From positions 21,643-85,642 of the forward strand of contig CANQQV010000006.1 of NCBI GenBank assembly GCA_947626095.1: DNA of 64,000 nt, in the 5' to 3' direction. Shown here piece after piece: positions 1 to 64,000 of this stretch; position 1 is the first letter of the stretch, and the number at the start of each line of letters is the position of its first letter. The position numbers and the translations under genes were made by a program. Below the pieces are notes generated by a model, which made no database searches, was not told the origin of the DNA, and was given only the letters and a program-made list of their open reading frames with translations. This stretch comes from an uncultured Bacilli bacterium (GTDB lineage: Bacteria; Bacillota_I; Bacilli_A; RF39; UBA660).

Positions 1-500
1 TCAGATGATTTTAAATCGTTACCAATATGGCCATTAAATCTTAGGGTAGTAAAACGATCGTTATATGCCTCAGTAAAAAAAGGTAGTAAGTCTGAATCAA
101 AGTCTTGGTAAAATAATTGAGTTAGACTTAAAGCTTTATCATTAGTTAAATAGGAGCCGGTAATAGCAGATATATCGAATTCTTCACCAAAATAACTTTT
201 TAATAAGCTTTCAACTTCATCTATTTTATCTTCTAATGATTCTAAAGAAAAGTAAAAATCTTGAATTAGAGAATAATAGCGACCATATAAGATACGTTCA
301 CTATTGATGTTATATAATCTTTGTTTAAAACTTTCACTTGGTCTTTTGATTGAAGATAGATTTTCAAAGACAAGGTGTTCGGATGAATCTAGGACTTTTT
401 CTAGATATAATTTTCTTTGAGGGTTAGTTTCTTTTTCAATTATTTTGCGTAATAAATTGATTTGTTTTAAGAAGTCATCGGTCGTCCAATTATATCTCAT
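1..500 (-). CDS. Hypothetical protein, 3' end truncated by window edge (MRYNWTTDDFLKQINYLRKIIEKE...)
   Basis: ATG at 500-498 with a GGAGGGG SD upstream; frame stays open to the left edge. Not in the ORF track. Confidence 0.8.
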   Translation of the reverse strand, partial: MRYNWTTDDFLKQINLLRKIIEKETNPQRKLYLEKVLDSSEHLVFENLSSIKRPSESFKQRLYNINSERILYGRYYSLIQDFYFSLESLEDKIDEVESLLKSYFGEEFDISAITGSYLTNDKALSLTQLFYQDFDSDLLPFFTEAYNDRFTTLRFNGHIGNDLKSS

Positions 501-574
501 AAAATCCCCCTCCATTTAAGTTGCTATGATATCATAGGTCTTCTTAAATATCAATTATTAAGTGAAATTATTGG

Positions 575-603
575 TTGACTTAAGTATTAAAAAATACTAT
601 AAT
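575..603 (+). promoter_or_regulatory. Sigma-A type promoter
   Basis: TTGACT (575-580), 17-bp spacer, TATAAT (598-603). Confidence 0.8.
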
Positions 604-609
604 GATTAT

Positions 610-1537
610 AGTAAGGAGGTATATAGAAGATAACATTTCTAATATCTTAGTATATTTTAGGGCATAAGCTTGAAAAATAGCGAAAATATAAAGAAATTTA
701 TATTTCATTTTGTGAAAAAATATATTTTTTAACGATATTAAAGAATAGTCTTATGACTATTATGGTTCTTATGAACCCCTCAACTTTAACATGTGCGATT
801 AATGCATTTGTATATTAGTAATAGATTACTAAGCCAAGAAGTTGATTTTCCAGCATATTTATATATGACTGAAGAGAATAATTTATAATTATTCTATTAT
901 CTTCTATTAATCGTTAAATGGTAATTTTGTTCATCCCCATTTAATCATTATCTGAAAAGAGTACTGAATACCGTTATATTCTACTAATAGTTAGCATTTT
1001 CTATTTTTCCAATATGGATAGTAGTTATATAATGAAAATGATGAATAGCTTTCGTACTAGCTTAGGTTTTATTTTGATAATAAAATCGCAAGTATGTTAT
1101 GCATTTTGATTTTTGTTTAGTAATTAACAGTTATCTTATATGAATTTAGCTTTATCAAAAGTAAAGCTTTTGGGATTATAAGGTAATATGGAAATTATTT
1201 GAACATGATGAAAGCGTTTGAAAATGATGGATCTTAAACTTGTCTTGCAAGGGAATCAAGTAATCCAACCGTTGAGTATAGGTTGGGAGGGTAGCTCCCA
1301 AACAACTTATACAATATACTATATCGTGTGAGCTCATATAAATATAATTTAGCGATGAATTGGAGAATCCTTATACGAAAGTATAGTTTAAACGTGAATG
1401 TAAAATTTACTTGAAATATCTGAATAAAAACAGATATTTATGATACTATCAAAATAGAATGTTACATTACACTATACGGAGGTTCATTTAAAACGGACAA
1501 ATGCAAATGTAGGAACGATTAATGTTCCTATTTTTTT
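610..1537 (+). ncRNA. Candidate large, highly structured non-coding RNA (~930 nt), family unassigned
   Basis: No ORF of 60 aa or more on either strand; bounded by promoter and terminator; many local and long-range helices, including GCAA and GAAA tetraloop hairpins. Confidence 0.7.
1510..1537 (+). terminator. Intrinsic terminator
   Basis: TAGGAAC-gattaat-GTTCCTA followed by T7. Confidence 0.8.
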
Positions 1538-1639
1538 GTGATTAATTTTATAGTAGCTATTGAATTAATGACAAAAAAATTATAAAATTATAATGTATAA
1601 TAAGATATTCTTGAATAAAAGAATAAAGGGGATGTTAAT

Positions 1640-2797
1640 GTGAAAGCAGTTGTTGGTTCAACTATTCAATCTAGCAGTTATGATGCAGGAATAGAATTAG
1701 CTAAAAATGCAACTAAAGGACTTAGATTACCAAAGATAGGATTTTTATTTGGTTCAACTAAATATACCCAAGCTGAGTTACTTAGAGGGGTTAAATCTTT
1801 TAATCCTGATATAAAAGTTATTGGTTGTACTTCAAATGAAGCAATTATGACACCAGATGGAATTATTTGGAATGAAGATGGTTTTGCAGGAATGTTATCT
1901 TTAGAAGATAATGAACTTACTGTTGGGGTCGCTTTAACAGAACGTGGAACTGATGCAAGAGTAGCAGGTAGAAGAGTAGCGAAAGAAGCAATGGCAAATG
2001 CAGAGAAAAAATATCCACCTTTAGCATTTGCTTTATTTACAACACCTGGTAGTGAAGAAGAATATATTAAGGGTATTCAAGATGTATTAGGAGAAATACC
2101 AATGTTTGGTGGATCAGCTGCCGCTGAAAATAGTAGTCTTAATTGGAGTGTTATTTGTGAAAATAAGTCGACTAATGATGGATGTGCCATTGCTATTTTC
2201 TATACAACAAAAAAAGTTAAGAATGTCTTTGTAAATAATTATGAAAAAACAAAAAATATGGGTATTATTACTAAAATGGATGGACCAAGAAAAATTGTAG
2301 AAATAGATAATTCTTTAGCATTAAAGAAATATGCTGAATGGAATGATATCGAAGCTGAAGATATAATGGATGATAAGCTAGCTTATGCAGCTATTTCTGT
2401 ACCATTAGGAGTAAGTACAACAAAAGGTGAGACTGTATTAAGTCATCAATTACTTAAAGGTAATCATGATTATTCGTTAGAAATTGGTTCAAATGCTAGT
2501 GTTGATACAGCAGTCATGCAACTTAAGATAACTGAGGATGGAATGATTGAAGGACTTGTTAAAGGAATTAATCAACTTAAAAATGAATTTAAAGCAACAG
2601 CAATAGTTTTATTGCATAGTAGTGGTCGTAAAAAATATTTAGATGAAAGAATAGATGAAGATTTTGTAGCATTGAAAAATGCGATTGGGGATATTCCTTT
2701 TATTGTTACATTTACTAATAGTGAGTTTGGAACGGTAGATCATTCTGGAGCTTTGGTAGCTAATTTATCATTATCTATTACTGGGTTCTCTGAATAG
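1640..2797 (+). CDS. FIST domain (FIST-N/FIST-C) sensory protein
   Basis: VIGCTS, PMFGGSAA, SxxRK and FxTxSEFG motifs typical of FIST proteins. Confidence 0.8.
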   Translation: MKAVVGSTIQSSSYDAGIELAKNATKGLRLPKIGFLFGSTKYTQAELLRGVKSFNPDIKVIGCTSNEAIMTPDGIIWNEDGFAGMLSLEDNELTVGVALTERGTDARVAGRRVAKEAMANAEKKYPPLAFALFTTPGSEEEYIKGIQDVLGEIPMFGGSAAAENSSLNWSVICENKSTNDGCAIAIFYTTKKVKNVFVNNYEKTKNMGIITKMDGPRKIVEIDNSLALKKYAEWNDIEAEDIMDDKLAYAAISVPLGVSTTKGETVLSHQLLKGNHDYSLEIGSNASVDTAVMQLKITEDGMIEGLVKGINQLKNEFKATAIVLLHSSGRKKYLDERIDEDFVALKNAIGDIPFIVTFTNSEFGTVDHSGALVANLSLSITGFSE

Positions 2798-2880
2798 TTA
2801 TAAAAGAATATATTTTCTATAATTATATTATATATTAATGGTCATAAAAAAAGCTTGACTATTGAGCTTTTTTTAGTTGG

Positions 2881-3150
2881 AAAAAATTTTAAAAAAACGC
2901 AAAAATTAAAAAATGTAAATTTTATGAAAATCGATTTTTTGAAAAAAAAGTAAAATATTGTAAATCGAACACAAAAAAATCAAAAAATGCTTTGAAGTCC
3001 CTATTTTAGGGACTTTTTCTTATAACAATATTCTTGATAATATCAAAAATAAAAAAACAAAAATCCCTAAAAAACGGAAAAAATTAAAAAAATTAAAAAA
3101 TGCAAAAAGGCAATTTTTGAAATTTTTTGCAAAAATAAAACTTTTCTTTT
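2881..3150. other. Phased A-tract region with palindromes upstream of nrdD
   Basis: A/T tracts recurring about every 10 bp; AAGTCCCTA-ttt-TAGGGACTT at 2995-3015. Confidence 0.5.
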
Positions 3151-3205
3151 TTATATATGTTTTATATAATGAAATTAGGAAAAGGTAGAAGGAGAGTTTT
3201 TAAAT

Positions 3206-5521
3206 ATGGCAAAGAAAGAAGAAGATCTTTTTGCTACTCTACAAGTAGTAAAAAGAAATGGTAAAAAAGTAGAATTTAATCCAACAAAAATTGCTATAGC
3301 AATCAAAAAGGGTTTTGATGATGTAATCGAAAAATCAATTGATGAAACTGGAGTAGCAAAATACTCTGAAAAAGATATGCAAAAAGTATTTCATGATGTT
3401 TTAGATCGAATTGAAAAAGATTATGCTGATAAAGATAAAATTAAAATTGAAGAAATTCAAGATTTGATTGAATCATCATTAAAGAGTAAAAAATATACAG
3501 ATGTATATGAAAGCTTTTCTAGTTATAGAGAAAGAAGAGCACAATCAAGAGAAGCTTTTACAGAAGATAAAAGATCTCATAAATTTTTAAAAACGTTAGA
3601 AGGACTTGCTTTAAAGAGTGCTTCAGAAGATGATACAAAAAGAGAAAATGGTAATATTGATGGTAACTCAGCAATGGGTACAATGTTACAATTTGGTTCT
3701 AATGTATCTAAGGAATTTTCTAAAACATATTTAATGAAGAAAAAATTTGCTGATGCTCATGATGAAGGTGATATCCATATTCATGATATGGATTTTGAAG
3801 CAATGGGTACAACAACTTGTTTACAAATAGATTTAGATAAACTATTTAAAGGTGGTTTCTCAACTGGTCATGGTTATTTAAGAGAACCAAATGATATTAT
3901 GAGTTATTCAGCATTAGCTGCTATAGCTATTCAATCTAATCAAAATGATCAACATGGTGGTCAAAGTATTCCATTATTTGATTATTATTTAGCACCAGGT
4001 GTTGTTAAAACATTTAGAAAACAACTTAAAATGACAATTCAAGATTTCTTAGATTATTCAGATTTTGCTAGTTTTGTTAATATGAAAACAGTTGAAGATG
4101 TTATTAATAAATTAACAACTATTGAAACACCTGTTGAAACTTTTGAAAAATTTTATAAAGAAAATGAGTCATTGAAAAGATTATTTACAATGGCATTAGA
4201 TAAAGCAGTTAAAAAGACTGATCGTATAACATACCAAGCAATGGAAGCATTTATTCATAACTTAAATACAATGCATTCAAGAGCTGGAGCACAAGTTCCA
4301 TTTAGTTCAGTTAACTTTGGTACTGATACTTCACCAGAAGGTCGTATGGTAATGAAAAATTACTTAATGGCTGTTGATGCTGGTTTAGGACATAGTGAAA
4401 CACCAATATTCCCTATATCAATATTTAAAGTTAAAGATGGAATAAATTATAATCCTGGTGAACCAAACTATGATTTATTTAAATTATCTTGTAAGGTATC
4501 TGCTAAAAGATTATTCCCTAACTTTGAATTTATAGATGCACCATATAATTTACAATATTATGTTCCAGGTAGACCTGAAACAGAAGTTGCAACAATGGGT
4601 TGTCGTACAAGAGTTATGGGTAATGTTGTTGATCCTGATAAACAAATTACACCAGGTCGTGGAAACTTATCTTTTACAACAATTAACTTAGTTAGATTAG
4701 GTATTAAACATGGTATTGTTGGTCCTAATGCTAAAGATAAAGCTGATATGAAAGGTTTCTATGAAGAGTTAGATGAAAAGATTGAATTATGTAAAGACCA
4801 ATTACTTGAAAGATTTGAAATTCAATGTAATAAGAGAGTATATAATTTCCCATTCTTAATGGGTCAAGGCAACTGGATGGATTCAGAAAAACTTAAACCT
4901 AATGATAAGTTAAAGAAAGTATTAAAACATGGTACTTTATCAGTTGGATTTATCGGTTTAGCTGAATGCTTAGTAGCTTTAATAGGAGAACATCATGGTG
5001 AATCAGAAAAAGCCCAAAAGTTAGGTCTTGAAATTATTGGCCATATGAGAAAGAAACTTGATGAATATAGTCAACAATATAAACTTAACTTTACTTGTTT
5101 AGCTACGCCTGCTGAAGGATTAAGTGGAAGATTTACTAAAATAGATAGAGCAATATATGGAAAGATTAAAGGTGTAACTGATCGTGAGTATTATACTAAT
5201 TCATTCCATGTACCAGTTTATTATAATATAACAATATCTAAAAAAATTAAAATTGAAGCTCCATATCATGCATTAACTAATGCTGGTCATATTAGTTATA
5301 TTGAGTTAGATGGAGATGTAACAGAGAATGTTGAAGCATTTGAATCTGTTATAAGAATGATGAAAGAAGCTGGAATGGGTTATGGAGCAATTAACCATCC
5401 AGTAGATAGAGATCCAGTTTGTGGATATGTTGGAGTTATTAAGGACGTATGTCCAGGTTGTGGACGTCGTGAGGGAGATCCAATTCCAGCAGAATTATTA
5501 AAGAATTTAAATAATAAATAA
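3206..5521 (+). CDS. nrdD: Anaerobic (class III) ribonucleoside-triphosphate reductase, large subunit lacking the glycyl-radical tail
   Basis: N-terminal ATP cone (VVKRNGKKVEFN), HIHD, QHGGQS, MGCRT finger loop, TPAEGLSGRF, YYTNSFH, C-terminal DPVC..CPGC; no RxxGY motif. Confidence 0.95.
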   Translation: MAKKEEDLFATLQVVKRNGKKVEFNPTKIAIAIKKGFDDVIEKSIDETGVAKYSEKDMQKVFHDVLDRIEKDYADKDKIKIEEIQDLIESSLKSKKYTDVYESFSSYRERRAQSREAFTEDKRSHKFLKTLEGLALKSASEDDTKRENGNIDGNSAMGTMLQFGSNVSKEFSKTYLMKKKFADAHDEGDIHIHDMDFEAMGTTTCLQIDLDKLFKGGFSTGHGYLREPNDIMSYSALAAIAIQSNQNDQHGGQSIPLFDYYLAPGVVKTFRKQLKMTIQDFLDYSDFASFVNMKTVEDVINKLTTIETPVETFEKFYKENESLKRLFTMALDKAVKKTDRITYQAMEAFIHNLNTMHSRAGAQVPFSSVNFGTDTSPEGRMVMKNYLMAVDAGLGHSETPIFPISIFKVKDGINYNPGEPNYDLFKLSCKVSAKRLFPNFEFIDAPYNLQYYVPGRPETEVATMGCRTRVMGNVVDPDKQITPGRGNLSFTTINLVRLGIKHGIVGPNAKDKADMKGFYEELDEKIELCKDQLLERFEIQCNKRVYNFPFLMGQGNWMDSEKLKPNDKLKKVLKHGTLSVGFIGLAECLVALIGEHHGESEKAQKLGLEIIGHMRKKLDEYSQQYKLNFTCLATPAEGLSGRFTKIDRAIYGKIKGVTDREYYTNSFHVPVYYNITISKKIKIEAPYHALTNAGHISYIELDGDVTENVEAFESVIRMMKEAGMGYGAINHPVDRDPVCGYVGVIKDVCPGCGRREGDPIPAELLKNLNNK

Positions 5522-5544
5522 ATAGAAGGAAAGAGGTAAAAGGT

Positions 5545-5730
5545 ATGAAAACAGAAAAAGTAGAAAAGGTTGCTGAAACTAAAGTTGAAAGCAAAAAAAT
5601 GGTAGGTGAAGGAGTAGGATTCGAAAGAATCAGAAGAATCACTGGCTATTTAGTAGGTACTGTTGAAAGATTCAACGATGGTAAAAGAGCCGAAGAACGC
5701 GATAGAGTAAAACACACATTTGATAAGTAA
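5545..5730 (+). CDS. Stand-alone NrdD glycyl-radical domain peptide
   Basis: RIRRITGYLVG...FNDGKRAEERDRVKH is the canonical NrdD C-terminus; has its own SD-like sequence (GAGGT) and ATG. Confidence 0.9.
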   Translation: MKTEKVEKVAETKVESKKMVGEGVGFERIRRITGYLVGTVERFNDGKRAEERDRVKHTFDK

Positions 5731-5734
5731 TAAG

Positions 5735-5759
5735 AGTGGACATTGTCCACTTTTATTTT
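5735..5759 (+). terminator. Intrinsic terminator after the nrdD pair
   Basis: AGTGGAC-att-GTCCACT plus T-rich tail. Confidence 0.7.
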
Positions 5760-5806
5760 GGAATAAAATAATCTTATGTTATAATGAGAACGATTGAAGG
5801 TGACTT

Positions 5807-6439
5807 ATGAAAAAGTTAGATATAATCTATGAAGATAAAGAATTATTAGTAGTTAATAAAGAAGCGCATAAATTAACAATTGCGACTGAAAAAAGAGAAA
5901 GTAATACATTATATAATGAAGCTAGTAGTTATGTTAAAAAGCAATATCCGAAAAATAAAATATTTATAGTACATAGATTAGATAAAGACACTTCAGGAAT
6001 AGTAATATTGGCTAAGAATCAAGATAAAAAGTTAGAATTACAAAATAATTGGGAGAAAGTAAAGAGAGAGTATATAGCAATAGTAGAGGGTAAATTAGAA
6101 AAGAAAAAAGATATTTTAAAAGATTATTTAGGCGAAGATAAAACGTTAAGAGTTTATATAACGAAAGATAAAAATAAAGGTAAATTAGCAATTACAGAGT
6201 ATGAAGTAATAAAAGAGAATAGTAAATATTCTTTACTTAAAATAAAGATAAGAACAGGAAGACGTAATCAAATAAGAGTACAACTTGCTAATATAGGACA
6301 TCCAATTGTAGGGGATAAGAAGTATGGTAGTAAAGATAATATATTAGGAAGATTAGCATTACATGCTAATTTAGTAGAATATAAAGATTATTGTTTTATG
6401 GCTAAGGATCCAAAAGAATTTAAAAAATTAATAGATTAA
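5807..6439 (+). CDS. RluA-family RNA pseudouridine synthase
   Basis: HRLDKDTSG catalytic motif, TGRRNQIRVQL, HPIVGDKKYG, LALHA. Confidence 0.92.
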   Translation: MKKLDIIYEDKELLVVNKEAHKLTIATEKRESNTLYNEASSYVKKQYPKNKIFIVHRLDKDTSGIVILAKNQDKKLELQNNWEKVKREYIAIVEGKLEKKKDILKDYLGEDKTLRVYITKDKNKGKLAITEYEVIKENSKYSLLKIKIRTGRRNQIRVQLANIGHPIVGDKKYGSKDNILGRLALHANLVEYKDYCFMAKDPKEFKKLID

Positions 6440-6482
6440 TATTATTTAATAGTTAGTTTATGATATAATTATCTAAGAATAG

Positions 6483-7370
6483 GTGATAAGAATGTCAGGA
6501 TTAGCTAATTTTTTATTTGGTAATATATTTCTTATAATATTAGTTGGAATTATTATTTATACTATTCGTCAATATAATGATTTGAAACAGAGAATGGCAA
6601 TTATTGATGATATTTTTAATAAGACTTTAGATGCTTATTTAAAGAAGAAAATAAATGAAGCTAAAGATGTGGCTGATAAGATAATGAAAGAGCATGGAGA
6701 AGATGAAATAGTAGCAGCAGAGATTAATCGTTTGTTATATCAAATAGCAAATTTTGAAAAGGGAACAATAAATGATAAGGTAGCGACAAGTAATTCAATT
6801 AATAAGTTTAAGGTAAGTAAGAAAATAGATCGTGAAAAATACCCTTATTTAACGGTTTTAGATGATTTAGGTACATTTACTGAGGAAGATATGAATTCGC
6901 TTGAAAATGGGGTTGCAATTGCCCGAAAAGAGTATAATACACAAGCTTTTAGATATAATGAGAAAGCTCAAGAAGTACCTATTCAATATTTAACGAAATA
7001 TTTAAAGTTAGTTTCACAATATTTGATTTTTGATGCTCCAACTTATGAAAAATATGAAGATGATTATGAAGTATTTGAAGAGAAAGAACCAGAAATTCAT
7101 TCTTTATCTGTTTTAAATAGAAGTACAGAAGTAGAAGAGAAGGCGGAAGTACTTAAGTTAGCAGAGGATGAACAGAAGGGACCTGAAATAACGGTTATTG
7201 AACATAGTGATGTTATTTTGAAGCCAACGAGAAAGATTCATCAAGATATTTTAGCAACAGATGTAGTGGATGAAACGAAAAAAGATAAAGAAGAGAAAAG
7301 CGAAGATAAAGATAGTAAAGATAATAAAGATAATAAAGATAGTAAGAAAGATACAGAAAAAAAGAATTAG
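6483..7370 (+). CDS. LemA-like membrane-anchored protein with charged low-complexity tail
   Basis: N-terminal TM; LENGVAIARKEYN...YNEKAQEVP resembles the LemA core. Confidence 0.6.
   Translation: MIRMSGLANFLFGNIFLIILVGIIIYTIRQYNDLKQRMAIIDDIFNKTLDAYLKKKINEAKDVADKIMKEHGEDEIVAAEINRLLYQIANFEKGTINDKVATSNSINKFKVSKKIDREKYPYLTVLDDLGTFTEEDMNSLENGVAIARKEYNTQAFRYNEKAQEVPIQYLTKYLKLVSQYLIFDAPTYEKYEDDYEVFEEKEPEIHSLSVLNRSTEVEEKAEVLKLAEDEQKGPEITVIEHSDVILKPTRKIHQDILATDVVDETKKDKEEKSEDKDSKDNKDNKDSKKDTEKKN
7308..7343 (+). repeat. 4 x 9-bp coding tandem repeat AAAGATA(A/G)T (KDS/KDN)
   Basis: Read directly from the sequence. Confidence 0.8.
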
Positions 7371-7376
7371 ATATTA

Positions 7377-7706
7377 TTATTTATCTAATTCTTTTAATTT
7401 GTCATATTGTTTATATAAGTATTGAACGTGATTTTCAAGATAAAAATAGTGATAGATATATAAGACAAGGAAAACAGTTAAAATCATAGCTATAGGTAAG
7501 AAAATTAAACTAAGAGCCATCATTCCTAAGAATAATAAAGTAACTACAGCATAAAATAAAGTTACATATAAATGAATTTGTCTTTCGTGTTGGAAGAAAC
7601 CTATTTTAATTAAATGATTATCAATTACTTCTTTTAAATTATTATGCTTTTTTTCAGCTATATAGTTATCAATACTTAACATATATTCATGTATATATTC
7701 TCTCAT
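7377..7706 (-). CDS. Small two-TM membrane protein
   Basis: ORF with FFQHERQIHLYVT followed by two hydrophobic helices. Confidence 0.75.
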   Translation of the reverse strand: MREYIHEYMLSIDNYIAEKKHNNLKEVIDNHLIKIGFFQHERQIHLYVTLFYAVVTLLFLGMMALSLIFLPIAMILTVFLVLYIYHYFYLENHVQYLYKQYDKLKELDK

Positions 7707-7746
7707 AGATTATCACCAATTTAATTATATCATTTAGCCAGAAAAA

Positions 7747-7768
7747 AACAAACTCTTATGAGTTTGTT
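7747..7768 (-). terminator. Terminator downstream of tRNA-Asn
   Basis: AACAAACTC-ttat-GAGTTTGTT with a T run on the minus strand. Confidence 0.7.
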
Positions 7769-7778
7769 AATTTTAAAA

Positions 7779-7854
7779 TGGCGCCTGATGTAGGACTCGA
7801 ACCTACGACCTAACGGTTAACAGCCGTGCGCTCTACCGACTGAGCTAATCAGGC
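7779..7854 (-). tRNA. tRNA-Asn (GTT)
   Basis: GCCTGAT/ATCAGGC acceptor stem, CTGTTAA anticodon loop, GGTTCGAGTCC T-arm, encoded CCA. Confidence 0.97.
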
Positions 7855-7931
7855 ATTGCTCTTTAATTATAACATTCTTGAAAATAATGTCAATAAAAAA
7901 TTAAAGGTTTTTTAAAGAACATTTTTAATTT

Positions 7932-8468
7932 TTACGTTTGGATATCAATACTTTTAACTTTGTTCTCACCATTTTTAATAGAAATATTAGCAATTAAAGT
8001 TATAACTAGATATTCGTTAGTACTTAGTTTTTCATTTTTAGGAGTAGGTAGAGTAGCATTTAAATTATTTATTTTAAGATCAAAAGAATAAGAATAGTAA
8101 GTATCAGTTATTTTCTTTAAATAGTTAGTATTAATTATTTCGTAATTATTCCATGTTTTAATCATATCTTTAGATATTGTTTGGTCAGTAATTATTTCAT
8201 CATTAATAGAATATAAGTAGTTGTTAATAATTTCTTTTTCATTTAAATCATTTAAGATAGATGGCTTTTCAGCTACTAGTGCTGGTTGTTCTTCTTCGCC
8301 TTTTATTTCTTTAAAAGCATTTTTAATTTCTTTAGTAAGACCATTGTATTCACTTAATGAGGCACAATATGATTTGGCACCAAAAACAAGAATAGTTGAT
8401 GCTCCTAGAAGACAGCTATAAATAATTAGATCGAATTTTATATTTCTTCTTAATCTCATATTATTCAC
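7932..8468 (-). CDS. Hypothetical exported or membrane-anchored protein
   Basis: Basic N-terminus plus hydrophobic helix. Confidence 0.7.
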   Translation of the reverse strand: MNNMRLRRNIKFDLIIYSCLLGASTILVFGAKSYCASLSEYNGLTKEIKNAFKEIKGEEEQPALVAEKPSILNDLNEKEIINNYLYSINDEIITDQTISKDMIKTWNNYEIINTNYLKKITDTYYSYSFDLKINNLNATLPTPKNEKLSTNEYLVITLIANISIKNGENKVKSIDIQT

Positions 8469-8564
8469 CTTATATTATTATACTATAAAATATAATAATT
8501 TAAAATAAGGTCGTTTATTTACTAAGAATAGTTATTCATGGTATAATGGTAAAGGTGATTATAT

Positions 8565-9632
8565 ATGAACGAAAGTAATAATGGACGTGTTAGTTATCAA
8601 GTTGGGGGAAGAAAAAATACTGTAGAAGTTCCAACTAATAATCAACCTAGTATTAATGCAGTAATTAGTGATACTAAAGAGCCAGAAGTATTAGATGTTC
8701 CAGTTAATAATTTTGAAGTAAGTATTCTAGAACGCTATGGAAGAGATTTAACGGCGGTAGAGTATTTAACTGATCCTTCAATAGGAAGAGATAATGAAAT
8801 TAAACAAGTTATTATGACTTTGTTAACACCAGAAAAGAGTGCTTTATTAGTAGGTAAAGCTGGTGTAGGTAAAACATCTATTGTTGAAGGGGTAGCTTAT
8901 CGTATTCAAAAACATATGGTACCACAAGCATTAGAGGGGTATAAAATATATAAATTAAATGTAACTTCATTACTTGGTCAGACTGAATCTAATGGTCAAA
9001 TAGAAAATAGAGTTGATTTGTTAGTTAAAGAGTTAGCGAAGAAAAGTAAGACAATAGTATTTTTAGATGAAACCCATGTCTTAGTAAATAAAGATGGAGC
9101 AGAAAATGGTATCGATTTTGCGAATATGTTTAAAGCAGGATTAGACCGTGGGGAAATAAAAATGATTGGTGCAACAACTGATGAAGAATATGAACAATAT
9201 ATATTAAAAGATAGAGCGTTTTTAAGACGTTTTCAAAAGATAGATGTTGCTGAAGCTGATCAAGAAACAACAGTTAAGATATTAATGGGAACATATCCTA
9301 AAATAGAAGCTAAAACGGGAGTACATTTTGAATATACATCATTTGTTATTGAAAGAATAATGCGTTTTATTGTAGATATGACAGATGAATATAAAAGAAT
9401 ATATGAAATATCTAGTAGATATCCTGATATTTGTTTAACAATAGTTTCTAATGCTTTTACTTATGCTTTATTTGATAATGAGAATGTTTGTCGTATTAAA
9501 CATATTTATAAAGCAATATGTAATGCGAGAAATGTTTATGACGATGCAAAGAAGAAAGCAATTGAAAAGTTTAAAGTAGATTTTGCTGATTTAATTAGAG
9601 AAGAAAATGTTGATTTAACGGAAATAGGTTAG
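8565..9632 (+). CDS. ClpA/B/C-like AAA+ ATPase containing only NBD1
   Basis: [48 protein letters not shown]. Confidence 0.85.
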
Positions 9633-9641
9633 AGAATAGAA

Positions 9642-10727
9642 ATGGGAGATAAAATGGAAAAGATTAGAGTTTTGCAAATTGGTTGTGGCAAGATGAGTGT
9701 TTTTACAATGCGTTATGTATTTGAACATGGGGCAAAAATTGTCGGAGCTGTAGATATTAATCCTAAACTTATTGGTAAAGATATTAGTGAGGTAATGGGT
9801 GGAGAAAAATGTAATGTTACAATTGCTGGAGTTAATGATTTAGCCAATTATATTAAATCTAGTAAACCACATATTGCTATAATTACGACAATGAGTTTAT
9901 TAAATGATATTAAAGATTTAGTAAGGACTTGTGTTAGCTTAGGGGTTAATGTTATTACGACTTGTGAAGAAGCATTCTTTGCTAGTAATTCTAATCCAAC
10001 TATTTATCATGAATTAGATGTTTTAGCTAAAGCTAATAAAGTTACAATCACAGGATGTGGATACCAAGATATATTTTGGGGCAACTTAATTAGTACTTTA
10101 GCAGGAACAACACATAAAATTACGAAAATAAAAGGTTCTTCGTCTTATAATGTTGAAGACTATGGAATAGCTTTAGCTAAAGCTCATGGAGCTGGCTTAA
10201 CTTTAGATGATTTTGATAAGTTAGTAGCGGCTAGTGATAAAATAAGTGAAGAAGAACGAAATAATATTATAAAATCGGGTAATTATGCACCATCTTATAT
10301 GTGGAATACAGTAGGGTGGTTGGCTGATAAATTACATTTAAATATTACTAGTATGAAACAAGAATGTATACCACAAACGCATGTGGAAGATTTAAATTCT
10401 AATACTTTAAATATGACAATTAAAGCGGGTAATGCAACAGGAATGAGTGCTTTAGTAACAGCTGAAACTAAAGAAGGTATTACAATTGAAGCTGAATGTA
10501 TTGGTAAAGTATATGCACCTGATGAAGTAGATACTAATGAATGGACAATTGTTGGCGAACCAGAAACAACAATTACAGTAAGACAACCTAATACGGTAGA
10601 ACTTACTTGTGCAGATATTGTCAATAGAATACCTGATGTTATTAATGCTAGACCTGGTTTTGTATCAACTAGTGAAATGGGTGAACCAACTTATCGTGTT
10701 GATAGTTTAGAAAAATATCTTAAATAA
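9642..10727 (+). CDS. Dihydrodipicolinate-reductase-like / 2,4-diaminopentanoate dehydrogenase-like NAD(P)-dependent oxidoreductase
   Basis: GCGKM Rossmann motif, GVNVITTCEE, VNRIPDVINARPG C-terminus. Confidence 0.75.
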   Translation: MGDKMEKIRVLQIGCGKMSVFTMRYVFEHGAKIVGAVDINPKLIGKDISEVMGGEKCNVTIAGVNDLANYIKSSKPHIAIITTMSLLNDIKDLVRTCVSLGVNVITTCEEAFFASNSNPTIYHELDVLAKANKVTITGCGYQDIFWGNLISTLAGTTHKITKIKGSSSYNVEDYGIALAKAHGAGLTLDDFDKLVAASDKISEEERNNIIKSGNYAPSYMWNTVGWLADKLHLNITSMKQECIPQTHVEDLNSNTLNMTIKAGNATGMSALVTAETKEGITIEAECIGKVYAPDEVDTNEWTIVGEPETTITVRQPNTVELTCADIVNRIPDVINARPGFVSTSEMGEPTYRVDSLEKYLK

Positions 10728-10739
10728 GATATTTTTTTC

Positions 10740-10896
10740 TTGCATAATTCTTAAGAGTTTTATATAATGAAAGTGACTTTTTTGCAAGAAAACTACATTT
10801 ATATATTTTTACAACATGGGCTAGATAGAAATATCTGCATTTTTGCGTTGTAGATGTAGCTAGATTTTATAATCTAGTTTTTTTGCGTTGTAAAAA
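10740..10896 (+). promoter_or_regulatory. Promoter plus attenuator-like 5' leader of the ABC operon
   Basis: TTGCAT-17-TATAAT; terminator CTAGATT-ttat-AATCTAG-T7 (10860-10884) lies before the RBS; competing helices. Confidence 0.6.
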
Positions 10897-10916
10897 GGTT
10901 AGAAAGGAGTGTAAAA

Positions 10917-11897
10917 ATGTCTTTCATCAATGTTAAACACATTAAAAAAACTTTTAAAGTAGCAAAAAAACAAACAGGAATAAAAGCTACTTTAAAAAAC
11001 TTTATTAAAAGAGATTACAAATATATTGAAGCGATAAAAGATATCTCTTTTGATATTGAAGAAGGTAGTATAGTTGGTTATATTGGCCAAAATGGAGCTG
11101 GTAAATCAACTACTATCAAAATTTTATCAGGTATTCTAATACCAGATAGTGGAGAAGTTACAGTAAATGGACTTAATCCATGGAAAGATCGTAAGAAGTA
11201 TGTTTCATCAATTGGTGTTGTATTTGGGCAACGTTCACAATTATGGTGGGATATTCCAGCAGAAGATACTTTTGATTTATTAAAAGATATCTATAAGATT
11301 GATGAACAAAAATTTAGAAAAAATAAAGAATACTTAATAAAATTATTAAACATTGAAGATATCATTCGTATTCCTGTAAGACAATTAAGTCTTGGTCAAC
11401 GAATGCGCTGTGAAATAGCTGCTTCACTTTTACATGAGCCGAAAATATTATTTTTAGATGAACCGACAATTGGATTAGATGCAATATCTAAACAAATAGT
11501 GAGAGATTTTATCAAAAAAATAAATAAAGAACAAAAAGTGACAGTTATTCTAACCACTCACGATATGAGTGACATTGAAGCCTTAGCCAAAAGAATAATA
11601 ATGATTGGTAATGGGTGTGTTGTTTATGATGGTACGTTAAATAACTTAAAGAAAAAATATGATCATCATAAATATGTATCGGTTACAACAAAAACAAAAT
11701 TAAGTAAATTAAGAAAGAAAGGAATTATTAAGCAAGAAAAAACAGGAGAGGGCTACAAATTTATGATTGATTCTGATACTTTAGCTATTTCTGATTTTCT
11801 AAACTATTTATCACTAAAAATTGATATTAAAGATTTAGAGATTGATGATGAATCGTTAGATAATATCATTATTAATCTTTATCAGTCAATTGAATGA
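10917..11897 (+). CDS. ABC-2 type exporter ATP-binding subunit
   Basis: GQNGAGKST, LSLGQ, LFLDEPTIGLD, TTHD. Confidence 0.92.
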   Translation: MSFINVKHIKKTFKVAKKQTGIKATLKNFIKRDYKYIEAIKDISFDIEEGSIVGYIGQNGAGKSTTIKILSGILIPDSGEVTVNGLNPWKDRKKYVSSIGVVFGQRSQLWWDIPAEDTFDLLKDIYKIDEQKFRKNKEYLIKLLNIEDIIRIPVRQLSLGQRMRCEIAASLLHEPKILFLDEPTIGLDAISKQIVRDFIKKINKEQKVTVILTTHDMSDIEALAKRIIMIGNGCVVYDGTLNNLKKKYDHHKYVSVTTKTKLSKLRKKGIIKQEKTGEGYKFMIDSDTLAISDFLNYLSLKIDIKDLEIDDESLDNIIINLYQSIE

Positions 11898-12700
11898 AAC
11901 AATATATATCATTTTTTAAATTAAAATTTAGTGTTGGTTTACAATATAGAGCAGCAGCAATAGCTGGACTTTGTACACAGTTATTCTTTGGTTTAGTATT
12001 TATTATGGTTTATATAGCTTTTTATGGTTCAGGAGATGCAAGTAATGTTGATATTAGTTTAAGGCAGTTAATTACTTATATGTGGTTAAATCAAGCTTTC
12101 TTTGCCTTAATATATATTTGGCATAGAGATAATGAAATATTAAATATGATAAGAAATGGAGATGTAGCTTATGAGTTATGTCGTCCACAAAATCTATATT
12201 TAATGTGGTTTACGAGAATATTATCTTCGAAGTTATCATCAGTAACATTAAGGTGTATTCCACTTATTCTAATAGCTTTAGTATTACCAGAACCATATAA
12301 CTTAACTTTACCATGTAGTATTAGTTCATTTATAATATTTTTAATAGTTTTAGCATTATCTTCATTATTAGTAACAGCCTTAGTAACTTTAATATACATT
12401 CTAACTTTTTATACAACTGATGGTAAAGGAGTTATGGGGATGTATTCAAGTATAGCTGAAATATTAAGTGGTCAAATAGTACCTATTCCTTTATTTCCAA
12501 CGATTTTAAAAGGGGTTGTTTCGCTTTTACCATTTGCTTATATAAGTGATTTTGCTTTTCGTATATATTGTGGAAATATAGTAGGTATAGAGATGTGGCA
12601 AGGAATTATAGTACAAATATTTTGGGTAGTAGTAATAATCTTTATAGGAATGAAGTTAACGGATAAAATATTACAAAGAGTGGTAGTTCAAGGTGGATAA
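11894..12700 (+). CDS. ABC-2 family permease (DUF990-like)
   Basis: Six TM segments, IRNGDVAYELCRP, C-terminal VVVQGG. Confidence 0.85.
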   Translation: MKQYISFFKLKFSVGLQYRAAAIAGLCTQLFFGLVFIMVYIAFYGSGDASNVDISLRQLITYMWLNQAFFALIYIWHRDNEILNMIRNGDVAYELCRPQNLYLMWFTRILSSKLSSVTLRCIPLILIALVLPEPYNLTLPCSISSFIIFLIVLALSSLLVTALVTLIYILTFYTTDGKGVMGMYSSIAEILSGQIVPIPLFPTILKGVVSLLPFAYISDFAFRIYCGNIVGIEMWQGIIVQIFWVVVIIFIGMKLTDKILQRVVVQGG

Positions 12701-13476
12701 TGAAAGTATATAAAGATTACCTAAAATTACATTTAAAATCTATTTTGGAATATAAAGCTTCGTTTATTTTATCGTTAATAGCACAAATATTTGTCTTCTT
12801 TACCTATTACTTTGTTATTTTAACTTTATTTGATAAGTTTAAGAATTTACAAGGATTTAATATATACGAAATATTACTTACTTTTAGTATAATTCATTTT
12901 GGTTATTCAATGAATGAAACATTTGCCAGAGGAATAGATCAATTTGATCGTTTGGTTGTTAATGGAGATTTTGATCGTATTTTACTTAGACCACAAAATA
13001 TTTTAATGCAAACAATGGGATTTCAAATAGATTATGTTAAAACAGCTAGAATCGTTCAAAGTTTAATTATTCTTATTTATGCACTGATTAGATTAGATAT
13101 TGAATGGAATATATTAAGAATATTATCTATTATATTAATGATTATAAGTAGTATTATTATATTCTTTTGTATCTTTTTAATAGCTGCTTCATATTGTTTT
13201 TTAACAGTTCAAGGTTTAGAAGTAAGAAATGTTTTTACAGATGGTGGTAAGCATTGTGCTCAGTATCCAATTGGGATATATAATAAGGCATTTAGAAGAG
13301 TATTTACCTTTATTATTCCTTATGCTTTAGTTAATTATTATCCTTTATTATACTTAATTGGTAAAAGTAATAATGCTTTATATGCTTTACTTCCTTTAGT
13401 AGTTATAATTTACTTAATACCTAGTATTTGGATCTTTAATAAAGGCTCAAAAAAGTATTTAAGTACTGGTTCATAA
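12700..13476 (+). CDS. ABC-2 family permease (DUF990-like)
   Basis: NGDFDRILLRP, YPIGIY, C-terminal YLSTGS. Confidence 0.85.
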   Translation: MKVYKDYLKLHLKSILEYKASFILSLIAQIFVFFTYYFVILTLFDKFKNLQGFNIYEILLTFSIIHFGYSMNETFARGIDQFDRLVVNGDFDRILLRPQNILMQTMGFQIDYVKTARIVQSLIILIYALIRLDIEWNILRILSIILMIISSIIIFFCIFLIAASYCFLTVQGLEVRNVFTDGGKHCAQYPIGIYNKAFRRVFTFIIPYALVNYYPLLYLIGKSNNALYALLPLVVIIYLIPSIWIFNKGSKKYLSTGS

Positions 13477-13479
13477 GAA

Positions 13480-13509
13480 AAAAGATTTTAGTTAATTCTA
13501 AAATCTTTT
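13480..13509. terminator. Bidirectional terminator
   Basis: AAAAGATTTTAG-ttaatt-CTAAAATCTTTT between convergent genes. Confidence 0.7.
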
Positions 13510-14149
13510 ATATTTTCATCTTTTTATAAAATAATTTAATATAGATGATTAAATAAGCCATAGATATAGCATAACCAGCTAAGACATCGCTAGCGAAATG
13601 AACACCTAAATAGATTCTACTAATACCGATTAATAAAACTAATAGAGCGATTAAAGAAGAATATAATAGTTTGTATTTCATTTTCATTTTTTTATGATCA
13701 ATGATATAAAGAAAAAAGCCATAATAAGCTAAACTAATCATAGAGTGTCCTGATGGGAAACTATAGCCGTTTTCAATTATTAAATTAATATCTAGTGGAC
13801 GATCACGAACAAAGATAAACTTTAATGTTTGATTAAGGATATAGCATAGTAAAATATTTAAAGCAATTAGAAAAGCATTCTTTTTACTTTTACTAAAGAT
13901 CATGATTAGGATAGTTGATATTAGAATAAACCAGGTACTACATAAGAAAGATATAAATTTAAAGAAGATAGTAACTGGCTTACATTTTAGTTTGATAATC
14001 ATATTATAAATATAATTATCGAAGTTACTTACATTATTTGTAAGAAGTAAATACATCATAAAAAGGAAAATTAAGATACTTAAAGTAAAGATAACTTTTT
14101 TCCAATATTTACGGCATAAAGACAAAGTTTTATTCATCACTATCACCAA
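13508..14149 (-). CDS. PAP2-family membrane phosphatase
   Basis: KxxxxRxRP, SFPSGH, SRIYLGVHFASDV. Confidence 0.92.
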   Translation of the reverse strand: MVIVMNKTLSLCRKYWKKVIFTLSILIFLFMMYLLLTNNVSNFDNYIYNMIIKLKCKPVTIFFKFISFLCSTWFILISTILIMIFSKSKKNAFLIALNILLCYILNQTLKFIFVRDRPLDINLIIENGYSFPSGHSMISLAYYGFFLYIIDHKKMKMKYKLLYSSLIALLVLLIGISRIYLGVHFASDVLAGYAISMAYLIIYIKLFYKKMKI

Positions 14150-14699
14150 AATAGATATCTAATATTTCTTTATATCTTTTAATTAACTTAGGATTAGCTT
14201 CTTTCTTCTTAGCTATATTGTAGACTTCACGATATAACCAACAATTTTCTTCTTTGGTACCACCGGTTGTTTTCCAAATACGATCGCCGTTTTTTAAGTA
14301 GTTATTATAATATGCTAACAAAAGATGTAATTTGTCAGCGACCATGATGTTAATAACATTGATATCATCGTTATTTCTTATTCTTCTAATATATTCTTTT
14401 TTTCTTTCTAACCATTTAGTTATTGACATATCTTCCGATAAATCAGAGACCATATCTGCTACTAAAGTACCAAATTTTTCTTCAATCTCTTCATAACCAT
14501 ATTCTGTATCATTAATAATATCGTGTAATAAAGCGGATACTAAAACATCTTCAGCAGCGTTAATGTCTCTAATCATTGTATAAACAACCATGGCGTGAAA
14601 GCATTTATCTATATTTTCGCTTTTCATTTTAATTCCGCGATTAGCTTTAACCATAAAATATATGGCTTCTTCAACACTTGAATACATATTACCACCCAT
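14130..14699 (-). CDS. HD-domain protein, small alarmone hydrolase (Mesh1/SpoT-HD)-like
   Basis: SALLHD, IEEKFGxxVADMVxxLSED, ADKLH. Confidence 0.75.
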   Translation of the reverse strand: MGGNMYSSVEEAIYFMVKANRGIKMKSENIDKCFHAMVVYTMIRDINAAEDVLVSALLHDIINDTEYGYEEIEEKFGTLVADMVSDLSEDMSITKWLERKKEYIRRIRNNDDINVINIMVADKLHLLLAYYNNYLKNGDRIWKTTGGTKEENCWLYREVYNIAKKKEANPKLIKRYKEILDIYFGDSDE

Positions 14700-14846
14700 T
14701 CTCTACCTTATATTATATATTTTATATTAAAATAGGGGATTTGCCAAAGAAAAATGTCAAATGAGAAGAAATACTTGACAAGTATAGACTAGAATTAGCT
14801 TATGAATGAAAAAATTATTTAAAATATTTAATCGTTTAATTTGCAC

Positions 14847-14888
14847 TATGTGCAATATTACTATCAGTAGTTACTGTTAGTGCAGCTA
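14847..14888 (+). repeat. 42-bp direct repeat, copy 1 (signal-peptide h/c region)
   Basis: TATGTGCAATATTACTATCAGTAGTTACTGTTAGTGCAGCTA, identical to 16173-16214. Confidence 0.95.
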
Positions 14889-15946
14889 ATACTTGCGATC
14901 TACCAGCTGATGGTAAAAACTGGACAAAAGCTGGTGAATGTGAAGCAACAGTTAATGGTGTTGATTTTGACGATGCAACTACAGCTTGGGGTGTTGCAGC
15001 TAGAGATGGTGGAACTATTAAACTTTATATTGATATTCCAAGAAATACTGCATCTGCTATAGCAAAATCTTTAGTAATGGATTTAAACGGACACAAAGTG
15101 ACTTTTGGTGCTGGTGGTCAATATGCAGCAGACAATGGTGTAACTTTAACTGTAAAAAATGGCGAAGTGGTTCTTGGTAATCCTACTGTAGTTGCATTTA
15201 TTGTAAAAACTGGAGGAAGTTTGAACTTAACAAACCTAAAAATTACAGGTGCTGCTTATAGTTGGTCTTTAGTAGAAAATAGCGGCATTTTAAATATCGC
15301 TAGTGATGTTAATGTAGATTTACCAAAAGCTAATGTTGTTTATACTTCTAAAGCTGGTGCTAAAACTACTTTAAATGGTAAATATAATGTTAATACTATA
15401 GTTGGAGTTGATCCTAGAACTGATGAAGTAGAAAGAAAAGGATCAGTTTCTACAATAGCTGTTAATGGTACATATACTACAGCAGCCAATGCATTAAGCG
15501 TTACTGATGGTGTTGTTGTTACTGTTGCTGCTGATATTGAAAGTGATAATTCTATAGCAGTTGTTAATGGTGGTAGCTTAGTAGTAAATAGCGGTGATTT
15601 ATATTCTGCTGCAAGTGCTTCTGCAAATGTTCCAGCTATTAAAGTTGCAGGATCTACTGATGCTACAAAACTAACTGTTAATGGCGGTACTATTGCTAGT
15701 AAAAACAATTATGCATTATATTTAATGAATACAAAAGCTGCTTATTCAATTACTGATGGTACATTTGAAAGTGCTAAAGCTCTTAGTGCTGCAATTGGAC
15801 TATACACTGGTTTCACTGAAACTAAAGATGGTGAAACACATGTTGTTCCAGCATTAAAAGGAATCTTAACTGGTGGTAAATATTTGAATAATATTATTGC
15901 TAAAGTATTAAATGCTGATCAAGGTACTGTTGTTGTTTCAGATGAA

Positions 15947-16136
15947 TTAGTTGCAGAAGGTTACACAGTTAAAGAAGAAGATAACTACAAAGTAGTAGTT
16001 TCAACAAAAGCAGAAAATGATAAGAAACCTGCTGCTAAGCCAGAAGAACAAGCTCCAAACACATATGATGCAGGTCTTGTATATATGGGATTAGCATTAA
16101 GTGCAATCGGTGCAAGTGTTGTTTCTGTTAGAAAAT
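15947..16136 (+). repeat. 190-bp direct repeat, copy 1 (anchor region)
   Basis: Matches 17378-17567 with 4 mismatches counted by eye. Confidence 0.92.
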
Positions 16137-16172
16137 TAAGAAATAACTAATTATTGATTTAAGAAAACGAAG

Positions 16173-16214
16173 TATGTGCAATATTACTATCAGTAGTTAC
16201 TGTTAGTGCAGCTA
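16173..16214 (+). repeat. 42-bp direct repeat, copy 2
   Basis: Identical to 14847-14888. Confidence 0.95.
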
Positions 16215-17377
16215 GTAGTGCTTGCTATATTGAAGGAAAAGAAGCTCAATCATCATCTAAACCAGTAAAATGTGTTGCTGAAGTTAATGGTGAAGGTTAC
16301 GACAATGTAGGTAATGCTATGACTGAAGCTATAGCAACAGGTGGATATATTACTTTATATGATAATGTAACTTATTCTACTGATAAAACTGTAGCAAAAA
16401 ATTTAACAATGAATTTAAATAATCATACTGCAGTATTTGGTACTAATAAAATGACTGTTGCTAAAGATGTTACATTAAGTGTTAATGGTGGTAAAGTTAC
16501 TGCTGGTAATGTTGTTCCATTTGTTGTTAATGGTACTTTAGTATTAGAAAATGTTACTGCAACAACTGATACTCAATTGCTAGAAAATAATGGAACAGTT
16601 ACTATTACAAATGGTACTTATACAACTGAAGCTAAAACACTTTCAGTAATTGAAAATAAAGGTACATTAACTGTGACAAATGCTAAATTTGTTGCACAAA
16701 AATTAACTACAGGTAGTCTTGTTAATAATGCTGGAACAGTAACTATGACTAATTTAGATGTTGATACAACTGGTGCATTACTTACAGTTGCAGCTCATGG
16801 TTCAAAAGCTACATTAGCTGGTGGATTATATGATGCTACTGCTGTTGTAAAAACAGCTTTAAGTGCACCACCTGCATCTCATGGAGGTGTAGCAGCTACT
16901 GTTACTATCAATGGTGGTACTTATAACACTACAGGTACAGCTTTATATGCAAATTATGGCATGAGTTTAAATGTTACTGGTGGTACTATAACTTCTAAAG
17001 ATCAAGGATTACATTTATATGATGCTACTGCTGTTATTTCAGGTGGTACTATCAATTCTACTACAGCTACAGTTATAACAACAGGTGCTGGTAATGCTTC
17101 TTTAACAGTATCAGGTGGAACTCTTAAATCTGAAGGTTCTTATCCATTATATTTCCAAAATAATAATGCAACATATGCTATAAGTGGTGGAACATTTGAA
17201 GCTAAAATTGAAGATCGTCCAGCTATTATGATTAGCAACTTAACAACTATTAAAGATGGTAAGACTGAAGTTGCTAAAGCTTACAAAGGAATTTTAACTG
17301 GTGGTAAGTACTTAAATAATATTATCGCTGGAGCAATTGTTGATAATAAAGGTGCAACAGTTGATGTAACTAATGAT

Positions 17378-17567
17378 TTAGTTGCAGAAGGTTACACAGT
17401 AAAAGAAGAAGGTAACTACAAAGTAGTAGTTTCAACAAAAGCAGAAAATGATAAGAAACCAGCTGCTAAACCAGAAGAACAAGCTCCAAACACATATGAT
17501 GCAGGTCTTGTATATATGGGATTAGCATTAAGTGCAATCGGTGCAAGTGTTGTTTCTGTTAGAAAAT
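17378..17567 (+). repeat. 190-bp direct repeat, copy 2
   Basis: Matches 15947-16136. Confidence 0.92.
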
Positions 17568-17569
17568 AT

Positions 17570-17601
17570 AAAAGAGTTCTAATTATTTTTAGAACTCTTT
17601 T
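17570..17601. terminator. Bidirectional terminator
   Basis: AAAAGAGTTCTAA-ttattt-TTAGAACTCTTTT. Confidence 0.7.
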
Positions 17602-19237
17602 TATATTTACTTTGTTCGTTTAACTCTTGATAGTATAAGACAGTATTCTTATCATAGTATCTTATTTCACCACTAGGTAACATTAACATTCTTTCAACAC
17701 CTAAATTATCAACAAATTCAGGATTATGAGAAACGATTAACATAGTACCTTCATATTCTTTAAAAGTATCAGCAATAATTTTTTGGGTTTCGGGATCTAA
17801 ATGGTTAGTAGGTTCATCTAAGATAAGTAGGTTAGCGCCGGTTAGAGCTAGCTTAGCTAAAGCTACACGACTTCTTTCACCAGGAGATAGGTATGATACT
17901 TTTTTATATACTTCATCACCAGAGAATAAGAAGTTACCTAAAAATGCTCTTAATTCTTTAGTACTTAGATTAAATTCAGAGAAGTTTTCTAAGATTATTT
18001 TTTCGTTATCAAGTAGTTCGTGTTCTTGGGCATAATAACCGATTTCAGTTTTTTCATTTAAGTCAATTGTGCCAGATAAAGGTGTTAATGAACCGACAAT
18101 TAACTTTAGAAGAGTTGATTTACCAATACCGTTTTCACCGACAATTAAGAATTTTTCGCCTCGACTTAAATCAAAAGTTAAGTTATCTAATAAAATATGA
18201 TTTTCATTATAACCAAATTTTAAGTTTTCAACTTTTAATGGAACAACGCCACTTGGATGATTAATTTTTATTTTAAATCTAGTAGTTTTTTGTTTCTTTT
18301 CTAGAGTAACTTTATTTTCTTCTAAACGAGCAAGTTTTTTCTGACGGTCTTTAGCTATTCGAGCTTTCTTTTCATTACCACCAATATATTTAGCAATTAT
18401 TCTTTTTAATTTTTCTTCTTCTTTAACTTGTTTATCATATATTCTTTCTTGAGTTTTTAATCGCTCATTTCTGATTTTCATATACTTTTCATAGTTACCA
18501 GGAAATAATTCCATTTTATGAGTAGCTTTATCAACATATAATGTTTGAGTAGTTACTTGATCTAAGAATTCAATATCATGAGATATAACTAAGATAGTAC
18601 CATTATAATTTCTTAAATAGTTAATAATATAATCTTTGGTATCAATATCTAAGTGGTTAGTAGGTTCATCTAAGAGTAATATTTCGGGATTAGAATAGAG
18701 TAGTCTAGCAAAGGCGATTTTACTTTTTTGACCTCCTGATAGATTGCATAGTTTCATATCAAGTAATTCACTATCTATATTCATACCGGTTACTATTTTA
18801 AGTAAAATATTTTCGGCGTTGTAAACTTCATAGTATTCTAGTTTTTCTTGAAGTTTGCCAATTTGTTTCATTATATATTTTATTTTTTGTTCATCAGTTT
18901 CTGTACTGGCATCAGTATAGGCTTTAGATAATTCAGCTTCTAATTTTTTAATTGGTCTACCATCTAAAAGATAATCAAAGACTGATATATCCATACTAGG
19001 TATTTCATCGCTGATTACTTGAGGTAAAAAACCAATACGAGTACCAGGTTTTAAAATTATTTTACCATTATCAGGTTCTAATTTACCCATAATTAATTTA
19101 AAGAAAGTTGATTTACCAGCACCATTCATACCAATAATACCAACTTTTTCTTTATCTTTAATTTGAATAGTGACATCATCGAATATTTCTTGCAAACCAA
19201 AAGACATAGATAAGTTTTTAATATTCATATGTATCAC
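17579..19237 (-). CDS. ABC-F family ribosome-associated ATPase
   Basis: Two ABC domains (GMNGAGKS/LSGGQ/LDEPTNHLD and GENGIGKS/LSPGE/LDEPTNHLD), PGNY linker, no TM. Confidence 0.92.
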   Translation of the reverse strand: MIHMNIKNLSMSFGLQEIFDDVTIQIKDKEKVGIIGMNGAGKSTFFKLIMGKLEPDNGKIILKPGTRIGFLPQVISDEIPSMDISVFDYLLDGRPIKKLEAELSKAYTDASTETDEQKIKYIMKQIGKLQEKLEYYEVYNAENILLKIVTGMNIDSELLDMKLCNLSGGQKSKIAFARLLYSNPEILLLDEPTNHLDIDTKDYIINYLRNYNGTILVISHDIEFLDQVTTQTLYVDKATHKMELFPGNYEKYMKIRNERLKTQERIYDKQVKEEEKLKRIIAKYIGGNEKKARIAKDRQKKLARLEENKVTLEKKQKTTRFKIKINHPSGVVPLKVENLKFGYNENHILLDNLTFDLSRGEKFLIVGENGIGKSTLLKLIVGSLTPLSGTIDLNEKTEIGYYAQEHELLDNEKIILENFSEFNLSTKELRAFLGNFLFSGDEVYKKVSYLSPGERSRVALAKLALTGANLLILDEPTNHLDPETQKIIADTFKEYEGTMLIVSHNPEFVDNLGVERMLMLPSGEIRYYDKNTVLYYQELNEQSKYKKSSKNN

Positions 19238-19284
19238 CTCGCACTTAATATAATAACATAAAAATAGAAGATAATTAATATCTT

Positions 19285-20160
19285 CTATTTTGGTATTCGT
19301 TTTAGAACAAAGTCTTTTTCGCCTTGACGATTAATATATTCAAATAAATTATTGGTATCATCAACTAAATCATAACCGCTTATACCTATTTCATCAATTG
19401 TAGGAATTATAATATCATTTTTTTGTGGTTTAATAATTTCTTTGATAGTTTGAAAGTTACTTGGTTTGCCATAACCAGAAGCCCAGCCACTATAAGTAGC
19501 ATCTGGTGTTTCTTCGATAAGACGGAAGTTTAGTCTTCTAATCCAGGATGGATGACATAGAGGGAAATATAATTTTTGGGGATTTAAACGTTCGTTTTCT
19601 TGTTTTAAAATAAATTCACTAAAATGTAATTGATCCTCAACAGTAGACATTTCAAAAATATGTAAGTCAATGCTATATCCTAAGTTTTCTAATAATTCAA
19701 CAATAGTTAAGATGATGGCTCCACGATTAAAGATAGCATTAGCTCTAGTATAACCATAAAAGGAAGTATTTAAATAAATATCTATTTTCTTTCTTCTAGT
19801 TTGTGTTTTGTTTAACATAGATAGGGGACTTCCTTCTAAGTAAGCTTTTACATCAGGAGCATAACCGATATAATCATTAAATTGTTTATTACGTTTTTTA
19901 CTCATTTTAATATATTTTTCTAATTTAATTTTTAACTCGATTAATTTTTCAAATTCTTCATGATAACCATATAGACACAATTTATAGGCTTCATCTAGAG
20001 AGTAGGTGTGAGTAAAGTTATAATCATCTTTAATACTGCATGGATTGCTAAAGGTATTTTGACATATGTTATGGTTTTTTAGATAATCGATAAATTCTGA
20101 TAAAGAATAAAATTTATAATGCATAACTTTATAGTTATTTTGACGATATAAACGATACAT
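19285..20160 (-). CDS. Putative vWA/CobT-like partner of a MoxR-type ATPase
   Basis: GYAPDVKAYLEGSP, IDIYLNTS, NRGAIILTIVELLENLGY, HPSWIRRL; starts 2 bp after the AAA gene stop. Confidence 0.55.
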   Translation of the reverse strand: MYRLYRQNNYKVMHYKFYSLSEFIDYLKNHNICQNTFSNPCSIKDDYNFTHTYSLDEAYKLCLYGYHEEFEKLIELKIKLEKYIKMSKKRNKQFNDYIGYAPDVKAYLEGSPLSMLNKTQTRRKKIDIYLNTSFYGYTRANAIFNRGAIILTIVELLENLGYSIDLHIFEMSTVEDQLHFSEFILKQENERLNPQKLYFPLCHPSWIRRLNFRLIEETPDATYSGWASGYGKPSNFQTIKEIIKPQKNDIIIPTIDEIGISGYDLVDDTNNLFEYINRQGEKDFVLKRIPK

Positions 20161-20162
20161 AA

Positions 20163-21923
20163 TTACCTACTTAATTTAAGACTTTTAAGACCTTGATAAT
20201 ATATATTACTTGAATTAATGTTTTGCATATTACCGATTATCATATTTAAATCATCTTGACCTAAATTTTTGACAACATTAGAAGTTAAGATATCTGGAAC
20301 TGGTATTTTATTCAATTCTTTTTTATATACTTTACCAATTCCTCTGGTTGAGACAACGTGTGGGATTTTTGATTTTAAAACAGCATCTCTAAATGACCAC
20401 ATAAATTTTAAAATTTGTTCACTAGGATATAAACATTCTTCTAGTTTACGATCATAATCAAAGAAGATATTATCAAAACGATCTAGAGTAGCAGCATCTA
20501 AAGCAGTACGACCAACATATTCTAAGTCAGCACCTTTACCCCAAGTATTAGCAGCAGCTATAATATGAAAGTTTGGATGTCTATCAATTGTTTCGTGAGG
20601 GAAAGCCATATAACCATTAGCTAAAGCTGAGTTAATAACAATTAAAGCTGAAGGATCCGAATTATCAATTTCATCTAAGAAGAATAAACCACCATTTTTA
20701 AAAGCTTTATAAAATTCAGTTTCACGATAAGTACCACCAGCATCAATAAAACCAGTTAGTTTAAATTCATTTGAAGCATTATTAGTATAATACATATGAA
20801 GACCTAAAGATTCTGCTACTTGTGAGACAGCAACGTTTTTACCACTACCAGCTGGTCCTATTAACATGATAGGTTCATCTAAAGCAGTTTGTCTTAGTAT
20901 TTGTTCATATTTTTCGTGGTAGAAACCACCAGTTGTATGAGCTATTTCCGTATTATTTATGATAATACTATGAGATACTGGGACGTTAATAGTCTTAGTA
21001 TAATCTTCAAGGATTTTATCAAAGATAGTTCTTAGTAAATGATTAATATTATTTTCTGTATTAAATTCTTCGATAGCATGCTTAATTAATTCGAGTAAAG
21101 CCTTTTTGGTTTCAGCATTTAATTCCTTAGTTAAATAATCACTTATCTTTTTTTGAGGATCAGGTGAAGCTAAATAATCTTCTAAGTTTTTATTTATTTT
21201 ATCTTTTACTGCTTCATTAGTAATAGAGAATAGTAGGGCATTTAAATTATCTAATAAGTTATCAGCATTTTGTCTAGTACGAGGAATAAATGAATCATCT
21301 TTAATTTTTGTACCATCAATATTAAATTCTTCACCATTAACGATATAGGTATTATTTTTTACTTCTTCTATTTCATTACAGAAATAGCTTAAAATATCAC
21401 GACTATTTGAATACATTACTTCATGATTTATTTTAGTATAACCTATATATAGATGAGTGTTTTCATTATTTGGTTTAGTAACACCAGCAATTAATTCTTC
21501 AGAATTAGCATCCCAAATAACAGAACAAAAATGCATGTAATTACTAAGGATTTTAAATACTTCACATTTATGATCACGATAAAGTAAATTAATTAATCTT
21601 TGATATCGATCACTATCATCAAGACGATAACGGCGAAAGTCATTAATAGCATTTGTTATTTCGTCTTGATTATAACCACTAACAGTTAATATTTTATTAT
21701 TAGAATTCCAGAAGGGATCACGATCTTCCATATAACTATCGTAGACAATTTTAGCGAAAATTATCCCTGTATTTGATATCTCTTTGTGATTAATAGAGTA
21801 GTTATATGGACAATTGGAATTAAGCCTTCTTTGAATGTCTTCATAGCTAAATTCTCTTCCTTTATATGCTATGAAAACAGTTCCACTTTTTTCATAGTCT
21901 TCCATATTTTCTCTTCCTATCAT
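20163..21923 (-). CDS. MoxR/CobS-like AAA+ ATPase with N-terminal class II GATase-like domain
   Basis: GPAGSGKN, LFFLDEID, IIAAANT, LDAATLDRF; N-terminal FCSVIWD...LYIG...VMYSNS pattern. Confidence 0.75.
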   Translation of the reverse strand: MIGRENMEDYEKSGTVFIAYKGREFSYEDIQRRLNSNCPYNYSINHKEISNTGIIFAKIVYDSYMEDRDPFWNSNNKILTVSGYNQDEITNAINDFRRYRLDDSDRYQRLINLLYRDHKCEVFKILSNYMHFCSVIWDANSEELIAGVTKPNNENTHLYIGYTKINHEVMYSNSRDILSYFCNEIEEVKNNTYIVNGEEFNIDGTKIKDDSFIPRTRQNADNLLDNLNALLFSITNEAVKDKINKNLEDYLASPDPQKKISDYLTKELNAETKKALLELIKHAIEEFNTENNINHLLRTIFDKILEDYTKTINVPVSHSIIINNTEIAHTTGGFYHEKYEQILRQTALDEPIMLIGPAGSGKNVAVSQVAESLGLHMYYTNNASNEFKLTGFIDAGGTYRETEFYKAFKNGGLFFLDEIDNSDPSALIVINSALANGYMAFPHETIDRHPNFHIIAAANTWGKGADLEYVGRTALDAATLDRFDNIFFDYDRKLEECLYPSEQILKFMWSFRDAVLKSKIPHVVSTRGIGKVYKKELNKIPVPDILTSNVVKNLGQDDLNMIIGNMQNINSSNIYYQGLKSLKLSR

Positions 21924-21928
21924 TATAG

Positions 21929-22032
21929 TTTGTTATTAACATATTATTAATAACTGATACCAAAAAAATTAATTCTCTTGATAGTTTAATTATATATAGT
22001 AAAATAGTTATTGTCAATATGTTAATAACAAA
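21929..22032 (-). promoter_or_regulatory. Consensus promoter flanked by 17-bp perfect inverted repeats
   Basis: Minus-strand TTGACA (22017-22012), 17 bp, TATAAT (21994-21989); IRs at 21929-21945 and 22016-22032. Confidence 0.8.
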
Positions 22033-22077
22033 AAAGTAAAAAGAATTAACAAAAAAATTAGATACGGGTATATCTAA

Positions 22078-22908
22078 TTATTTTTTGCGTAGGGTATAAG
22101 CTAAATGAACATTATTCATTAGTTCGTAAACAGTCATTGGACCAACACCACCAGGGACGGGAGTGATATAACTACATTTGTCTTTTAGGTTTTCAAAGTC
22201 AGCATCGCCATATAATTTACCGTCTTCACGGTTGATACCAACGTCAATTACGACAGCATCTTTTTTGACCATATCTTCAGTTAAGAAATGTTTATGACCA
22301 ATTGCCACAATTATAATGTCAGCATTTCTAGTTATTTCAGCAATATTTTTAGTTTTGGAATGACATAAAACAACTGTAGCATTACGATTAATTAATAAAT
22401 TAGCAATTGGTTTACCAACAAGAATACTACGTCCAATAACGACAACGTTAGTTCCTTCTAATGCTATTTCGTATTCATCTAGTAAATCAATAATACCTTT
22501 TGGAGTGCATGGGACTAAACCATTAACTTTTTGAATTAATTTACCTGCATTGACATAAGTTAGACCATCAACATCTTTTAAAGGACTGATTGTATTTTGA
22601 ATAACACTCGCATCTAAATGAGCAGGTAGGGGCATTTGGACAATAATACCATCTACTTTATCATCATTATTTAGGGTTTCAAGCTCACTAATTAATTCAT
22701 CTTGAGTTACTTCACTAGGAAAGTTTTTGTGAACAAAATAATAACCTAGTTCTAAAGCTAATTTTTCTTTTTGCTTAATATAAACATTGCTGGCTTCATC
22801 AGCTCCAACTTGGACGACAGCTAAACCTAGTTGTTTATCAACTTCTTTTATTCTTTCTTTTAATTCTTCTAACTTCTTTTTACGAAGTTCTTTACCATCT
22901 AAAATCAT
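22078..22908 (-). CDS. folD: Bifunctional methylene-THF dehydrogenase/cyclohydrolase
   Basis: YIKQK, GIIVQMPLP, KDVDG, PCTPKG, GRSILVGKP, ITPVPGGVGPMT. Confidence 0.96.
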   Translation of the reverse strand: MILDGKELRKKKLEELKERIKEVDKQLGLAVVQVGADEASNVYIKQKEKLALELGYYFVHKNFPSEVTQDELISELETLNNDDKVDGIIVQMPLPAHLDASVIQNTISPLKDVDGLTYVNAGKLIQKVNGLVPCTPKGIIDLLDEYEIALEGTNVVVIGRSILVGKPIANLLINRNATVVLCHSKTKNIAEITRNADIIIVAIGHKHFLTEDMVKKDAVVIDVGINREDGKLYGDADFENLKDKCSYITPVPGGVGPMTVYELMNNVHLAYTLRKK

Positions 22909-22957
22909 TTTTCTACCTCACCATATCTAAATTATATCATAAGAAAAGGACTTAGAA

Positions 22958-23776
22958 TTATTTCTTAAGTCCTGCGGCGTCAAATGCAGATCTGATGCTA
23001 TCAGCTTCAACATATTGATTAATACCACCAATAACTTTGTTCTTTTTAATAATAAGAGTTAGTGGAGTACCACCTATATTATCACTAGCATATGTTTTCC
23101 ATTCACCACTACCTGATAATGAAGTTAATGTTTCAAATGCTTCTTCATCTTCAATATATGGTTGAGCAACGTTGAAATTAATTATTTTAGCTAAATCAAT
23201 ATATCTAATAGTTATATTATATTCTTTAGCTACTTCAGTAATAATTGGGGCATATGCAGCGCAATAACCACATCCTTGACGACCAATTAAAACAACAATT
23301 GTATTTTTTTTAGATTCACTTTCAATATCAGCAGCAGTTATTTCTTTAAAAGCTGATGTATCATAAGAATTAGATGTTTGTTCTTCTGAGTATGTATCGG
23401 AAACATCTTGGTCATTTGCATAGTCATTATTTTCATTAGAGTTATTGAAAACACCAAATAGTAAAATAACATTTAATAGACAAATAATTAGAGTAAGGAA
23501 AAGTATTATATTATTTTTCTTTTCCATATTAACTAATCGATCTTCGATAGACATTTCATCGAAGCTTATATTTTCATCATCATCAATTTCGTCTTCTTCA
23601 GTTTCTTCTACTTCTTCAGCTTCAACTTTTTCTTCCTCTTCATCTTCTACTTCTTCAGCTTCAACTTCTTCTTCCTCTTCATCTTCTTCTAATTCTTCTT
23701 CGATTTCTTCTACAACTTCTTTTTCAATTTTTTTGGCTGCAGTTTCTTTTTTATCTTTTTGTTTCTTTTTTGCCAT
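22958..23776 (-). CDS. Membrane-anchored thioredoxin-fold protein with acidic N-terminal tail
   Basis: CGYC active site, GTP cis-Pro motif, single TM; start reassigned to MAKKKQ after a GGAGG SD. Confidence 0.75.
   Translation of the reverse strand: MAKKKQKDKKETAAKKIEKEVVEEIEEELEEDEEEEEVEAEEVEDEEEEKVEAEEVEETEEDEIDDDENISFDEMSIEDRLVNMEKKNNIILFLTLIICLLNVILLFGVFNNSNENNDYANDQDVSDTYSEEQTSNSYDTSAFKEITAADIESESKKNTIVVLIGRQGCGYCAAYAPIITEVAKEYNITIRYIDLAKIINFNVAQPYIEDEEAFETLTSLSGSGEWKTYASDNIGGTPLTLIIKKNKVIGGINQYVEADSIRSAFDAAGLKK
23604..23687 (-). repeat. 39-bp coding tandem duplication (acidic EDEEEE(E/K)VEAEEV unit)
   Basis: Two near-identical units with period 39. Confidence 0.75.
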
Positions 23777-23910
23777 AACAAATCCTCCCTTAAGAGTATT
23801 ATAAAACAAAATAACTATTTGCTCAAATAAAATATATATGTAAATACTAATAAAATATCTTTATTTATTACCTTTATAAAAGGTATAATGATTTTGAAGG
23901 TAGTGATGAG

Positions 23911-24312
23911 ATGAATAATATTGTATGTCCTAATTGCGGTTCAGTTAATAATGGAGGGGCACAGTACTGTGTTAAATGTGGTACTAGTTTAGTTGATAAT
24001 CAAAATTCAGGTGTGGCTCAAAGTAGTGGGCCTACTGGTCATTTAACTATTGAAAGAAAGGATAGTTTTTGGGGAATAGCTGTTTCTTTAACGGTTAGTA
24101 TAGGAAATAATTCATATCAATTACCTAATGGTGGTAAACTTGATTTTGAATTAATACCAGGTACTTATCCTGTATCATATAAAGTATGGTGCCGTAGTTT
24201 GAAAACAGTTAATGTTGTTATAACACCAATGTGTCAGAATAGAATTTATTTTACGCCAGATTTATTATTAGGTGGTTTTAAAATAAAGGAGAAAGAGTCT
24301 AAGTTGCAATAA
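23911..24312 (+). CDS. Zinc-ribbon domain protein
   Basis: CPNCG...YCVKCG at the N-terminus. Confidence 0.8.
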   Translation: MNNIVCPNCGSVNNGGAQYCVKCGTSLVDNQNSGVAQSSGPTGHLTIERKDSFWGIAVSLTVSIGNNSYQLPNGGKLDFELIPGTYPVSYKVWCRSLKTVNVVITPMCQNRIYFTPDLLLGGFKIKEKESKLQ

Positions 24313-24341
24313 AAAATACTGAATTTATATTCAGTATTTTT

Positions 24342-25829
24342 TTAATAACATGGTCCATGACGATTTTTAGGGTATTTGTTTTCTAATCTATATACATCAT
24401 CACGATCGACTAATACTAAAGGGTATTGTTTAAACCAAGATGGTAAATTTTCTGGGCGATTGGTATCAGCGTCTTTATAAGTATCTAGTAGCATACAGTT
24501 ATTACCGCAAGTACCATTTATTAGAGTATCCATACTGTAGTAGCCTAATTTTGTTAATTCATGAAGAAAATTACTAAAGACATATGTTGGAATGTTTTGG
24601 GCTGATTTGGATAAATATTTTTGAACTTCTAAACCAGCAACAACAATACCATTTTTATCTCTGACATAGTCTTCTTCGTAATTTTTAGCTATTAAATAAA
24701 GGTTAGGACAAATTATTTTTTCATAAGACCATTTAGTTTTAATTAATTTAATAACGTAATCACCGATACGGTAGCAAGATAGAGTAGCACCACTACTTAA
24801 ATATCCTGTTTCTTTACTATGACTTAAGTCTAAATATTTCTCAACATAACTTTGAAGTTTATGACCTAAGTTATGTGAATAAATACCACTTAAAGTAAAA
24901 TCCCATTTAGGATCAGTATCTGGTTTTTGAAAAAGGTTAATTGTTTTGGCGAATTGATCAATTAGGTCTTTAGATACTGAGTCGGCATAGTGATGATAGA
25001 TAGTAAATTGGTAATCAATTGAACTATTAAATAGACGATCGGCATCTTTTTTGAACTCATTTATTTTTTCATCATTTCGAGCAAATGTATAGCTAGATTC
25101 ACCAGTTTTTATTCGGTCATATTTTAGGAGTTTGCCAGCTAAAGTATTTTCTTTATAGTGAGAAAGAATATATTCTTTTAAAGATAACCAAATATTTTTA
25201 TCCGGAAGATTTTTAAAAGCTAAAATAGCTAAGTTACAGATATCTTCTATATCCATTAAAGTTGGGATAAAAGTTAGTTGTTCATATTCTTTATACGTTA
25301 CACTAGTTAAGTATTTAGTAAAATCATCATAGATGGTATTAATTGTATTAGGGTGGTGTTCTAAGATATAAGCCATAAATAAATATCTGATATGAAGATT
25401 CTCGTGAAGATAAAAGAATTCAATTAAATCATAATTATTATCAATGTCTTCAAAGGTAAATTCAATAATTGCTTTTAGAGTATCTTCATCTCTTTGTTCT
25501 AATTCAGAATGGTGACTTAAAATATATTTTTGACCCCATGTAGTATTGTGAAGAAGGTTAAGAAGATGTTCTTTAGTTAAGTAATTAAAGCTTAAATATT
25601 TATTTAAAATATATATAGTTTCTTTTTGATATTCATCCATATCGTAGATGATAGCGAAACAAAAGTAGTAATGTTTATCAATTAGTTTTTTTAAAAAGCC
25701 TTTGACTATTTCTTTTCTATCTGGATCTTTTCTAACATAGGATATTATACTATCGTAGTCATAAGAAGTTAAAGAGAAAACAAAATCGACTTTGCCTTTT
25801 TTTAGGTATTCTATTACATTAAAAGCCAT
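24342..25829 (-). CDS. Hypothetical protein with C-terminal kinase-like domain
   Basis: SSGATLSCY..YVIKL..YSMD..NNCMLL..LVLVD order matches the protein-kinase-like fold. Confidence 0.55.
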   Translation of the reverse strand: MAFNVIEYLKKGKVDFVFSLTSYDYDSIISYVRKDPDRKEIVKGFLKKLIDKHYYFCFAIIYDMDEYQKETIYILNKYLSFNYLTKEHLLNLLHNTTWGQKYILSHHSELEQRDEDTLKAIIEFTFEDIDNNYDLIEFFYLHENLHIRYLFMAYILEHHPNTINTIYDDFTKYLTSVTYKEYEQLTFIPTLMDIEDICNLAILAFKNLPDKNIWLSLKEYILSHYKENTLAGKLLKYDRIKTGESSYTFARNDEKINEFKKDADRLFNSSIDYQFTIYHHYADSVSKDLIDQFAKTINLFQKPDTDPKWDFTLSGIYSHNLGHKLQSYVEKYLDLSHSKETGYLSSGATLSCYRIGDYVIKLIKTKWSYEKIICPNLYLIAKNYEEDYVRDKNGIVVAGLEVQKYLSKSAQNIPTYVFSNFLHELTKLGYYSMDTLINGTCGNNCMLLDTYKDADTNRPENLPSWFKQYPLVLVDRDDVYRLENKYPKNRHGPCY

Positions 25830-25884
25830 AAAGTCATCTCCTTAATGGTTTGTTATTATAACATGAAATGTAATAATTTAACAA

Positions 25885-26754
25885 TTAGAGATTAGTACTT
25901 TGTTTTTTAATAAGTTTAGCGTGAACGACAATGCGATCACCACTATTATTTTTACAAGTAGATAAAGTAAGAATTTTATCTTGCTCATTAACTTCAGTCT
26001 TAATTGGAGCTTTATTTCTTGATTTCATTGTTTGTAACCATTCTATTTTATCTTTAGAATTACTGAAATTAGTTTTTAAATAGTAGGTTTCTTCTTTAAT
26101 GGTATAAATAGAAAATATTTGAAAAACATAATTTGTTTTAGGTGTTGATAACCATATAACGTAATTATCTTTATTATTTTGCCATTCGTTAGTTAAAACA
26201 GTTCTTAATGATCCAAACATCGTACCATCTTTACGACCATGACCATAGATGATAGTATTGTCATCTAAAGAATCAAGATTATTGCGATAGTCCATAAAAA
26301 TCCAACCAGCATTATTTTTATGATTATTAAAAGAATGATTTAAATAATAAGTATTATTTTTACTTTGAACTACTGGATAATCAATATTAGTATTATCAAG
26401 ATGAATGTATCCAACAGTATTTTGGTTGGTTTTAAGATATTCATCAAAAGAAATATTATAGAACGGTTTATTTGCATAGTACCAATAATCATTATATATT
26501 TCATCAGGAGCGTTGATTAATTCGCTATTGCTTGTATTTATATTTATTTTTGTTTGAGTGTTAAGATCATTGATTATTTTATTTGTATTATGATTGTCGA
26601 TAAGCCATGTAATATTTTGATATAAAGTATAAATAAAAGTAAAGATTAGAATGGTAAGGATGATTATGTAAGGAAGTAATTCAATTATCTTTTTTTTAGT
26701 TATTTTTTTCTTAGAAAATTTCTTTCTTTTGGTTTTATTGGCCATATTAATCAC
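25885..26754 (-). CDS. srtB: Class B sortase
   Basis: IDYPVVQ, YYLNH, GWIFMDYRN, IIYGH, MFGSL, LTLSTC, RIVVHA. Confidence 0.9.
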   Translation of the reverse strand: MINMANKTKRKKFSKKKITKKKIIELLPYIIILTILIFTFIYTLYQNITWLIDNHNTNKIINDLNTQTKININTSNSELINAPDEIYNDYWYYANKPFYNISFDEYLKTNQNTVGYIHLDNTNIDYPVVQSKNNTYYLNHSFNNHKNNAGWIFMDYRNNLDSLDDNTIIYGHGRKDGTMFGSLRTVLTNEWQNNKDNYVIWLSTPKTNYVFQIFSIYTIKEETYYLKTNFSNSKDKIEWLQTMKSRNKAPIKTEVNEQDKILTLSTCKNNSGDRIVVHAKLIKKQSTNL

Positions 26755-26821
26755 TCTTTATTGAGCGTTATTATATCATTTTATATTTAAAAGTACAATT
26801 TTTTGAAGTACAATATAGCTG

Positions 26822-27388
26822 GTGATTTTTATGACAATTGAAAATATTAAGACGCCAAACGATATTCTGGATTTTATGAACGAACATATTAAGTATGGTT
26901 GGATAGATGTTGATAATGAGGAACATATTAACAATATGAAAAATTTTAGAAAATTATATCGAACGATGAGTATTGATGAAACCTTAAAGTATTGTTTAGG
27001 TACTTGTATTGAACAGGTATATTTAATGAGTATGTTATTAAGTAAAATAAATATTCCCAATAAAATGTTTTGTACTAGAATATACGAAGGCAAAGATTTT
27101 AATAATTTAGAAGAGGAAGAACATATGCATTGCTTTGTATTATATTATTTGAATGGTAAAGTTTATCAAATAGAACATCCTAATTGGGAAAGAATAGGTA
27201 TTTATGAATTTGATAGTGAAGAAGCAGCTATAGCTGAAATTAATGATTATTATGTTAAGATGGCTCAAGGTAAATCACGACCAGTAACTGAATTTTTTGA
27301 AGTAGTACCAAATATGTCTTTTAAAGATTTTAATTTATATATTAACAGTTTGGATGAAGATAAAGAAAAAAGTGTTTCCTTTTCGTAA
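26822..27388 (+). CDS. Transglutaminase/papain-like fold hypothetical protein
   Basis: GTCIEQ...HCF...QIE suggests a Cys-His-Glu triad. Confidence 0.55.
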   Translation: MIFMTIENIKTPNDILDFMNEHIKYGWIDVDNEEHINNMKNFRKLYRTMSIDETLKYCLGTCIEQVYLMSMLLSKINIPNKMFCTRIYEGKDFNNLEEEEHMHCFVLYYLNGKVYQIEHPNWERIGIYEFDSEEAAIAEINDYYVKMAQGKSRPVTEFFEVVPNMSFKDFNLYINSLDEDKEKSVSFS

Positions 27389-27401
27389 AAGGAAACACTT
27401 T
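27369..27401. terminator. Bidirectional terminator
   Basis: AAAGTGTTTCCTTTT-cgt-AAAAGGAAACACTTT. Confidence 0.8.
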
Positions 27402-27411
27402 ACTTTTCACA

Positions 27412-27488
27412 TGGGGCGGTATGTGGGAATCGAACCCACGCGTGCCAGAGCCACAATCTGGTGTGTTAACCACTTCACCAACACCGCC
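27412..27488 (-). tRNA. tRNA-His (GTG)
   Basis: Encoded G-1, TTGTGGC anticodon loop, GGTTCGATTCC T-arm, CCCA end. Confidence 0.97.
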
Positions 27489-27564
27489 ATGCGCATAAAT
27501 AGAATAACAAATAATTGAATAAAAAGCAAGTATATATTATAATTAAAAATAGGGAAGTGGATAT

Positions 27565-27789
27565 ATGAATGCTTTATATTTGTTTTTAGTTAAAGAAACT
27601 TTTTGGGATAGAGTAGAATATGAAATTAAAGATTTAGGTAAAATGTTTGTTGAGTTTTTTCAAATGATTAAAGAAGTTACCTATGATTTATTAGCTGGCT
27701 ATGTAGGTGAAACTGTCCTAAATATGTTTTTGATTGGTCTTGGGGCATTAGCTATTATGTTAATATGTCTTAAGATTATCAATAGATAA
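27565..27789 (+). CDS. Small membrane protein
   Basis: SD plus ATG, C-terminal TM helix. Confidence 0.7.
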   Translation: MNALYLFLVKETFWDRVEYEIKDLGKMFVEFFQMIKEVTYDLLAGYVGETVLNMFLIGLGALAIMLICLKIINR

Positions 27790-27796
27790 AGAGGAG

Positions 27797-29953
27797 TTAG
27801 GCTCCTCTTTTTTTGTCTAGTAATAGTTTGAAATCATCTTCATCAATACCAAAGTTGACAGTACGATATTCTTTTTTTGTGTCAACTGCTGTTAAGATTA
27901 AATGTGAACCAATTCTTATTTTTACTTTTGATTTACGTCCTTTAAATGAAGCTGTGGCATCGTCGTAATAGAAATGATCGCCTTCTAAGTCTTCAACAAG
28001 AATTTTACCTTCAATGCCATCAACTGTTTTAATATAAATACCACGACTATTAACATATGTAACGTTGGCTTCGAATTTTTCACCAATATGTTCAGACATA
28101 TATCTAATCATTTCAAAATGGTTAGCATCTCTTTCGGCTTGATCAGCATTACGTTCTTTACGTGTTATATGACGACATACTTTTTCCATATCGTCATATG
28201 CTACATCAACCAGTTGAATGTTGAAACGATTATCTCGTTGTTGTTTTAAATTGTGATGAGCAAGAAGGTCGGCTGCTCTTCTAATAGGACTTGTAAAGTG
28301 ACCATATTTAGGTAGAGCCAAACCAAAGTGTCCTTGATTTTGAACGTCGTATTTAGCTAATTTCATAGCTCTTAACATTATATTAGCAACGATGTTACGT
28401 TCATCAGCATTTTTAATTTGAGCTAGCATTTGTTGAATGACTTTACCATTTACAATGTCGTGTGATGATTTGACTTTAATACCACTACGACCAATTAAAT
28501 TAAAGGCTTCTTCAACATCTTCTTCATCTGGTTTTTCATGAATACGTAGTGGAGAAGGTAAGATCATGTAGTTAGCATAACATTCGCCAGCTAGTAACAT
28601 GAAGTTTTCAATAATTTTTTCAGCAGTTCTTTGAATACGTTGTTTAAATTCAACAGGCATACCGTTTTCATCAACTTCGATTTCGATATCGTTGTTACCA
28701 AAATCAACATAACCACGATTTCTTTTGGCTTTTTCTAATTTATTTGAAAGGCCTTGCATTAGAGTAAGATTGTCATAAAATTCTTCATAACCTTCAACTA
28801 GTTCGCCTTCTTCTAAAACTTTATTAACTTCTTCATAAGTCATGGCGCGACGAGAATTAATGACAGTATCAACAAAATCATAATTTATTATTTTACCTTC
28901 AGGTGTAAGTTCCATAATACAGCTTAAGCATAGACGGTCAACGTTAGGATTTAATGAGCAAATTCCGTTTGAGATGATATGGGGAAATTGCGGAATAACA
29001 GTATTGACCATGTAAACACTAGTACCTCTTTGAATTGCTTCATCCCATAGTTGCATACCAGGATGAATGTAATGTGTTACATCAGAAATATGAACTCCTA
29101 AGACATAGTTACCTTTTTCATTTATTTCTAAACTAACGGCATCATCACGATCTTTAGTTTTTTCACCATCAATAGTAAATACTAGTTTATCAGTTAAGTC
29201 TAAACGATCTTCTTTGTCTTTGTATCTAACTTCTTTTGGTAAAGCTTGAGCTTCTTCTAAAGCTTGTTCAGTAAAATCAATCGTAATATGATTTTCAACA
29301 GCAATCATCTTTAAATCAGCATCCGGATCATCTTTATGACCTAAGCCTTTAATAAAGCCAGCATAATATTTACCATTTGATAATTTATCAATTTTAACAA
29401 GTAAGCGATCACCTTCAACTAATGGTTTCATAGCAATACCATTAATAATAATTGGGTGGTCAATTTTAGCATTGTATGGTTTTAAAATCATTTCACCATC
29501 TTTAGTAGCTACTTCAACAATGACTAAACCATCTTTTCTTTTAATTATTTTATCTACACGACAAACAATATGACCATGATCCATTTTATTGGTTGGCCTT
29601 AATATTACAGTGTCACCATCTAAGGCATCATGTAAATCATTAGGTCTTACTTTATATTTGCCATAATCATCAGTTATAAAGCCTTCACCATGTTTGTTAA
29701 TATTTATTTCGCCCTGTACATAACCTAATTCACTTGGGAATGTGCGATACAATTTTTTTCTTTCATCAAAGTAAACGTCGCCACTAACAATTAGTTCTTC
29801 TAGAACTTCCATTAACATGTCGTTTTTGTAGCCTTTTCTAGCACACATTTCTTTTTTGATATCACGATAGCGATATTTTTTTGTTCTGTATTTAGGATTG
29901 TTGAAAAATTCCAGCAATTCGTTTTTTAATTTTATTCTTTTTTCATCCATCAT
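27797..29953 (-). CDS. rnr: Ribonuclease R (RNB family)
   Basis: Cold-shock domains, TIDGEKTKDRDDA, IENFMLLA, HFGLA..Y.HFTSPIRR, C-terminal S1. Confidence 0.92.
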   Translation of the reverse strand: MMDEKRIKLKNELLEFFNNPKYRTKKYRYRDIKKEMCARKGYKNDMLMEVLEELIVSGDVYFDERKKLYRTFPSELGYVQGEININKHGEGFITDDYGKYKVRPNDLHDALDGDTVILRPTNKMDHGHIVCRVDKIIKRKDGLVIVEVATKDGEMILKPYNAKIDHPIIINGIAMKPLVEGDRLLVKIDKLSNGKYYAGFIKGLGHKDDPDADLKMIAVENHITIDFTEQALEEAQALPKEVRYKDKEDRLDLTDKLVFTIDGEKTKDRDDAVSLEINEKGNYVLGVHISDVTHYIHPGMQLWDEAIQRGTSVYMVNTVIPQFPHIISNGICSLNPNVDRLCLSCIMELTPEGKIINYDFVDTVINSRRAMTYEEVNKVLEEGELVEGYEEFYDNLTLMQGLSNKLEKAKRNRGYVDFGNNDIEIEVDENGMPVEFKQRIQRTAEKIIENFMLLAGECYANYMILPSPLRIHEKPDEEDVEEAFNLIGRSGIKVKSSHDIVNGKVIQQMLAQIKNADERNIVANIMLRAMKLAKYDVQNQGHFGLALPKYGHFTSPIRRAADLLAHHNLKQQRDNRFNIQLVDVAYDDMEKVCRHITRKERNADQAERDANHFEMIRYMSEHIGEKFEANVTYVNSRGIYIKTVDGIEGKILVEDLEGDHFYYDDATASFKGRKSKVKIRIGSHLILTAVDTKKEYRTVNFGIDEDDFKLLLDKKRGA

Positions 29954-30079
29954 CTCAAACCCTCCAATTTAATTATTAACACATATATAAGATAATGTAA
30001 ATAAAATTACCTATATAAATTATTTATAATACTATAAGTAATTTAATATAAATAATTAAATTATGTTAAAATTAAAGAG

Positions 30080-32467
30080 GTGATAAGTATGTTTAATGAT
30101 AAACAAATTGTTATAACTAATGCAACTAATAAAATAAATTTATTAAAAAGTTTTAATGAAGAATTACTTAATATAAAAGTTTATACTTTAAGTGAATTTA
30201 ATAAATTATTTTATTTTGATTATGATGTTAAAACTTTGAATTATGTCATGACGAAATATCATGTTAAATATGAAATAGCTAAAATATATTTAGATAATAT
30301 TTTGTATGTTGAAGATAAAAGTTATAATAGTTTAAAATTAAATTTCTTATCAGGTTTAAAAAAAGAGTTAATGGATAATAATTTGTTAATTGTTAATAAG
30401 TTATTTAGAAGTAGTATTTGTAATAAAAGAATTGCTGTATGTAATTTAACTAAAACTAAAGAATTGGATAAATTAATTAAAGAGTTAGAAGTAAATAATG
30501 AAGTAAGTATATATAATCCTGAAGGACATAAATATATACATGAAATAAGAGAGTTAGAGACAATCGATAAAGAAGTAGAATATGTAGCTAATCAAATATG
30601 TGATTTAGTAAAAAAGGGAATAGATATCAAGCATATTTTTATAACTAATTTAGATAATGAATATCGTAAGTTAATAAGAAGAATTTTTCCGATGTTTAAT
30701 ATACCTTATGTCGTATGTGATAATGAAACGATATATGGAACTTTTTTGTGTTCGAAGTTTTTAGAATTATATAGTGATGATCTTAAAGAGACGATAGAAA
30801 AATTAAAAGAATATGTTGTAAATAGTGATACAGAAAATATTTATAATACGATTATTAAGATTATAAATAAGTATGTAGAAGTGGATAATGAAATAAGCAA
30901 AAAAGAAATGATTGTTTATGATTTAAAACATTCTAGTTTAATAAAAGAAGAAATAGTTGAGGCAGTATTAGAAGTTGATTTAAATGATTATTTATTTAGT
31001 GATGATGACTATGTTTTTTGTTTAGCATTTAATCAAGGAGTTATACCAAAGATATATAAAGATGAAAGATATTTAACAGATAAAGAAAGAAAAGAATTAG
31101 GTATATCTTTAACGGTTGATAGTAATAAACAAGAAGTAGAAGAAATTGTTAAGACATTAGCAAATATTAAGAATTTGTTTATTAGTTATAAATTAAATAG
31201 TGATGGGGAAGATTATGTAATTTCTAGTTTAAATGAAAGACTAAATTATGAAGTTATAAAAAATGATGAGATAGAATTAAATAATTCTAATTTATATAAT
31301 GAATTAAAGTTAGCAATGTGTTTAGATGAATATTACAAGTATGGTACTACTTCTAAGTTACTCACAACTTTAAATAGTTCTTATGAAATACCATATAATA
31401 CGTATAGTAATGAGTTTAAAGAAATAGATAATGATAGTTTTAAAAAATATATTAATAATAAAATAACTTTATCTTATAGTAGTTTAGATAAGTATTATAG
31501 ATGTCCTTTTAGTTATTATGTTGGTAATATACTAAAATTAAATATTTATGAAGAAACTTTCTTTCAATTAGTAGGTACTTTATTTCATAGTATTCTAGAA
31601 AAGAATCTTAATAGTAATTTAAGTTATGATGAATTATGGGAACAGGAAGTAAATAATTTAAATCATGAATTTAATAGTAAAGAAAAATTTTTCTTAGTTA
31701 AGTTAAAAGAAGAATTAAAGTTTATTTTAGAAGTTATTAAAAATCAAGAAAACTATACTAATTTACATGATGAATTACATGAAGAAAGAATAGTAACTAA
31801 TATTGCTGGGAATATCGAAGTTAAGTTTACAGGAATTATCGATAAAATTAAGTATGAGAAAAAAGATAATGAAACGATTGTGGCAATTATTGATTATAAG
31901 ACAGGTAATCCTAATTTAGATTTAACAACTATTCCTTATGGGATTGGGATGCAATTACCAGTTTATCTTTATTTGGCCAAACAATCTAAGAAATTAGAAA
32001 ATATTAAAGTAGCAGGATTCTATTTACAAAAGATATTAAATAATGAAGTTGCTGTGGATAAGTCTAAGAGTTATGAACAGTTAAAGAAGCATAATTTGTT
32101 ATTACAAGGATTTTCTAATGAAAGACAAGATATTTTAAGTGAGTTTGATAAGACGTTTGAAGATAGTAATATGATAAAAAGTATGAAGGTCTTAAAAGAT
32201 GGTTCTTTTGCCAGATATACTAAAGTATTATCAGATGAACAAATGAATAAGTTAATAGATATAACTGAAGATAAGATTAATAAGGGGGCTTTAGAAATTG
32301 AAAAGGGAAACTTTGTTATTGCACCGAAGAAGATAGATAAAGAAAATTATGGTTGTAAGTATTGTGAATATAAAGATATATGTTTTCATACGGAAAAAGA
32401 CATGGTGGAATTAATTCCTTTACAAATAGAAGATGTAATAGGAGGTGAAGATAATGAATTGGACTAA
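30080..32467 (+). CDS. addB: AddB/RexB-like PD-(D/E)xK nuclease subunit
   Basis: SYSSLDKYYRCPF, GIIDK, IIDYKTG, QLPVY, CKYCEYKDIC Fe-S cysteines; overlaps addA. Confidence 0.8.
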   Translation: MISMFNDKQIVITNATNKINLLKSFNEELLNIKVYTLSEFNKLFYFDYDVKTLNYVMTKYHVKYEIAKIYLDNILYVEDKSYNSLKLNFLSGLKKELMDNNLLIVNKLFRSSICNKRIAVCNLTKTKELDKLIKELEVNNEVSIYNPEGHKYIHEIRELETIDKEVEYVANQICDLVKKGIDIKHIFITNLDNEYRKLIRRIFPMFNIPYVVCDNETIYGTFLCSKFLELYSDDLKETIEKLKEYVVNSDTENIYNTIIKIINKYVEVDNEISKKEMIVYDLKHSSLIKEEIVEAVLEVDLNDYLFSDDDYVFCLAFNQGVIPKIYKDERYLTDKERKELGISLTVDSNKQEVEEIVKTLANIKNLFISYKLNSDGEDYVISSLNERLNYEVIKNDEIELNNSNLYNELKLAMCLDEYYKYGTTSKLLTTLNSSYEIPYNTYSNEFKEIDNDSFKKYINNKITLSYSSLDKYYRCPFSYYVGNILKLNIYEETFFQLVGTLFHSILEKNLNSNLSYDELWEQEVNNLNHEFNSKEKFFLVKLKEELKFILEVIKNQENYTNLHDELHEERIVTNIAGNIEVKFTGIIDKIKYEKKDNETIVAIIDYKTGNPNLDLTTIPYGIGMQLPVYLYLAKQSKKLENIKVAGFYLQKILNNEVAVDKSKSYEQLKKHNLLLQGFSNERQDILSEFDKTFEDSNMIKSMKVLKDGSFARYTKVLSDEQMNKLIDITEDKINKGALEIEKGNFVIAPKKIDKENYGCKYCEYKDICFHTEKDMVELIPLQIEDVIGGEDNELD

Positions 32468-35400
32468 TGAACAATTAGAAGCGATTAATAAGTCAGGAAC
32501 CAATATTATTGTTTCAGCGGGAGCTGGTAGTGGTAAGACAGCAGTATTAACAGCTAGAGTTATGCGTATTTTAAAAGAAGGTACACATATTGATGAATTA
32601 TTAATTTTAACCTTTACTAAAGCTGCAGCTAAAGAAATGAAAGAACGTATTAGAAAAAAAATTAAAGGTGATGAAACGTTAAAACCAGAATTAGATTTAA
32701 TTGATCAGGCGTATATTACAACCTTTGATTCTTATGCGTTATCAGTTGTTAAAAAATATCATTATCTTCTTAATATATCTAATGATATTAAGATATCTGA
32801 TGCTTCTATTATTAATATGCAAAAAGTTAAATTAATGGATCAAGTCTTTGATAAATATTATGAACAACCAACGAAAGAATTTACGAAATTAATTTATGAT
32901 TTTTGTACAAAAGATGATGCTAGTTTAAAAAATTGTTTATTAAATATTGCAACGAAAATAGATGGTTTAACAAATAGAGATGAGTATATAGCTGATTACT
33001 TTAATAATTATTATAGTGATAGTTTTATAAGTAAAATTTTAGATGAGTATGTTAGTTATTTAAAAGATAATGTGAAGATAATTAAATCATTAGCTAAGAG
33101 ATTAGCGTTTGTAACTGATGGTGATTATGTTACGAAGTTAGATGAAGCACTAAGTGAATTAGATAATTGTGAGACCATTGATGACTTTTATTTAAAAGTT
33201 CCTTTAATTAAGTTACCAATGTTACCTAGAGGTAGTGAAGAAGAAGTTAAAGCGTTAAAAGAGAGCTTAAGCTTAGCTTTAACAGAGTTTAAAAAGATAA
33301 TTACGGAATATGGTAGAGAAGAAGATATTTATCAAACGTTAGATATTATGAAAGATTATTTAGTCATAATATTAGATATCGTAAAAGACTTTTTAGAGTC
33401 TTTACATCAATATAAACAAGATAATGAAATATATGATTTTCAAGATATTGCCATGTTATCAATTAAAATATTAGAAGAACATTCAGAAGTACGAGAAGAG
33501 ATAAGAGATTCGTTTAAAGAGATAATGATAGATGAGTATCAAGATACTAATGATATACAAGAAAAGTTTATTTCGTTAATAATGAATAATAATGTTTATA
33601 TGGTAGGAGATATTAAACAAAGTATTTATCGTTTTAGAAATGCTAATCCGCAGATATTTAAAAATAAATATGATAAGTATGCAAAGAATGATAATGGTAT
33701 AAAGATTGACTTAGTACAAAATTTTAGATCAAGAAATGAAGTATTAGATAATATTAATGAAGTCTTTAAACTTATTATGGATAATGTGATTGGGGGAGCT
33801 GAATATCACGAATCACATCAAATGGTATTTGGAAATAAAGATTATATTAATAAAGGTAATACGGGATATGAATATAATTTCGAAATAAGAGAGTATGATA
33901 ATCCAAAAGGAAATAAATATAGTAATAATGAAATAGAGATATTTGCAATAGCTCAAGATATAAAAGAAAAAGTAAATAGTAGATATCAAGTATTTGATAA
34001 AGACTTAGGAGCTTTAAGAGATATTAAGTATAGTGACTTTGTAATATTAATGGATCGTAGTACTAGTTTTGATTTATATAAAAAAGTATTTGAGTATTTA
34101 GGAATACCATTAAGTATATATAAAGATAGTAAGTTAAATGATTCTGATGATATCTTTATTTTAAAAAATATTATTAATTTAATAGTTAAGATAGCTAATA
34201 ATGAGTTAGATCAAGAATTTAAGTATGCTTATACATCAATTGCTCGTAGTTATTTATTTGAAATAGATGATAATGAGATATTTAAGACTTTTATGAATGA
34301 TAGCTTTAAAGATAGTGTTATTTATAATACTTTTAAGGATTTAGCTAATAGTTTAAGTAGTGAAACAGTCACTTCATTATTAAATAAGATTATTGAAGTA
34401 ACTAAGATGTATGAAAAGTTTATTAAAGTAGGAAACGTAGAAGAAGCATTAGTACGTATTTCTAAGTTATTAGATATAGCTGATAATTTAGGTTCTTTAG
34501 GATATAATGTTTTTACTTTTAGAGATTATTTAAATGAATTATTAGATAGTGAAGAAGAAATGAAGTATAAGACAAGTAGAAGTGATAGTAATTCAGTTAA
34601 GATAATGACGATTCATACTTCGAAAGGCTTAGAATATAATATTTGTTATTATAGTGGTTTAAGTAAAGAATTTAATATTAGAGATTTAAATGAACGTTTT
34701 ATGTATGATAATAGATATGGTATTATAACTCCTTATTTTAATGAAGGTATTGGAGAGTCTTTTATTAAGAGATTAGTAAAATACCATTATTTAGAAGATG
34801 AAATATCTGAAAGAATAAGACTATTTTATGTTGCTTTAACAAGAGCGAGAGAAAAGATGATATTATTTACACCAAAGAAAGATGAAGTAGTTAATGATTT
34901 AGAAAAAAATAAAACAATTGATTTAAATGTAAGACGAAGATATAAATCATTTAGTAAGATTTTAGATTCAGTTAAATATAAAATAAATAAGTATTATAAA
35001 GAGATAGATATTGATAGTTTAAACTTAACAAAAGATTATTTATATAATGTTTCAGCGTTAGATAAGTTAATTAGTAATGAAGAAAAGATTAAGGTTGAAG
35101 AGATAGAAGTAATTAGTAATAAGGTATTAAAACAAGAACATTTTTCAAAGAACTTACATGAATTAATTGATTTAGAAACAAAAAAGAATATGGAATTTGG
35201 AACATTAGTTCATGAAACGTTAGAATATATTGATTTTGTAAAACCTAATTATGAATTAATTGAAAATCATTTTATTAGAAATAAAGTAGAGAAGTTCTTA
35301 AGTAATCCATTACTATTACAGAGAGATAAAGCGAAAATATATAAAGAACATGAATTTATTTATAGTGATGAAATTAGTGAGTATCATGGTATAATAGATT

Positions 35401-35576
35401 TAATGTTAGAATATGATGATAAAATAGATATTATAGATTATAAATTAAATAATATTAAAGATGATAATTATTTAAAACAATTAGAAGGATATAGAACATA
35501 TATAAGAAAGATAAGTAATAAAGAAGTAAATATTTATTTATATAGTATAATTAGTGAAACATTAGAAAAATTATAA
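32454..35576 (+). CDS. addA: AddA/RexA UvrD-family helicase-nuclease
   Basis: AGAGSGKT, TFTKAAA, DEYQD, VGDIKQSIYRFR, MTIHTSKGLE, YVALTRA, GIIDL..IIDYK; start set at MNWTNEQ. Confidence 0.9.
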   Translation: MNWTNEQLEAINKSGTNIIVSAGAGSGKTAVLTARVMRILKEGTHIDELLILTFTKAAAKEMKERIRKKIKGDETLKPELDLIDQAYITTFDSYALSVVKKYHYLLNISNDIKISDASIINMQKVKLMDQVFDKYYEQPTKEFTKLIYDFCTKDDASLKNCLLNIATKIDGLTNRDEYIADYFNNYYSDSFISKILDEYVSYLKDNVKIIKSLAKRLAFVTDGDYVTKLDEALSELDNCETIDDFYLKVPLIKLPMLPRGSEEEVKALKESLSLALTEFKKIITEYGREEDIYQTLDIMKDYLVIILDIVKDFLESLHQYKQDNEIYDFQDIAMLSIKILEEHSEVREEIRDSFKEIMIDEYQDTNDIQEKFISLIMNNNVYMVGDIKQSIYRFRNANPQIFKNKYDKYAKNDNGIKIDLVQNFRSRNEVLDNINEVFKLIMDNVIGGAEYHESHQMVFGNKDYINKGNTGYEYNFEIREYDNPKGNKYSNNEIEIFAIAQDIKEKVNSRYQVFDKDLGALRDIKYSDFVILMDRSTSFDLYKKVFEYLGIPLSIYKDSKLNDSDDIFILKNIINLIVKIANNELDQEFKYAYTSIARSYLFEIDDNEIFKTFMNDSFKDSVIYNTFKDLANSLSSETVTSLLNKIIEVTKMYEKFIKVGNVEEALVRISKLLDIADNLGSLGYNVFTFRDYLNELLDSEEEMKYKTSRSDSNSVKIMTIHTSKGLEYNICYYSGLSKEFNIRDLNERFMYDNRYGIITPYFNEGIGESFIKRLVKYHYLEDEISERIRLFYVALTRAREKMILFTPKKDEVVNDLEKNKTIDLNVRRRYKSFSKILDSVKYKINKYYKEIDIDSLNLTKDYLYNVSALDKLISNEEKIKVEEIEVISNKVLKQEHFSKNLHELIDLETKKNMEFGTLVHETLEYIDFVKPNYELIENHFIRNKVEKFLSNPLLLQRDKAKIYKEHEFIYSDEISEYHGIIDLMLEYDDKIDIIDYKLNNIKDDNYLKQLEGYRTYIRKISNKEVNIYLYSIISETLEKL

Positions 35577-35591
35577 AAAGGTGGAAAAAAG

Positions 35592-37235
35592 ATGATAGAA
35601 AGTAAGAAAGTAAAAAAGCAAATATTGGTAATGATTGATGCTTTAATCGACATCATTAATAAGCCGTCTTTAGTTGTGAGTAAAAGTCCTTATTTTTATC
35701 ATCATAAATTTAAATGTAATTTTATTATTCATATGTATATCTTTAAATTATTAATTAATAATAAAGAATACTTAGAAACGAAATATAATGAGTATATTTC
35801 TAAATATCCAAAGAAAGTATATTATAGTATTACTAATATAACTAATATTGAGTATGTTAAAGAGTTAGATTTACTTTATCAAATAAAAGATAAGGTAACT
35901 TTAGATAGTTATCAAGTTAATTTAGAGGAAGAAAGAATATATTTTAAAGATAAGACATATGTAGATTATAAGTGGTTCTTAGCTTTTCTTTCAATGTTAT
36001 TAGATAATAGTAAAAATGATGAATATAAAGAAATAAATATTTGTTATACAATAGCGAATAAAGATATAGGAAAAGTTAAAGATAAGAAAGATCTTAATAA
36101 ATTCTTAGAAAATTTTATCTATTATAAAGTAAAGATAAAGCATGTTAATCAAAATAAAGTAGTTAAAGAAAATGATATTTTAATTGTTAAAAATACAGCA
36201 ATTAATTATTTAAAACATTTAAAACAATATAAACATGGGCTAGAAAGTGAAGAATCATATTTAATTTTCTATAACCTATTAAAGAAAGAATGTCATAAAG
36301 AGGGATTTATATTAGCAGAAGAAGAAATGAATCTTTTAGATATTCCTTATAGTGAGTTAAATAAGATAAAAGAATTAATTGATAATAGTTTTTATAATAA
36401 TTCTTTAAATAAACAAGTTCATGTAATTGAAAGTGCGGTATGGCAGTTAAGTAATGATATTTCTTTATTGGAACATATGAACTCAGCTATTGATAGTTTA
36501 GTTGATTTATTAACAATAATAAGAATAGAAAACTATAAAACGTATGAAATGATAAGAAAAGAATATGGTTTAGATGATATAAGAATATTACTTATTTTGA
36601 TTGTTAATAAAAATTTACTTACTTATTTAAATGAAGATAGTATTGATTATAGTTTGCTAGATTTAAATAATGTTAAACCTAAATATATGAATAATATATG
36701 TGAAACTAATGAGGCATTAATTAAAGAACGTTTAAAAAGTTTAAATATGGAATTACAATCAGTTAAAAGAGATTTAGATGTTTATAAGAAAGAACGTAAT
36801 GATTTAAATAAAAAAGAATTAGATAAGGATAAATATCAAAAAGAACTAGAATTATGTGTTGGTAAGATAAATAGAGCGAGTATTGTAATAGGTAAATTAA
36901 ATTCAATGATATCTTCATTATCGAAAGAATATGAAGAAGAAAGAAAAAAAGTAATTAATAAGTATCATAGTTTAGATATGTATAATACTAATTATTCAAT
37001 TATTAAACATATTTATAATGCAATAATGGCATGTAGTTATTATATAAAGACTAATAATGCTAATATTTTAAATAATATAATTGTTTTTGAAGATTATGAG
37101 AAAACAGAAAATTCATTTTATTTAGAGATAACCTTAAGAGAGTTACTAAAAATTAGTAATCAAAATGTTTTAAATGGAATTAAAGAACAAGAGTTATTAC
37201 CTAAGTTAGCACAGGAGGTAGGAGATGAAAGTTAA
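35592..37235 (+). CDS. Hypothetical coiled-coil protein, possible degenerate twin-HEPN architecture
   Basis: Long ORF with late coiled coil; layout parallels 41405-42946. Confidence 0.7.
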   Translation: MIESKKVKKQILVMIDALIDIINKPSLVVSKSPYFYHHKFKCNFIIHMYIFKLLINNKEYLETKYNEYISKYPKKVYYSITNITNIEYVKELDLLYQIKDKVTLDSYQVNLEEERIYFKDKTYVDYKWFLAFLSMLLDNSKNDEYKEINICYTIANKDIGKVKDKKDLNKFLENFIYYKVKIKHVNQNKVVKENDILIVKNTAINYLKHLKQYKHGLESEESYLIFYNLLKKECHKEGFILAEEEMNLLDIPYSELNKIKELIDNSFYNNSLNKQVHVIESAVWQLSNDISLLEHMNSAIDSLVDLLTIIRIENYKTYEMIRKEYGLDDIRILLILIVNKNLLTYLNEDSIDYSLLDLNNVKPKYMNNICETNEALIKERLKSLNMELQSVKRDLDVYKKERNDLNKKELDKDKYQKELELCVGKINRASIVIGKLNSMISSLSKEYEEERKKVINKYHSLDMYNTNYSIIKHIYNAIMACSYYIKTNNANILNNIIVFEDYEKTENSFYLEITLRELLKISNQNVLNGIKEQELLPKLAQEVGDES

Positions 37236-37671
37236 AAAATATATCTTACCGGTTGTAAATATTTTAATATCAGTATTGGGGATTATTTCATTGTTTGTGT
37301 TTAAGATGAGTGAATATGTTGTTTATATTATGATGATGACGGCGATGATTGGATGGATAATAACTTATCTGGTTCCTTTTATTACAGGAATTGCTTTATT
37401 AAATAAATCACATTATAAAAGGGCTTTAGTTTTAAATGTTGCTAGTTTGATAATGGGAATTTTTATAATTGTGATGATTGCGATTTTATATGATAAACAT
37501 TTTTTATTTATGTTAGTAGCTTATATTGTTATAGTAGTAATTAATATTGTTAATATAATATATATTAGTAGAATTCTAAAAAAAGATTATGATAAAAATA
37601 AAAGTAAGAGAAAGAAAGAAAAAGATAAATTAAAAAAGATGAAGGAAGAGAATAATGGTGCAATCTTATAA
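37225..37671 (+). CDS. Four-TM membrane protein
   Basis: Hydrophobic segments; SD GGAGGT. Confidence 0.75.
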   Translation: MKVKKYILPVVNILISVLGIISLFVFKMSEYVVYIMMMTAMIGWIITYLVPFITGIALLNKSHYKRALVLNVASLIMGIFIIVMIAILYDKHFLFMLVAYIVIVVINIVNIIYISRILKKDYDKNKSKRKKEKDKLKKMKEENNGAIL

Positions 37672-38194
37672 AAAGAAAACAAAAGTAAAAGAAGCTAAGG
37701 TAGATAAAGAAAAAGTAAAATTAAAAGATGCGTTAAAAAAACATAAGAGTATTTTGATAATTATAGTAATCGTAATTATCTTAATGTCTGGTAGTGGAAT
37801 TGGTATATGGTTTAAAGAATATAATGAACCAGTAAATAGATTAAAGAGATATTTAGTTAATAATAAATATGATTGTGGTAATAGTACATGTCGTAAAGAG
37901 AAAGATAATATAACATATACAATTAGTTTTAAAAATGATAGTTACCAAGTGTCAAATGATGTTTATACTTTGAATATATCACGTAAAACACCATATATTG
38001 TTCTTAAAGGAAGTACTAAAACTTGTGCTTATGAAAAAGAAGATTATGAACCTTTAGAACTGATTGATGATGAATTTACTTATGATAAAGATTGTGCCAG
38101 ATACATTGATGATATTAATGAGAGTATAAAGAAATATCATAGTATTTTAAATAATGCTAAAGTAGATATAGATGATTTAGTAAGTAAAAAATAA
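37655..38194 (+). CDS. Membrane-anchored hypothetical protein
   Basis: Basic N-terminus, single TM, four Cys in the ectodomain. Confidence 0.75.
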   Translation: MVQSYKKKTKVKEAKVDKEKVKLKDALKKHKSILIIIVIVIILMSGSGIGIWFKEYNEPVNRLKRYLVNNKYDCGNSTCRKEKDNITYTISFKNDSYQVSNDVYTLNISRKTPYIVLKGSTKTCAYEKEDYEPLELIDDEFTYDKDCARYIDDINESIKKYHSILNNAKVDIDDLVSKK

Positions 38195-38220
38195 TGGAGA
38201 TGTTTTCTCCATTATTTTGT

Positions 38221-38952
38221 TTATTGTAATATACAATCTGCTAGTTCATAAGTTCCTTTAAGAGAACAAGTTATTTTAACATTATCATTCCCGGTTAGAT
38301 TAAAAGAATCACGCCAGTTGATAAGGAAATAGTTACCAGGATAATTATTATTTTGATAAGTTGTTTTACTATCAAATAATTTGTAGGTATCATTATCAGT
38401 AATCATATAACCAGAAATAGTAAAGGTTGTTTTACTAAGTAGGGTAATATTATTATATAAATCGTTAAAAGATATTTCAGTAACATTTTTAAAGTTAATT
38501 GGGGTTTGATCAATAGTACTTAGTTTAAGTTGACCATTACTTAGATCAATGTTACCGACAAAATATATTGTTGTTCCTTTTTTTAGATTGATGTTTTGAC
38601 TAATTATAGCTTCTAAAGTATTAGAACTATCTTTGTCTTCACTAATAGTAAGAGTCGTTTCTTCTTTATTAGCTTTAATTGTTTTAATGTAACCACTACT
38701 CATATACCATATACCACTTTTTTTAGTTGTATAGTTAAGAAGATAGCCGGTAGTAATACGAATATCAGTACCTAGTTTAGCGTCAATACTAGGAACATTA
38801 TTAGCGTCGCTAACATCAATTGGATTGGTTTCTTCTTTTTTCTCATCTTTAGGAATAATCTTGTTCCAAACAAAGACACTGGATACCATGATAATTAGAA
38901 GAATAATAAAAATTATTTGAGCTTTATATTTAGTTATTTTTATAATAATCAC
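38221..38952 (-). CDS. Membrane-anchored hypothetical protein
   Basis: N-terminal TM followed by a beta-rich domain. Confidence 0.7.
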   Translation of the reverse strand: MIIIKITKYKAQIIFIILLIIMVSSVFVWNKIIPKDEKKEETNPIDVSDANNVPSIDAKLGTDIRITTGYLLNYTTKKSGIWYMSSGYIKTIKANKEETTLTISEDKDSSNTLEAIISQNINLKKGTTIYFVGNIDLSNGQLKLSTIDQTPINFKNVTEISFNDLYNNITLLSKTTFTISGYMITDNDTYKLFDSKTTYQNNNYPGNYFLINWRDSFNLTGNDNVKITCSLKGTYELADCILQ

Positions 38953-39057
38953 CTCATTTAAGCTTATTATATAATAGATATTCGGAAAGAGGTATATTTT
39001 TTCAAACTAGTAAATTAAAGAAAAAAGATGTATGATGGAAAAGACGGAGGAATTTAA

Positions 39058-39462
39058 ATGACAAAAAAGAATAAATATCAAGAAATAATTGATTTTGTAG
39101 AAAATAAGACAGGATTTATTAAATATAATAAGATGCATATAGTAGAATTGGATGATTGTTATGCGAAGATGGAAGCGTTAATTGATGAAAATTCATTAAA
39201 CCCTAATGGAACAGTCCATGGTGGTTTATTATTTGGTCTTGCTGATACCGTAATGGGAATGGCGGCGCGAACGACAGGAAGAAACTTAGTAACTATTAAT
39301 TCGCAAATAGATTATTTAAAGATGGCTAAGGGCAAGAAAATTATAGCAACAGCAGAGAAACTAAAAGTTGGTAAGACAACAGCGGTTTTTAGATGTAATA
39401 TGTATGATGAAAAGGATGTTTTAGTAGCAACAGCGACTGGTACTTATTTCTTTATTGATTAA
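39058..39462 (+). CDS. PaaI-family hotdog thioesterase
   Basis: NPNGTVHGGLLFGLADT motif. Confidence 0.9.
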   Translation: MTKKNKYQEIIDFVENKTGFIKYNKMHIVELDDCYAKMEALIDENSLNPNGTVHGGLLFGLADTVMGMAARTTGRNLVTINSQIDYLKMAKGKKIIATAEKLKVGKTTAVFRCNMYDEKDVLVATATGTYFFID

Positions 39463-39476
39463 ATAGTTCGTTAGAA

Positions 39477-40379
39477 CTATTTTTTTAAATCATTTAATAT
39501 TATTTCGGTTAATTTATTAGTACTAAAACTATGAATAGAATTCTTAAGAACAATTAAAGAAAAATAGGTTTCGGGGAGTTCTTGTTTAGTTTTTATTTCA
39601 AATATTTTACCTTCTTTTAGTTCGTTTTGAACAAATTCTTTAGTAGATAAACCGATGCCTAAACCAATTTTAACAAAGTCTTCTAATAAAGAAGAACTAG
39701 CTATTTCTAATTTGGTAGTTATTTTGATATTATTATCGGTACAAAATTTATCAAAAGTTTCTCTAGTTGTGGAAGGATATTTTTGTAAAAGAATAGGGTA
39801 TGATTCTAAATCATTGATATCTATTATTTTATCTTTTAATTCTTGATAGGTATCTGAAGCAATAAAAGCCATTTTTAATTTACCTAAACGTATTAATTCT
39901 AAATCTTCGTCTTCATTAATTTCTTCTTTAGCAATCAGAATATCAATTTTACCTTCTTTGAGCATTGTACGCATTACTTTACTAGGGTCAGTGAAGACTT
40001 GGATAGCAATATTAGGATATTCTTGATGAAAGATTTTTAAATATTTTAAAAGAAAGATACGCATTAGAGTAGTACTAATGCCGATTCTAATTGTACCTTT
40101 TTCAAGTTTTTTTAAGTTAGAAAATTGCATCTCAGCATTACTAAAAGAGTTAATGGCTTGTTTAACATAGTTATATATTTCTTTACCATTATCAGTTAGA
40201 ATAACTCCTCTTTTGGTACGAATAAATAATTCGCCACCTAATGCTTCTTCCAGATTTTTAATTTGTTTAGTAACAGCTGGTTGACTTATCATAAGAATTT
40301 CGCTGGCTTTAGTAATATTACCAACCGATGCTACAACATAAAATATTCGGTATAGTTCAAAATTAATATTCATTATCAT
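39477..40379 (-). CDS. LysR-family transcriptional regulator
   Basis: NITKASEILMISQPAVTKQIKNLEEALGGELFIR HTH. Confidence 0.93.
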   Translation of the reverse strand: MIMNINFELYRIFYVVASVGNITKASEILMISQPAVTKQIKNLEEALGGELFIRTKRGVILTDNGKEIYNYVKQAINSFSNAEMQFSNLKKLEKGTIRIGISTTLMRIFLLKYLKIFHQEYPNIAIQVFTDPSKVMRTMLKEGKIDILIAKEEINEDEDLELIRLGKLKMAFIASDTYQELKDKIIDINDLESYPILLQKYPSTTRETFDKFCTDNNIKITTKLEIASSSLLEDFVKIGLGIGLSTKEFVQNELKEGKIFEIKTKQELPETYFSLIVLKNSIHSFSTNKLTEIILNDLKK

Positions 40380-40465
40380 AACCTCCAGTTATCATAGAAA
40401 TAAAATATTTGTATTTTAATTATAATTAATTGTTAAGTATAATTCAATTATAAAGAGGTGGCATT

Positions 40466-41329
40466 ATGGAAATGATTGTTGATTTACATACTCATAGTAT
40501 TTATTCTGATGGAAGTGATACACCTAAAGAAATAATTAAAAAAGCAAAAGTAAAAAATATTAATTGCTTAGCGATTACAGATCATGATAATCTAGCTGGC
40601 GCCAAAGAGTTAGTTAGGATGGTACATGATAGTATGGATATATATAGTGGGGTTGAATTAACGGCAAAAGTATCAAAAGGAAGAATGCATATACTTGGTT
40701 ATAATATAGATTTAGAAAATGAAGAAATTAATAGAGCTTTGAATGAACAAAAAGAAGCAAGTATATATAATATATTACTTTATGTAGAAATATTAAGAAA
40801 AGATTTTGATCTTTATTTACCTAATGATGAAATAGATAAAATAGTTAATGCTAAAGGAAATGTTGGTCGCCCTCAGCTGGCTTTATTATTAGTAAAACTT
40901 GGTTATGCTGTAGATGTAGAAGAGGCTTTTCAGAAATATTTAATTCATGCTTATGAAAGAGTAAGAAAAGTAAAAAAGGGGCTGACGAAAGAAGAATGTA
41001 TAGAATTAATTAATGATGCTTTAGGAGTAGCAGTGTTAGCACATCCTAATAGCTTAAAATTACAATTACAGGAACTTAAAGAAGAGATACATTATCTTAA
41101 AAGTGTTGGGTTAAAAGGTGTGGAAACTATTCATTCTAATTTAAGCGAACAGGAAAGAATTGCTTATCATGAAATTGCCTTAGGAGAAGGATTGCTTGAA
41201 AGTGGAGGAACAGATTATCATGGCTATTCTGTTAAGCCAGATATAGAGTTAGGGACGGGGAGAAATAATAATGTTTTTATTCCGGTAGATAGTTTAACTT
41301 TAACTAAAAAAGTAAAGTCTAGATATTAA
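40466..41329 (+). CDS. PHP-domain phosphoesterase (TrpH/RNase AM-like)
   Basis: DLHTHSIYSDG, AITDHD, GVE, HILGY, LAHP, GGTDYHG. Confidence 0.9.
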   Translation: MEMIVDLHTHSIYSDGSDTPKEIIKKAKVKNINCLAITDHDNLAGAKELVRMVHDSMDIYSGVELTAKVSKGRMHILGYNIDLENEEINRALNEQKEASIYNILLYVEILRKDFDLYLPNDEIDKIVNAKGNVGRPQLALLLVKLGYAVDVEEAFQKYLIHAYERVRKVKKGLTKEECIELINDALGVAVLAHPNSLKLQLQELKEEIHYLKSVGLKGVETIHSNLSEQERIAYHEIALGEGLLESGGTDYHGYSVKPDIELGTGRNNNVFIPVDSLTLTKKVKSRY

Positions 41330-41404
41330 AGCTCACGTGTTGAGCTTTTTAAATGATATAGTTTTTTGCTAATTATTATGTTATAATAATTTATAGTAAA
41401 GTAG

Positions 41405-42946
41405 GTGAGTAAAATGTTAACTAATGAATTAAAAGCAATCGAAGTACTAATGACACATTTAGTTAATGATACTTCATTACATAAAGAAGTATACTCACGT
41501 TTTACAGAAGAAAAAACATTTGAAAAGACAAAAGTTGGTTTATTTAATCAAATATCTATAAATTCGCTACTTGATACATATGAAGAGAATCCTAATTTTT
41601 CTTTAGAATTCTTTTTATATAATGGACTTATTCCTGGAATGTATGAAACAGCAGTAGCTACTCCAACAGTAGATATTGCATTACAGAAAGATGTTAAGGA
41701 ATATTATCGAAGATTATATAGAGCTTTGAAAGATGGTAATTATACCTTTGATGAAAATAATAATATATTTGTTTCGAGTGAAGAAATAGAAACGATAGTA
41801 CCACAAATATGGTTATATCGTTTATCTAATGCTTATCGTAAATCGGCTTATAAAGAAATGTTTTTATATAATAAAAAGAGTGAAAATAATATTTTAGATA
41901 TAAATGGTTTGATTGATTATTTAAGACATACTAAAACATTCTTAGTAACGATGAAGAGTGGAAATACTAATGATGATTTAGCTAAAATATTTAGTGATAC
42001 TAAGGAAAGAGTAATATCTAAATTTAAAGATAGTAAAGAAGTAAAAGTTGATGATATAATTCAAACATTTAAAGATACTGTACCAAGTAATGTTACGGTA
42101 GAGATTAGTAAATATAAGTTAGCTGATGCTTTTTGGTTAGCAAAAAAAGTAGAAAAATATCCAAATTTTTATAGTGAACCATTAGAAGTTCAACAAAAAC
42201 TAATTAATAGTTGGTTAATAGAGTTTATTAATAGTAATGAAATAGCAAATCGTCAAACACAGAAATATGTTTTAGCATCAACATTAAGAGAGGATGCAAC
42301 TTATCGTGGAGAAGATATTCCAAAAGAGGAAGTAATTGTAGGTTTGTTTAATTTATATATAAAATTAATTAATGAATTAGATTTAGATTTAAATGATATA
42401 TCATTAAGTAATTTTCATTTAACTAATTATTTAAGTCCTAATTTACAAGATAATTTAGCTAAATTAACAGAAATGATTAAACTAATTAATAAAGAACATG
42501 TATTAAAGGTCGAAGCGAAAGATAAAGTTGATAATGAGTTAGCTAAATTAAATGAAGCAAAAGAAACCAAAGATACTGATAAAATAGAAATGCGTAATAA
42601 GAAGTATCAAAAAGCTTTAAGTGATTATCAAGAAAAAGAAGAAATAGAAAATAATCATCAAGTAGCAAGAAATCAGTTACAAGCTTTAATTACAGAAGAA
42701 CAAAAAATATCTTTAGCTAATATAGCATTTGATAATGATAAGATAATGAGTTTAATACTTAGAGCAATTAAAGAAGGTAGATTGTATATTCAACCTAATG
42801 GTAATAGTTTATATATTGAACTTTATAATGATACTTTAGGGAAAAATATATTTAAAGCACGAATTTCTTTAGAAGAATTATTAGAATTTATTATGAATGT
42901 TAATTTAACATTAGAAGATATGGCTTATACTAAGAAGGTTAGTTAA
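41405..42946 (+). CDS. Hypothetical coiled-coil protein, probable distant paralog of 35592-37235
   Basis: Same layout; C-terminal FKARISLEELL versus FYLEITLRELL. Confidence 0.7.
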   Translation: MSKMLTNELKAIEVLMTHLVNDTSLHKEVYSRFTEEKTFEKTKVGLFNQISINSLLDTYEENPNFSLEFFLYNGLIPGMYETAVATPTVDIALQKDVKEYYRRLYRALKDGNYTFDENNNIFVSSEEIETIVPQIWLYRLSNAYRKSAYKEMFLYNKKSENNILDINGLIDYLRHTKTFLVTMKSGNTNDDLAKIFSDTKERVISKFKDSKEVKVDDIIQTFKDTVPSNVTVEISKYKLADAFWLAKKVEKYPNFYSEPLEVQQKLINSWLIEFINSNEIANRQTQKYVLASTLREDATYRGEDIPKEEVIVGLFNLYIKLINELDLDLNDISLSNFHLTNYLSPNLQDNLAKLTEMIKLINKEHVLKVEAKDKVDNELAKLNEAKETKDTDKIEMRNKKYQKALSDYQEKEEIENNHQVARNQLQALITEEQKISLANIAFDNDKIMSLILRAIKEGRLYIQPNGNSLYIELYNDTLGKNIFKARISLEELLEFIMNVNLTLEDMAYTKKVS

Positions 42947-43006
42947 AACCTTCTTTTTTAGTTAAAATTGAGTATAATAAAGATATTATTAGAGAAGAGA
43001 GATAAG

Positions 43007-43930
43007 ATGGAAGTTTTGGATAAAATATCAAGTTCAGTTGCTTATGTGAAAGATAATAGTAAGTATGTAAAAGTTAATTATGAAGAAATAGATAAACAAA
43101 TTGAAAAAATTGATTTTACGAAAGTTAGTTTCTGGTTAGATAGTAATCCATATGGAGTTTTGGATTTACCTTATGAAGATTTATTTACTTTTTTACTTAT
43201 TTTTCATGCAATAGGGGATTATTGTTTTTGGGGAGATCCAAAGTGGGAGATTTATGTTAATGGTAAAGTATTAGATGGTTCTTATGCTATTATGTATTTA
43301 ATTATTAATAAGTTTATGGAAGATAAAACATTTAAAATGAGTTATGAAGAATTTAGAAAATTTTTACAAGGTAATATAGAGATACCTTTAATTAAAGAAA
43401 GATATGAATGTTTACAAGAAGTTTATAAATATTTAGAAAAACATAATTTTTATAAGGAAATAAAAGAGATGAATGATGATATAACCTTATTAAACTATAT
43501 AATTAATAATTTTAGTTTCTTTAAAGATGTTAGTATGTATAAAGATAAAGAAATAGCTTTTTATAAAAGAGCACAATTAATTACTTCGGATATTTTACAT
43601 ATTAAGAAAAAGTGTGGACATGAAAAAGTAGATTATTCGCATTTACTAGGGTGTGCTGATTATAAAATACCACAAGTAATGAGATGTTATGGAATGTTAG
43701 AATTTAATAATGAATTAGCTAATTTAGTAGATAATAAAAAGTTAATTCTTAAAGATAGTGAGATGGAAGTAGAAATAAGAGCTTTAACTTTAGAAGTAAT
43801 AGATTATGTATATCATAAGTTAGATGGTAAAGTATCACGTATGGATATTAATGATTTAATATGGTTAATGGGACAGGATAAAAGTAAAATGACAAAGAAT
43901 TATCATCGTACTTTAACTATTTGTTATTAG
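43007..43930 (+). CDS. Queuosine salvage hydrolase family (DUF2419/Qng1-like)
   Basis: CFW, FYKRAQL, ADYKIPQVMR, EVEIRA, C-terminal YHRTLTICY; start set at MEVLDK. Confidence 0.85.
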   Translation: MEVLDKISSSVAYVKDNSKYVKVNYEEIDKQIEKIDFTKVSFWLDSNPYGVLDLPYEDLFTFLLIFHAIGDYCFWGDPKWEIYVNGKVLDGSYAIMYLIINKFMEDKTFKMSYEEFRKFLQGNIEIPLIKERYECLQEVYKYLEKHNFYKEIKEMNDDITLLNYIINNFSFFKDVSMYKDKEIAFYKRAQLITSDILHIKKKCGHEKVDYSHLLGCADYKIPQVMRCYGMLEFNNELANLVDNKKLILKDSEMEVEIRALTLEVIDYVYHKLDGKVSRMDINDLIWLMGQDKSKMTKNYHRTLTICY

Positions 43931-43938
43931 GAGTGATT

Positions 43939-45021
43939 ATGACAAAGTATTATAAGGTAATGTTTGGTACTACATCAGGTGCAAAAAGTGATTTTAAATA
44001 TAATTTAAATAATGTTACAGTTGCTCGAACTTGGAATAAAAATGGTCAAACGCCAAGTGAAATGGGTGGTTTTAATTATACGACGGAAGAGTGTTTAATA
44101 AGATGGTTACATCGGGGAGATACAATGTATGATGTTGAAATACCTAGTGATGCAGAGTATGTTAAGTTAGAAGGGGCAACAACTGTTTATCGCGCTAATA
44201 AGATAATTATTAGTAATCCACGTCCAGTTGATGATGAAGTAGCATTACATTTATATCGAATATCTAAGATATCAGAAAAATCATATTATAAAGCGTTAGC
44301 TGCAGTTAGTGTGATGAATTATAAAAAGACTGCTTTAGCTATTTTAAAAGATAAAGTAAATAAAGATAATATTGATATAGTACTAGGGGAATGGCATGAT
44401 TTTATTTCTCACGGTGGTAAAGATGATCGTCAAGATGGTAATGATTTAGTTAAGGAAATAGAAGAATATTTAGAAGAAATAAAATCAGATTTATTAATTA
44501 GTAGGTTTATAGATAAAGAACCATATCATAAAGTAATTACAAAAGATAAAATAATTAATTTAACAGGAGAGTCTGGTAGTGGTAAATCTTATTATACGAA
44601 GTCATTAGATGATAATTATATAATTATTGATACAGATATTTTATTTAGTGATAAAACAGGTGATGAAGTTATTAGTAATTTAAGAAAAGTGTTTATAACT
44701 AAGTATGGGAAGTTACCTAATTTAATTGAAGAATTTGATACTTGTTATCAAGAGATAGTTAATTATTTTAAAGATGTTGATAAATACGTAGTTATTGACA
44801 GTGCACAGTATCGTAATATTAAAGATTTATCTTTGTTAAAGGGTGAAATAATTATAATGCGTACTTCAGCAAATACTTGTTATGAACGTTGTATTAAAAG
44901 ATTTATGAGTAAGAAAGATGTTAGTAGTGAAGAATTAGAACATTATAAAGAACGTAAAAAAGCTATCTTTAATTGGTATCATAGTGTTAATAAATTATTA
45001 GAAAAAGTAGAGCAGATTTAA
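43939..45021 (+). CDS. Fusion of an unknown N-terminal domain and a P-loop nucleotide-kinase-like domain
   Basis: IINLTGESGSGKS, IIIDTD, VVIDS, CYERCIKR lid; start MTKYYK after AGGAG. Confidence 0.7.
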   Translation: MTKYYKVMFGTTSGAKSDFKYNLNNVTVARTWNKNGQTPSEMGGFNYTTEECLIRWLHRGDTMYDVEIPSDAEYVKLEGATTVYRANKIIISNPRPVDDEVALHLYRISKISEKSYYKALAAVSVMNYKKTALAILKDKVNKDNIDIVLGEWHDFISHGGKDDRQDGNDLVKEIEEYLEEIKSDLLISRFIDKEPYHKVITKDKIINLTGESGSGKSYYTKSLDDNYIIIDTDILFSDKTGDEVISNLRKVFITKYGKLPNLIEEFDTCYQEIVNYFKDVDKYVVIDSAQYRNIKDLSLLKGEIIIMRTSANTCYERCIKRFMSKKDVSSEELEHYKERKKAIFNWYHSVNKLLEKVEQI

Positions 45022-45082
45022 GTGTAAATTTGCTCTTTTTAGTTTACTTTGATAGAATGAAATTAGTTGAGGGGTTGATAAA

Positions 45083-46837
45083 ATGAAGAAGAAAGAATCA
45101 ATATTTAAAAAGCTATATAAGATGTTATCAAAGAAACAAAAAATTAATTTTATATTAATTATATTAATTATGATAGTATCCGCTTTATTAAGTCAGTTAT
45201 TACCACTAGCAATTGGTCATTTAACGGATGATATTTTATCGCAAACTGAATTATCTTTTATGGCGGTTATTCCTTTTTTAGGTTTTATATTAGTTGTTAC
45301 TGTTTTTAATGAGATAATTAAAATAGTAAGACGTTTAATTGTTGAAGATACATGTACAAGATGTGAAAAAGAAGCCCGTACTAAAGCTATTTCAGCATTA
45401 TTACATGCACCACTTGATTATTTTAAAAAGAATATGACAGGTAATATACATGGTAGGTTAAATCGTAGTTTAGAGGGAACAGTACGTTTACTTAAATTAA
45501 TGTTTATGGATTTTGCTCCAGCGATATTTAATGGTTTAGCGGCAATTGTGGTTATCTTTACTAAATTACCAGTATATTTAGCGTTAGTTATGTTACTAGT
45601 AATGCCTATAGGTATCTTTATCGTATTAATTCAAATTAGATCCCAAAAAGGTATTCGTGTAGAATTAATGGAAGAAAAATCTAACATGGATGGAGTTATG
45701 GTCGAATTAATTAATGGTATTGAAGTAATAAGAGTTACGGATAGTGCTGAAAGAGAAGTAAAAAGATTTGATGATAAATCAGAATTTTTACGTAGTAAAG
45801 AAATGAAACATCATAAAGCAATGTCTTTTTATGATTGTTTAAAGTTTGTTAATGAAGCAGTCTTTACAGTCTTAGTAATAGGTATCTCTGCTTACTTAGC
45901 TGGTGAACATATTATAAGTGTTGGTACAGTATTAACTTCTTATTTATGTTTTACGCAACTTACAACTCCATTAAGAGAGTTACATAGAATATTAGATGAA
46001 TTATCTGAATCTAAAGTATTAGCTGATGATTATTTTAGAATAATAGAATTAGATAAAGACTTTTCTTATAAGAATGTTATAAATAAAAAGAAAGTTAATA
46101 TTGAACCAATTATTGATATTAAGAATTTAAATTTTAAATATGCTAATAGTAATAAAGTAGTTATTAATAATTTAGATTTAGAGATTAAACCAGGTGAATT
46201 TATTGGAATTGCTGGGCCTTCTGGATGTGGTAAGTCAACTTTAATTAAAGTTATTACAAGATTAGAAGAAGGTAGTGGTAATATTGTTATAGATAATAAA
46301 GATATTAATAGTTTATCAAGAGCTGATATATCAAAGATTATGGCATTAGTACCACAAAGTCCATTCTTAATTGCTGGAACGATTAAAGAAAATATTTGTT
46401 ATGGTAGTGATAGAGAGTATACTTTAGAAGAGATTAAAGAAGCAGCCGAGAAAGCGCATATTGATGATTATATTGAATCATTACCAGATAAATATGAATC
46501 ATTAATTGCTGAAGGTGGTAATAACTTGTCAGGAGGACAAAGACAAAGAATTGCGATTGCAAGAATTTTCTTACGTAAACCTAAAATATTAATTTTAGAC
46601 GAAGCAACTTCAGCTTTAGATAATACTTCAGAAAGAAATATTCAACATGAAATAGAGTTATTGCAAAAAGAAAATAAAACAACTATTTTATCAATTGCGC
46701 ATAGATTAAGTACTTTAGAAAATTGTGATCGTATCTTAGTCTTTGATAAAGGAGAAATAGTTCAAGTAGGAAGATATAATAATTTAATTAAAGAAAAAGG
46801 TATTTTCCAAGATATGTATAAAGGTAAATTAAAATAG
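45083..46837 (+). CDS. ABC exporter, fused permease/ATPase
   Basis: TM N-half; GPSGCGKS, LSGGQRQR, LDEATSALD, IAHRLST. Confidence 0.93.
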   Translation: MKKKESIFKKLYKMLSKKQKINFILIILIMIVSALLSQLLPLAIGHLTDDILSQTELSFMAVIPFLGFILVVTVFNEIIKIVRRLIVEDTCTRCEKEARTKAISALLHAPLDYFKKNMTGNIHGRLNRSLEGTVRLLKLMFMDFAPAIFNGLAAIVVIFTKLPVYLALVMLLVMPIGIFIVLIQIRSQKGIRVELMEEKSNMDGVMVELINGIEVIRVTDSAEREVKRFDDKSEFLRSKEMKHHKAMSFYDCLKFVNEAVFTVLVIGISAYLAGEHIISVGTVLTSYLCFTQLTTPLRELHRILDELSESKVLADDYFRIIELDKDFSYKNVINKKKVNIEPIIDIKNLNFKYANSNKVVINNLDLEIKPGEFIGIAGPSGCGKSTLIKVITRLEEGSGNIVIDNKDINSLSRADISKIMALVPQSPFLIAGTIKENICYGSDREYTLEEIKEAAEKAHIDDYIESLPDKYESLIAEGGNNLSGGQRQRIAIARIFLRKPKILILDEATSALDNTSERNIQHEIELLQKENKTTILSIAHRLSTLENCDRILVFDKGEIVQVGRYNNLIKEKGIFQDMYKGKLK

Positions 46838-46889
46838 ATTAGGCTTTTTAAAGCTAATCTATTTTTGTATAATAAGAATTGGTGATATT

Positions 46890-47408
46890 ATGCATTGTTT
46901 ATTTACTGATGAAGTTAAGACTCCTAAAGAGTTAGAAAAATATTTAGAAGAACATAAAATAGATATCCCTGAGTATCGTCCCGCAGTGATTGCGTTAATT
47001 GTTAATGAAGAGAATAAAATTCTTTTACAAAGAAGAGGACCTAAATCACGTGATGAACAATATAAGTTAGAAGATATTGGTGGCGCTTACGAAGAAGATG
47101 ACAAGAATTTTAGAAAAGCTTTAATAAGAGAAATACGAGAAGAAGTAGGTAATGAAGTGCAAATAGATATTAATTATTTTGCGGGAGCTTTTTTGATTAC
47201 TAAGTTTGATCGTCGTACTAATAAAGATGTTAATTGGTTATTTTTGTTATATAGATGTACTTATCGAGGTGGGAATTTAGTTAATAATGAAGAAGGTAAA
47301 TCACTAGGATATGAATTTTATAAATACGAAGATTTAGTAAATAGTGATGCGACAGAAACAGTATTAACTTTTTGGAACTTTTATCATAACGAATATAAAG
47401 ATATTTAA
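46890..47408 (+). CDS. NUDIX hydrolase
   Basis: GGAYEEDD...ALIREIREEVG Nudix box. Confidence 0.88.
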   Translation: MHCLFTDEVKTPKELEKYLEEHKIDIPEYRPAVIALIVNEENKILLQRRGPKSRDEQYKLEDIGGAYEEDDKNFRKALIREIREEVGNEVQIDINYFAGAFLITKFDRRTNKDVNWLFLLYRCTYRGGNLVNNEEGKSLGYEFYKYEDLVNSDATETVLTFWNFYHNEYKDI

Positions 47409-47419
47409 AAAGACTAAAA

Positions 47420-48124
47420 TTATTTTAGTCTTTTTATGTGTTCATAAAAATATTCATGGTCCGCAGTACAATCAACTTTATCTAAAGCAATATCGTTTTC
47501 TATTCTTTTACCATCTTTATCGATAATAAAATGATCATCATCTAGAATTTCATTTTTTAGAACTTTACCAGTTAAATTATTAAACATAATTGTTTGCGCT
47601 CCAGTACCTATAGTACCACCAACACTCATATACGCTCTTAGAGCAAAGGGTATAACATCCATTTTCGTATCATCTTTAGTTACAATACTATCAATATCTA
47701 ATAAAACAATATCGTTTTTGTCTTTAACGACTAAATTAGGAATTCTTATATCATGATAATATATTCCTACTTCATTAAAACTTTCAATAATTTTTCTTAA
47801 TAAACTAAGTAAAAATATTCTTTCTTCAAAAGAAAATTTATCACTATTAATATGATGACCAAAGACTGGTTCCATGACATAACCTTTAATACTTTTTTGA
47901 GAAAAATAAGAACTTACTAAGTAATAGATATGCGGATAATACTTTTTTAAATGTTCAAATTGTTCTAAGTATAATAGTTTTCTTCTTTTACCTATACGTT
48001 CATCTTTAGATACAAAGCATTTAAACTTTTTATAGTAGCCGTCTGGTAGAATATATACTTTAGCTTCAGAACCAGTTCCTTTAATTGCTCCTTTATGAGG
48101 ACTTAAAATACTTTTTGTTTGCAT
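47420..48124 (-). CDS. Small protein-kinase-like protein (paralog B)
   Basis: GTGSEAKVY, YKK, YYHDIRIPNL, LLDIDS. Confidence 0.75.
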   Translation of the reverse strand: MQTKSILSPHKGAIKGTGSEAKVYILPDGYYKKFKCFVSKDERIGKRRKLLYLEQFEHLKKYYPHIYYLVSSYFSQKSIKGYVMEPVFGHHINSDKFSFEERIFLLSLLRKIIESFNEVGIYYHDIRIPNLVVKDKNDIVLLDIDSIVTKDDTKMDVIPFALRAYMSVGGTIGTGAQTIMFNNLTGKVLKNEILDDDHFIIDKDGKRIENDIALDKVDCTADHEYFYEHIKRLK

Positions 48125-48141
48125 AATATCACTTCTAACTA

Positions 48142-48852
48142 TTAAATCTTTTTTATATGTTCATATAAATATTCGTGATCAAAAGCAGAATCAGGGGTGG
48201 CATTTATTAAATTTTTCATAAGAACCATGCCATCTTTATCAAGAATAATTCTTTTTTGATAATAATCTTCTTGTAAAAAAGTATTAGTAAATTTATTAAA
48301 CATCGCTATTTGGGCATTAGGACCATGTTGGCCACCATTTACTAAATATAGTTCTAATTGGGAAGGAATAACATCTAAGTTAGGGTGTTCTGGGGTGGTA
48401 ATACTATCAATATCTAGGAAAATAATATTATTGTCAGCAGTTACTTTAAGATTAGGAATTCTTAAATCATGATAATAGATACCTACTTGATTAAATTCAG
48501 CTAAGATCAATCTTATTAATTTTAAAATAGTTATTTTTTCTTCGTAAGATAAAGTTATTTCATTAAGGTAATAGCCAATAACATCTTCCATAACGTAGCC
48601 ATGAATATTATATTGACGTTTTAATATAGAGATAACTAAATAATAGATATGCGGATAATACTTTTTTAAAGAGGTAAATTGTTCTAAAAAATAAAGTTTG
48701 TCTTTTTTACCAGTTCTTTTAGCAGAATTAACGTTGGGTGTAAATTCTTTATATATTCCTTCAGGGACTTGATATAATCTAGCTTCTGAACCATTACCAA
48801 TATTTTCACCTTTTTTAATTGTTTTTATATTTCTTTCTTTCATTGATATCAC
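48142..48852 (-). CDS. Small protein-kinase-like protein (paralog A)
   Basis: GNGSEARLY, YKE, YYHDLRIPNL, FLDIDS. Confidence 0.75.
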   Translation of the reverse strand: MISMKERNIKTIKKGENIGNGSEARLYQVPEGIYKEFTPNVNSAKRTGKKDKLYFLEQFTSLKKYYPHIYYLVISILKRQYNIHGYVMEDVIGYYLNEITLSYEEKITILKLIRLILAEFNQVGIYYHDLRIPNLKVTADNNIIFLDIDSITTPEHPNLDVIPSQLELYLVNGGQHGPNAQIAMFNKFTNTFLQEDYYQKRIILDKDGMVLMKNLINATPDSAFDHEYLYEHIKKI

Positions 48853-48900
48853 ATGCCATATTATAACGAAAAATAATTTAAAAGCAAATTAAACTTAAAG

Positions 48901-49530
48901 TTGCATTTCCATTTATTTGTGCTAAAATTAATAGCCGAGGTGAATTATGTGATAGAGTCGGTTCCCAGAGAGAACTATCAGAATCATGAACAGTGGTTTG
49001 TAGACTATTGTCAAAAAGTAAGAAATAGTACAGTAGAAATTCATAAGATATTAAGTAATAATGAATATATAGATTGGCTTTGTCATTTCTCTGAAGAAGT
49101 AACATCATTAGCAGATACAAATACAGACGATTATAGTGATGATGATGTAAAACATATAAATAATTTACAATATTTATATGGAGCAATTAGGTTATATGCA
49201 GATAAAGCTTATTTAGTACCTGATGAAGTTGATGGAAGTTATGTGTACTATTTAAGATATAATGATATAGTATGGATAATTGGTCAGACGATTGGTGAAG
49301 TTAAAACTTATTTTTATACAAGAGTAGGTAGTGTAGCAGAAGAAAAAGTGATAATTGATTTTAAAGATATGCAAGATGAAAAGAAATTAATACATAGTGA
49401 TTCAATTAAAGTTGGTTTAGCAGAACTGGCAAAGCATATTGAATTATTATTAGAAAATGGTGTACCTGAAGAAGAGATTAGAAAAGTAACAGAAGATGCT
49501 ATTAAATTAAAATTTAAGAAGGAAGAATAA
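48901..49530 (+). CDS. Hypothetical protein (true start probably the GTG at 48949)
   Basis: Open frame; GAGGTG SD precedes the GTG; terminator-like hairpin at the 3' end. Confidence 0.7.
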   Translation: MHFHLFVLKLIAEVNYVIESVPRENYQNHEQWFVDYCQKVRNSTVEIHKILSNNEYIDWLCHFSEEVTSLADTNTDDYSDDDVKHINNLQYLYGAIRLYADKAYLVPDEVDGSYVYYLRYNDIVWIIGQTIGEVKTYFYTRVGSVAEEKVIIDFKDMQDEKKLIHSDSIKVGLAELAKHIELLLENGVPEEEIRKVTEDAIKLKFKKEE

Positions 49531-49592
49531 AATCTTTCTTTTTTTTGCTAATAAATTATGATAAGATAGATGATACTTAGGGAGATTTTGGT

Positions 49593-50828
49593 ATGAGAGA
49601 AAAAAAAGATGCACGTTTTGAACAATTAATAGCAGGAGCTTTAGTTAAATTTGAGAAAATTGATACAGTTGGTTTAACATTATTAAGTGGGGGACTCGGA
49701 ATAAATGGGATTACACTTAGTGATGGACCAATACAAGATATAGGAAGATACGTTGAAATTAAAGATAATGAAGTAGTAGTAAGAGATGAACTAAGTTTAG
49801 ATAGTATGATAGGTGGTTATACTACTTTAAGAGAAAAATTAGATAATTATCAAGGTAGTAAGATTAGAACATATTTAAATAATTTAAATTTAAGAAATTA
49901 TGTAATGCGTAAAATAAGAGAGTATTCAGCTATTCCAGTTCAAGATAAAGATAAATATTTTAGTAGAGTAGAAATACCAGTATTGGAAGAATTATTAGGT
50001 AATGGGTATGTTGATGTTAGATGGAATGATGATTATATTCCTGAAGATTTTCAAGAGTATTTTTTAACGAAAAAAGGGTTAGTAGAATTATTTAAAGAAG
50101 ATAATGAAGATTTATTAGTTGATTTTGTTTTAGAGTTAGAAAGTGCTTGTTATGATGTTAATTTATTAGATGACTTTTTAAGAGCGCAAAATTTAAATGA
50201 TAAGCCTCAAGAACTGTTAACATTATATAATTTTGAGTTATTTGGTAGTTTGTATGATCGTAATATTTTAGGAGAGAATGCTTCATTACCACAATTTAGG
50301 GAATTACATTATGAATATGGTAAAGGTTATGATGAAGAGTCAAAAGCTTTAATTAGAGACTTATTAGAAGTATTAGAAAGTGATCATTCGGTAATGCTTT
50401 GTCATCCTAATCATATTTTTAAAAATAAACCAATTACGAAGAATAACCAAGTAATAACAAGAATTAATTGGGATAATATTAATCCCCTTAGAATGTTACA
50501 ATGTGCTGATTATGGGGAATTTGTTGAAGCAGGGAAGGCTTACCAATTTGCACATCGCCGTTTAAGACATCAAATATTACCAGCTTTGAAACAAGGAGAT
50601 AGTAATGTTGTTAAATACTTAGTTGTAGTTGAAAAGTATGATTTTGATAATACCGATAACTATGTTGTTAGAGGAATTATTAAAGGGGATGCTAATAGTA
50701 TAAGTTTAGCTTTTAATCCGGAATATGCTAAGACAATAACACGTAGTGTATGGGAGAAAGGCTTAAGAATGGGTGATAATAATACACCAGAATTGTATTT
50801 AAAAAAGCAACATCCAATTAATGAATAA
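49593..50828 (+). CDS. Hypothetical protein
   Basis: 411-aa ORF with GGGAG SD. Confidence 0.8.
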   Translation: MREKKDARFEQLIAGALVKFEKIDTVGLTLLSGGLGINGITLSDGPIQDIGRYVEIKDNEVVVRDELSLDSMIGGYTTLREKLDNYQGSKIRTYLNNLNLRNYVMRKIREYSAIPVQDKDKYFSRVEIPVLEELLGNGYVDVRWNDDYIPEDFQEYFLTKKGLVELFKEDNEDLLVDFVLELESACYDVNLLDDFLRAQNLNDKPQELLTLYNFELFGSLYDRNILGENASLPQFRELHYEYGKGYDEESKALIRDLLEVLESDHSVMLCHPNHIFKNKPITKNNQVITRINWDNINPLRMLQCADYGEFVEAGKAYQFAHRRLRHQILPALKQGDSNVVKYLVVVEKYDFDNTDNYVVRGIIKGDANSISLAFNPEYAKTITRSVWEKGLRMGDNNTPELYLKKQHPINE

Positions 50829-50896
50829 TGTATATTTACTTTTTATATTTTTGTGCTAATATATTAATCACTAATTTATGGGAGGATTAGTAAAAT

Positions 50897-52012
50897 ATGG
50901 GATTAAGTGATAAATTAAAAAAGGCTTTTAAGAAAGAAAATAATGAACCATTACCAGTTGTTAATAGAACGTTTGATAATGGGGAAGATTTACCAAAAAT
51001 TGTTTTTGATGGACGTAGTTCACTAATTGCATTAGGACAATGGATGGGGATGTTAAAATCAGTAAAAGTCAAAAGAGCTCTAGGGGTAGAAATTCATGAA
51101 CATTTAACATCTAATGAATTAGATCAAAGAGAAAAGGTTATGGATAGTGAATTACAAGAAACTAGTAGAGAATTTGCTAGATTACTTGTACAAGCTGGAG
51201 TAGAAAAGAGTGAAGTAGTGGTTATTAGTGATTTTGATGAAGAAAAGGGAGCTTTTAAATGTCATTTACAAAATACTAATAAAGATTTAGATATTGATTA
51301 TCGTTATGGTAGTTTTTTAGATGATGGTCCTTCATTTACAGTTCAAGAAGGAGAAAATGTTACTAAGTATGATTATATTTATGCTTGGAATGAATATCCT
51401 AGCTATTTAAAAATGGCGAATTATACAAGAGTGAATCCAGAAACAAAAGTTAAATATTGGTTTTATAACTGTGAATATTTCTTAGCTTGTGAATTAGAAG
51501 ATAAAGATTATAAATTATCTATTCATGTTGATTATCCAAAAGATTTAGAAGATGATGATAAAGAATATTTTGATTTTGATAAGTTACGTGATTCTTTAAT
51601 GAGTATTAGATTACCATATCAAGCAGATGAAATGTTTAAGTTAGTGCAAAGTTGTATGATATGTAGTTATGATATTTTCCCAGCAATTGAAATAGAAGAA
51701 AAGAAAGTAACTAAAGAGCAAAATGTAGAATGTGAAGAAATAACTAATGCAATAAATGTTAGTAATGGTCAATTAAATAGATTTGTGGTAACAAAAGATA
51801 ATCGTACCATAACATTAAATGGAGATAAGAGTTGGATTCATCAAAGCGATAAAACAATAATTGCTGAAGATAGTCAAGGTTATGTATCATATCATGCAGA
51901 AAGTATTTTAAATAATAATCTATGTTTAATAGATGTTCCAGCTGAATATGATTATGCAAAAGAACAAGTACAAAAAGTAAATGCTTTAACTTTAGATTTG
52001 TTGAAGAAATAA
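50897..52012 (+). CDS. Hypothetical protein
   Basis: 371-aa ORF with GGAGG SD. Confidence 0.8.
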   Translation: MGLSDKLKKAFKKENNEPLPVVNRTFDNGEDLPKIVFDGRSSLIALGQWMGMLKSVKVKRALGVEIHEHLTSNELDQREKVMDSELQETSREFARLLVQAGVEKSEVVVISDFDEEKGAFKCHLQNTNKDLDIDYRYGSFLDDGPSFTVQEGENVTKYDYIYAWNEYPSYLKMANYTRVNPETKVKYWFYNCEYFLACELEDKDYKLSIHVDYPKDLEDDDKEYFDFDKLRDSLMSIRLPYQADEMFKLVQSCMICSYDIFPAIEIEEKKVTKEQNVECEEITNAINVSNGQLNRFVVTKDNRTITLNGDKSWIHQSDKTIIAEDSQGYVSYHAESILNNNLCLIDVPAEYDYAKEQVQKVNALTLDLLKK

Positions 52013-52044
52013 AGAAAACTACTTGCTAAAAAGTAAGTAGTTTT

Positions 52045-53181
52045 TTATTCGTTAAAATATTCATATAACCAAATAGATGGATAACCTAAATACTTAATAT
52101 GAAAAGTATAAAGACCTTTAATATTATCGATAGTTACTTCATGAGAGTCAGCAACGGAGTTATTATCACCTTTAGTTCTATAATAAGTAATATTATTTTC
52201 TTGGCGTTTAGCGATAAGACGATGAACAATAATTTTATTTTGGTCGGAAAAAACAATAATAGAATTTAAAGGAAGATTGTTTAGTTCATCTTGTGGTAAA
52301 GTTTTGTAGATAATCATATCACCACGTACTAAATTAGGTGACATACTATTAGAGAGAATAGTTATGGGTTTATATTTAAATAAACCAAGGATAAAACAAA
52401 CTAAAAGAGTAGCCAAAATAAATGTTAATGCATAACTTATTATTACAAAAGAGTTATTTTGTTCTTTTGTAATTGAATTTTTAAAATAAAGATAAATAAT
52501 AAATAATTCAAGAATTGTTAACATACATTTTGTGAGCCAACTGATATTGGGAATGATAGGTAAGAATATAGTTATATTATTAATTAAAATAAATAGTATA
52601 GGAATTAAATAAGATTTTTTTAATGAGAGATAAGTAAAGAGAATATTATTACAGATAATGGGTATAAGATCAGAAATTAAATACATCATTAATAGTTTTT
52701 TATTATTTAAAGCGCCAAATAAATAATTAAAATTAATTTCACTGATAATAATTAAAATAGTGATTAAAAAATAATAGATTTTATTTTGATTATGGTTAAT
52801 TAAGATGAATCTAGTTAGTTCAATACTAATTATAGGAATAATATAAGTAATAATATTAAAGAAGTTATATGTTAGAGGATTTTTTAAAAAACCTAGTTTA
52901 AAACCTAATAAATAATTAATAGTAATATAACTAAGAGAAATAATAATAGTTACTAATATATCTTTATAAGTAGTTTTTTTAAGATGGATATTTTTTAAAT
53001 AGATGAAAATATATAAAAGGATAAATAAACTTATAATGAATTTATAAGGTAAAAAAATAGATGTTATGGCATATGATAATAATATAAAGAATAAAGGTTT
53101 GTTTTGGATGTTTTTAATTATAAAAAATATATTAGATTTATTTCCAATATAAGGTTTAAATAAATTTTTAATTTTGAACAT
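52045..53181 (-). CDS. SipW/ER-type signal peptidase I with multi-TM N-terminal domain
   Basis: ILSNSMSPNL.RGD, IVHRL, TKGDNNSVAD, LGYPSIW. Confidence 0.85.
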   Translation of the reverse strand: MFKIKNLFKPYIGNKSNIFFIIKNIQNKPLFFILLSYAITSIFLPYKFIISLFILLYIFIYLKNIHLKKTTYKDILVTIIISLSYITINYLLGFKLGFLKNPLTYNFFNIITYIIPIISIELTRFILINHNQNKIYYFLITILIIISEINFNYLFGALNNKKLLMMYLISDLIPIICNNILFTYLSLKKSYLIPILFILINNITIFLPIIPNISWLTKCMLTILELFIIYLYFKNSITKEQNNSFVIISYALTFILATLLVCFILGLFKYKPITILSNSMSPNLVRGDMIIYKTLPQDELNNLPLNSIIVFSDQNKIIVHRLIAKRQENNITYYRTKGDNNSVADSHEVTIDNIKGLYTFHIKYLGYPSIWLYEYFNE

Positions 53182-53662
53182 AGTTAATAATTCCTGTTAT
53201 GGTATTAGTATTAATAATGGGTAGGGTATCAGCATCATTTTGATACTTAATAGTAATAGTAAATGATGTTTCTTCACCTGTATTTAGAGTTTTAGCTATT
53301 TCACTAGTTTCAAAAATAATGGGACAATCTTCAATAGTTTCTTTACTCATAAATAAAACATCATCTAGTTTAGCATTAACGGTTCCTAAGTTAGAGATGG
53401 TAATTTTGTATTTTATTTCATCACCGGGATTAACTAATTCAGCATTAAAGTTAATTTTAGTATTAGTAAAAGTTGGAGTGCCGGGATTAGTTCCTTCAGT
53501 TGCAGTGATAGTTTCAATATTAGTTATTCTGATGTCCCATTTACCTTTGATAGTAGCTGTACCAGTGATATTAATATTAGTAACAAAGGAAGCATAACCG
53601 ATTGTCATAATAGAGATAGTTAATAATAGGATAAGAATTATTAAATATTTTTTCTTTTTCAT
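53168..53662 (-). CDS. Secreted TasA/camelysin-like SipW substrate
   Basis: Signal peptide ending in IGYA/SF; L.NPGD...Y.ITISNLGTVNA motif; overlaps the peptidase gene. Confidence 0.65.
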   Translation of the reverse strand: MKKKKYLIILILLLTISIMTIGYASFVTNINITGTATIKGKWDIRITNIETITATEGTNPGTPTFTNTKINFNAELVNPGDEIKYKITISNLGTVNAKLDDVLFMSKETIEDCPIIFETSEIAKTLNTGEETSFTITIKYQNDADTLPIINTNTITGIINYVQN

Positions 53663-53795
53663 TTTATACTCCTTTCAAAAAAGCATTAACACTATTTGAA
53701 AGATTAAAATGAATAAAATAGTTTCTTTATAATAACTATTCTCAGTATATTGTATGTATTTGTTTAATAATTGGTGACATAAAAAAAAACCAAGT

Positions 53796-54089
53796 TTAAT
53801 TGGTATTATATTTTTTTAGTTCAATTAGAGTAAAACCGTTTTCTTTAATATACTTATTTATTTCGTTAATTTGTTTAGGAGTTAGTTCGTTAATAAAAGG
53901 ATGCTCGTTAAGATTATGATAGTGGTTTAATGATATAACTTTTAATAAACCAAAAGGTGAATTATAAATATTGTTAAGCTTGTAGTAGTTAGCTTCTTTA
54001 GAGACTCTATTAGTATAGATAGTTTGATTATTATTAAGTCTGTTTAAATAACTAGGATATTCTTCTTTAGGAAAAGTTATATAGTTCAT
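53796..54089 (-). CDS. Hypothetical protein
   Basis: 97-aa ORF starting 2 bp after the upstream stop. Confidence 0.7.
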   Translation of the reverse strand: MNYITFPKEEYPSYLNRLNNNQTIYTNRVSKEANYYKLNNIYNSPFGLLKVISLNHYHNLNEHPFINELTPKQINEINKYIKENGFTLIELKKYNTN

Positions 54090-54091
54090 AA

Positions 54092-54940
54092 TTATTGAGT
54101 CCTTTTTAAAATATATTGATCATCGTTAAGAACTTCTTCGTATGTAGCATTATTATTGCCGCGAACTAAATTAATTCTTAAGAATGGATTATCACGATCT
54201 TCATTTATTTTAACGGTAATACTTTGTCTTTCACGACGATCTAGTAATTTACCATTTAAGTAAGCGTATAATAAAGCTCTTTCAAATGGTCCTTTAACTT
54301 GCCCAATATTAATTAAGCGTTCATTATAAAATTCTAGTTTTCTTAGAGTTAAATTAAAGGCGCTATCTCTTTCTAAATTAAAATATTCATAAGCTGAGTT
54401 TCGTGTGGCAAGTTTGGTATGTAAGTGATTCATAAAACCGTGTAAAGCGTCGTATAGTGTTTGTAAGCCTAGGGCGTTATCTATAGTATCAATGTAAGCA
54501 TGATCTAGATTAACTAGGTTAGGGTGAGAAGTATTGACGGTTTTATATCGTGGTATTTTACCAAAATAATTAGGACGTAAGCCATATTGATTACGGAATA
54601 AATCGTTTAAAGGATCTAAAAAGTATAAACCTTTATCACCTTCAACAACTAAAGCAAATAAAGGTATTTGAGCACTATTAGCTATAACTCTTTCAGCTTT
54701 TATACCATATTTTTTAAATATTTCAACATAAAGATCAGAAATAGTGGCACAGACAATATATGGAGCTTTATTAATAAAACCTTGATTAAATTGTTTTAAT
54801 TTTTCTTCATCACTAGCTAAGAAATAATCTAAATCTCTTTGAAAGATAGGAGCTAATTTGACATATAAAAAACGAATGATATAGTCTTTAGGCCATTCAA
54901 ATTTAACTTGTCTTAAAATTTCGGCAATTTGTTCATTCAT
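54092..54940 (-). CDS. Hypothetical protein, possibly transglutaminase-like
   Basis: IIRFLYVKLA..FQRD, IVCATIS, YFLDP; the expected catalytic His was not seen. Confidence 0.6.
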   Translation of the reverse strand: MNEQIAEILRQVKFEWPKDYIIRFLYVKLAPIFQRDLDYFLASDEEKLKQFNQGFINKAPYIVCATISDLYVEIFKKYGIKAERVIANSAQIPLFALVVEGDKGLYFLDPLNDLFRNQYGLRPNYFGKIPRYKTVNTSHPNLVNLDHAYIDTIDNALGLQTLYDALHGFMNHLHTKLATRNSAYEYFNLERDSAFNLTLRKLEFYNERLINIGQVKGPFERALLYAYLNGKLLDRRERQSITVKINEDRDNPFLRINLVRGNNNATYEEVLNDDQYILKRTQ

Positions 54941-55045
54941 AGTTTAAGCTCCTTTTTTTTACACAAACCTGCAATAGGATAACATAAATAAGAAAAAAAG
55001 TCTAATATTTTAGTGGGTATGTTAAAATAAGTTTGGTGGAGATAT

Positions 55046-55699
55046 ATGAAGTTAGAAGATCTTAATAAAGAATATGATAGATTACAAAAGAAGTATGGGG
55101 CGAAAGAATTAGATTCAATTTATAATGGCGGATGTAGTGATAAACCTAATATATGTTTTGTTTTTATGAATCCAACAGGGCGTAATATAGCTTCTAGCAA
55201 AGAATGGCATGGTCGTAAGTCACCATGGATAGGAACTAAGAATATTTGGGATTTATTTTATCCATTAGGTTTAATAAATAGTGATACGTATAATAAGATT
55301 AAAGAAATTAAAGGTAATGAATGGACGCCAACTTTTGCTGATCAAGTATATGAAGATATTACGAAACATAAAGTATTTATAACTAACTTAGGTAAATGTA
55401 CACAAGTAGATGCTCGAGAATTACCTAATGATGTATATAAAAAATATCTTTCTTTATTAGAAAAAGAAATAGATATAATAAAACCTAAAGTAATTATATT
55501 ATTTGGTAATCAAGTAAGTTCGATAGTATTAAATAATAAGATATCAGTTTCTAAGACACGTAAACAATTATTTGTTAAAGATATATACAATAATAAATAT
55601 GATTGTTATGCTGTTTATTACCCAATAGGTAATGGACGTTTTAATATTGATAAGGCGATTGAAGATATTAAATGGATAATTGACAAGTATAACTTTTGA
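55046..55699 (+). CDS. Uracil-DNA glycosylase superfamily protein
   Basis: ICFVFMNP, VFITNLGKC, EIDIIKPKVIILFG, YYP. Confidence 0.75.
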   Translation: MKLEDLNKEYDRLQKKYGAKELDSIYNGGCSDKPNICFVFMNPTGRNIASSKEWHGRKSPWIGTKNIWDLFYPLGLINSDTYNKIKEIKGNEWTPTFADQVYEDITKHKVFITNLGKCTQVDARELPNDVYKKYLSLLEKEIDIIKPKVIILFGNQVSSIVLNNKISVSKTRKQLFVKDIYNNKYDCYAVYYPIGNGRFNIDKAIEDIKWIIDKYNF

Positions 55700-55733
55700 T
55701 AATAATATTATATAGTAGGATAATACATTATAG

Positions 55734-56912
55734 ATGGTGATAATGATGAATAGGGAACGTGTTGCTAAATATTTAGAAATTTGGTTAAAGTATATTAGAA
55801 AAGAAGATTTAGAAGAATTAGAAAAAGATATAAATATGCCTTTAGTACCATTTATAACTGATGTATTAGAAAACTTATATAATAAATATATTGAAGCAAT
55901 ATATTTTGTCCCTGTTAAATATGATACGTATGATTCTTATATTATTGCCCCTAAAAATGGATATTACTCTTTAGAAGATTTTTTGTTAAATAGATTATTC
56001 AGAAGTGTTACAACGTTTATTTATTCTGATGAGTCAAAGACTTTTAGACCTGAATCGCATTATATGCATGATTTTGGTGAAGTATTAATTGATAAAGATA
56101 GAGTAAGAAATAGATTAGAAGAAGTTGAACGTCGAAGAAAGTTAGTAGCTCATGAAATATTACATGGTATTAAGACACAATATTTTAGTGGTGATTTTTT
56201 TGATGCTGATAGATACTATCAAATGAAAGAAGAAATGAAAGAAACTTTTGGTAGAGAAATTAATGATTTTGGAGTTTTAAGAAATCAACCAAATGATTCG
56301 TATAAACATTGTGGACTAAGATATTCTTCAGGAATGATAAAAAAATACTTAAGCCAATATGCTGATTTGGATATTACTAATTTAGATGAAATATTAAATG
56401 AAAGTGATTCTATTGCTATGGCAAAAGATAGTTATAGAACAGTAGTATCATTAGATAATAATGTTTTAATGGTTTTATATAATCCAGAAAGTTCTAATAC
56501 TTTTATTACTAATTATGCATTTATTATAGAAAGACTTGTAGATCAAGAAACTTTATTTACGGGATTATATATTGAACCGGAAATATTTTATAAAAGTTTT
56601 AATTTTATGTATACTCCTTTATTTCGAGCAAGTTATGGTAGTAATTTATCAGCGATAGAAATACTTACTATTCAGTTAAGTAATATTAAGAAAAATCCAA
56701 AAGATATTAATTTGCATATTAAATTATTAAATACTTTGTATGATTGTATTGGCATAAGATATGCAATGTGTGGTTATAATAATGGAATAAGAGATAAAGC
56801 AATTGCTTGTATTGGTAATAAAGGCTTATTAGAAGTAGTTAATAATCGTCTTCAACCACTACCTAGTTTACGTTATGCTAGTGAATATGAAAGAGTACGA
56901 AATAAAAAATAA
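55734..56912 (+). CDS. Hypothetical protein with HExxH zincin-like motif
   Basis: LVAHEILHG and downstream LDEILNE. Confidence 0.65.
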   Translation: MVIMMNRERVAKYLEIWLKYIRKEDLEELEKDINMPLVPFITDVLENLYNKYIEAIYFVPVKYDTYDSYIIAPKNGYYSLEDFLLNRLFRSVTTFIYSDESKTFRPESHYMHDFGEVLIDKDRVRNRLEEVERRRKLVAHEILHGIKTQYFSGDFFDADRYYQMKEEMKETFGREINDFGVLRNQPNDSYKHCGLRYSSGMIKKYLSQYADLDITNLDEILNESDSIAMAKDSYRTVVSLDNNVLMVLYNPESSNTFITNYAFIIERLVDQETLFTGLYIEPEIFYKSFNFMYTPLFRASYGSNLSAIEILTIQLSNIKKNPKDINLHIKLLNTLYDCIGIRYAMCGYNNGIRDKAIACIGNKGLLEVVNNRLQPLPSLRYASEYERVRNKK

Positions 56913-57068
56913 AAAACATCTTGATTGGAGATGTTTTTTGATATTTGGGGTTAGTTAATATTTTTAAAATTGTTTAACGAATGTAATGTTACTAATAATT
57001 TAATTAAAATATGATATGTTAATGTTATAATACAAGTATATTAAGATAGTTATGTAAGGAGTTCGGTT

Positions 57069-58613
57069 ATGTTTGTCGATGATTTAAATAACATACTTCC
57101 AGTTAGGATTAATAAAAATGATATTAAACGAATTCTAGATAATGGAGAAATAGGTTTATATCAAACGATAGTAATGCATAGATTTACTGGTAGTATAAAT
57201 GGTAAATATGTATATGAATGCAATGAAGAAGAAATAAATAGCTTTGTTAAGAGAAATATTGATTTTCTTAAAAAAAAGTATAAACATTTTTTCTTTTATA
57301 CAATGTCTGAAAATATAAATGAAGATTTTATTAATTTATTAAATCATCTTCCTAATGAAATTCCTATATTAGTTGAAATTAAAGATTTAACTAAAACAGA
57401 TTTAAATCTCATAACACGAATTATAAATGATTTTAAAAATAGAAAAATATATTTTAAAGATAATATACGAGAGTATACTACAGATGCATTGTTATATTTA
57501 ACTAAGCTTCTTGATGTTAATAAACTGGTAAAGTTCGGCTGGAGTAATGAAAGATCTGCTGAATTATATATGCTTGATGATTTAAAAAGAGAAGATAATT
57601 TAGTGATTAATATAGAAAATGTTAATGATCCAAAAGTAGTAGCTAAAGAGTTATATAAATTAAAACAATTATTTCAAAGAGATGTTCTTGAAAATGTTAC
57701 TATTAATATAGAAATTACTAATATAAGAGTTTTTAAAGTTTTAGGTAATATTATAGAAAGTTTTGAACAAGATGATGAATGGCCTTACGATAAAATTAAG
57801 TTTAATTTAAATGTTGATAAAATAGATAAGCAAATTACTCATAGTGCTAGTAATTTTGGTTCTTTTAGTCATCTTGAAAGTGCTATTTTTATAAATGCTC
57901 AAGGTATTCAATATAATAGTTATGGGGAATATGGAAATTTTCAAAAGTATGTAAATTTTGTTTTAGGAAAAGTTCCAGCGACAGCGACAGAATTAGAAAA
58001 AGTAGTTTATGTTAGTAAATTTATAGTAGAAAACTTTCATTATGATGATGCTCATTATGAAAATAAGTTAGCTGGTGAAGGAGGAACACCAATTAGATCG
58101 ATGGCTGAATTTGCTTCACATGGTATAGGGGTATGTAGAGATTATGCAAGATTAACAGAGTATTTATTAAACAGACTGGGAGTTAGATGTGAGTATATTA
58201 GTAGTAATACATATGCTTATGAAGAAGATGTAGGTATTTCAGGTAAAATAAAATATGGTAAAACTGGCGAAATAATGGATAGTAAGTACATTGGACATGC
58301 TTTTAATATAGTATATATTGATAATCAACCTTATTTTATTGATAATACTTGGTTAAGTAAAGGACAAAGAATATATAATTCACCTAATATGTTAGTATCG
58401 ACGGAGAACTTTTTAAAAACACATGGTGAATATGTAGAAGTTAAAAAATATGATTGTCCTGCAGATTATGATAGATATGATATTTTAGATGCGGAAAGAT
58501 GGGTAGAAAGATACTGGTTATCATATACCAAAGAAGAAATCGCGTATCTTTACCAAATGGGAATTGATAATCTAGCTAATAATATTAAGCCATTATCAGC
58601 ACCAAAATTTTAA
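57069..58613 (+). CDS. Transglutaminase-like domain protein
   Basis: GVCRDYA, GHAFNIV, IDNTW (Cys-His-Asp triad). Confidence 0.85.
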   Translation: MFVDDLNNILPVRINKNDIKRILDNGEIGLYQTIVMHRFTGSINGKYVYECNEEEINSFVKRNIDFLKKKYKHFFFYTMSENINEDFINLLNHLPNEIPILVEIKDLTKTDLNLITRIINDFKNRKIYFKDNIREYTTDALLYLTKLLDVNKLVKFGWSNERSAELYMLDDLKREDNLVINIENVNDPKVVAKELYKLKQLFQRDVLENVTINIEITNIRVFKVLGNIIESFEQDDEWPYDKIKFNLNVDKIDKQITHSASNFGSFSHLESAIFINAQGIQYNSYGEYGNFQKYVNFVLGKVPATATELEKVVYVSKFIVENFHYDDAHYENKLAGEGGTPIRSMAEFASHGIGVCRDYARLTEYLLNRLGVRCEYISSNTYAYEEDVGISGKIKYGKTGEIMDSKYIGHAFNIVYIDNQPYFIDNTWLSKGQRIYNSPNMLVSTENFLKTHGEYVEVKKYDCPADYDRYDILDAERWVERYWLSYTKEEIAYLYQMGIDNLANNIKPLSAPKF

Positions 58614-58709
58614 TTAATAGAGGAAAATACCAATTAATAATTGGTATTTTTTGAAGTGACTAAGTGTTTCTCGTGAATTTGTTTTAGTTTATAGTATAAT
58701 AATATTATA

Positions 58710-59189
58710 TTGGTGATAAGTATGGATATTAGATATGCAGTAAGAGTTTTTGTTTTTAAAGATAATATGATAGCTTGTATTAAATATAAAAATATTAATA
58801 AAGATTATTTTGATATACCGGGAGGAAAAATTGAAGATGGGGAAACAGAAGTGCAAGCTTGTATAAGAGAATTTAAAGAAGAAACAGGAATGGATATTAA
58901 TGATTTAAGATGTATTGGTAAAGTTGAGATTATGTATCTAGATAAGAATAAGAAATATGTTATTAGTACGTATATAGCTAATGAAGTAAATGGTAGGCCA
59001 TTAGATTTAGAAGATAATTATACTTATTGGTTACCGATAAAAGAATTAATAAATAATGAAAAGAGATTAGCAATTACCCATTTATTAGATGATGACTTAA
59101 TTAAATATTTTAAGAAAGAAAAGGTAAATATTTTATTTACTTGTGATGATCATCATAATATTACAGAAATGGAAATAATAGAAAATTAG
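58710..59189 (+). CDS. NUDIX hydrolase
   Basis: PGGKIEDGETEVQACIREFKEETG. Confidence 0.9.
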   Translation: MVISMDIRYAVRVFVFKDNMIACIKYKNINKDYFDIPGGKIEDGETEVQACIREFKEETGMDINDLRCIGKVEIMYLDKNKKYVISTYIANEVNGRPLDLEDNYTYWLPIKELINNEKRLAITHLLDDDLIKYFKKEKVNILFTCDDHHNITEMEIIEN

Positions 59190-59202
59190 GAGGTAGGTAT
59201 AA

Positions 59203-59804
59203 ATGAATTATTTAGGTAGTAAAGAAATAGAAACAGATAGATTAATACTAAAAGCCCAGACTGTGCAAGAACAAAAAAGATTATGGGAAATCTTAATGAT
59301 GCCTGAAGTAAATAAATATTTTTTAACTGTACCTTCAAAGTTTAGAGAAAAATTACTAGATTGGAATAAACAAGAAGAGTATTACAAAATGGATATGGAA
59401 CATGCTAATGATTCTGATGTTTTTAGATGGAGTATTTTTTTAAAGGATACAGGAGAATGTATAGGTAGAGTTTCATGTCAAGAAGGACACGATAATGATT
59501 CTAGTATTACAGATCCTAGTATAAGAGGAGTTGGGTGGTTAATAGATCCAGCTTTAAAAAAAAAGGATATGCTACAGAAGTAGCAATGGCAATGATTGAT
59601 TATATGTTTAGGCAAGTAGGTATAAAAGAAATTAGAACAGGAGCAGCTATTGTAAATCCAGCATCATGGAAGATAATGGAAAAACTAGGGTTTGTAAGAC
59701 AAGATAAAACTAAAATGGTTCAATATATATTTTTAGATGAGCCAGTAGAAGATTATTCGTATATTATTACTAAAGAACAATGGATGACTTTAAATAAAAG
59801 ATAA
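59203..59804 (+). pseudogene. RimJ/RimL-type GNAT acetyltransferase interrupted by a -1 frameshift (ORFs 59203-59583 and 59535-59804)
   Basis: IETDRLIL N-half and KKKGYATE...NPASWKIMEKLGF C-half join at the A9 tract 59556-59564. Confidence 0.8.
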
Positions 59805-59859
59805 ACAATTTGAAATACATAAATTTAATTATTCTTGTGAGTAAAGGAAGAGATTAATA

Positions 59860-61209
59860 ATGAAAGAATTATTAGAAATATATCATAGAAATTTTCCTAA
59901 TAATATTAGAGATGAAGAAACTGTAAAAAGAATATTGAGTAATCCAGATAATTATATTATTGAAAAAAGAATTGATGGTAATTTAATTGGAGTTTCGATA
60001 ATTAATAAAAATACAATTATTATGTTGTGTGTAGATAAAGAATATAGAAAAAAAGGAATTGGGACAAAACTACTTAATCTATCAGAAAAATATATAACAG
60101 AAAATAATTATGATAAAGTAAATGTCGGTGTTGGCTTTGATTATTTAATGCCTGGTGTTCCAATTAATGATGCCAATATAAGTTTCTTTAAAAGAAGATT
60201 CTATACTCATTCATGGAATGATGATGAATGTTTTGATATGGATATGGAATTAAAGGATACGATCTGTAATTATAATCTTGGTGATACAATTAATGGTATA
60301 ACTTATAGATTGGCGACTATTAAAGATTTGGCAGAAATAAAAAAATGTACGGATGATGCCGAAGAAAGTTTTACAAAGTATTATATGAATAGTGATTTAT
60401 ATAATATAGATAATAAGCAAATTGTTTTAGTAGCCGAAGATAATGGAGAAATCTGTGGTACTTTAATTATAAGTAAAGAAGCTGAAGCTCCTAATACTGG
60501 AAGCGTTGGTTGTACAACGACAAAACGTAATCATCAAAGAAGAGGAATTGCTACGACGATGGTTCAAATAGGAACAAAATATTTAAAAGATTTAGGATAT
60601 AAATATGGACATTTAGGTTATACTTATACTGGATTAGATAAAATGTATGGTAAGGCAGGCTACAAAGTAACAACAAAATATTTTATGGCTGAAAAGCCAT
60701 TAGTAAAAATTAAAGATTCTGATTTTACTTTTAGAAGATTAAAAAAAGAGGAATTTGATAAATTAAAACATTCTTTTAATGATACTGAAGAATTATGGAC
60801 TAAATATAAAGAAATGAGAATGAAACAATATGATGAAAATGATGTTGATACGTATATAGTAGAATTAAATAATCAAGTAGTTGGTGAAGTAACTATTAAT
60901 TATAGTAGTCATGATTTACCATCAGAAGCAATTCTCAATCAAAGAGTGTATGTTCAAGCATTTAGAATTGAACCTTCGTACCAAGGATATGGTTTGGGTC
61001 AAAGATTAATGAGTTATACTTTATCTGATTTAGAGAGTAAGGGAATAACTGAATTCACTATTGGGGTTGAGGATGATAATGAAGTAGCAAAGCATATTTA
61101 TTTTAAGTATGGTTTTACAGAAGCAATTGATTATAGAAAAGGAGATATGTTTGATCCAACTGATTATACTCTTTATATGAGATCTATTGAAAAGAAGAAA
61201 ACGTTATAA
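59860..61209 (+). CDS. Triple-GNAT domain acetyltransferase
   Basis: Three motif-A copies (YRKKGIG, HQRRGIA, YQGYGLG). Confidence 0.85.
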   Translation: MKELLEIYHRNFPNNIRDEETVKRILSNPDNYIIEKRIDGNLIGVSIINKNTIIMLCVDKEYRKKGIGTKLLNLSEKYITENNYDKVNVGVGFDYLMPGVPINDANISFFKRRFYTHSWNDDECFDMDMELKDTICNYNLGDTINGITYRLATIKDLAEIKKCTDDAEESFTKYYMNSDLYNIDNKQIVLVAEDNGEICGTLIISKEAEAPNTGSVGCTTTKRNHQRRGIATTMVQIGTKYLKDLGYKYGHLGYTYTGLDKMYGKAGYKVTTKYFMAEKPLVKIKDSDFTFRRLKKEEFDKLKHSFNDTEELWTKYKEMRMKQYDENDVDTYIVELNNQVVGEVTINYSSHDLPSEAILNQRVYVQAFRIEPSYQGYGLGQRLMSYTLSDLESKGITEFTIGVEDDNEVAKHIYFKYGFTEAIDYRKGDMFDPTDYTLYMRSIEKKKTL

Positions 61210-61213
61210 AATT

Positions 61214-61253
61214 AAAAGACAATGACTTAAGATTTATAGTCATTGTCTTTTTT
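61214..61253 (+). terminator. Intrinsic terminator
   Basis: AAAAGACAATGACT...AGTCATTGTCTTTT plus T run. Confidence 0.75.
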
Positions 61254-61297
61254 ATATGTTTAATACTAAATTTTTTTGATAGTTTTGATTATTAAAT

Positions 61298-61392
61298 AAA
61301 AAAAGCGAACTAAATGTTCGACGAAAATTCAAAATGGAGCGATTACTAAAAGGGTTAAGCACACTTTTATAACAAATTCATTTGTATTTGCT
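61298..61392 (-). ncRNA. Candidate small RNA with a CGCUCCA tRNA-like 3' motif
   Basis: Minus-strand TTGATT-18-TATAAT promoter with an extended -10 TG (61428-61399) and a CGAAC/GTTCG + T7 terminator. Confidence 0.3.
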
Positions 61393-61430
61393 AAATTAAT
61401 TATAGCATTTTTAGCTAATATAAATCAATA

Positions 61431-63827
61431 TTAAGTTTTAATTAAATCTTTTTGTACATTGACATTTTCATTAAAATTAATTGTTGTTAGTTTATTATTC
61501 ATAGTTTTCTCTTTTTTATAATTTTCACAAAGATAATTATATTGTCCAATATATGAAACTTGTAAATATTTAATTATTAATTTACAACAATTAGTGTAAT
61601 CTGAATCAATATATTCCTCATCATCGTGAACAATATCTATTGTAGCATGTGATCCTCTATTAATAAGATTATAAAAAGAATTAATTTCATTTTTAGATAT
61701 TTGATTAAACTGTATTTTATCTTCTTTAATTTTATTAATAAGTAAATCAGTATAATGTTTAGATGAATCAGATTCTTCATTATGATCAGGAAATTCAAAT
61801 CTAGATATTGTTTCAATTACATATCTACAATAATTGTGAATATATAATTTTTGACTGTTATCAACATTATTTGTGATATATACTTTGTAAATTTCTTTAA
61901 GTTTTTCTAAATAGTCTGAACTAAGTTTGCTAGTATCATCTAAATTTATTGTTTTTCCAAATTCATTCTCTTTAAGCAGAATGTATTGTGAATTTTTAAA
62001 ATTCCTTTTAAACATATTTAAAAATTTTATATTATGTGAAGTTATTATAATTTGACTAGAATTATTACTTTTTATTAAATCACATATATAATTATAGACA
62101 TTATAAATATTAGGGTAGTCAAGTGAGGTAATGGGATCATCAATGAATATTATATCTTTTTCATTTGAAGTGTATAATAATTGTATTTCTGCTAAAAATA
62201 ACGCAAAAGCTATTATACTTTTTTCACCATCACTTAAATATTGATTTGCTTTGTACACAACCGGAATCTTATTTATACATAAATCGAATTCTTCATTTAT
62301 TCTATAATTAGTAATTTTAAAACTATCTAAAAATTCATTCATTAGCTTAAGCAATTCATTTTTGTTTTTAATATCCTCTTCATATAAGGTTTTAAATATT
62401 TTTAATTCTTTATTAGTATTTTCTATTTTTATATAAAGATTATGTATTTCTTTAATTTTCTCTTCTATTTTTCTGTAAACTATATATTTTGCTGTTGTTT
62501 TTAAATATGTTTCGTTTCTCAATTTTTTTTCTTTATTTGAATTATCTATTTTTTTATTTATAACCTCAAAAGATTTTATTAAATCTACATAATTGTTAAT
62601 AACATTTTGAACTATAGCATTATCAATTATATCAATTTTTCCAGTACAATCTATATATAAATTATTTTCTTCCAATTTAGAATTTAAAATTGATATAAGA
62701 TTTTTTATAAAATCATGATATAATGATACAAATTTGTTTAATTTCTCACTATTTTTTTCATTAAACAATTTATCTAATCGCTCAACTTTTTGTTTAACAG
62801 TATCTAAATTACCTAACAAACTTAAATTATCATTAAGTTCAATTAGGGTATTATGAATAAAATCTTCGGTTTGTTTTATCTTACTATTAATATAAGTTTT
62901 ATAAAGCTCTATTAAATTATTATTTGATATATCTGAACCACAAAATGGGCAAGAAGAATTTGTTATATATTTTTCTCCCTCTAATTTCCATTTTTTTTCA
63001 TTTAATTCGAATTTATCTAAGTATTCTTTTGCAAAACTAATTTTTGTTTTATCCTCGCTAAATTTAATAATTTCATTAATTTTATTTATATATTCTAAAA
63101 AAAATGCTTGATTCTTTAAAAGTTCAATATTAAAACTTATTTTATCATTTTCACTTAAATCCTTTAAGTTTTGAATAAATTGAATATGTTCCAAACGAAT
63201 CTTATCTAAATCACCAGTAATTTTAGCGGTATCTATATTTTTAAAATTATCATAGCTGTATTCTTTAAAAACACTATTTCCCTTAGTTGTTCCACAATCT
63301 GAAATTATGTGTGAAATTTCTAAACTAATTTGTTCTTCAATAATTTGTTTTAAAGTTTTTCCTTGTTCAATTAGAAAATCATATTCTTTAACTTTATCAA
63401 TATAATTATTTTTTGCTTCGGATGTGATACTATAAGTTGAATTTTTAGGATCAAATTTATTTTTTCTAAAGTTTTGTTGATATGTTATTTTACTATCAAT
63501 ATAATCTTTATTAAATACAGGAAATATTACAGGATTTAATATATCATTATTATCAATTATGCACTGTAAATTATTATCAAAGTAAATTGTAATTTTTGCT
63601 GTTTCACTTGCCCCAATTGTGTTTAATTGTTCAATTTTATTTTTAAATTCTTCATTATTTTTAAGTTTTAAGCTAGAATAATATAATAGTCTAGAAATTG
63701 AACTTTTCCCAGAACCATTGACTCCATATATGAATGCAACATTAGATTTTAAATTATTAAATACAATTTTTTGATTATCTTTAAATTTAGTAAAATTTTT
63801 ATGAATTTCTATTTCTTTTATTTTCAT
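61431..63827 (-). CDS. RloC-like (AAA_13) ABC-ATPase with zinc hook and C-terminal HEPN-like domain
   Basis: YGVNGSGKS, coiled coils, CPFCG, LSDGEK, FIDDPITSLD, TSHN, NYCRYVIE...INRGSH; start set at MKIKEIE. Confidence 0.8.
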   Translation of the reverse strand: MKIKEIEIHKNFTKFKDNQKIVFNNLKSNVAFIYGVNGSGKSSISRLLYYSSLKLKNNEEFKNKIEQLNTIGASETAKITIYFDNNLQCIIDNNDILNPVIFPVFNKDYIDSKITYQQNFRKNKFDPKNSTYSITSEAKNNYIDKVKEYDFLIEQGKTLKQIIEEQISLEISHIISDCGTTKGNSVFKEYSYDNFKNIDTAKITGDLDKIRLEHIQFIQNLKDLSENDKISFNIELLKNQAFFLEYINKINEIIKFSEDKTKISFAKEYLDKFELNEKKWKLEGEKYITNSSCPFCGSDISNNNLIELYKTYINSKIKQTEDFIHNTLIELNDNLSLLGNLDTVKQKVERLDKLFNEKNSEKLNKFVSLYHDFIKNLISILNSKLEENNLYIDCTGKIDIIDNAIVQNVINNYVDLIKSFEVINKKIDNSNKEKKLRNETYLKTTAKYIVYRKIEEKIKEIHNLYIKIENTNKELKIFKTLYEEDIKNKNELLKLMNEFLDSFKITNYRINEEFDLCINKIPVVYKANQYLSDGEKSIIAFALFLAEIQLLYTSNEKDIIFIDDPITSLDYPNIYNVYNYICDLIKSNNSSQIIITSHNIKFLNMFKRNFKNSQYILLKENEFGKTINLDDTSKLSSDYLEKLKEIYKVYITNNVDNSQKLYIHNYCRYVIETISRFEFPDHNEESDSSKHYTDLLINKIKEDKIQFNQISKNEINSFYNLINRGSHATIDIVHDDEEYIDSDYTNCCKLIIKYLQVSYIGQYNYLCENYKKEKTMNNKLTTINFNENVNVQKDLIKT

Positions 63828-63885
63828 TACTTCACCACCTAAAAAAATTAAATATATTTTACCATTTTTTAACAAATAAATAAAG

Positions 63886-63933
63886 TTTATTAGGAAATTT
63901 ACTAGGAAATTTACTAGGAAATTTACTAGGAAA
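63886..63933. repeat. 4 x 12-bp tandem repeat TTTA(C/T)TAGGAAA in a divergent promoter region
   Basis: Units at 63886, 63898, 63910 and 63922; each nearly palindromic. Confidence 0.92.
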
Positions 63934-63972
63934 TATAGTATAATGAATTTAGCAAATAATTGGAGGTGTGAA

Positions 63973-64000
63973 ATGATAGAAACTATTGAAAACTCAAGAA
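63973..64000 (+). CDS. Start of a gene running off the window (MIETIENSR...)
   Basis: TATAAT at 63939-63944, GGAGGTG SD, ATG at 63973. Confidence 0.6.

What the first reader, a model, noticed from the sequence alone, without database searches (positions are those of the whole stretch)
575..1537. Candidate ~930-nt large ornate non-coding RNA with its own promoter and terminator
Seen: in an otherwise gene-dense genome, 1.1 kb has no ORF. It still has a near-consensus promoter (TTGACT-17-TATAAT, 575-603) and a clean terminator (1510-1537). The interval is tiled with helices. A long-range 11-bp pair 623-633/897-907 closes a 5' domain containing 651-658/683-690, 744-761, 764-777, a junction closed by 780-786/839-845 (with 815-832 inside), 851-871 and 875-895. 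Further on are 972-979/1027-1034, 981-986/1019-1024, 1065-1087, and 1131-1140/1177-1186 enclosing 1148-1168. Then come the nested stack 1228-1267 capped by a GCAA tetraloop, and a 3' domain closed by 1269-1273/1492-1496. That domain contains 1276-1312 (GGGAG/CTCCC core), a GAAA-tetraloop hairpin 1372-1385, 1394-1403/1462-1472 and 1414-1439. Several stems have G-U pairs, which favours RNA over DNA structure and fixes the + strand. Knowledge: Firmicutes carry large ornate RNAs of unknown function (GOLLD, ROOL, OLE). I see no RNase P, tmRNA or group II intron signatures. Inference: a stand-alone large structured RNA, either a divergent member of a known class or a new class.
Basis: partly seen in the sequence, partly recalled or inferred. 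Interest (0 to 1): 0.9.

Follow-up and report, generated by a model that had tools for sequence, protein, structure and literature searches.

The report
New 930-nt self-pairing bacterial RNA
An uncultured genus of gut bacteria carries a previously undescribed, elaborately folded RNA of about 930 bases that makes no protein and bears loops that look built to stick copies of the RNA to each other.

Summary
Window ~610-1537 (+) is a stand-alone gene for a ~930-nt structured non-coding RNA with a conserved promoter (575-603) and an intrinsic terminator (1509-1537). It is single-copy and syntenic. It was found in 24 of 27 genomes of its genus (record titles: Candidatus Coprovivens, order RF39) and in none of about 450 other Bacilli genomes sampled. 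No Rfam 15 family matches it or 16 homologues. It shows no ORF and no codon periodicity. Covariation is strong: 93.3% of cells pair against 36-47% with slid partners, and 139 pairs show compensatory changes against 49-61. RNase P RNA, tmRNA, 6S and a genuine OLE RNA lie elsewhere in the same genome, so it is none of these.

New here: three loop motifs in the conserved 3' core (1244-1251, 1293-1296, 1330-1335) switch between different self-complementary sequences. That includes covariation between adjacent bases, which cannot pair within one molecule. The same signature marks the symmetric kissing loops of OLE and GOLLD homo-oligomers.

Best reading (about 0.6): a new class of ornate RNA that self-assembles. 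An invariant orphan Shine-Dalgarno sequence at its 5' end probably acts as a stabiliser. The function of the assembly is unknown.

The parts
575..603 (+). Sigma-70-type promoter: TTGACT (575-580), 17-nt spacer, TATAAT (598-603). The transcript start is inferred at about 609-611.
   Evidence: 11 of 12 matches. The -35 and -10 elements are aligned in 16 of 18 rows of A1. Seven further metagenome copies show the same layout.
613..620 (+). Orphan Shine-Dalgarno-like sequence AAGGAGGT, a few bases from the inferred 5' end, with no conserved start codon after it.
   Evidence: It lies in an invariant or nearly invariant block in A1. The GGAG core is kept in all 7 extra metagenome copies printed. No + strand ORF of 25 aa or more starts behind it.
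623..907 (+). Domain I, closed by the long-range helix 623-633/897-907. It contains an optional sub-domain 650-725, hairpin 743-761, a three-way junction 781-844 (hairpins 789-811 and 815-832), and hairpins 851-871 and 875-895.
   Evidence: The closing helix has 8 of 10 pairs with changes on both sides. Sub-domain 650-725 is missing in L016 and L021 and replaced in L013 and L061.
908..1034 (+). Hairpin 908-950, small hairpin 951-960, and the long branched hairpin 972-1034 with an invariant 10-nt loop at 991-1000.
   Evidence: In 908-950, 7 of 13 pairs are compensatory. In 972-1034, 12 of 16 pairs are compensatory.
1046..1485 (+). Domain III, closed by the 15-bp long-range helix 1046-1061/1471-1485. 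It holds hairpin 1065-1087, helices 1089-1094/1408-1413 and 1100-1105/1397-1402, the variable arm, the 3' core, and a hairpin region 1414-1466.
   Evidence: One pair of the closing helix is G-C in 9 rows and A-U in 9 rows.
1120..1197 (+). Variable arm (1120-1126/1191-1197, 1134-1139/1178-1183, 1147-1155/1161-1169). Its tip varies in length between species.
   Evidence: 7 of 7, 5 of 6 and 11 of 11 pairs are compensatory. In one species (L020) the tip carries a 714-nt tandem array.
1224..1387 (+). The most conserved 3' core (covariance model R1, 166 positions), enclosed by 1213-1221/1388-1396 and 1228-1235/1363-1371.
   Evidence: Mean column identity is 84%.
1244..1251 (+). Self-complementary loop motif A (CTTGCAAG). 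Its centre switches between GC and CG.
   Evidence: 49 of 49 distinct cores carry a perfect Watson-Crick palindrome of 6-10 nt here, with centre GC in 40 and CG in 9. One search places the CG form in two places of the tree.
1293..1296 (+). Self-complementary loop motif B (AGCT), sitting in a 7-nt hairpin loop on a stem with strong covariation (1283-1291/1297-1305).
   Evidence: AGCT in 41, GATC in 6 and the loop absent in 2 of 49 distinct cores. A-U 19 / G-C 4 and G-C 19 / A-U 4; one change on the tree.
1330..1335 (+). Self-complementary loop motif C (GAGCTC), inside the 25-nt loop closed by 1323-1328/1354-1359.
   Evidence: 71 of 72 cells pair, and the 2-5 pair shows five pair types; 45 of 49 distinct cores are fully self-complementary, in nine sequence forms; at least 9 changes on a 23-row tree; its 2-5 pair is one of only 5 column pairs out of 289,180 that show all four Watson-Crick types.
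1372..1385 (+). Invariant 5-bp hairpin, capped by GAAA in the window and by other 4-nt loops in relatives.
1491..1506 (+). Conserved single-stranded 3' tail, ending in the invariant AAATGCA.
   Evidence: invariant columns.
1509..1537 (+). Intrinsic terminator: stem-loop 1509-1531 followed by a T run.
   Evidence: helix 39: 93% paired with 4 compensatory pairs. By my reading of A1, 14 of 18 rows show the hairpin plus T run.

Best explanation
Window ~610-1537 (+) is the gene for a stand-alone, non-coding, multi-domain RNA of about 930 nt. It belongs to no described family and is confined, as far as searched, to one genus of uncultured gut Bacilli (Candidatus Coprovivens, order RF39).

Shown: it is non-coding, conserved, syntenic and single-copy, and it has a nested three-domain secondary structure held by compensatory changes.

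Inferred, step 1: it is transcribed from its own sigma-A-type promoter and released at its own intrinsic terminator.

Inferred, step 2: the invariant Shine-Dalgarno-like sequence at the extreme 5' end starts no reading frame. It acts as a 5' stabiliser of the STAB-SD type, binding the 3' end of 16S rRNA or a 30S subunit and so blocking 5'-to-3' decay by RNase J.

Inferred, step 3, the core proposal: three loops of the conserved 3' core are self-complementary and stay self-complementary while their sequence changes. Each loop therefore pairs with the same loop of a second copy of the RNA, as a symmetric kissing loop. The RNA then works as a homo-dimer or a higher symmetric homo-oligomer, like OLE, ROOL and GOLLD.

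What the assembly does is not known. The strong purifying selection, with nucleotide identity above the amino-acid identity of both neighbouring proteins, argues for a cellular housekeeping or scaffold role rather than a mobile or regulatory accessory.
For: Non-coding. No ORF over 53 aa in the window. In 19 homologues the longest stop-free frames are 56-95 aa, in differing frames and positions. Period-3 power of column variability is 0.78 (shuffle mean 1.0), against 168 for the adjacent FIST gene.

Conserved and syntenic. BLAST matches in 23 of 24 same-genus genomes at 65-91% identity over the full length. Model R1 hits 24 of 27 genus genomes. The RNA always lies between a 392-aa protein (30-75% aa identity in 16 loci) and a FIST protein (53-83% over its full length in 15 loci). 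It is single-copy in its genome.

Structure. On 18 sequences, 281 pairs in 39 helices show 93.3% of cells paired, against 35.6-46.9% when partners are slid. There are 139 pairs with changes on both sides against 49-61, and the covariation score is 0.330 against 0.071-0.085. None of 500 shuffles reached any of these measures. MFE z = -6.8.

Not a known RNA. No Rfam family at gathering score, at E<=10 on the region, or at E<=1 on 16 homologous loci. RNase P RNA, tmRNA, 6S and OLE (239 bits on contig C5) are all found elsewhere in the same genome. There is no similarity to that OLE copy.

Self-pairing loops. Motif C keeps 71 of 72 cells paired over 24 species, with pair types A-U 9, C-G 6, U-G 5, U-A 3 and G-C 1 at positions 2-5. 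45 of 49 distinct cores are self-complementary, in nine forms. The tree shows at least 9 switches, and the same form occurs in two separate clades. In an unbiased screen of 289,180 column pairs, only 5 show all four Watson-Crick types with at least 90% pairing. Four of these lie in predicted helices and the fifth is motif C's 2-5 pair. Motif B switches AGCU to GAUC. Motif A switches its centre GC to CG. Of 690 six-column windows, only those at 1245 and 1330 switch between perfect palindromes. Kretsch et al. (passages read) use exactly this signature for the intermolecular kissing loops seen by cryo-EM in OLE L9.3 and GOLLD L21a, namely covariation at adjacent loop nucleotides and the same kinds of switch.

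5' element. AAGGAGG lies in an invariant block next to the inferred start. Two RNase J paralogues are present. The STAB-SD mechanism is described in PMC4113751 (passage read).

RNA libraries. Contigs from RNA libraries of 3 studies carry pieces of 652-1419 at 88-100% likeness. This shows presence only, not proof of transcription.
Against: No experiment or raw-read data shows the transcript, its ends, its strand or its abundance. The read laying evidence is contigs only, and one of the four runs is only guessed to be RNA.

Oligomerisation is inferred from sequence alone. Motif B changed only once on the tree. Motif A can also be drawn as a 3-bp hairpin with a 4-nt loop, or in the window as a GCAA-capped hairpin, so only its centre switch is diagnostic. 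Four of 49 cores have an imperfect motif C: AAGCUC twice, UCGCGU once and GUGCUC once. One lineage (L020, L097) lacks loop B altogether.

Lenient covariation counts are inflated by shared ancestry: 650 non-consensus column pairs passed a loose filter against 64 consensus pairs.

The 16S 3' end is not in the assembly, so complementarity to the SD-like element is assumed from general knowledge of Bacillota. The structure of 1397-1470 is ambiguous. Restriction to a single genus is unusual for an essential cellular RNA, and R1 is a narrow model (effective sequence number 1.42) that could miss distant relatives.
Confidence: 0.6

Rival explanations
1. A real, new structured RNA that works as a monomer or as the scaffold of a ribonucleoprotein. 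On this reading the palindromic loops are protein-recognition sites or take part in alternative intramolecular conformations, not in RNA-RNA assembly.
For: All the evidence for a structured non-coding RNA applies equally. Motif A overlaps alternative registers with its own stem (CUUG ... CAAG). Loop B is dispensable in one lineage. OLE, the closest analogue in the same cell, works as an RNP (abstracts listed; passages).
Against: A protein site would not be expected to drift through nine unrelated sequences while always staying self-complementary. Positions 2-5 and 3-4 of a 6-mer cannot pair within one strand. An RNP role and self-assembly are also not mutually exclusive, since OLE does both.
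Confidence: 0.22
2. An exceptionally long cis-acting leader of the downstream FIST-domain gene. The 900-nt structure would sense a signal and control read-through of the terminator at 1509-1537.
For: It is always directly upstream of the FIST gene and in the same orientation. Only a weak promoter-like site (9 of 12, at 1560-1588) lies between the terminator and the FIST start.
Against: FIST homologues in 14 of 80 other genera of the family have protein genes directly upstream and no such RNA. The conserved terminator shows no evident competing anti-terminator. The size and three-domain architecture far exceed those of known riboswitches. The RNA is more conserved than the gene it would regulate.
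Confidence: 0.08
3. A very divergent member of a known large RNA class (OLE, GOLLD, ROOL, RNase P, tmRNA or a group II intron) that covariance models fail to recognise.
For: It shares its size class, its host phylum and the palindromic-loop signature with OLE and GOLLD. OLE variants are common in RF39.
Against: No Rfam model scores it, even at E<=10. The OLE, RNase P, tmRNA and 6S models each find their own gene elsewhere in this genome. There is no similarity to the resident OLE. R1 finds nothing in 149 other genera of the family, 150 genomes of the order and 149 of the class. There is no match in phage, plasmid or viral collections.
Confidence: 0.04
4. Not an RNA gene at all, but a decayed protein gene or a DNA-level element such as protein-binding palindromes or a spacer.
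For: The minus strand also folds better than shuffles (z = -5.3). The loop motifs are palindromes in DNA as well.
Against: There is no codon periodicity and no shared frame. G-U pairs outnumber A-C ten to one. Compensatory changes maintain long-range helices 280-440 nt apart. The promoter and terminator are conserved in the right places.
Confidence: 0.02

Closest known systems
OLE RNA (Rfam RF01071), including the shortened 'variant 2' common in RF39 bacteria
   Same: A large, ornate, highly conserved non-coding RNA of anaerobic Bacillota. OLE forms a homodimer whose L9.3 kissing loop covaries between palindromic tetranucleotides. It occurs in the same genus.
   Different: The two share no detectable sequence or model similarity. 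OLE is a separate gene of about 485 nt on another contig of the same genome. The new RNA is nearly twice as long and has three candidate self-pairing loops. OLE is spread across Bacillota (2,822 hits, passage), whereas this RNA was found in one genus only.
GOLLD and ROOL RNAs (RNA-only nanocages)
   Same: The size class is 580-830 nt or more, with a multi-domain ornate fold and unknown function. Their symmetric 'self-interacting' kissing loops covary at adjacent nucleotides; GOLLD L21a switches GC to CG, exactly as motif A does here.
   Different: No Rfam model matches. I recall, from no call, that GOLLD and ROOL are frequent in phages and prophages. This RNA is a single-copy, syntenic chromosomal gene with no match in viral, phage or plasmid collections. 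Its assembly state is untested.
Retroviral dimerisation-initiation hairpin (HIV-1 DIS; recalled, from no call)
   Same: A 6-nt self-complementary sequence in a loop that starts RNA-RNA dimerisation by loop-loop pairing, with different palindromes in different lineages.
   Different: That is a viral genome-packaging signal. This is a loop inside a bacterial chromosomal non-coding RNA, and one of three such loops.
STAB-SD 5' mRNA stabiliser of Bacillus thuringiensis cry3A
   Same: [quoted passage not shown] It is proposed to bind the 16S 3' end or a 30S subunit and block RNase J1. RNase J is present here.
   Different: Here it heads a non-coding RNA, not an mRNA. Binding and stabilisation are untested, and the 16S 3' end of this organism is not in the assembly.

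Membership tests
OLE RNA | Match to the family covariance model (RF01071) | tested here: not met
   No OLE hit on the region at E<=10 or on 16 homologous loci at E<=1. The same model scores 239 bits on a different locus of the same genome.
OLE RNA | Sequence relatedness to the OLE copy of the same organism | tested here: not met
   blastn gives only scattered matches of 10-65 nt in both orientations (best E 0.002). nhmmer with the family HMM finds nothing at E<=10.
OLE RNA | Partnership with the OapA protein gene | not tested
   The neighbours are a FIST protein and a 392-aa protein with no Pfam family. OapA was not searched for.
GOLLD / ROOL | Match to the Rfam covariance models | tested here: not met
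   cmscan against all 4,227 Rfam 15 families found only two tRNAs in the window and nothing relevant at E<=10 or E<=1. That both families are in Rfam 15 is recalled, not checked by name.
GOLLD / ROOL | Frequent phage or prophage context (recalled) | tested here: not met
   0 hits for a core pattern in viral contigs. No blastn match in phage or plasmid records. The chromosomal position is fixed and syntenic.
Homo-oligomeric ornate RNAs (functional kind: OLE, ROOL, GOLLD) | Large, non-coding, multi-domain fold supported by covariation | tested here: met
Homo-oligomeric ornate RNAs (functional kind: OLE, ROOL, GOLLD) | Loop sequences that covary between palindromes, including at adjacent nucleotides (symmetric kissing loops) | tested here: met
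   Three motifs. The criterion is as stated in the passages read.
Homo-oligomeric ornate RNAs (functional kind: OLE, ROOL, GOLLD) | RNA-only multimer observed physically | not testable with these tools
   This needs native gels, mass photometry or cryo-EM.
STAB-SD-type 5' stabiliser | SD-like sequence near the 5' end that is not followed by a used start codon | tested here: met
   AAGGAGGT at 613-620 lies 10-17 nt after the -10 box. No conserved ATG, GTG or TTG follows in A1, and no + strand ORF of 25 aa or more starts there. One metagenome copy (L074) happens to have an ATG.
STAB-SD-type 5' stabiliser | Complementarity to the organism's own 16S 3' end, and a 5'-3' exonuclease present | tested here: inconclusive
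   The 16S 3'-end motif was not found in the assembly (rRNA is apparently unassembled). Two RNase J paralogues score over the cut-off.
Riboswitch / cis-regulatory leader | Association with the regulated gene wherever that gene occurs, and a competing terminator/anti-terminator | tested here: not met
   FIST genes in 14 other genera lack it. No alternative pairing to the terminator stem appeared in the consensus folds.

The most novel reading that the evidence does not exclude
This would be a fourth natural RNA that builds a closed, symmetric, RNA-only assembly (a ring or cage of four or more copies). It would be held by three different symmetric kissing loops, and it would sit in a reduced-genome gut bacterium that already carries OLE. 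Because each protomer ends in an exposed, invariant Shine-Dalgarno sequence, the assembly would display several 16S-binding sites and could dock or sequester 30S subunits.
Probability: 0.25. Interest if true: 0.9.

Novelty: new variant of a known kind. Interest (0 to 1): 0.8.

Why it matters
Very few bacterial non-coding RNAs exceed 500 nt, and the functions of several of them (OLE, GOLLD, ROOL, raiA) are long-standing open questions. Cryo-EM work in 2024-25 showed that three of these RNAs self-assemble without protein.

This RNA would add an independent example, and a longer one. It has a clear sequence-level prediction of self-assembly at three defined loops, and it occurs in a lineage that also carries OLE.

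The proposal can be tested directly. The RNA can be transcribed in vitro from the sequence alone, as was done for the metagenome-derived GOLLD and ROOL, and the loop palindromes suggest clean mutate-and-rescue experiments.

It also shows that a genus-restricted RNA can be under stronger constraint than its neighbouring proteins. That bears on how often large RNAs arise de novo.

Tried and rejected
(1) CsrA sponge. The 45-nt repeat array in one species contains GGA-type motifs, but CsrA (PF02599) was not found in G000, which is 91% complete. Rejected.

(2) Replacement of the ribosome hibernation factor. PF02482 is present in G000 and in 23 of 24 genus genomes. Rejected.

(3) Derived RNase P RNA, tmRNA or 6S. 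All three are found elsewhere in the genome. Rejected.

(4) Second copy or shared promoter. The 52-nt match on contig C7 lies inside an ORF and is AT-rich chance similarity.

(5) Syntenic homologue in sister genera. Upstream of the FIST genes in 14 other genera there are ORFs, and nhmmer finds nothing better than E = 3.5.

(6) RNA-library coverage. In one search the contigs covered only bins 601-1500 of window 1-3000, and none lay in 1-600 or 1501-3000. The runs were chosen with this very stretch and are contigs, so the uncovered flanks are not evidence of transcript ends.

(7) All-against-all covariation with lenient filters (and the wider filter) was swamped by clade-level co-substitution and found no convincing pseudoknot. 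Only the strict four-type filter was informative.

(8) The pattern hit in a Rhodobacteraceae MAG (L024) shows no homology by blastn and is a chance match.

(10) Literature searches found no description of this RNA. Supplementary tables of large motif surveys, such as PMC8040213 and PMC11109978 (seen only as search listings), could list it, and I could not open them.
Full report
WHAT IS THERE

Between a divergently transcribed 392-aa gene (ending at 515, minus strand) and a FIST-domain gene (1640-2797, plus strand; Pfam FIST_N and FIST_C) lies 1.1 kb with no ORF longer than 53 aa. A TTGACT-17-TATAAT promoter at 575-603 is the best promoter-like site in the first 3 kb, matching 11 of 12. A stem-loop with a T run at 1509-1537 is one of two terminator-like sites. 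The count of promoter-like sites is no higher than in shuffles (20 against 20.0 +/- 4.8), so the promoter's weight comes from its conservation. The stretch 605-1537 folds at -217.7 kcal/mol against -175.1 +/- 6.2 for 20 dinucleotide shuffles (z = -6.8). The reverse strand gives z = -5.3.

CONSERVATION, SYNTENY AND DISTRIBUTION

The stretch is single-copy in its own assembly. That assembly has 34 contigs, is 91% complete and has 7.9% contamination. A 52-nt second match lies inside an ORF and is chance similarity.

BLAST finds full-length relatives at 65-91% identity in 23 of 24 same-genus genomes. A covariance model of the 3' core (R1) hits 24 of 27 genus genomes. The three genomes without a hit are 85-88% complete, and one of them has a BLAST match cut off at a contig end.

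In every locus with enough flank, the RNA sits between the same two genes. Its nucleotide identity is at or above the amino-acid identity of those genes, which is 30-75% and 53-83%.

Record titles of exact-pattern hits name Candidatus Coprovivens and uncultured Bacilli, Tenericutes and Erysipelotrichaceae MAGs. The genus is GTDB UBA11963, order RF39, family CAG-1000 (passage read in PMC8035907).

R1 found nothing in the following samples:
- 149 genomes of 149 other genera of the family;
- 150 other genomes of the order;
- 149 other genomes of the class, with one genome not scored.

A core pattern gave 0 hits in viral contigs. blastn gave no match in phage or plasmid records. The pattern found 35 metagenome contigs, and 34 of them match R1.

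FIST homologues exist in 14 of 80 other genera of the family. There they are directly preceded by protein genes, and an HMM of the RNA finds nothing. The RNA therefore looks like an addition in the ancestor of this genus. All of these are samples searched with a narrow model, so the right wording is 'not found', not 'absent'.

NOT CODING AND NOT A KNOWN RNA

In 19 homologues the longest stop-free frames are 56-95 aa, in differing frames and places. Column variability has no period of three: the power is 0.78 with a shuffle mean of 1.0, while the FIST gene aligned in the same way gives 168.

cmscan against the 4,227 families of Rfam 15 finds only two tRNAs in the whole window. On 450-1700 it finds three meaningless matches at E of 5.3 or more. 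On 16 homologous loci it finds nothing relevant at E<=1.

RNase P RNA, tmRNA and 6S RNA are on other contigs of the genome.

A literature lead mattered here. OLE RNA 'variant 2' is common in RF39 bacteria (PMC11332333, passages read). I therefore searched with the OLE model. It finds a real OLE RNA of about 485 nt at G000:C5:43457-43942 (239 bits) and in 20 of 24 other genus genomes. That OLE copy has no similarity to the RNA studied here. So the organism carries OLE and, separately, this larger RNA.

SECONDARY STRUCTURE

RNAalifold on 18 sequences gives 189 pairs, 99 of them with at least one compensatory change. A RIBOSUM-scored consensus was counted with controls.

| Measure (281 pairs, 39 helices) | Observed | Partners slid by 1-3 columns |
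|---|---|---|
| Cells paired | 93.3% | 35.6-46.9% |
| Pairs changed on both sides | 139 | 49-61 |
| Covariation score | 0.330 | 0.071-0.085 |

None of 500 shuffles reached the observed value on any of these measures. The slid-partner control keeps the phylogeny and is the one I trust. A loose all-against-all filter passed 650 non-consensus pairs against 64 consensus pairs, which shows how much shared ancestry inflates raw counts.

In window coordinates the architecture is as follows:
- A 5' tail (609-622).
- Domain I (623-907), closed by 623-633/897-907. It has an optional sub-domain 650-725, which is missing in L016 and L021.
- Hairpins 908-950 and 972-1034.
- Domain III (1046-1485), closed by the 15-bp helix 1046-1061/1471-1485, in which one pair is G-C in 9 rows and A-U in 9.
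- Inside domain III, a variable arm (1120-1197) and the conserved core (1213-1396).
- A conserved single-stranded tail, then the terminator.

G-U cells outnumber A-C cells 574 to 57, consistent with the + strand being the RNA.

Four are not supported or are only alternatives.

THE NEW POINT: THREE SELF-COMPLEMENTARY LOOPS THAT COVARY

All three motifs lie in the 3' core.

Motif C (1330-1335, GAGCUC in the window) sits in a 25-nt loop closed by 1323-1328/1354-1359, a helix with two compensatory changes. Over 24 species, 71 of 72 cells of the pairs 1-6, 2-5 and 3-4 are standard pairs. The 2-5 pair takes five forms: A-U 9, C-G 6, U-G 5, U-A 3 and G-C 1.

With the metagenome copies there are 49 distinct cores among 58 matches. 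Of these, 45 are fully self-complementary, in nine forms:

| Form of motif C | Distinct cores |
|---|---|
| GAGCUC | 14 |
| GUGCGC | 11 |
| GUGCAC | 6 |
| GCGCGC | 4 |
| GCGCGU | 3 |
| GGAUCC | 3 |
| GUCGAC | 2 |
| UCGCGA | 1 |
| ACGCGU | 1 |

The other four cores keep a 4-bp core only. A tree built without these columns needs at least 9 changes of the motif on 23 rows and places GAGCUC in two separate clades.

An unbiased screen of all 289,180 column pairs of a 46-row full-length alignment asked which pairs show all four Watson-Crick types, each in at least 2 rows, with at least 90% pairing. It returned five pairs. Four lie in predicted helices, and the fifth is 1331/1334.

Motif B (1293-1296) is the centre of a 7-nt hairpin loop on a stem with 9 of 9 compensatory pairs. 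It is AGCU in 41 distinct cores and GAUC in 6, and the loop is absent in 2. This is one event on the tree.

Motif A (1244-1251) is a perfect Watson-Crick palindrome of 6-10 nt in 49 of 49 distinct cores. Its central dinucleotide is GC in 40 and CG in 9, and the CG form sits in two places of the tree.

Of 690 six-column windows examined, only those at 1245 and 1330 switch between perfect palindromes.

Bases that are adjacent, or separated by only two bases, cannot pair within one strand. This pattern therefore points to pairing between two copies of the RNA. Kretsch et al. (bioRxiv 10.1101/2024.12.08.627333, published in Nature 2025; passages read) state this argument. [quoted passage not shown]

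THE 5' END

The RNA begins, by inference from the -10 box, a few bases before AAGGAGGU (613-620). This block is invariant or nearly so in the 18-row alignment, and its GGAG core is kept in the further metagenome copies. No conserved start codon follows it.

In Bacillota, an SD-like sequence near a 5' end that does not start translation can stabilise the RNA. It binds the 16S 3' end or a 30S subunit and blocks RNase J1. This is the STAB-SD element (PMC4113751, passage read).

The genome has two RNase J paralogues. Its 16S 3' end is not assembled. I take a stabiliser as the simplest reading. A role in docking ribosomal subunits is the bolder one.

EXPRESSION

Six runs from three studies hold part of the stretch. 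Contigs from four of these runs carry pieces between 652 and 1419 at 88-100% likeness. Three of the four are on record as RNA libraries and one is only guessed to be RNA. One contig continues 30 nt upstream, to about position 622 in a close relative's sequence. These are contigs from runs that were picked with this very stretch. They show presence in RNA libraries, not the level, strand or ends of a transcript.

VERDICT

This is a new class of large ornate bacterial RNA, and it comes with a specific, testable prediction of homo-oligomerisation.

My confidence is about 0.95 that it is a structured non-coding RNA, about 0.85 that it is undescribed, and about 0.6 that it self-assembles through the palindromic loops. 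Its cellular function remains unknown.

Noticed in passing
L020:741-1455 (G003), inserted at the tip of the variable arm, window ~1147-1172: In one species the RNA carries a 714-nt insert made of about 13 tandem copies of a ~45-nt unit. The unit resembles the tip motif of the same arm in other species. No Rfam match falls on it. It looks like a repeat expansion of a displayed hairpin module inside a structured RNA.
   Followed up: partly
outside the window: G000:C5:43457-43942 (L116): A genuine OLE RNA of about 485 nt (239 bits) is present in this genome and in 20 of 24 other genomes of the genus, so these reduced genomes keep two large ornate RNAs.
   Followed up: partly
window 650-725, compared with L016, L021, L013 and L061: The first sub-domain of domain I is missing in two species and replaced by unrelated sequence in two others, while the rest of the RNA is kept. 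It is a modular, dispensable element.
   Followed up: partly
window 3-515 (-), continuing upstream (L001:278-1456): The conserved upstream neighbour is a 392-aa protein with an HEYGH motif but no Pfam family, even at E<=0.1. It may be an unclassified metallopeptidase.
   Followed up: partly
window 2798-3205: A second gap of about 400 nt without a listed ORF of 100 aa or more follows the FIST gene. It was not examined.
   Followed up: no
L041: A contig carrying a full copy of the RNA and its neighbours belongs to a MAG labelled Muribaculaceae. This is probably a binning error in that record.
   Followed up: no
L074: In one metagenome copy the 5' SD-like sequence is followed at the right distance by an ATG. 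This is isolated and is probably chance.
   Followed up: no
window 7782-7854 and 27415-27487 (-): Two tRNA genes are the only Rfam matches in the 64-kb window.
   Followed up: no

Follow-up and report, generated by a model that had tools for sequence, protein, structure and literature searches.

The question raised by this locus is whether a class III (anaerobic) ribonucleotide reductase (RNR) is built here from two polypeptides, with its glycyl radical on a small chain of its own, or whether the gene pair is a broken or misread form of an ordinary nrdD. In the window (the whole 64,000-nucleotide stretch of DNA analysed here), positions 3206–5730 hold an nrdD that stops before the radical loop and, directly downstream, a 61-aa ORF that carries this loop (Table 1). 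Judged from sequence comparisons, structural alignment and genome searches, the pair very probably makes a class III RNR that works as two chains and carries its radical on Gly34 of the small chain, where NrdG would install it. What the division is for, if it is for anything, is answered below with much less confidence.

Table 1. The two-gene nrdD locus and its features, in window coordinates.
Feature	Position	Strand	Evidence
nrdD large chain, 771 aa	3206..5521	+	ORF listing; Pfam and NCBIfam profiles; PDB 8p23_A; AF2 model
ATP-cone, residues 13-112 of the large chain	3242..3541	+	Pfam PF03477, E 4.7e-14
Finger-loop motif M464-G465-C466-R467, with the predicted thiyl-radical cysteine	4595..4606	+	invariant in 45 aligned split large chains
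C-terminal metal-site cysteines C739, C749 and C752 (PVC ... CPGC)	5420..5461	+	sequence; invariant alignment columns
Large-chain tail REGDPIPAELLKNLNNK	5468..5518	+	position counts over 69 split loci
Intergenic gap, 23 nt, with Shine-Dalgarno GAGG at 5533-5536	5522..5544	+	sequence; aaagaggt kept in 22 genus loci
Small chain, 61 aa, with a variable leader (residues 1-19) and a core conserved from VGEGVGFERIRRITGY to RVKH	5545..5730	+	ORF listing; profiles; 8p23_A 707-739; dN/dS 0.073
Codon GGC of Gly34, predicted radical glycine	5644..5646	+	alignment to P. copri NrdD; residue roles in the accessible text of PMC11226230
Hairpin and T-run 3' of both genes	5735..5759	+	sequence; terminator scan

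The stop codon of nrdD, read directly from the sequence, is the TAA at 5519–5521. The short gap that follows contains aaagaggt, its GAGG lying 8 nt upstream of the ATG at 5545; a double stop (TAA TAA) closes the small ORF. Beyond it come a hairpin at 5735–5751, which the terminator scan lists on the minus strand, and then TTTATTTT; the same scan found no terminator-like site between nrdD and the small ORF. A promoter scan returned 14 sites, against 19.8 expected from shuffles. No nrdG was found in the window, and the single NrdG match of the genome lies on another contig (C11:4725–5165). The sequence-only reading had described this layout: an nrdD that ends at TAA 5521 without the RxxGY loop, a small ORF 23 bp downstream with its own Shine–Dalgarno (SD) sequence and an RRITGY loop, one terminator 3' of both genes, and no nrdG in the window. 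The ORF listing, the profile matches given next, the scans and the genome search agree with it throughout.

The profiles indicate how the two ORFs relate to a one-piece enzyme. Pfam NRDD (PF13597; cut-off 26.2 bits) aligns large-chain residues 147–756 with profile positions 1–531 of 562 (613.7 bits, E 4.5e-184), and small-chain residues 26–57 with positions 533–562 (32 bits). Likewise, positions 3–711 and 710–744 of the 746 in NCBIfam NF005497 are covered by the large ORF (1019 bits, cut-off 764) and the small ORF, respectively. Within Pfam, at E values up to 0.1, the small chain matches NRDD only and gives no match to PF01228. Since the profiles are covered in this manner by the two ORFs together, the pair tiles a single NrdD exactly, and no part of it is missing.

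Among solved enzymes, Prevotella copri NrdD is the closest; residues of the large chain align to 8p23_A positions 8–708 (E 5.6e-178), and small-chain residues 26–58 to positions 707–739. According to the accessible text of PMC11226230, the glycyl-radical domain of that enzyme comprises residues 676–739 and runs from a zinc site through the buried Gly711 loop and a short helix (723–730) to a tail that crosses the barrel, Tyr712 and Arg719 are key contact residues, and the construct used for the structure carries four additional N-terminal residues. With this four-residue offset, Gly34, Tyr35 and Arg42 of the small chain align with Gly711, Tyr712 and Arg719 of P. copri NrdD, residues whose roles are taken from the same text. 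The cut falls about 8 residues upstream of the radical glycine, within the radical domain, and leaves the metal-binding half on the large chain; the RxxGY loop is absent from the large polypeptide and is present only in trans, on the 61-aa ORF. Besides that metal-binding half, the large chain consists of the ATP-cone and the ten-stranded barrel. Its finger-loop MGCR, its barrel cysteine C205 and the three metal-site cysteines are invariant among 45 aligned split large chains, and the finger loop is of the single-Cys, Met-containing type, a motif type described in the accessible text of PMC9669993. Modelled by itself with AF2 (mean pLDDT 84.3, pTM 0.79), the large chain matched the P. copri and T4 NrdD chains with a TM-score to target of up to 0.92; beyond residue 730 the model is ill-defined (pLDDT 33–59).

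The two-match pattern recurs in 22 of the 25 genus genomes searched, that of the window included; the remaining three gave no match (G012), fragments only (G015) and the one-piece type only (G024). At all 22 loci the large gene ends in a stop codon (TAA in 15, TAG in 7), the gap between the genes measures 15–83 nt, and the small ORF, in relative frame 0 (6 loci), +1 (10 loci) or +2 (6 loci), has an aaagaggt-like SD and an ATG. Because it recurs in 22 of 22 genus loci, the split is far beyond chance. The small proteins of the genus are nearly invariant from FERIRRITGYLVGT on. Median dN/dS values, calculated from 153 non-independent pairs of 18 of the 22 small ORFs (61 codons each), were 0.073 for the whole small ORF, 0.144 for leader codons 1–24 and 0.043 for the core, and the median over 205 codons of the large gene was 0.061. 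The leader had been called non-homologous in the sequence-only reading; this holds for approximately residues 1–19, which are lineage-specific, and fails for residues 20–25 (VGEGVG), which are homologous to the linker of one-piece relatives.

That the split is a frameshift introduced into a one-piece nrdD by sequencing or assembly, a reading for which the state of the genome (34 contigs, 7.9% contamination) and the A-rich runs on both sides of the stop might be cited, is vanishingly unlikely against 22 species-level loci with varied gaps in all three frames, each with its stop, SD and ATG, three in-frame stops in Succinivibrio dextrinosolvens, and the agreement of contigs from three other studies. 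The contigs from these three DNA studies cross the junction, two of them gap-free (X1, 5404–5702; X6, 5401–5603), and that of the third study (X5) has a 1-nt deletion at 5516 and still runs into a stop. One RNA-library contig (X18) also spans the junction (5398–5569), with no cover beyond 5660; it may stem from DNA carry-over or from a relative, and is too weak for a claim of expression.

Recoding would be another way to a single fused polypeptide, either by read-through of the stop or by a programmed frameshift. The two ORFs do share a frame, with one stop between them, at 6 of the 22 genus loci, but at the other 16 they lie in other frames, the gaps vary and contain further stops (TAA taa in L026, for instance), and a strong SD and an ATG are conserved. 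A search of window positions 1–9000 for known RNA elements (Rfam) gave one tRNA and nothing else, with none near either gene. We consider recoding extremely unlikely.

Could the locus be a decaying pseudogene, with dNTPs supplied by another RNR or by salvage? The genome of the window is small (1.6 Mb) and 91% complete, and a further RNR could be unassembled. However, dN/dS is 0.06–0.07 for both genes, the catalytic residues are invariant, and nrdG is kept intact: the single match to TIGR02491 (157.1 bits, cut-off 126.1) is an ORF of 177 aa with a visible CxxxCxxC motif. Profile searches of this 91% complete genome found no NRDD match besides the one nrdD pair, no class I/II large subunit (PF02867) and no Gly_radical or PFL-like family protein, and the class I/II large subunit is absent from 25 of the 27 genus genomes. 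Decay is thus very unlikely, and no RNR other than the split class III enzyme was found in the genome. The same inventory bears on a further alternative, that the small protein works for some other glycyl-radical enzyme or that the large chain has a radical-free role. GrcA-type proteins do act in trans on pyruvate formate-lyase (PFL), as stated in the accessible text of PMC13450708; here, with no other RNR and no PFL-like protein found, only one partner is plausible for the small chain, and only one job for the pair. The core of the small chain is moreover NrdD-type, and the large chain retains both the MGCR cysteine and the ATP-cone, so that such a role is very improbable.

Two events had been named from the outset as counting against a split enzyme, fused close relatives and a second intact nrdD. 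All 22 genus loci read are split, G024 holding the one-piece type only, and the profile search turned up no second nrdD in the genome. Conservation of the split across related genomes, purifying selection, independent assemblies and the status of sole RNR found uphold the original dismissal of a sequencing frameshift and strongly support the two-chain reading that accompanied it.

By that reading, the two genes would be co-transcribed and each chain translated from its own start. The large chain would supply the ATP-cone and the metal-binding half of the radical domain as well as the catalytic barrel, in which the finger-loop cysteine lies; the radical loop with Gly34 and the C-terminal tail would come from the 61-aa chain. 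NrdG, encoded elsewhere in the genome, would abstract a hydrogen from Gly34, and the armed loop would then sit in the barrel beside Cys466 and start nucleotide reduction, formate being the likely reductant. For the docking and the path of the radical, we infer from the solved homologue. Oxygen cuts glycyl-radical proteins at the glycine, so that such damage would stay within the 61-aa chain, and a fresh small chain might then re-arm the large one.

The split is not peculiar to the genus. In a library of 1.84 billion representatives, 2021 matches were found at E values up to 0.001, of which 571 reach 1e-10 or better. Of these 2021, the best 150 are all 54–196 aa long (145 at most 103 aa), all start with M and all combine a variable leader, a conserved core and a variable tail; in a word-indexed search, 7982 of 8000 short candidates scored as relatives. 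When one genome per species was scanned for the pattern, at least 600 stretches came up, the best 80 of which were classified: 62 loci are split with an intact large gene and 7 with a partial or fragmented one, 8 have the small gene alone, and 3 are fused. An nrdG is present at 58 of the 69 split loci among these best 80 of at least 600, mostly in the order nrdD, small gene, nrdG. The window's own family includes four other genera with a split, in that same order, and three with a fused gene. Record titles among the loci name Bacilli metagenome-assembled genomes, Oscillospiraceae, Lachnospiraceae, Succinivibrionaceae and Desulfovibrionaceae; labels of Muribaculaceae and Rickettsiales fit the tree described below poorly and may be binning errors. 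Within sampled groups, 21 of 41 Succinivibrionaceae genomes are split, as are 9 of 60 NrdD-bearing genomes in the order of Clostridia around locus L095. The cultured type strain S. dextrinosolvens DSM 3072 has no class I/II subunit (PF02867) and, besides one extra small gene, only the split pair, whose two parts are separated by the three in-frame stops. The split layout is conserved and widespread.

Two sets of candidates did not survive inspection. Six genus genomes and S. dextrinosolvens had been read as fused from frames of 842–865 aa; direct reading shows stops between the parts, and the figures are misleading because the frames span these stops. Mycoplasma-like genomes with frames of ~171 aa have an ordinary one-piece NrdD once TGA is translated as W.

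Small genes also occur apart from the pair. Extra copies were found in 15 of 21 split Succinivibrionaceae genomes (one by a weak match) versus 0 of 20 one-piece genomes, relatives that are not independent of each other. Eleven orphan proteins of 87–114 aa share the small-chain core, their host genomes mostly hold a one-piece NrdD, and desulfoferrodoxin directly adjoins 2 of the 11 orphan loci. Among the genus genomes searched, the window's genus has neither extra small genes nor orphan proteins, and its nrdG is unlinked.

The junction itself holds traces of how the split may have come about. One-piece relatives read CGR-TEADGVKFERIRRITGY at this point, and fused relatives CGR-TEADGVKFERI. Split large chains continue past CxxCG[RK] with a conserved tail, in which the positions of GEGV..E[KR][LI] are occupied, among 69 split loci, by G in 61, E in 66, V/I in 65, E in 55, K/R in 48 and L/I/V in 65; the small-chain core opens with GEGV-like residues in 69 of 69. 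The window's own tail, REGDPIPAELLKNL, matches the tail consensus at 8 of 14 positions by our count. This points to an old duplication that left the large-chain tail as an eroded copy of the radical segment's first part. Since the same stretch is kept on both chains, a simple stop mutation cannot be the origin; most likely, the split arose by tandem duplication of the 3' radical segment and decay of its first copy. A tree of 104 rows (76 split, 28 fused), built by a quick method, requires at least 6 changes between the split and fused states, 3 of them forced by well-supported branches, and does not support the one change that a single origin would entail. Repeated splitting, re-fusion or transfer would fit these changes alike. 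Given this many changes, the gene would pass back and forth between split and fused forms, and selection may be indifferent to the split.

Whether the division brings a gain is the point on which two readings have to be weighed. The first, akin to the cheaply replaceable radical subunit proposed in the sequence-only reading, takes the 61-aa chain as a consumable radical cartridge: NrdG would arm free small chains, and these would be swapped in after oxygen cleavage. We put this forward tentatively and are somewhat inclined to doubt it; support for exchange after oxygen damage comes from other lineages, with their extra copies and orphan proteins, and is circumstantial, and the window's genus, with no spare small gene and an unlinked nrdG, offers no argument for it. 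If it is true, one oxygen hit would cost 61 residues instead of ~830, the same part would have been multiplied in some lineages as extra copies, the core fused to a new N-domain beside superoxide reductase would be a spare part for one-piece NrdD, and the whole would be the first such spare-part system outside PFL.

The second reading grants the same two chains and no gain in oxygen repair: duplication and degeneration would have fixed the split, and the small chain would be bound for good. The 6 or more changes of state on the quick tree, the ease with which the two GEGV..ER repeats would recombine and fuse the gene again, and the single small gene in the window's genus all speak for it. Against it stand the extra small genes of split Succinivibrionaceae, with the dependence among relatives noted above, the desulfoferrodoxin that adjoins 2 of the 11 loci of orphan NrdD-type radical proteins, and the constraint on both the large-chain tail and the leader. 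A neutral split is a serious possibility, which we nevertheless judge to fall short of an even chance.

The two-chain enzyme can be set beside several known systems. One-piece NrdD with NrdG (P. copri 8P23, phage T4 1H78-1H7B, Streptococcus thermophilus 9D3X) belongs to the same family and fold, and has in common with the split pair the ATP-cone, the MGCR finger loop, the metal site, the RxxGY loop and an nrdG in the genome. It differs in that the split polypeptide is cut within the radical domain, the loop and tail forming a separate 61-aa protein with its own leader, and in that the split large chain bears a conserved extra tail; in one-piece NrdD, the C-terminal tail runs over the top of the barrel. 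Catalytic subunits encoded by two adjacent genes occur in NrdJa/NrdJb, the class II RNR of Pseudomonas aeruginosa, which is of the B12-dependent class, is split at a different site and is not known to have a radical-bearing residue set apart. Benzylsuccinate synthase and 4-hydroxyphenylacetate decarboxylase combine a large catalytic chain with one or more small chains, but there it is the large chain that bears the radical glycine, with the small chains in an accessory role.

GrcA/YfiD of E. coli and Y06I of phage T4 are, like the small chain, stand-alone proteins with a glycyl-radical loop in the C-terminal part and a variable, probably disordered N-terminus, and activation in trans by the enzyme's own activase, as well as the idea of replacing a cleaved part, would be common to all three. 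GrcA belongs to the PFL-type Gly_radical family, whereas the small chain is NrdD-type and falls outside that family. GrcA, moreover, rescues an enzyme that has a loop of its own; here, no one-piece NrdD or PFL was found in the genome, and the small chain would be obligatory rather than a spare because the large chain lacks its own loop. The accessible text of two reviews (PMC13450708, PMC8683613) describes spare-part proteins as shown for PFL only, and that of the former, from 2026, states that it is still to be learned whether other glycyl-radical enzymes have spare parts. No description of a split NrdD was found in the openly accessible article texts searched, and the two-gene layout is apparently undescribed.

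By their usual description, glycyl-radical enzymes bear the radical at their own C-terminus, and GrcA/YfiD, the spare part of PFL, is the one exception known. Across the window's genus, the radical of an essential anaerobic RNR would instead reside on a separate peptide of 50–80 residues, and many gut Clostridia, Succinivibrionaceae and others would be alike in this. A split RNR bears on how strict anaerobes survive pulses of oxygen, and the question of spare parts is directly testable in a cultivable carrier, S. dextrinosolvens DSM 3072. The small chain may also offer a minimal natural substrate of NrdG. In databases, the short relatives go by the names 'hypothetical protein' or 'anaerobic ribonucleoside-triphosphate reductase', and truncated nrdD genes followed by small ORFs under such names are easily misread as fragments.

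Additional copies of the small-chain gene, unlinked to the split pair, were found in 15 of the 21 split-NrdD genomes of the Succinivibrionaceae sample (G431–G473, related rather than independent genomes), at 1–3 per carrying genome; one of these is a weak match. None of the 20 one-piece-NrdD genomes in the same sample carried an additional copy. Among the best 80 loci, the small gene also occurred with nrdD absent within 3.5 kb at eight (L106, L120, L125, L132, L143, L144, L148 and L151). Judged by eye, the neighbours of the small gene are rubrerythrin-, rubredoxin- or cytochrome bd-like at L106 and L151, and integrase-like at L120 and L148.

A separate set of 11 orphan proteins (87–114 aa; loci L044, L057 and L065–L073) joins an N-domain of ~55 aa to an NrdD-type radical core, and 10 of the 11 genomes encoding one also encode a one-piece NrdD. 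We consider these orphan proteins candidate true spare parts for NrdD. A desulfoferrodoxin gene directly adjoins the orphan gene at L070 and L073.

Within the window's own genus, two genomes (G001 and G024) additionally encode another, one-piece type of NrdD, which may represent either a second copy or contamination; one of the G024 copies contains two in-frame TAG codons. On the quick tree, nrdD genes from records labelled Muribaculaceae or Rickettsiales (L077, L089, L096, L123 and L138) nest among sequences from Bacilli MAGs, and this placement likely reflects mislabelled bins or recent transfer.

The FIST-domain, RluA-type pseudouridine synthase and tRNA genes neighbouring the RNR genes in the window have no relation to RNR. 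Many tails, of large and small chains alike, end in cysteine-rich sequence (CC, CxC, CxxC).

Locations of the features discussed (L, locus; G, genome; C, contig)
Feature	Location	Strand	Remark
FIST-domain protein gene	window 1640-2797		upstream of RNR genes
RluA-type pseudouridine synthase gene	window 5807-6439		downstream of RNR genes
tRNA	window 7782-7854	-	
Orphan radical-core protein gene	L070:3781-4053		example locus
Orphan radical-core protein gene	L073:4078-4350		example locus
One-piece NrdD	G001:C3:21119-22933		
One-piece NrdD	G024:C46:6426-8216		
One-piece NrdD	G024:C7:4454-6247		
Extra small-chain copy	L157:3500-3679	-	
Cysteine-rich C-terminus	L030; L036-L039		examples; small chain (L030), large chains (L036-L039)

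Follow-up and report, generated by a model that had tools for sequence, protein, structure and literature searches.

Tandem start-less cassettes for putative sortase-anchored β-helix proteins in an uncultured Bacilli bacterium: a possible silent archive for surface variation

The window analyzed here, a 64,000-nt stretch of DNA, contains two head-to-tail units at ~14.8–17.6 kb that encode members of a rare family of predicted β-helix surface proteins. Both units are silent as encoded. Since they retain long intact frames without a usable start, and since the same layout is found in related uncultured gut bacteria, the units have the look of spare coats. We consider the odds about even (a probability of roughly 0.5) that this locus is a store of silent cassettes used to vary the cell surface by recombination, with a variable, sortase-anchored β-helix protein as its product. 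The first-pass annotation had proposed an antigenic-variation silent locus. The silent copies, their recurrence as arrays, the open frames and the homogenized ends agree with that proposal, but no expression site for this organism lies within the 64-kb window.

Results

Organization of the two cassettes

Cassette 1 encodes a signal peptide in its distal half only, followed by a predicted β-helix core and a C-terminal sorting signal, and cassette 2 follows it in the same frame (Table 1). The two are separated by just two TAA codons, the stop of cassette 1 (16148–16150) and a second in-frame TAA (16160–62) carried by the spacer. Each cassette is bracketed by two boxes. The 5′ box, located inside the signal-peptide coding region, is identical at 42/42 nt between the two copies and can be extended to 45 nt with 1 mismatch, the first mismatch being at 14889. 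Its 39-nt core matches the window twice when 3 mismatches are allowed, both times exactly, compared to 0 matches in 100 shuffles. Both copies are on the + strand, in direct orientation only, and the window contains no inverted copy. The two copies of the 3′ box differ at 4 of 190 nt. Homology continues to a total of 211 nt with 11 mismatches, and its longest exact run is 97 nt.

The bodies between the boxes are strongly diverged. Cassettes 1 and 2 share 41% amino-acid identity overall, with a nucleotide identity of ~35–65% in the core versus 96–99% at the 3′ end. Correspondingly, dS is ~0.1 in the 3′ box and 0.5–1.4 in the core, and 13 box codons are without differences. When re-measured, the two tandem units, the 42-nt box, the 190-nt box with its 4 mismatches, the 22-nt spacer and the diverged core were all confirmed to the base. 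The second cassette had also been described as cut off. Its homology to cassette 1 does stop at SVRK, but the frame runs for 18 further codons into the terminator hairpin, and a hydrophobic segment followed by a charged RKYKR is still present.

Table 1. Coordinates of the cassettes and associated features in the window.
Feature	Position	Strand	Description
Promoter remnant	14775..14795	+	TTGACA 14775-80, TAGAAT 14790-95, just 9 nt between
Out-of-register leader	14806..14880	+	ATG-Lys-Lys, 24 codons (MKKLFKIFNRLI...), TAG inside 5′ box
Cassette 1	14840..16150	+	436 codons + TAA; open 14840-16147, after TAA 14837-39
5′ box copy 1	14847..14888	+	42 nt, identical to copy 2; encodes distal signal-peptide segment CAILLSVVTVSAA
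3′ box copy 1	15947..16136	+	Encodes stalk + sorting signal; weaker homology from 15926
Spacer	16151..16172	+	22 nt, cassette 1 stop to second box; without start or SD
Cassette 2	16163..17623	+	486 codons + TAA; open 16163-17620; without any leader
5′ box copy 2	16173..16214	+	42 nt
3′ box copy 2	17378..17567	+	Homology ends after SVRK
Two-way terminator hairpin	17570..17601	.	13-bp stem; common to convergent ABC-F gene, 17579-19237(-)
Class B sortase gene	25885..26754	-	TIGR03064 176 bits (cut-off 153.75); Pfam Sortase

Leader remnant and silence of the window copies

No in-frame ATG, GTG or TTG occurs before codon 80 of cassette 1 or codon 53 of cassette 2; the first canonical in-frame start of the latter, at 16319, is beyond the signal peptide. 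As encoded, both cassettes contain only the distal half of a Sec signal peptide. The description of the units as start-less is accurate for cassette 2, which lacks a leader, a ribosome-binding site and a start codon, but in cassette 1 an ATG-Lys-Lys leader is still present, although in the wrong frame. This leader, starting at 14806, resembles the charged n-region of a signal peptide and is offset by +1 from the frame of cassette 1. Within it, at 14812–14831, a 9-nt unit occurs in 2.2 copies; an A6 run is present as well, and both features are upstream of the in-frame TAA at 14837.

The expression signals around this leader are defective. No Shine-Dalgarno (SD) sequence precedes ATG 14806; other genes of the window commonly use one. 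A scan of the + strand for promoters gave no match directly 5′ of this ATG, and the sole match before it (14689–14716, 9/12) is ~90 nt upstream. The neighboring genes upstream of cassette 1 are on the opposite strand. With no usable start, no SD sequence and no sigma-70-like promoter just upstream, neither unit appears translatable as a secreted protein, as had been anticipated. Cassette 1 looks like a former head gene that has lost its promoter spacing, its SD sequence and the register of its leader, while cassette 2 would never have been anything beyond a cassette.

Protein family, fold and sorting signal

Searches of both cassettes against Pfam and NCBIfam identified no family at curated cut-offs; NCBIfam gave no match, and Pfam gave one weak, sub-threshold match for each. 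An AlphaFold2 model of cassette 2 (mean pLDDT 83.1, pTM 0.78) consists almost entirely of strands. Among the matches listed by Foldseek against the PDB, most are β-helix proteins (PfbA, tailspikes, alginate epimerases and lyases), with a best E of 0.014 and TM scores of 0.34–0.42. The atlas neighbors include Beta_helix and Pectate_lyase_5 clusters at 0.92. For the predicted structure, the search points to a general fold class only.

The C-terminus consists of PNTYD, ~20 hydrophobic residues and then RKLRNN. Across the family, the sorting motif is P-x-T-x-D, in forms such as NPGTSD, PKTND, NPQTYD and AKTGD. Motifs named for class B sortases in PMC11987632 include NPXTG and NPQTN, which the family signal resembles at the sequence level while differing from both. 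The proposed wall/membrane anchor is, as claimed, at the C-terminus, but it is predicted to be a sortase-type sorting signal and, thus, more than a membrane anchor. A class B sortase gene is located 8 kb from the cassettes and its product is likely the processing enzyme for this signal. In a locus from a related genome (L004, see below), two class B sortase genes are found directly upstream of the head gene of the family. PADLOC was also run on the neighboring genes, with a result unrelated to the cassettes.

Arrays and full-length genes in related genomes

DNA loci were obtained from related “uncultured Bacilli” metagenome-assembled genomes (MAGs), including L004 and L005, which belong to one MAG, and L006. 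The head gene of L004 (9965–11275) has a TTGACA-N17-TATAAT promoter, an SD sequence and a complete signal peptide. Only 8 nt past its stop, a cassette starts at the mid-signal-peptide box. L005 and L006 contain arrays, in which each cassette starts at the box directly after the preceding anchor. The full-length copy with promoter, ribosome-binding site and signal peptide that the first-pass annotation predicted, accompanied by further start-less cassettes, was thus seen in a related MAG (L004 and L005). Neighboring cassettes are offset in frame by 0 in the window and by +1 and +2 in the related MAGs. A TTGACA-N17-TATAAT promoter and a strong SD sequence are present in each of the full-length relatives seen as DNA (5/5). 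The last 77 nt of L005 are equal to L004 from 9999 onward, so that the 5′ end of one cassette has two left neighbors, one being a promoter with its leader and the other the anchor of a preceding copy. This duality is a hint of transfer between copies, but it could also come from two strains binned together.

The layout is not a family-wide rule, since in L002 and L003, which come from other lineages within this family, the tandem paralogues are conventional genes of full length with individual promoters. However, leader-less copies recur across the family and, therefore, the window units are not isolated wrecks. The 5′ box of another lineage is 26–38 nt long and contains in-frame ATG codons (MVLMVGGVKA). 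In this second sub-lineage, 4 proteins begin at MVGGVKA, the tail of a signal peptide that is whole in 2 others. A scan of a genome collection with anchor peptides gave 57 pattern matches, 0 of them confirmed, in a collection without the lineage of this organism.

Database proteins matching the anchor at at least 75% identity number 14, including the window's own 2. Among the other 12, 7 (known as proteins only) start internally and 5 have a full signal peptide; full-length relatives with a Sec signal peptide include P0008, P0017 and P0018. A single 27,967-bp contig encodes P0007, P0009 and P0015, all of which start internally. A database search with the N-terminal 100 residues of cassette 1 returned 306 candidates, none at E ≤ 0.01, and thus identified no protein with this N-terminal domain behind a full signal peptide.

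Frame conservation and divergence

All leader-less cassettes with a visible 5′ junction (7/7) have uninterrupted frames of 377–486 codons, and their other two frames hold 34–70 stops. Neutral divergence of the cores would be expected to create ~9–14 stops by substitution in each copy. Identity at the 3′ end is 95–99% within a genome versus 76–87% between MAGs, whereas the cores are at 35–65% in both comparisons. By this measure of sequence identity, the cassette ends are homogenized at the DNA level within genomes and the cores are not.

The core dN/dS ratio ranges from 0.44 to 1.03 and is near 1 in many pairs, values that are uninformative at such divergence; the high ratios are compatible with diversifying selection and equally with relaxed constraint. 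A search for mosaicism inside the cores at the DNA level found weak patches of 76–88% identity in a few pairs, which are suggestive, not decisive. The relative P0011 matches cassette 1 at 96–100% in flanking segments but at just 32–61% in its central part, which resembles P0009 and P0012 more closely. This pattern hints that P0011 may be a mosaic.

Discussion

Proposed mechanism and alternatives

Each cassette is an almost complete coding body between a short 5′ box (signal peptide) and a longer 3′ box (stalk and sorting signal). It has neither a promoter nor a ribosome-binding site, and its start codon and the initial part of the signal peptide, half of the whole, are missing as well. In the silent-archive reading, the cassettes would be expressed only once homologous, RecA-type recombination through both boxes had joined a core to a single promoter-plus-leader unit. 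This could proceed by gene conversion into an expression site or, within a tandem array, by box-to-box deletion or unequal exchange. We infer that recombination of this type carries cores to the expression site and that its purpose is surface variation, antigenic or adhesive, in the gut. As a point against this reading, the 42-nt box of the window, like the 26–38-nt box of the other lineage, is close to the minimum length at which RecA-type exchange is efficient. The first-pass annotation had remarked that no recombinase is adjacent, and a scan of 50 window ORFs indeed identified no recombinase domain.

The units could also be the debris of birth and death in a fast-evolving tandem family, where unequal or illegitimate recombination yields 5′-truncated copies that are dead and not yet decayed, with ends made similar by recent conversion from live paralogues and no role as donors. 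Cassette 1 has lesions of the decay type (a 9-nt promoter spacer, no SD sequence, an out-of-register leader), the first cassette of L005 has lost its anchor beside an inserted HipA_C gene, many pairs have core dN/dS ratios close to 1, and the search for an expression site in the 64-kb window and in the collection without this lineage found none. However, 0/7 leader-less cassettes have an internal stop or frameshift, even though their cores are only 30–56% identical among themselves. Divergence of this extent, combined with homologous junctions, implies old duplications of a unit that was already leader-less. In addition, an identical layout is kept in two sub-lineages despite different box sequences, and the lesions of cassette 1 are confined to ~60 nt of expression signals, with 0 in its 1,308-nt frame. 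We regard debris as a rather unlikely explanation. The lesions of cassette 1 bear on another possibility as well, namely that it is the local expression gene, either switched off or misread through a single-base error in the register of its leader (which would make it a switch, phase-variable or strain-specific, or else an error in the consensus), so that only cassette 2 would be silent. The ATG-Lys-Lys leader is placed exactly where the n-region is expected, one base off, it contains the A6 run and the 9-nt near-duplication, and the layout of a head gene plus cassette is that of L004. The change of register would nevertheless have to occur within 14840–14878, a stretch without short tandem repeats and with no homopolymer of more than 3. 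ATG 14806 is also without an SD sequence or a workable promoter, in contrast to the 5/5 full-length relatives, and other long genes of the window bear no sign of a frameshift-prone assembly. This account appears improbable to us.

Translation of the cassettes in situ, by re-initiation, a non-canonical start, stop read-through or recoding, is conceivable given that the two share one frame with just two TAA codons between them and that the box of the other sub-lineage has in-frame ATG codons. Yet TAA is the main stop of the window, ending 38/49 long ORFs, and the window box has no in-frame ATG, GTG or TTG. The frame offsets between neighbors vary among loci, an Rfam scan of 13400–18000 identified no element, and a product initiated in the box would start within the hydrophobic core of the signal peptide, having lost half of it and all of the charged n-region. 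We consider in situ translation highly improbable. We give still less credence to an assembly artifact, in which strain alleles of one gene would have been stitched into a false tandem through their shared boxes. Exact repeats of 97 nt (3′ box) and 42 nt (5′ box) could permit such an error, and contigs of related MAGs do end within such box repeats. However, the 22-nt spacer, which leads from the unique tail of cassette 1 to the second box, is part of neither allele and, thus, must exist in reads. Furthermore, the tandem is flanked by ordinary genes on either side, well within the 64 kb and a contig of 85,642 bp, and the same type of anchor-to-box junction was found again in three other assemblies with different sequences.

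Other mechanisms were considered and rejected. An inversion system or shufflon would have to operate with no inverted box, with all cassettes co-oriented and with neither an integrase nor a resolvase domain among the 50 window ORFs scanned. A slipped-strand switch does not fit the composition of 14840–14878, which lacks any run of more than 3 nt and any tandem repeat. An alternative genetic code with TAA read-through is discounted on the stop usage given above; moreover, the number of long frames doubles when TAA is treated as sense, as expected of a true stop. Finally, a polyprotein or a programmed frameshift across cassettes is inconsistent with the differing frame offsets between neighbors.

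Comparison with known systems

As outlined in PMC4534519, the vlhA system of Mycoplasma synoviae has one intact gene and ~70 promoter-less silent tandem copies, while in M. gallisepticum the members of the homologous family, likewise in tandem, are full-length and have individual promoters. Our cassettes resemble vlhA, as outlined there, in being co-oriented tandem copies without a promoter or 5′ end, located either next to a single complete gene or separately from it. The contrast between the two mycoplasmas is also mirrored here, as the wider family is full-length and tandem elsewhere (L002 and L003, compared to L004–L006 and the window). The products differ, however, since vlhA encodes a lipoprotein hemagglutinin and the cassettes encode a putatively sortase-anchored β-helix in a walled host. 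Each cassette holds nearly the whole mature protein, including the anchor. Cassettes number two here and 4–5 in a related MAG; two is far below the number in classical archives.

The vmp genes of Borrelia hermsii have upstream and downstream homology sequences, the short 5′ one at the start/signal-peptide region and the 3′ one beyond the variable body. Similarly, short 5′ and 3′ homologies bracket the variable body of our cassettes, and deletion within the tandem pair would provide an alternative route. The silent vmp (vsp/vlp) copies of B. hermsii are described as lacking a promoter, and a downstream pseudogene can be activated by deletion (PMC4534519). In contrast to our locus, with its chromosomal context and sortase signal, Borrelia uses a telomeric expression site on a linear plasmid and lipoproteins. 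The vlsE gene of B. burgdorferi varies by gene conversion from silent vls cassettes. Neisseria pilE/pilS and Anaplasma msp2/p44 are reported to use donors lacking a promoter and a ribosome-binding site, with mosaic products (PMC4534519). Our cassettes share with the pilS, msp2 and vls donors, to the extent described, the absence of promoter and ribosome-binding site, the arrangement of some in tandem arrays, and conserved segments flanking variable ones. However, those donors are partial segments from diderm or wall-less pathogens, whereas ours are near-complete bodies.

In the vsa and vpma systems, the recombination site is near or in the signal-peptide region. According to PMC4534519, the silent genes of Mycoplasma pulmonis vsa and M. 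agalactiae vpma lack the 5′ end and are switched by site-specific inversion. The joining of a single promoter plus leader to alternative bodies is, on that description, common to these systems and to the one proposed here. In the window, by contrast, neither an inverted copy of the box nor, in the 50 ORFs scanned, a recombinase domain was found, and inversion is unable to act on this layout because the cassettes are all in direct orientation.

Within the Bacillota, the lpl cluster of Staphylococcus aureus contains a conserved intragenic sequence that serves as a homologous recombination site and shuffles variable regions (Tsuru and Kobayashi 2008, PMC2568036). It is thus, as presented there, a tandem paralogue cluster with a conserved intragenic sequence, like ours. 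In that account, however, every lpl gene is complete and expressed on its own, the conserved block is central, and leader-less copies do not feature. PfbA of Streptococcus pneumoniae is, like the predicted cassette product, a right-handed β-helix Gram-positive surface protein, and it is the best match of the cassette 2 model (4mr0_A, probability 0.98). Nevertheless, the match is weak (E 0.014, TM 0.34–0.36, 13% identity) with no sequence-family relation, and PfbA is encoded by a single conventional gene.

Implications

Silent-cassette switching of surface coats is known from few pathogens, namely Borrelia, Neisseria, Anaplasma, Treponema and the mycoplasmas. A full-text search of the literature found no description of such a system in Bacillota. 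We put at slightly below even the chance that a walled gut lineage of Bacillota runs true cassette switching, with one promoter-plus-leader unit facing several archived near-complete bodies and exchange through a signal-peptide box and a sorting-signal box. It would then be the first described case of silent-cassette surface variation in which a Gram-positive-type commensal varies a protein anchored to its cell wall, and it would have arisen separately from the systems of mycoplasmas, spirochaetes, Neisseria and Anaplasma. If so, silent-cassette switching would extend to uncultured walled gut Bacillota and to sortase-anchored, adhesin-like proteins, which would suggest that commensals, too, vary their surface to cope with host immunoglobulin, phages or shifts in attachment sites. 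With two boxes and a 1.3-kb unit, the system is compact and clearly delimited.

Gene callers assign false internal starts to such cassettes, as in 7/12 of the relatives and in the window's own two proteins, which are recorded in the databases in this form. As a result, the annotation of MAGs misrepresents their surface repertoires as short cytoplasmic “hypothetical proteins”.

Organisation of the cassettes and their expression signals

The two cassettes lie head to tail on the (+) strand, as the first-pass annotation had described, and most of its anatomy was reproduced. The 5′ boxes, inside the signal-peptide coding sequence, are identical over the 42 nt proposed and first differ at 14889. 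A 39-nt core of this box has exactly two exact occurrences in the 64-kb window, both on the (+) strand, and none in 100 shuffles. The 190-nt 3′ boxes, over the stalk and sorting signal, differ at 4 of 190 positions, also as claimed, and their homology continues more weakly further back (211 nt, 11 mismatches). The second 5′ box does start 22 bases past the cassette 1 stop; the cassettes share one reading frame, and two TAA codons separate them. The cores had been called diverged but alike in layout; the translations are 41% identical overall, with near-identical ends and a common layout between them.

Both units had been considered start-less. This holds for cassette 2, which lacks any leader, but cassette 1 retains an out-of-register ATG at 14806. 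The 24-codon frame starting there, which begins MKKLFKIFNRLI and stops at a TAG within the 5′ box, is shifted by one base relative to the cassette frame and resembles a charged signal-peptide n-region. It contains 2.2 copies of a 9-nt unit (AAAATATTT), which could mark a small duplication that upset the original leader. No Shine-Dalgarno sequence precedes this ATG, whereas most well-defined window genes carry one. The sole promoter-like elements ahead of cassette 1, TTGACA and TAGAAT, are separated by 9 nt, and a consensus promoter scan found no (+) strand promoter at this site. Given the missing Shine-Dalgarno sequence, the promoter spacing and the out-of-register leader, cassette 1 looks like a former head gene (a full-length, expressible copy) with damaged expression signals and an undamaged body. 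All five full-length relatives seen as DNA have TTGACA-N17-TATAAT, a strong Shine-Dalgarno sequence and an in-frame leader. Since the upstream genes lie on the opposite strand, no read-through transcription enters the locus. The tail of cassette 2, said to be cut off at SVRK, is not obviously defective past that point; it reads RKYKR and then crosses a two-way terminator hairpin shared with the convergent ABC-F gene.

Coordinates of features in the window and in related loci
Sequence	Feature	Position	Strand	Remarks
Window	Upstream genes	13508-14149; 14130-14699	-	
Window	9-nt repeat	14812-14831	+	
Window	Cassette 1 frame	14840-16150	+	436 codons; opens past TAA 14837-14839, closes at TAA 16148-16150
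Window	5′ boxes	14847-14888; 16173-16214	+	
Window	3′ boxes	15947-16136; 17378-17567	+	weaker homology back to 15926/17357
Window	Cassette 2 frame	16163-17620	+	486 codons
Window	Terminator hairpin	17570-17601		
Window	DUF7192 gene and AAA_5 ATPase gene	19285-21923	-	
Window	495-aa ORF	24342-25829		
Window	Class B sortase gene	25885-26754	-	TIGR03064, 176 bits vs cut-off 153.75
Window	AddAB-like region	30080-38000	+	
Window	AAA_13/SMC-like ATPase gene	61431-63875	-	814 aa
L001	Pyrimidine-rich stretches	4886-5400; 8524-8839		
L001	Upstream entry (recombinase, toxin-antitoxin-like pair)	821-2428	-	
L003	Penicillin-binding-protein-like ORF and recombinase gene	5372-8200	+	
L004	Secreted protein gene	7276-7947	-	223 aa
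L005	HipA_C-domain gene	10132-11325	-	

Protein family, fold and anchoring

No Pfam or NCBIfam model matches either cassette above its cut-off. Members of the family are few: scoring 7,994 candidates from a 5.8-billion-sequence set left 17 proteins at E≤1e-3, and a set of 1.84 billion gave 36 representatives at the same threshold. Full-length members open with a conserved signal peptide (MKNLKLFVFALCAVLLSVVTVNA in the database relatives P0008, P0017 and P0018) and end with a tripartite sorting signal consisting of a motif, a hydrophobic segment and a basic tail. The family-wide motif, P-x-T-x-D, is PNTYD in the window and NPGTSD, PKTND, NPQTYD, PATFD or AKTGD elsewhere; it is near to the published class B sortase forms NPXTG and NPQTN (PMC11987632). 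In three relatives (P0019, P0020, P0030), a signal peptide and an anchor of the window type enclose other cores.

The window encodes a class B sortase 8 kb from the cassettes; the ORF adjoining the sortase gene has no Pfam, NCBIfam or PADLOC match. In L004, one of the related loci described below, two class B sortase genes lie directly upstream of the family head gene. The secreted protein encoded beside them ends in NPDTSD, a hydrophobic segment and KKA, and the P-x-T-x-D signal is therefore common to unrelated proteins.

An AlphaFold2 model of cassette 2 (16 aligned sequences) has a mean pLDDT of 83 and consists almost entirely of strands. The PDB matches listed are mostly right-handed β-helix proteins, headed by the pneumococcal adhesin PfbA, and all are weak (best E 0.014, TM 0.34-0.42). 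Neighbours in the atlas are hypothetical proteins of Bacillota and include Beta_helix and Pectate_lyase_5 clusters (0.92). We read the product as a putative β-helix surface protein that is probably sortase-anchored and adhesin-like.

Recurrence in related genomes

A search with the anchor region only returned 16 proteins from 63 candidates, 14 of them with at least 75% anchor identity, the window's own two included. Five of the 12 non-window relatives have a complete N-terminal signal peptide (P0008, P0017, P0018, P0019, P0020). The other seven have an internal, mature-protein start (P0007, P0009, P0011, P0012, P0013, P0015, P0016), exactly as gene callers assigned to the window's two cassettes; three of the seven are carried by a single 27,967-bp contig. 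In a second sub-lineage, four proteins start with MVGGVKA, the last part of a signal peptide that is whole in P0014 and P0026.

At the DNA level, a first genome-collection scan with the window's own anchor gave 57 pattern matches, none confirmed. A second scan yielded six loci (L001-L006) from 12 pattern matches, all in ‘MAG: uncultured Bacilli bacterium’ records. The family genes in L001, L002 (two genes) and L003 are conventional: all are full-length and have promoters of their own. L004 has a full-length head gene and, 8 bases past its stop, a cassette starting mid-signal-peptide at the box (MVLMVGGVKA). L005, from the same MAG, has three cassettes of this type and the initial 77 nt of another, and L006 has two. 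The full-length copy expected beside truncated cassettes, with promoter, Shine-Dalgarno sequence and complete signal peptide, is found in a related MAG (L004, L005) and is absent from the 64-kb window. In the L004-L006 arrays each cassette start directly abuts the preceding hydrophobic anchor, and some copies have odd C-terminal tails (e.g. ...NGRWR) that come from out-of-frame reading of the box that follows. Because the second-lineage box holds ATG codons in frame, cassettes of that lineage are better termed ‘signal-peptide-truncated’ than ‘start-less’.

L005 ends in 77 nt identical to the L004 sequence that starts at 9999; one cassette 5′ end thus has two left-hand contexts in that MAG, an anchor in L005 and a promoter with leader in L004. 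Such a pair could arise if an archived cassette had been copied into the expression site, if the population were mixed or if two strains had been binned together; we infer that an assembler leaves an overlap of exactly 77 nt where its graph branches.

Other genes accompany some loci. A HipA_C-domain gene lies on the opposite strand between L005 cassettes 1 and 2, and cassette 1 loses its sorting signal at that position. In L001, two similar pyrimidine-rich stretches of ~0.5 kb flank the full-length family gene together with an AAA_14/DUF4143 gene. Upstream are a gene for a large serine recombinase and a small pair resembling a toxin-antitoxin system, an arrangement that may indicate a mobile unit. 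In L003, the penicillin-binding-protein-like ORF ends early, and the gene for a large serine recombinase follows immediately, as if an element had integrated into the ORF.

Frame retention and homogenised ends

Seven cassettes with a visible 5′ junction lack a complete leader (window cassettes 1 and 2, L004 c2, L005 c1-c3 and L006 c2). All seven frames are uninterrupted over 377-486 codons, against 34-70 stops in the two alternative frames. Core identity among the seven is only 30-56% and the junctions are homologous, so the duplication of the leader-less unit itself is old. A stop would result from about 4% of point changes, and the neutral expectation at the observed core distances is ~9-14 stops per copy (P(0) = 1e-4 to 1e-6), although the cores may have diverged in live genes and moved in later, which would itself be recombination within the family.

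The cassette ends are homogenised at synonymous sites. dS is ~0.1 in the 3′ box and 0.5-1.4 in the core, and the 13 box codons show no difference. The 3′ ends are 95-99% identical among cassettes of one genome versus 76-87% between MAGs; core divergence is equal within and between them. Against cassette 1, P0011 reaches 96-100% in the flanking segments and only 32-61% centrally, where it is nearer to P0009 and P0012; on these few sequences the pattern is mosaic.

Proposed mechanism and alternatives

The anatomy, silence, recurrence, intact frames and end-specific homogenisation of the cassettes are established. In the mechanism we propose, a single promoter-plus-leader unit would serve the whole family, with cores joined to it via homologous exchange at the 5′ and 3′ boxes. 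The route could be non-reciprocal conversion with silent cassettes as donors or, within an array, box-to-box deletion or unequal exchange. What we infer is the exchange as such, the direction it takes, its RecA dependence and its biological purpose. The reported lack of a nearby recombinase was borne out, with no recombinase domain in the 50 window ORFs scanned, and the window contains no inverted copy of the 5′ box; together these results rule out switching by site-specific inversion in such an arrangement.

It is rather unlikely that the cassettes are debris of birth-and-death evolution. The decayed signals of cassette 1, the truncation of L005 c1 beside the HipA_C gene and a high dN/dS would fit such decay, but frames remain intact in 7/7 and the layout is kept in two sub-lineages. 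Nor is cassette 1 likely to be a head gene in its OFF phase, since no repeat is present where the register must shift and both Shine-Dalgarno sequence and promoter are missing. Translation of the cassettes by an unconventional route is highly improbable: TAA is the main stop (38/49 long ORFs), the window box has no start codon and the frame offsets differ. We give hardly any weight to an assembly artefact, as the 22-nt spacer is unique sequence, the tandem is well inside the window with ordinary genes on either side, and the contig to which the window's proteins are assigned in the database is 85,642 bp long.

Comparison with known systems

The proposed cassette system works most like vlhA of M. 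synoviae, with one intact gene plus promoter-less tandem copies (PMC4534519). The homologous family of M. gallisepticum consists of complete tandem genes; this split parallels that between L002/L003 and the cassette lineages here (PMC4534519). Features are also held in common with pilE/pilS, msp2 and vls. The vmp genes of B. hermsii have 5′ and 3′ homology sequences, and the likeness lies in these. By sequence, the cassette family belongs to none of vlhA, vmp, pilE/pilS, msp2 or vls, and the defining features of vsa-type inversion systems are absent from its layout. The nearest described Bacillota case is the S. aureus lpl cluster, in which a conserved intragenic block drives shuffling and every gene is complete, unlike the cassettes (PMC2568036). 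Full-text literature searches returned no account of a comparable Bacillota cassette system.

Other features of the window

Among window ORFs of at least 150 aa, 38 end in TAA, 9 in TAG and 2 in TGA; reading TGA as sense gives only 5 extra long frames, and table 11 fits even though TGA stops are rare. Just downstream of the ABC-F gene lies a gene pair encoding a DUF7192 protein and a 586-aa AAA_5 (dynein-related/McrB-like) ATPase, neither of which has a PADLOC match. The AAA_13/SMC-like ATPase matches the PADLOC candidate defence family PDC-S06 (5e-47). The AddAB-like nuclease and helicase genes, with three unassigned ORFs, occupy a region well off the window average, with a GC content of only 21-26% and a very strong GC skew of 0.40-0.46.
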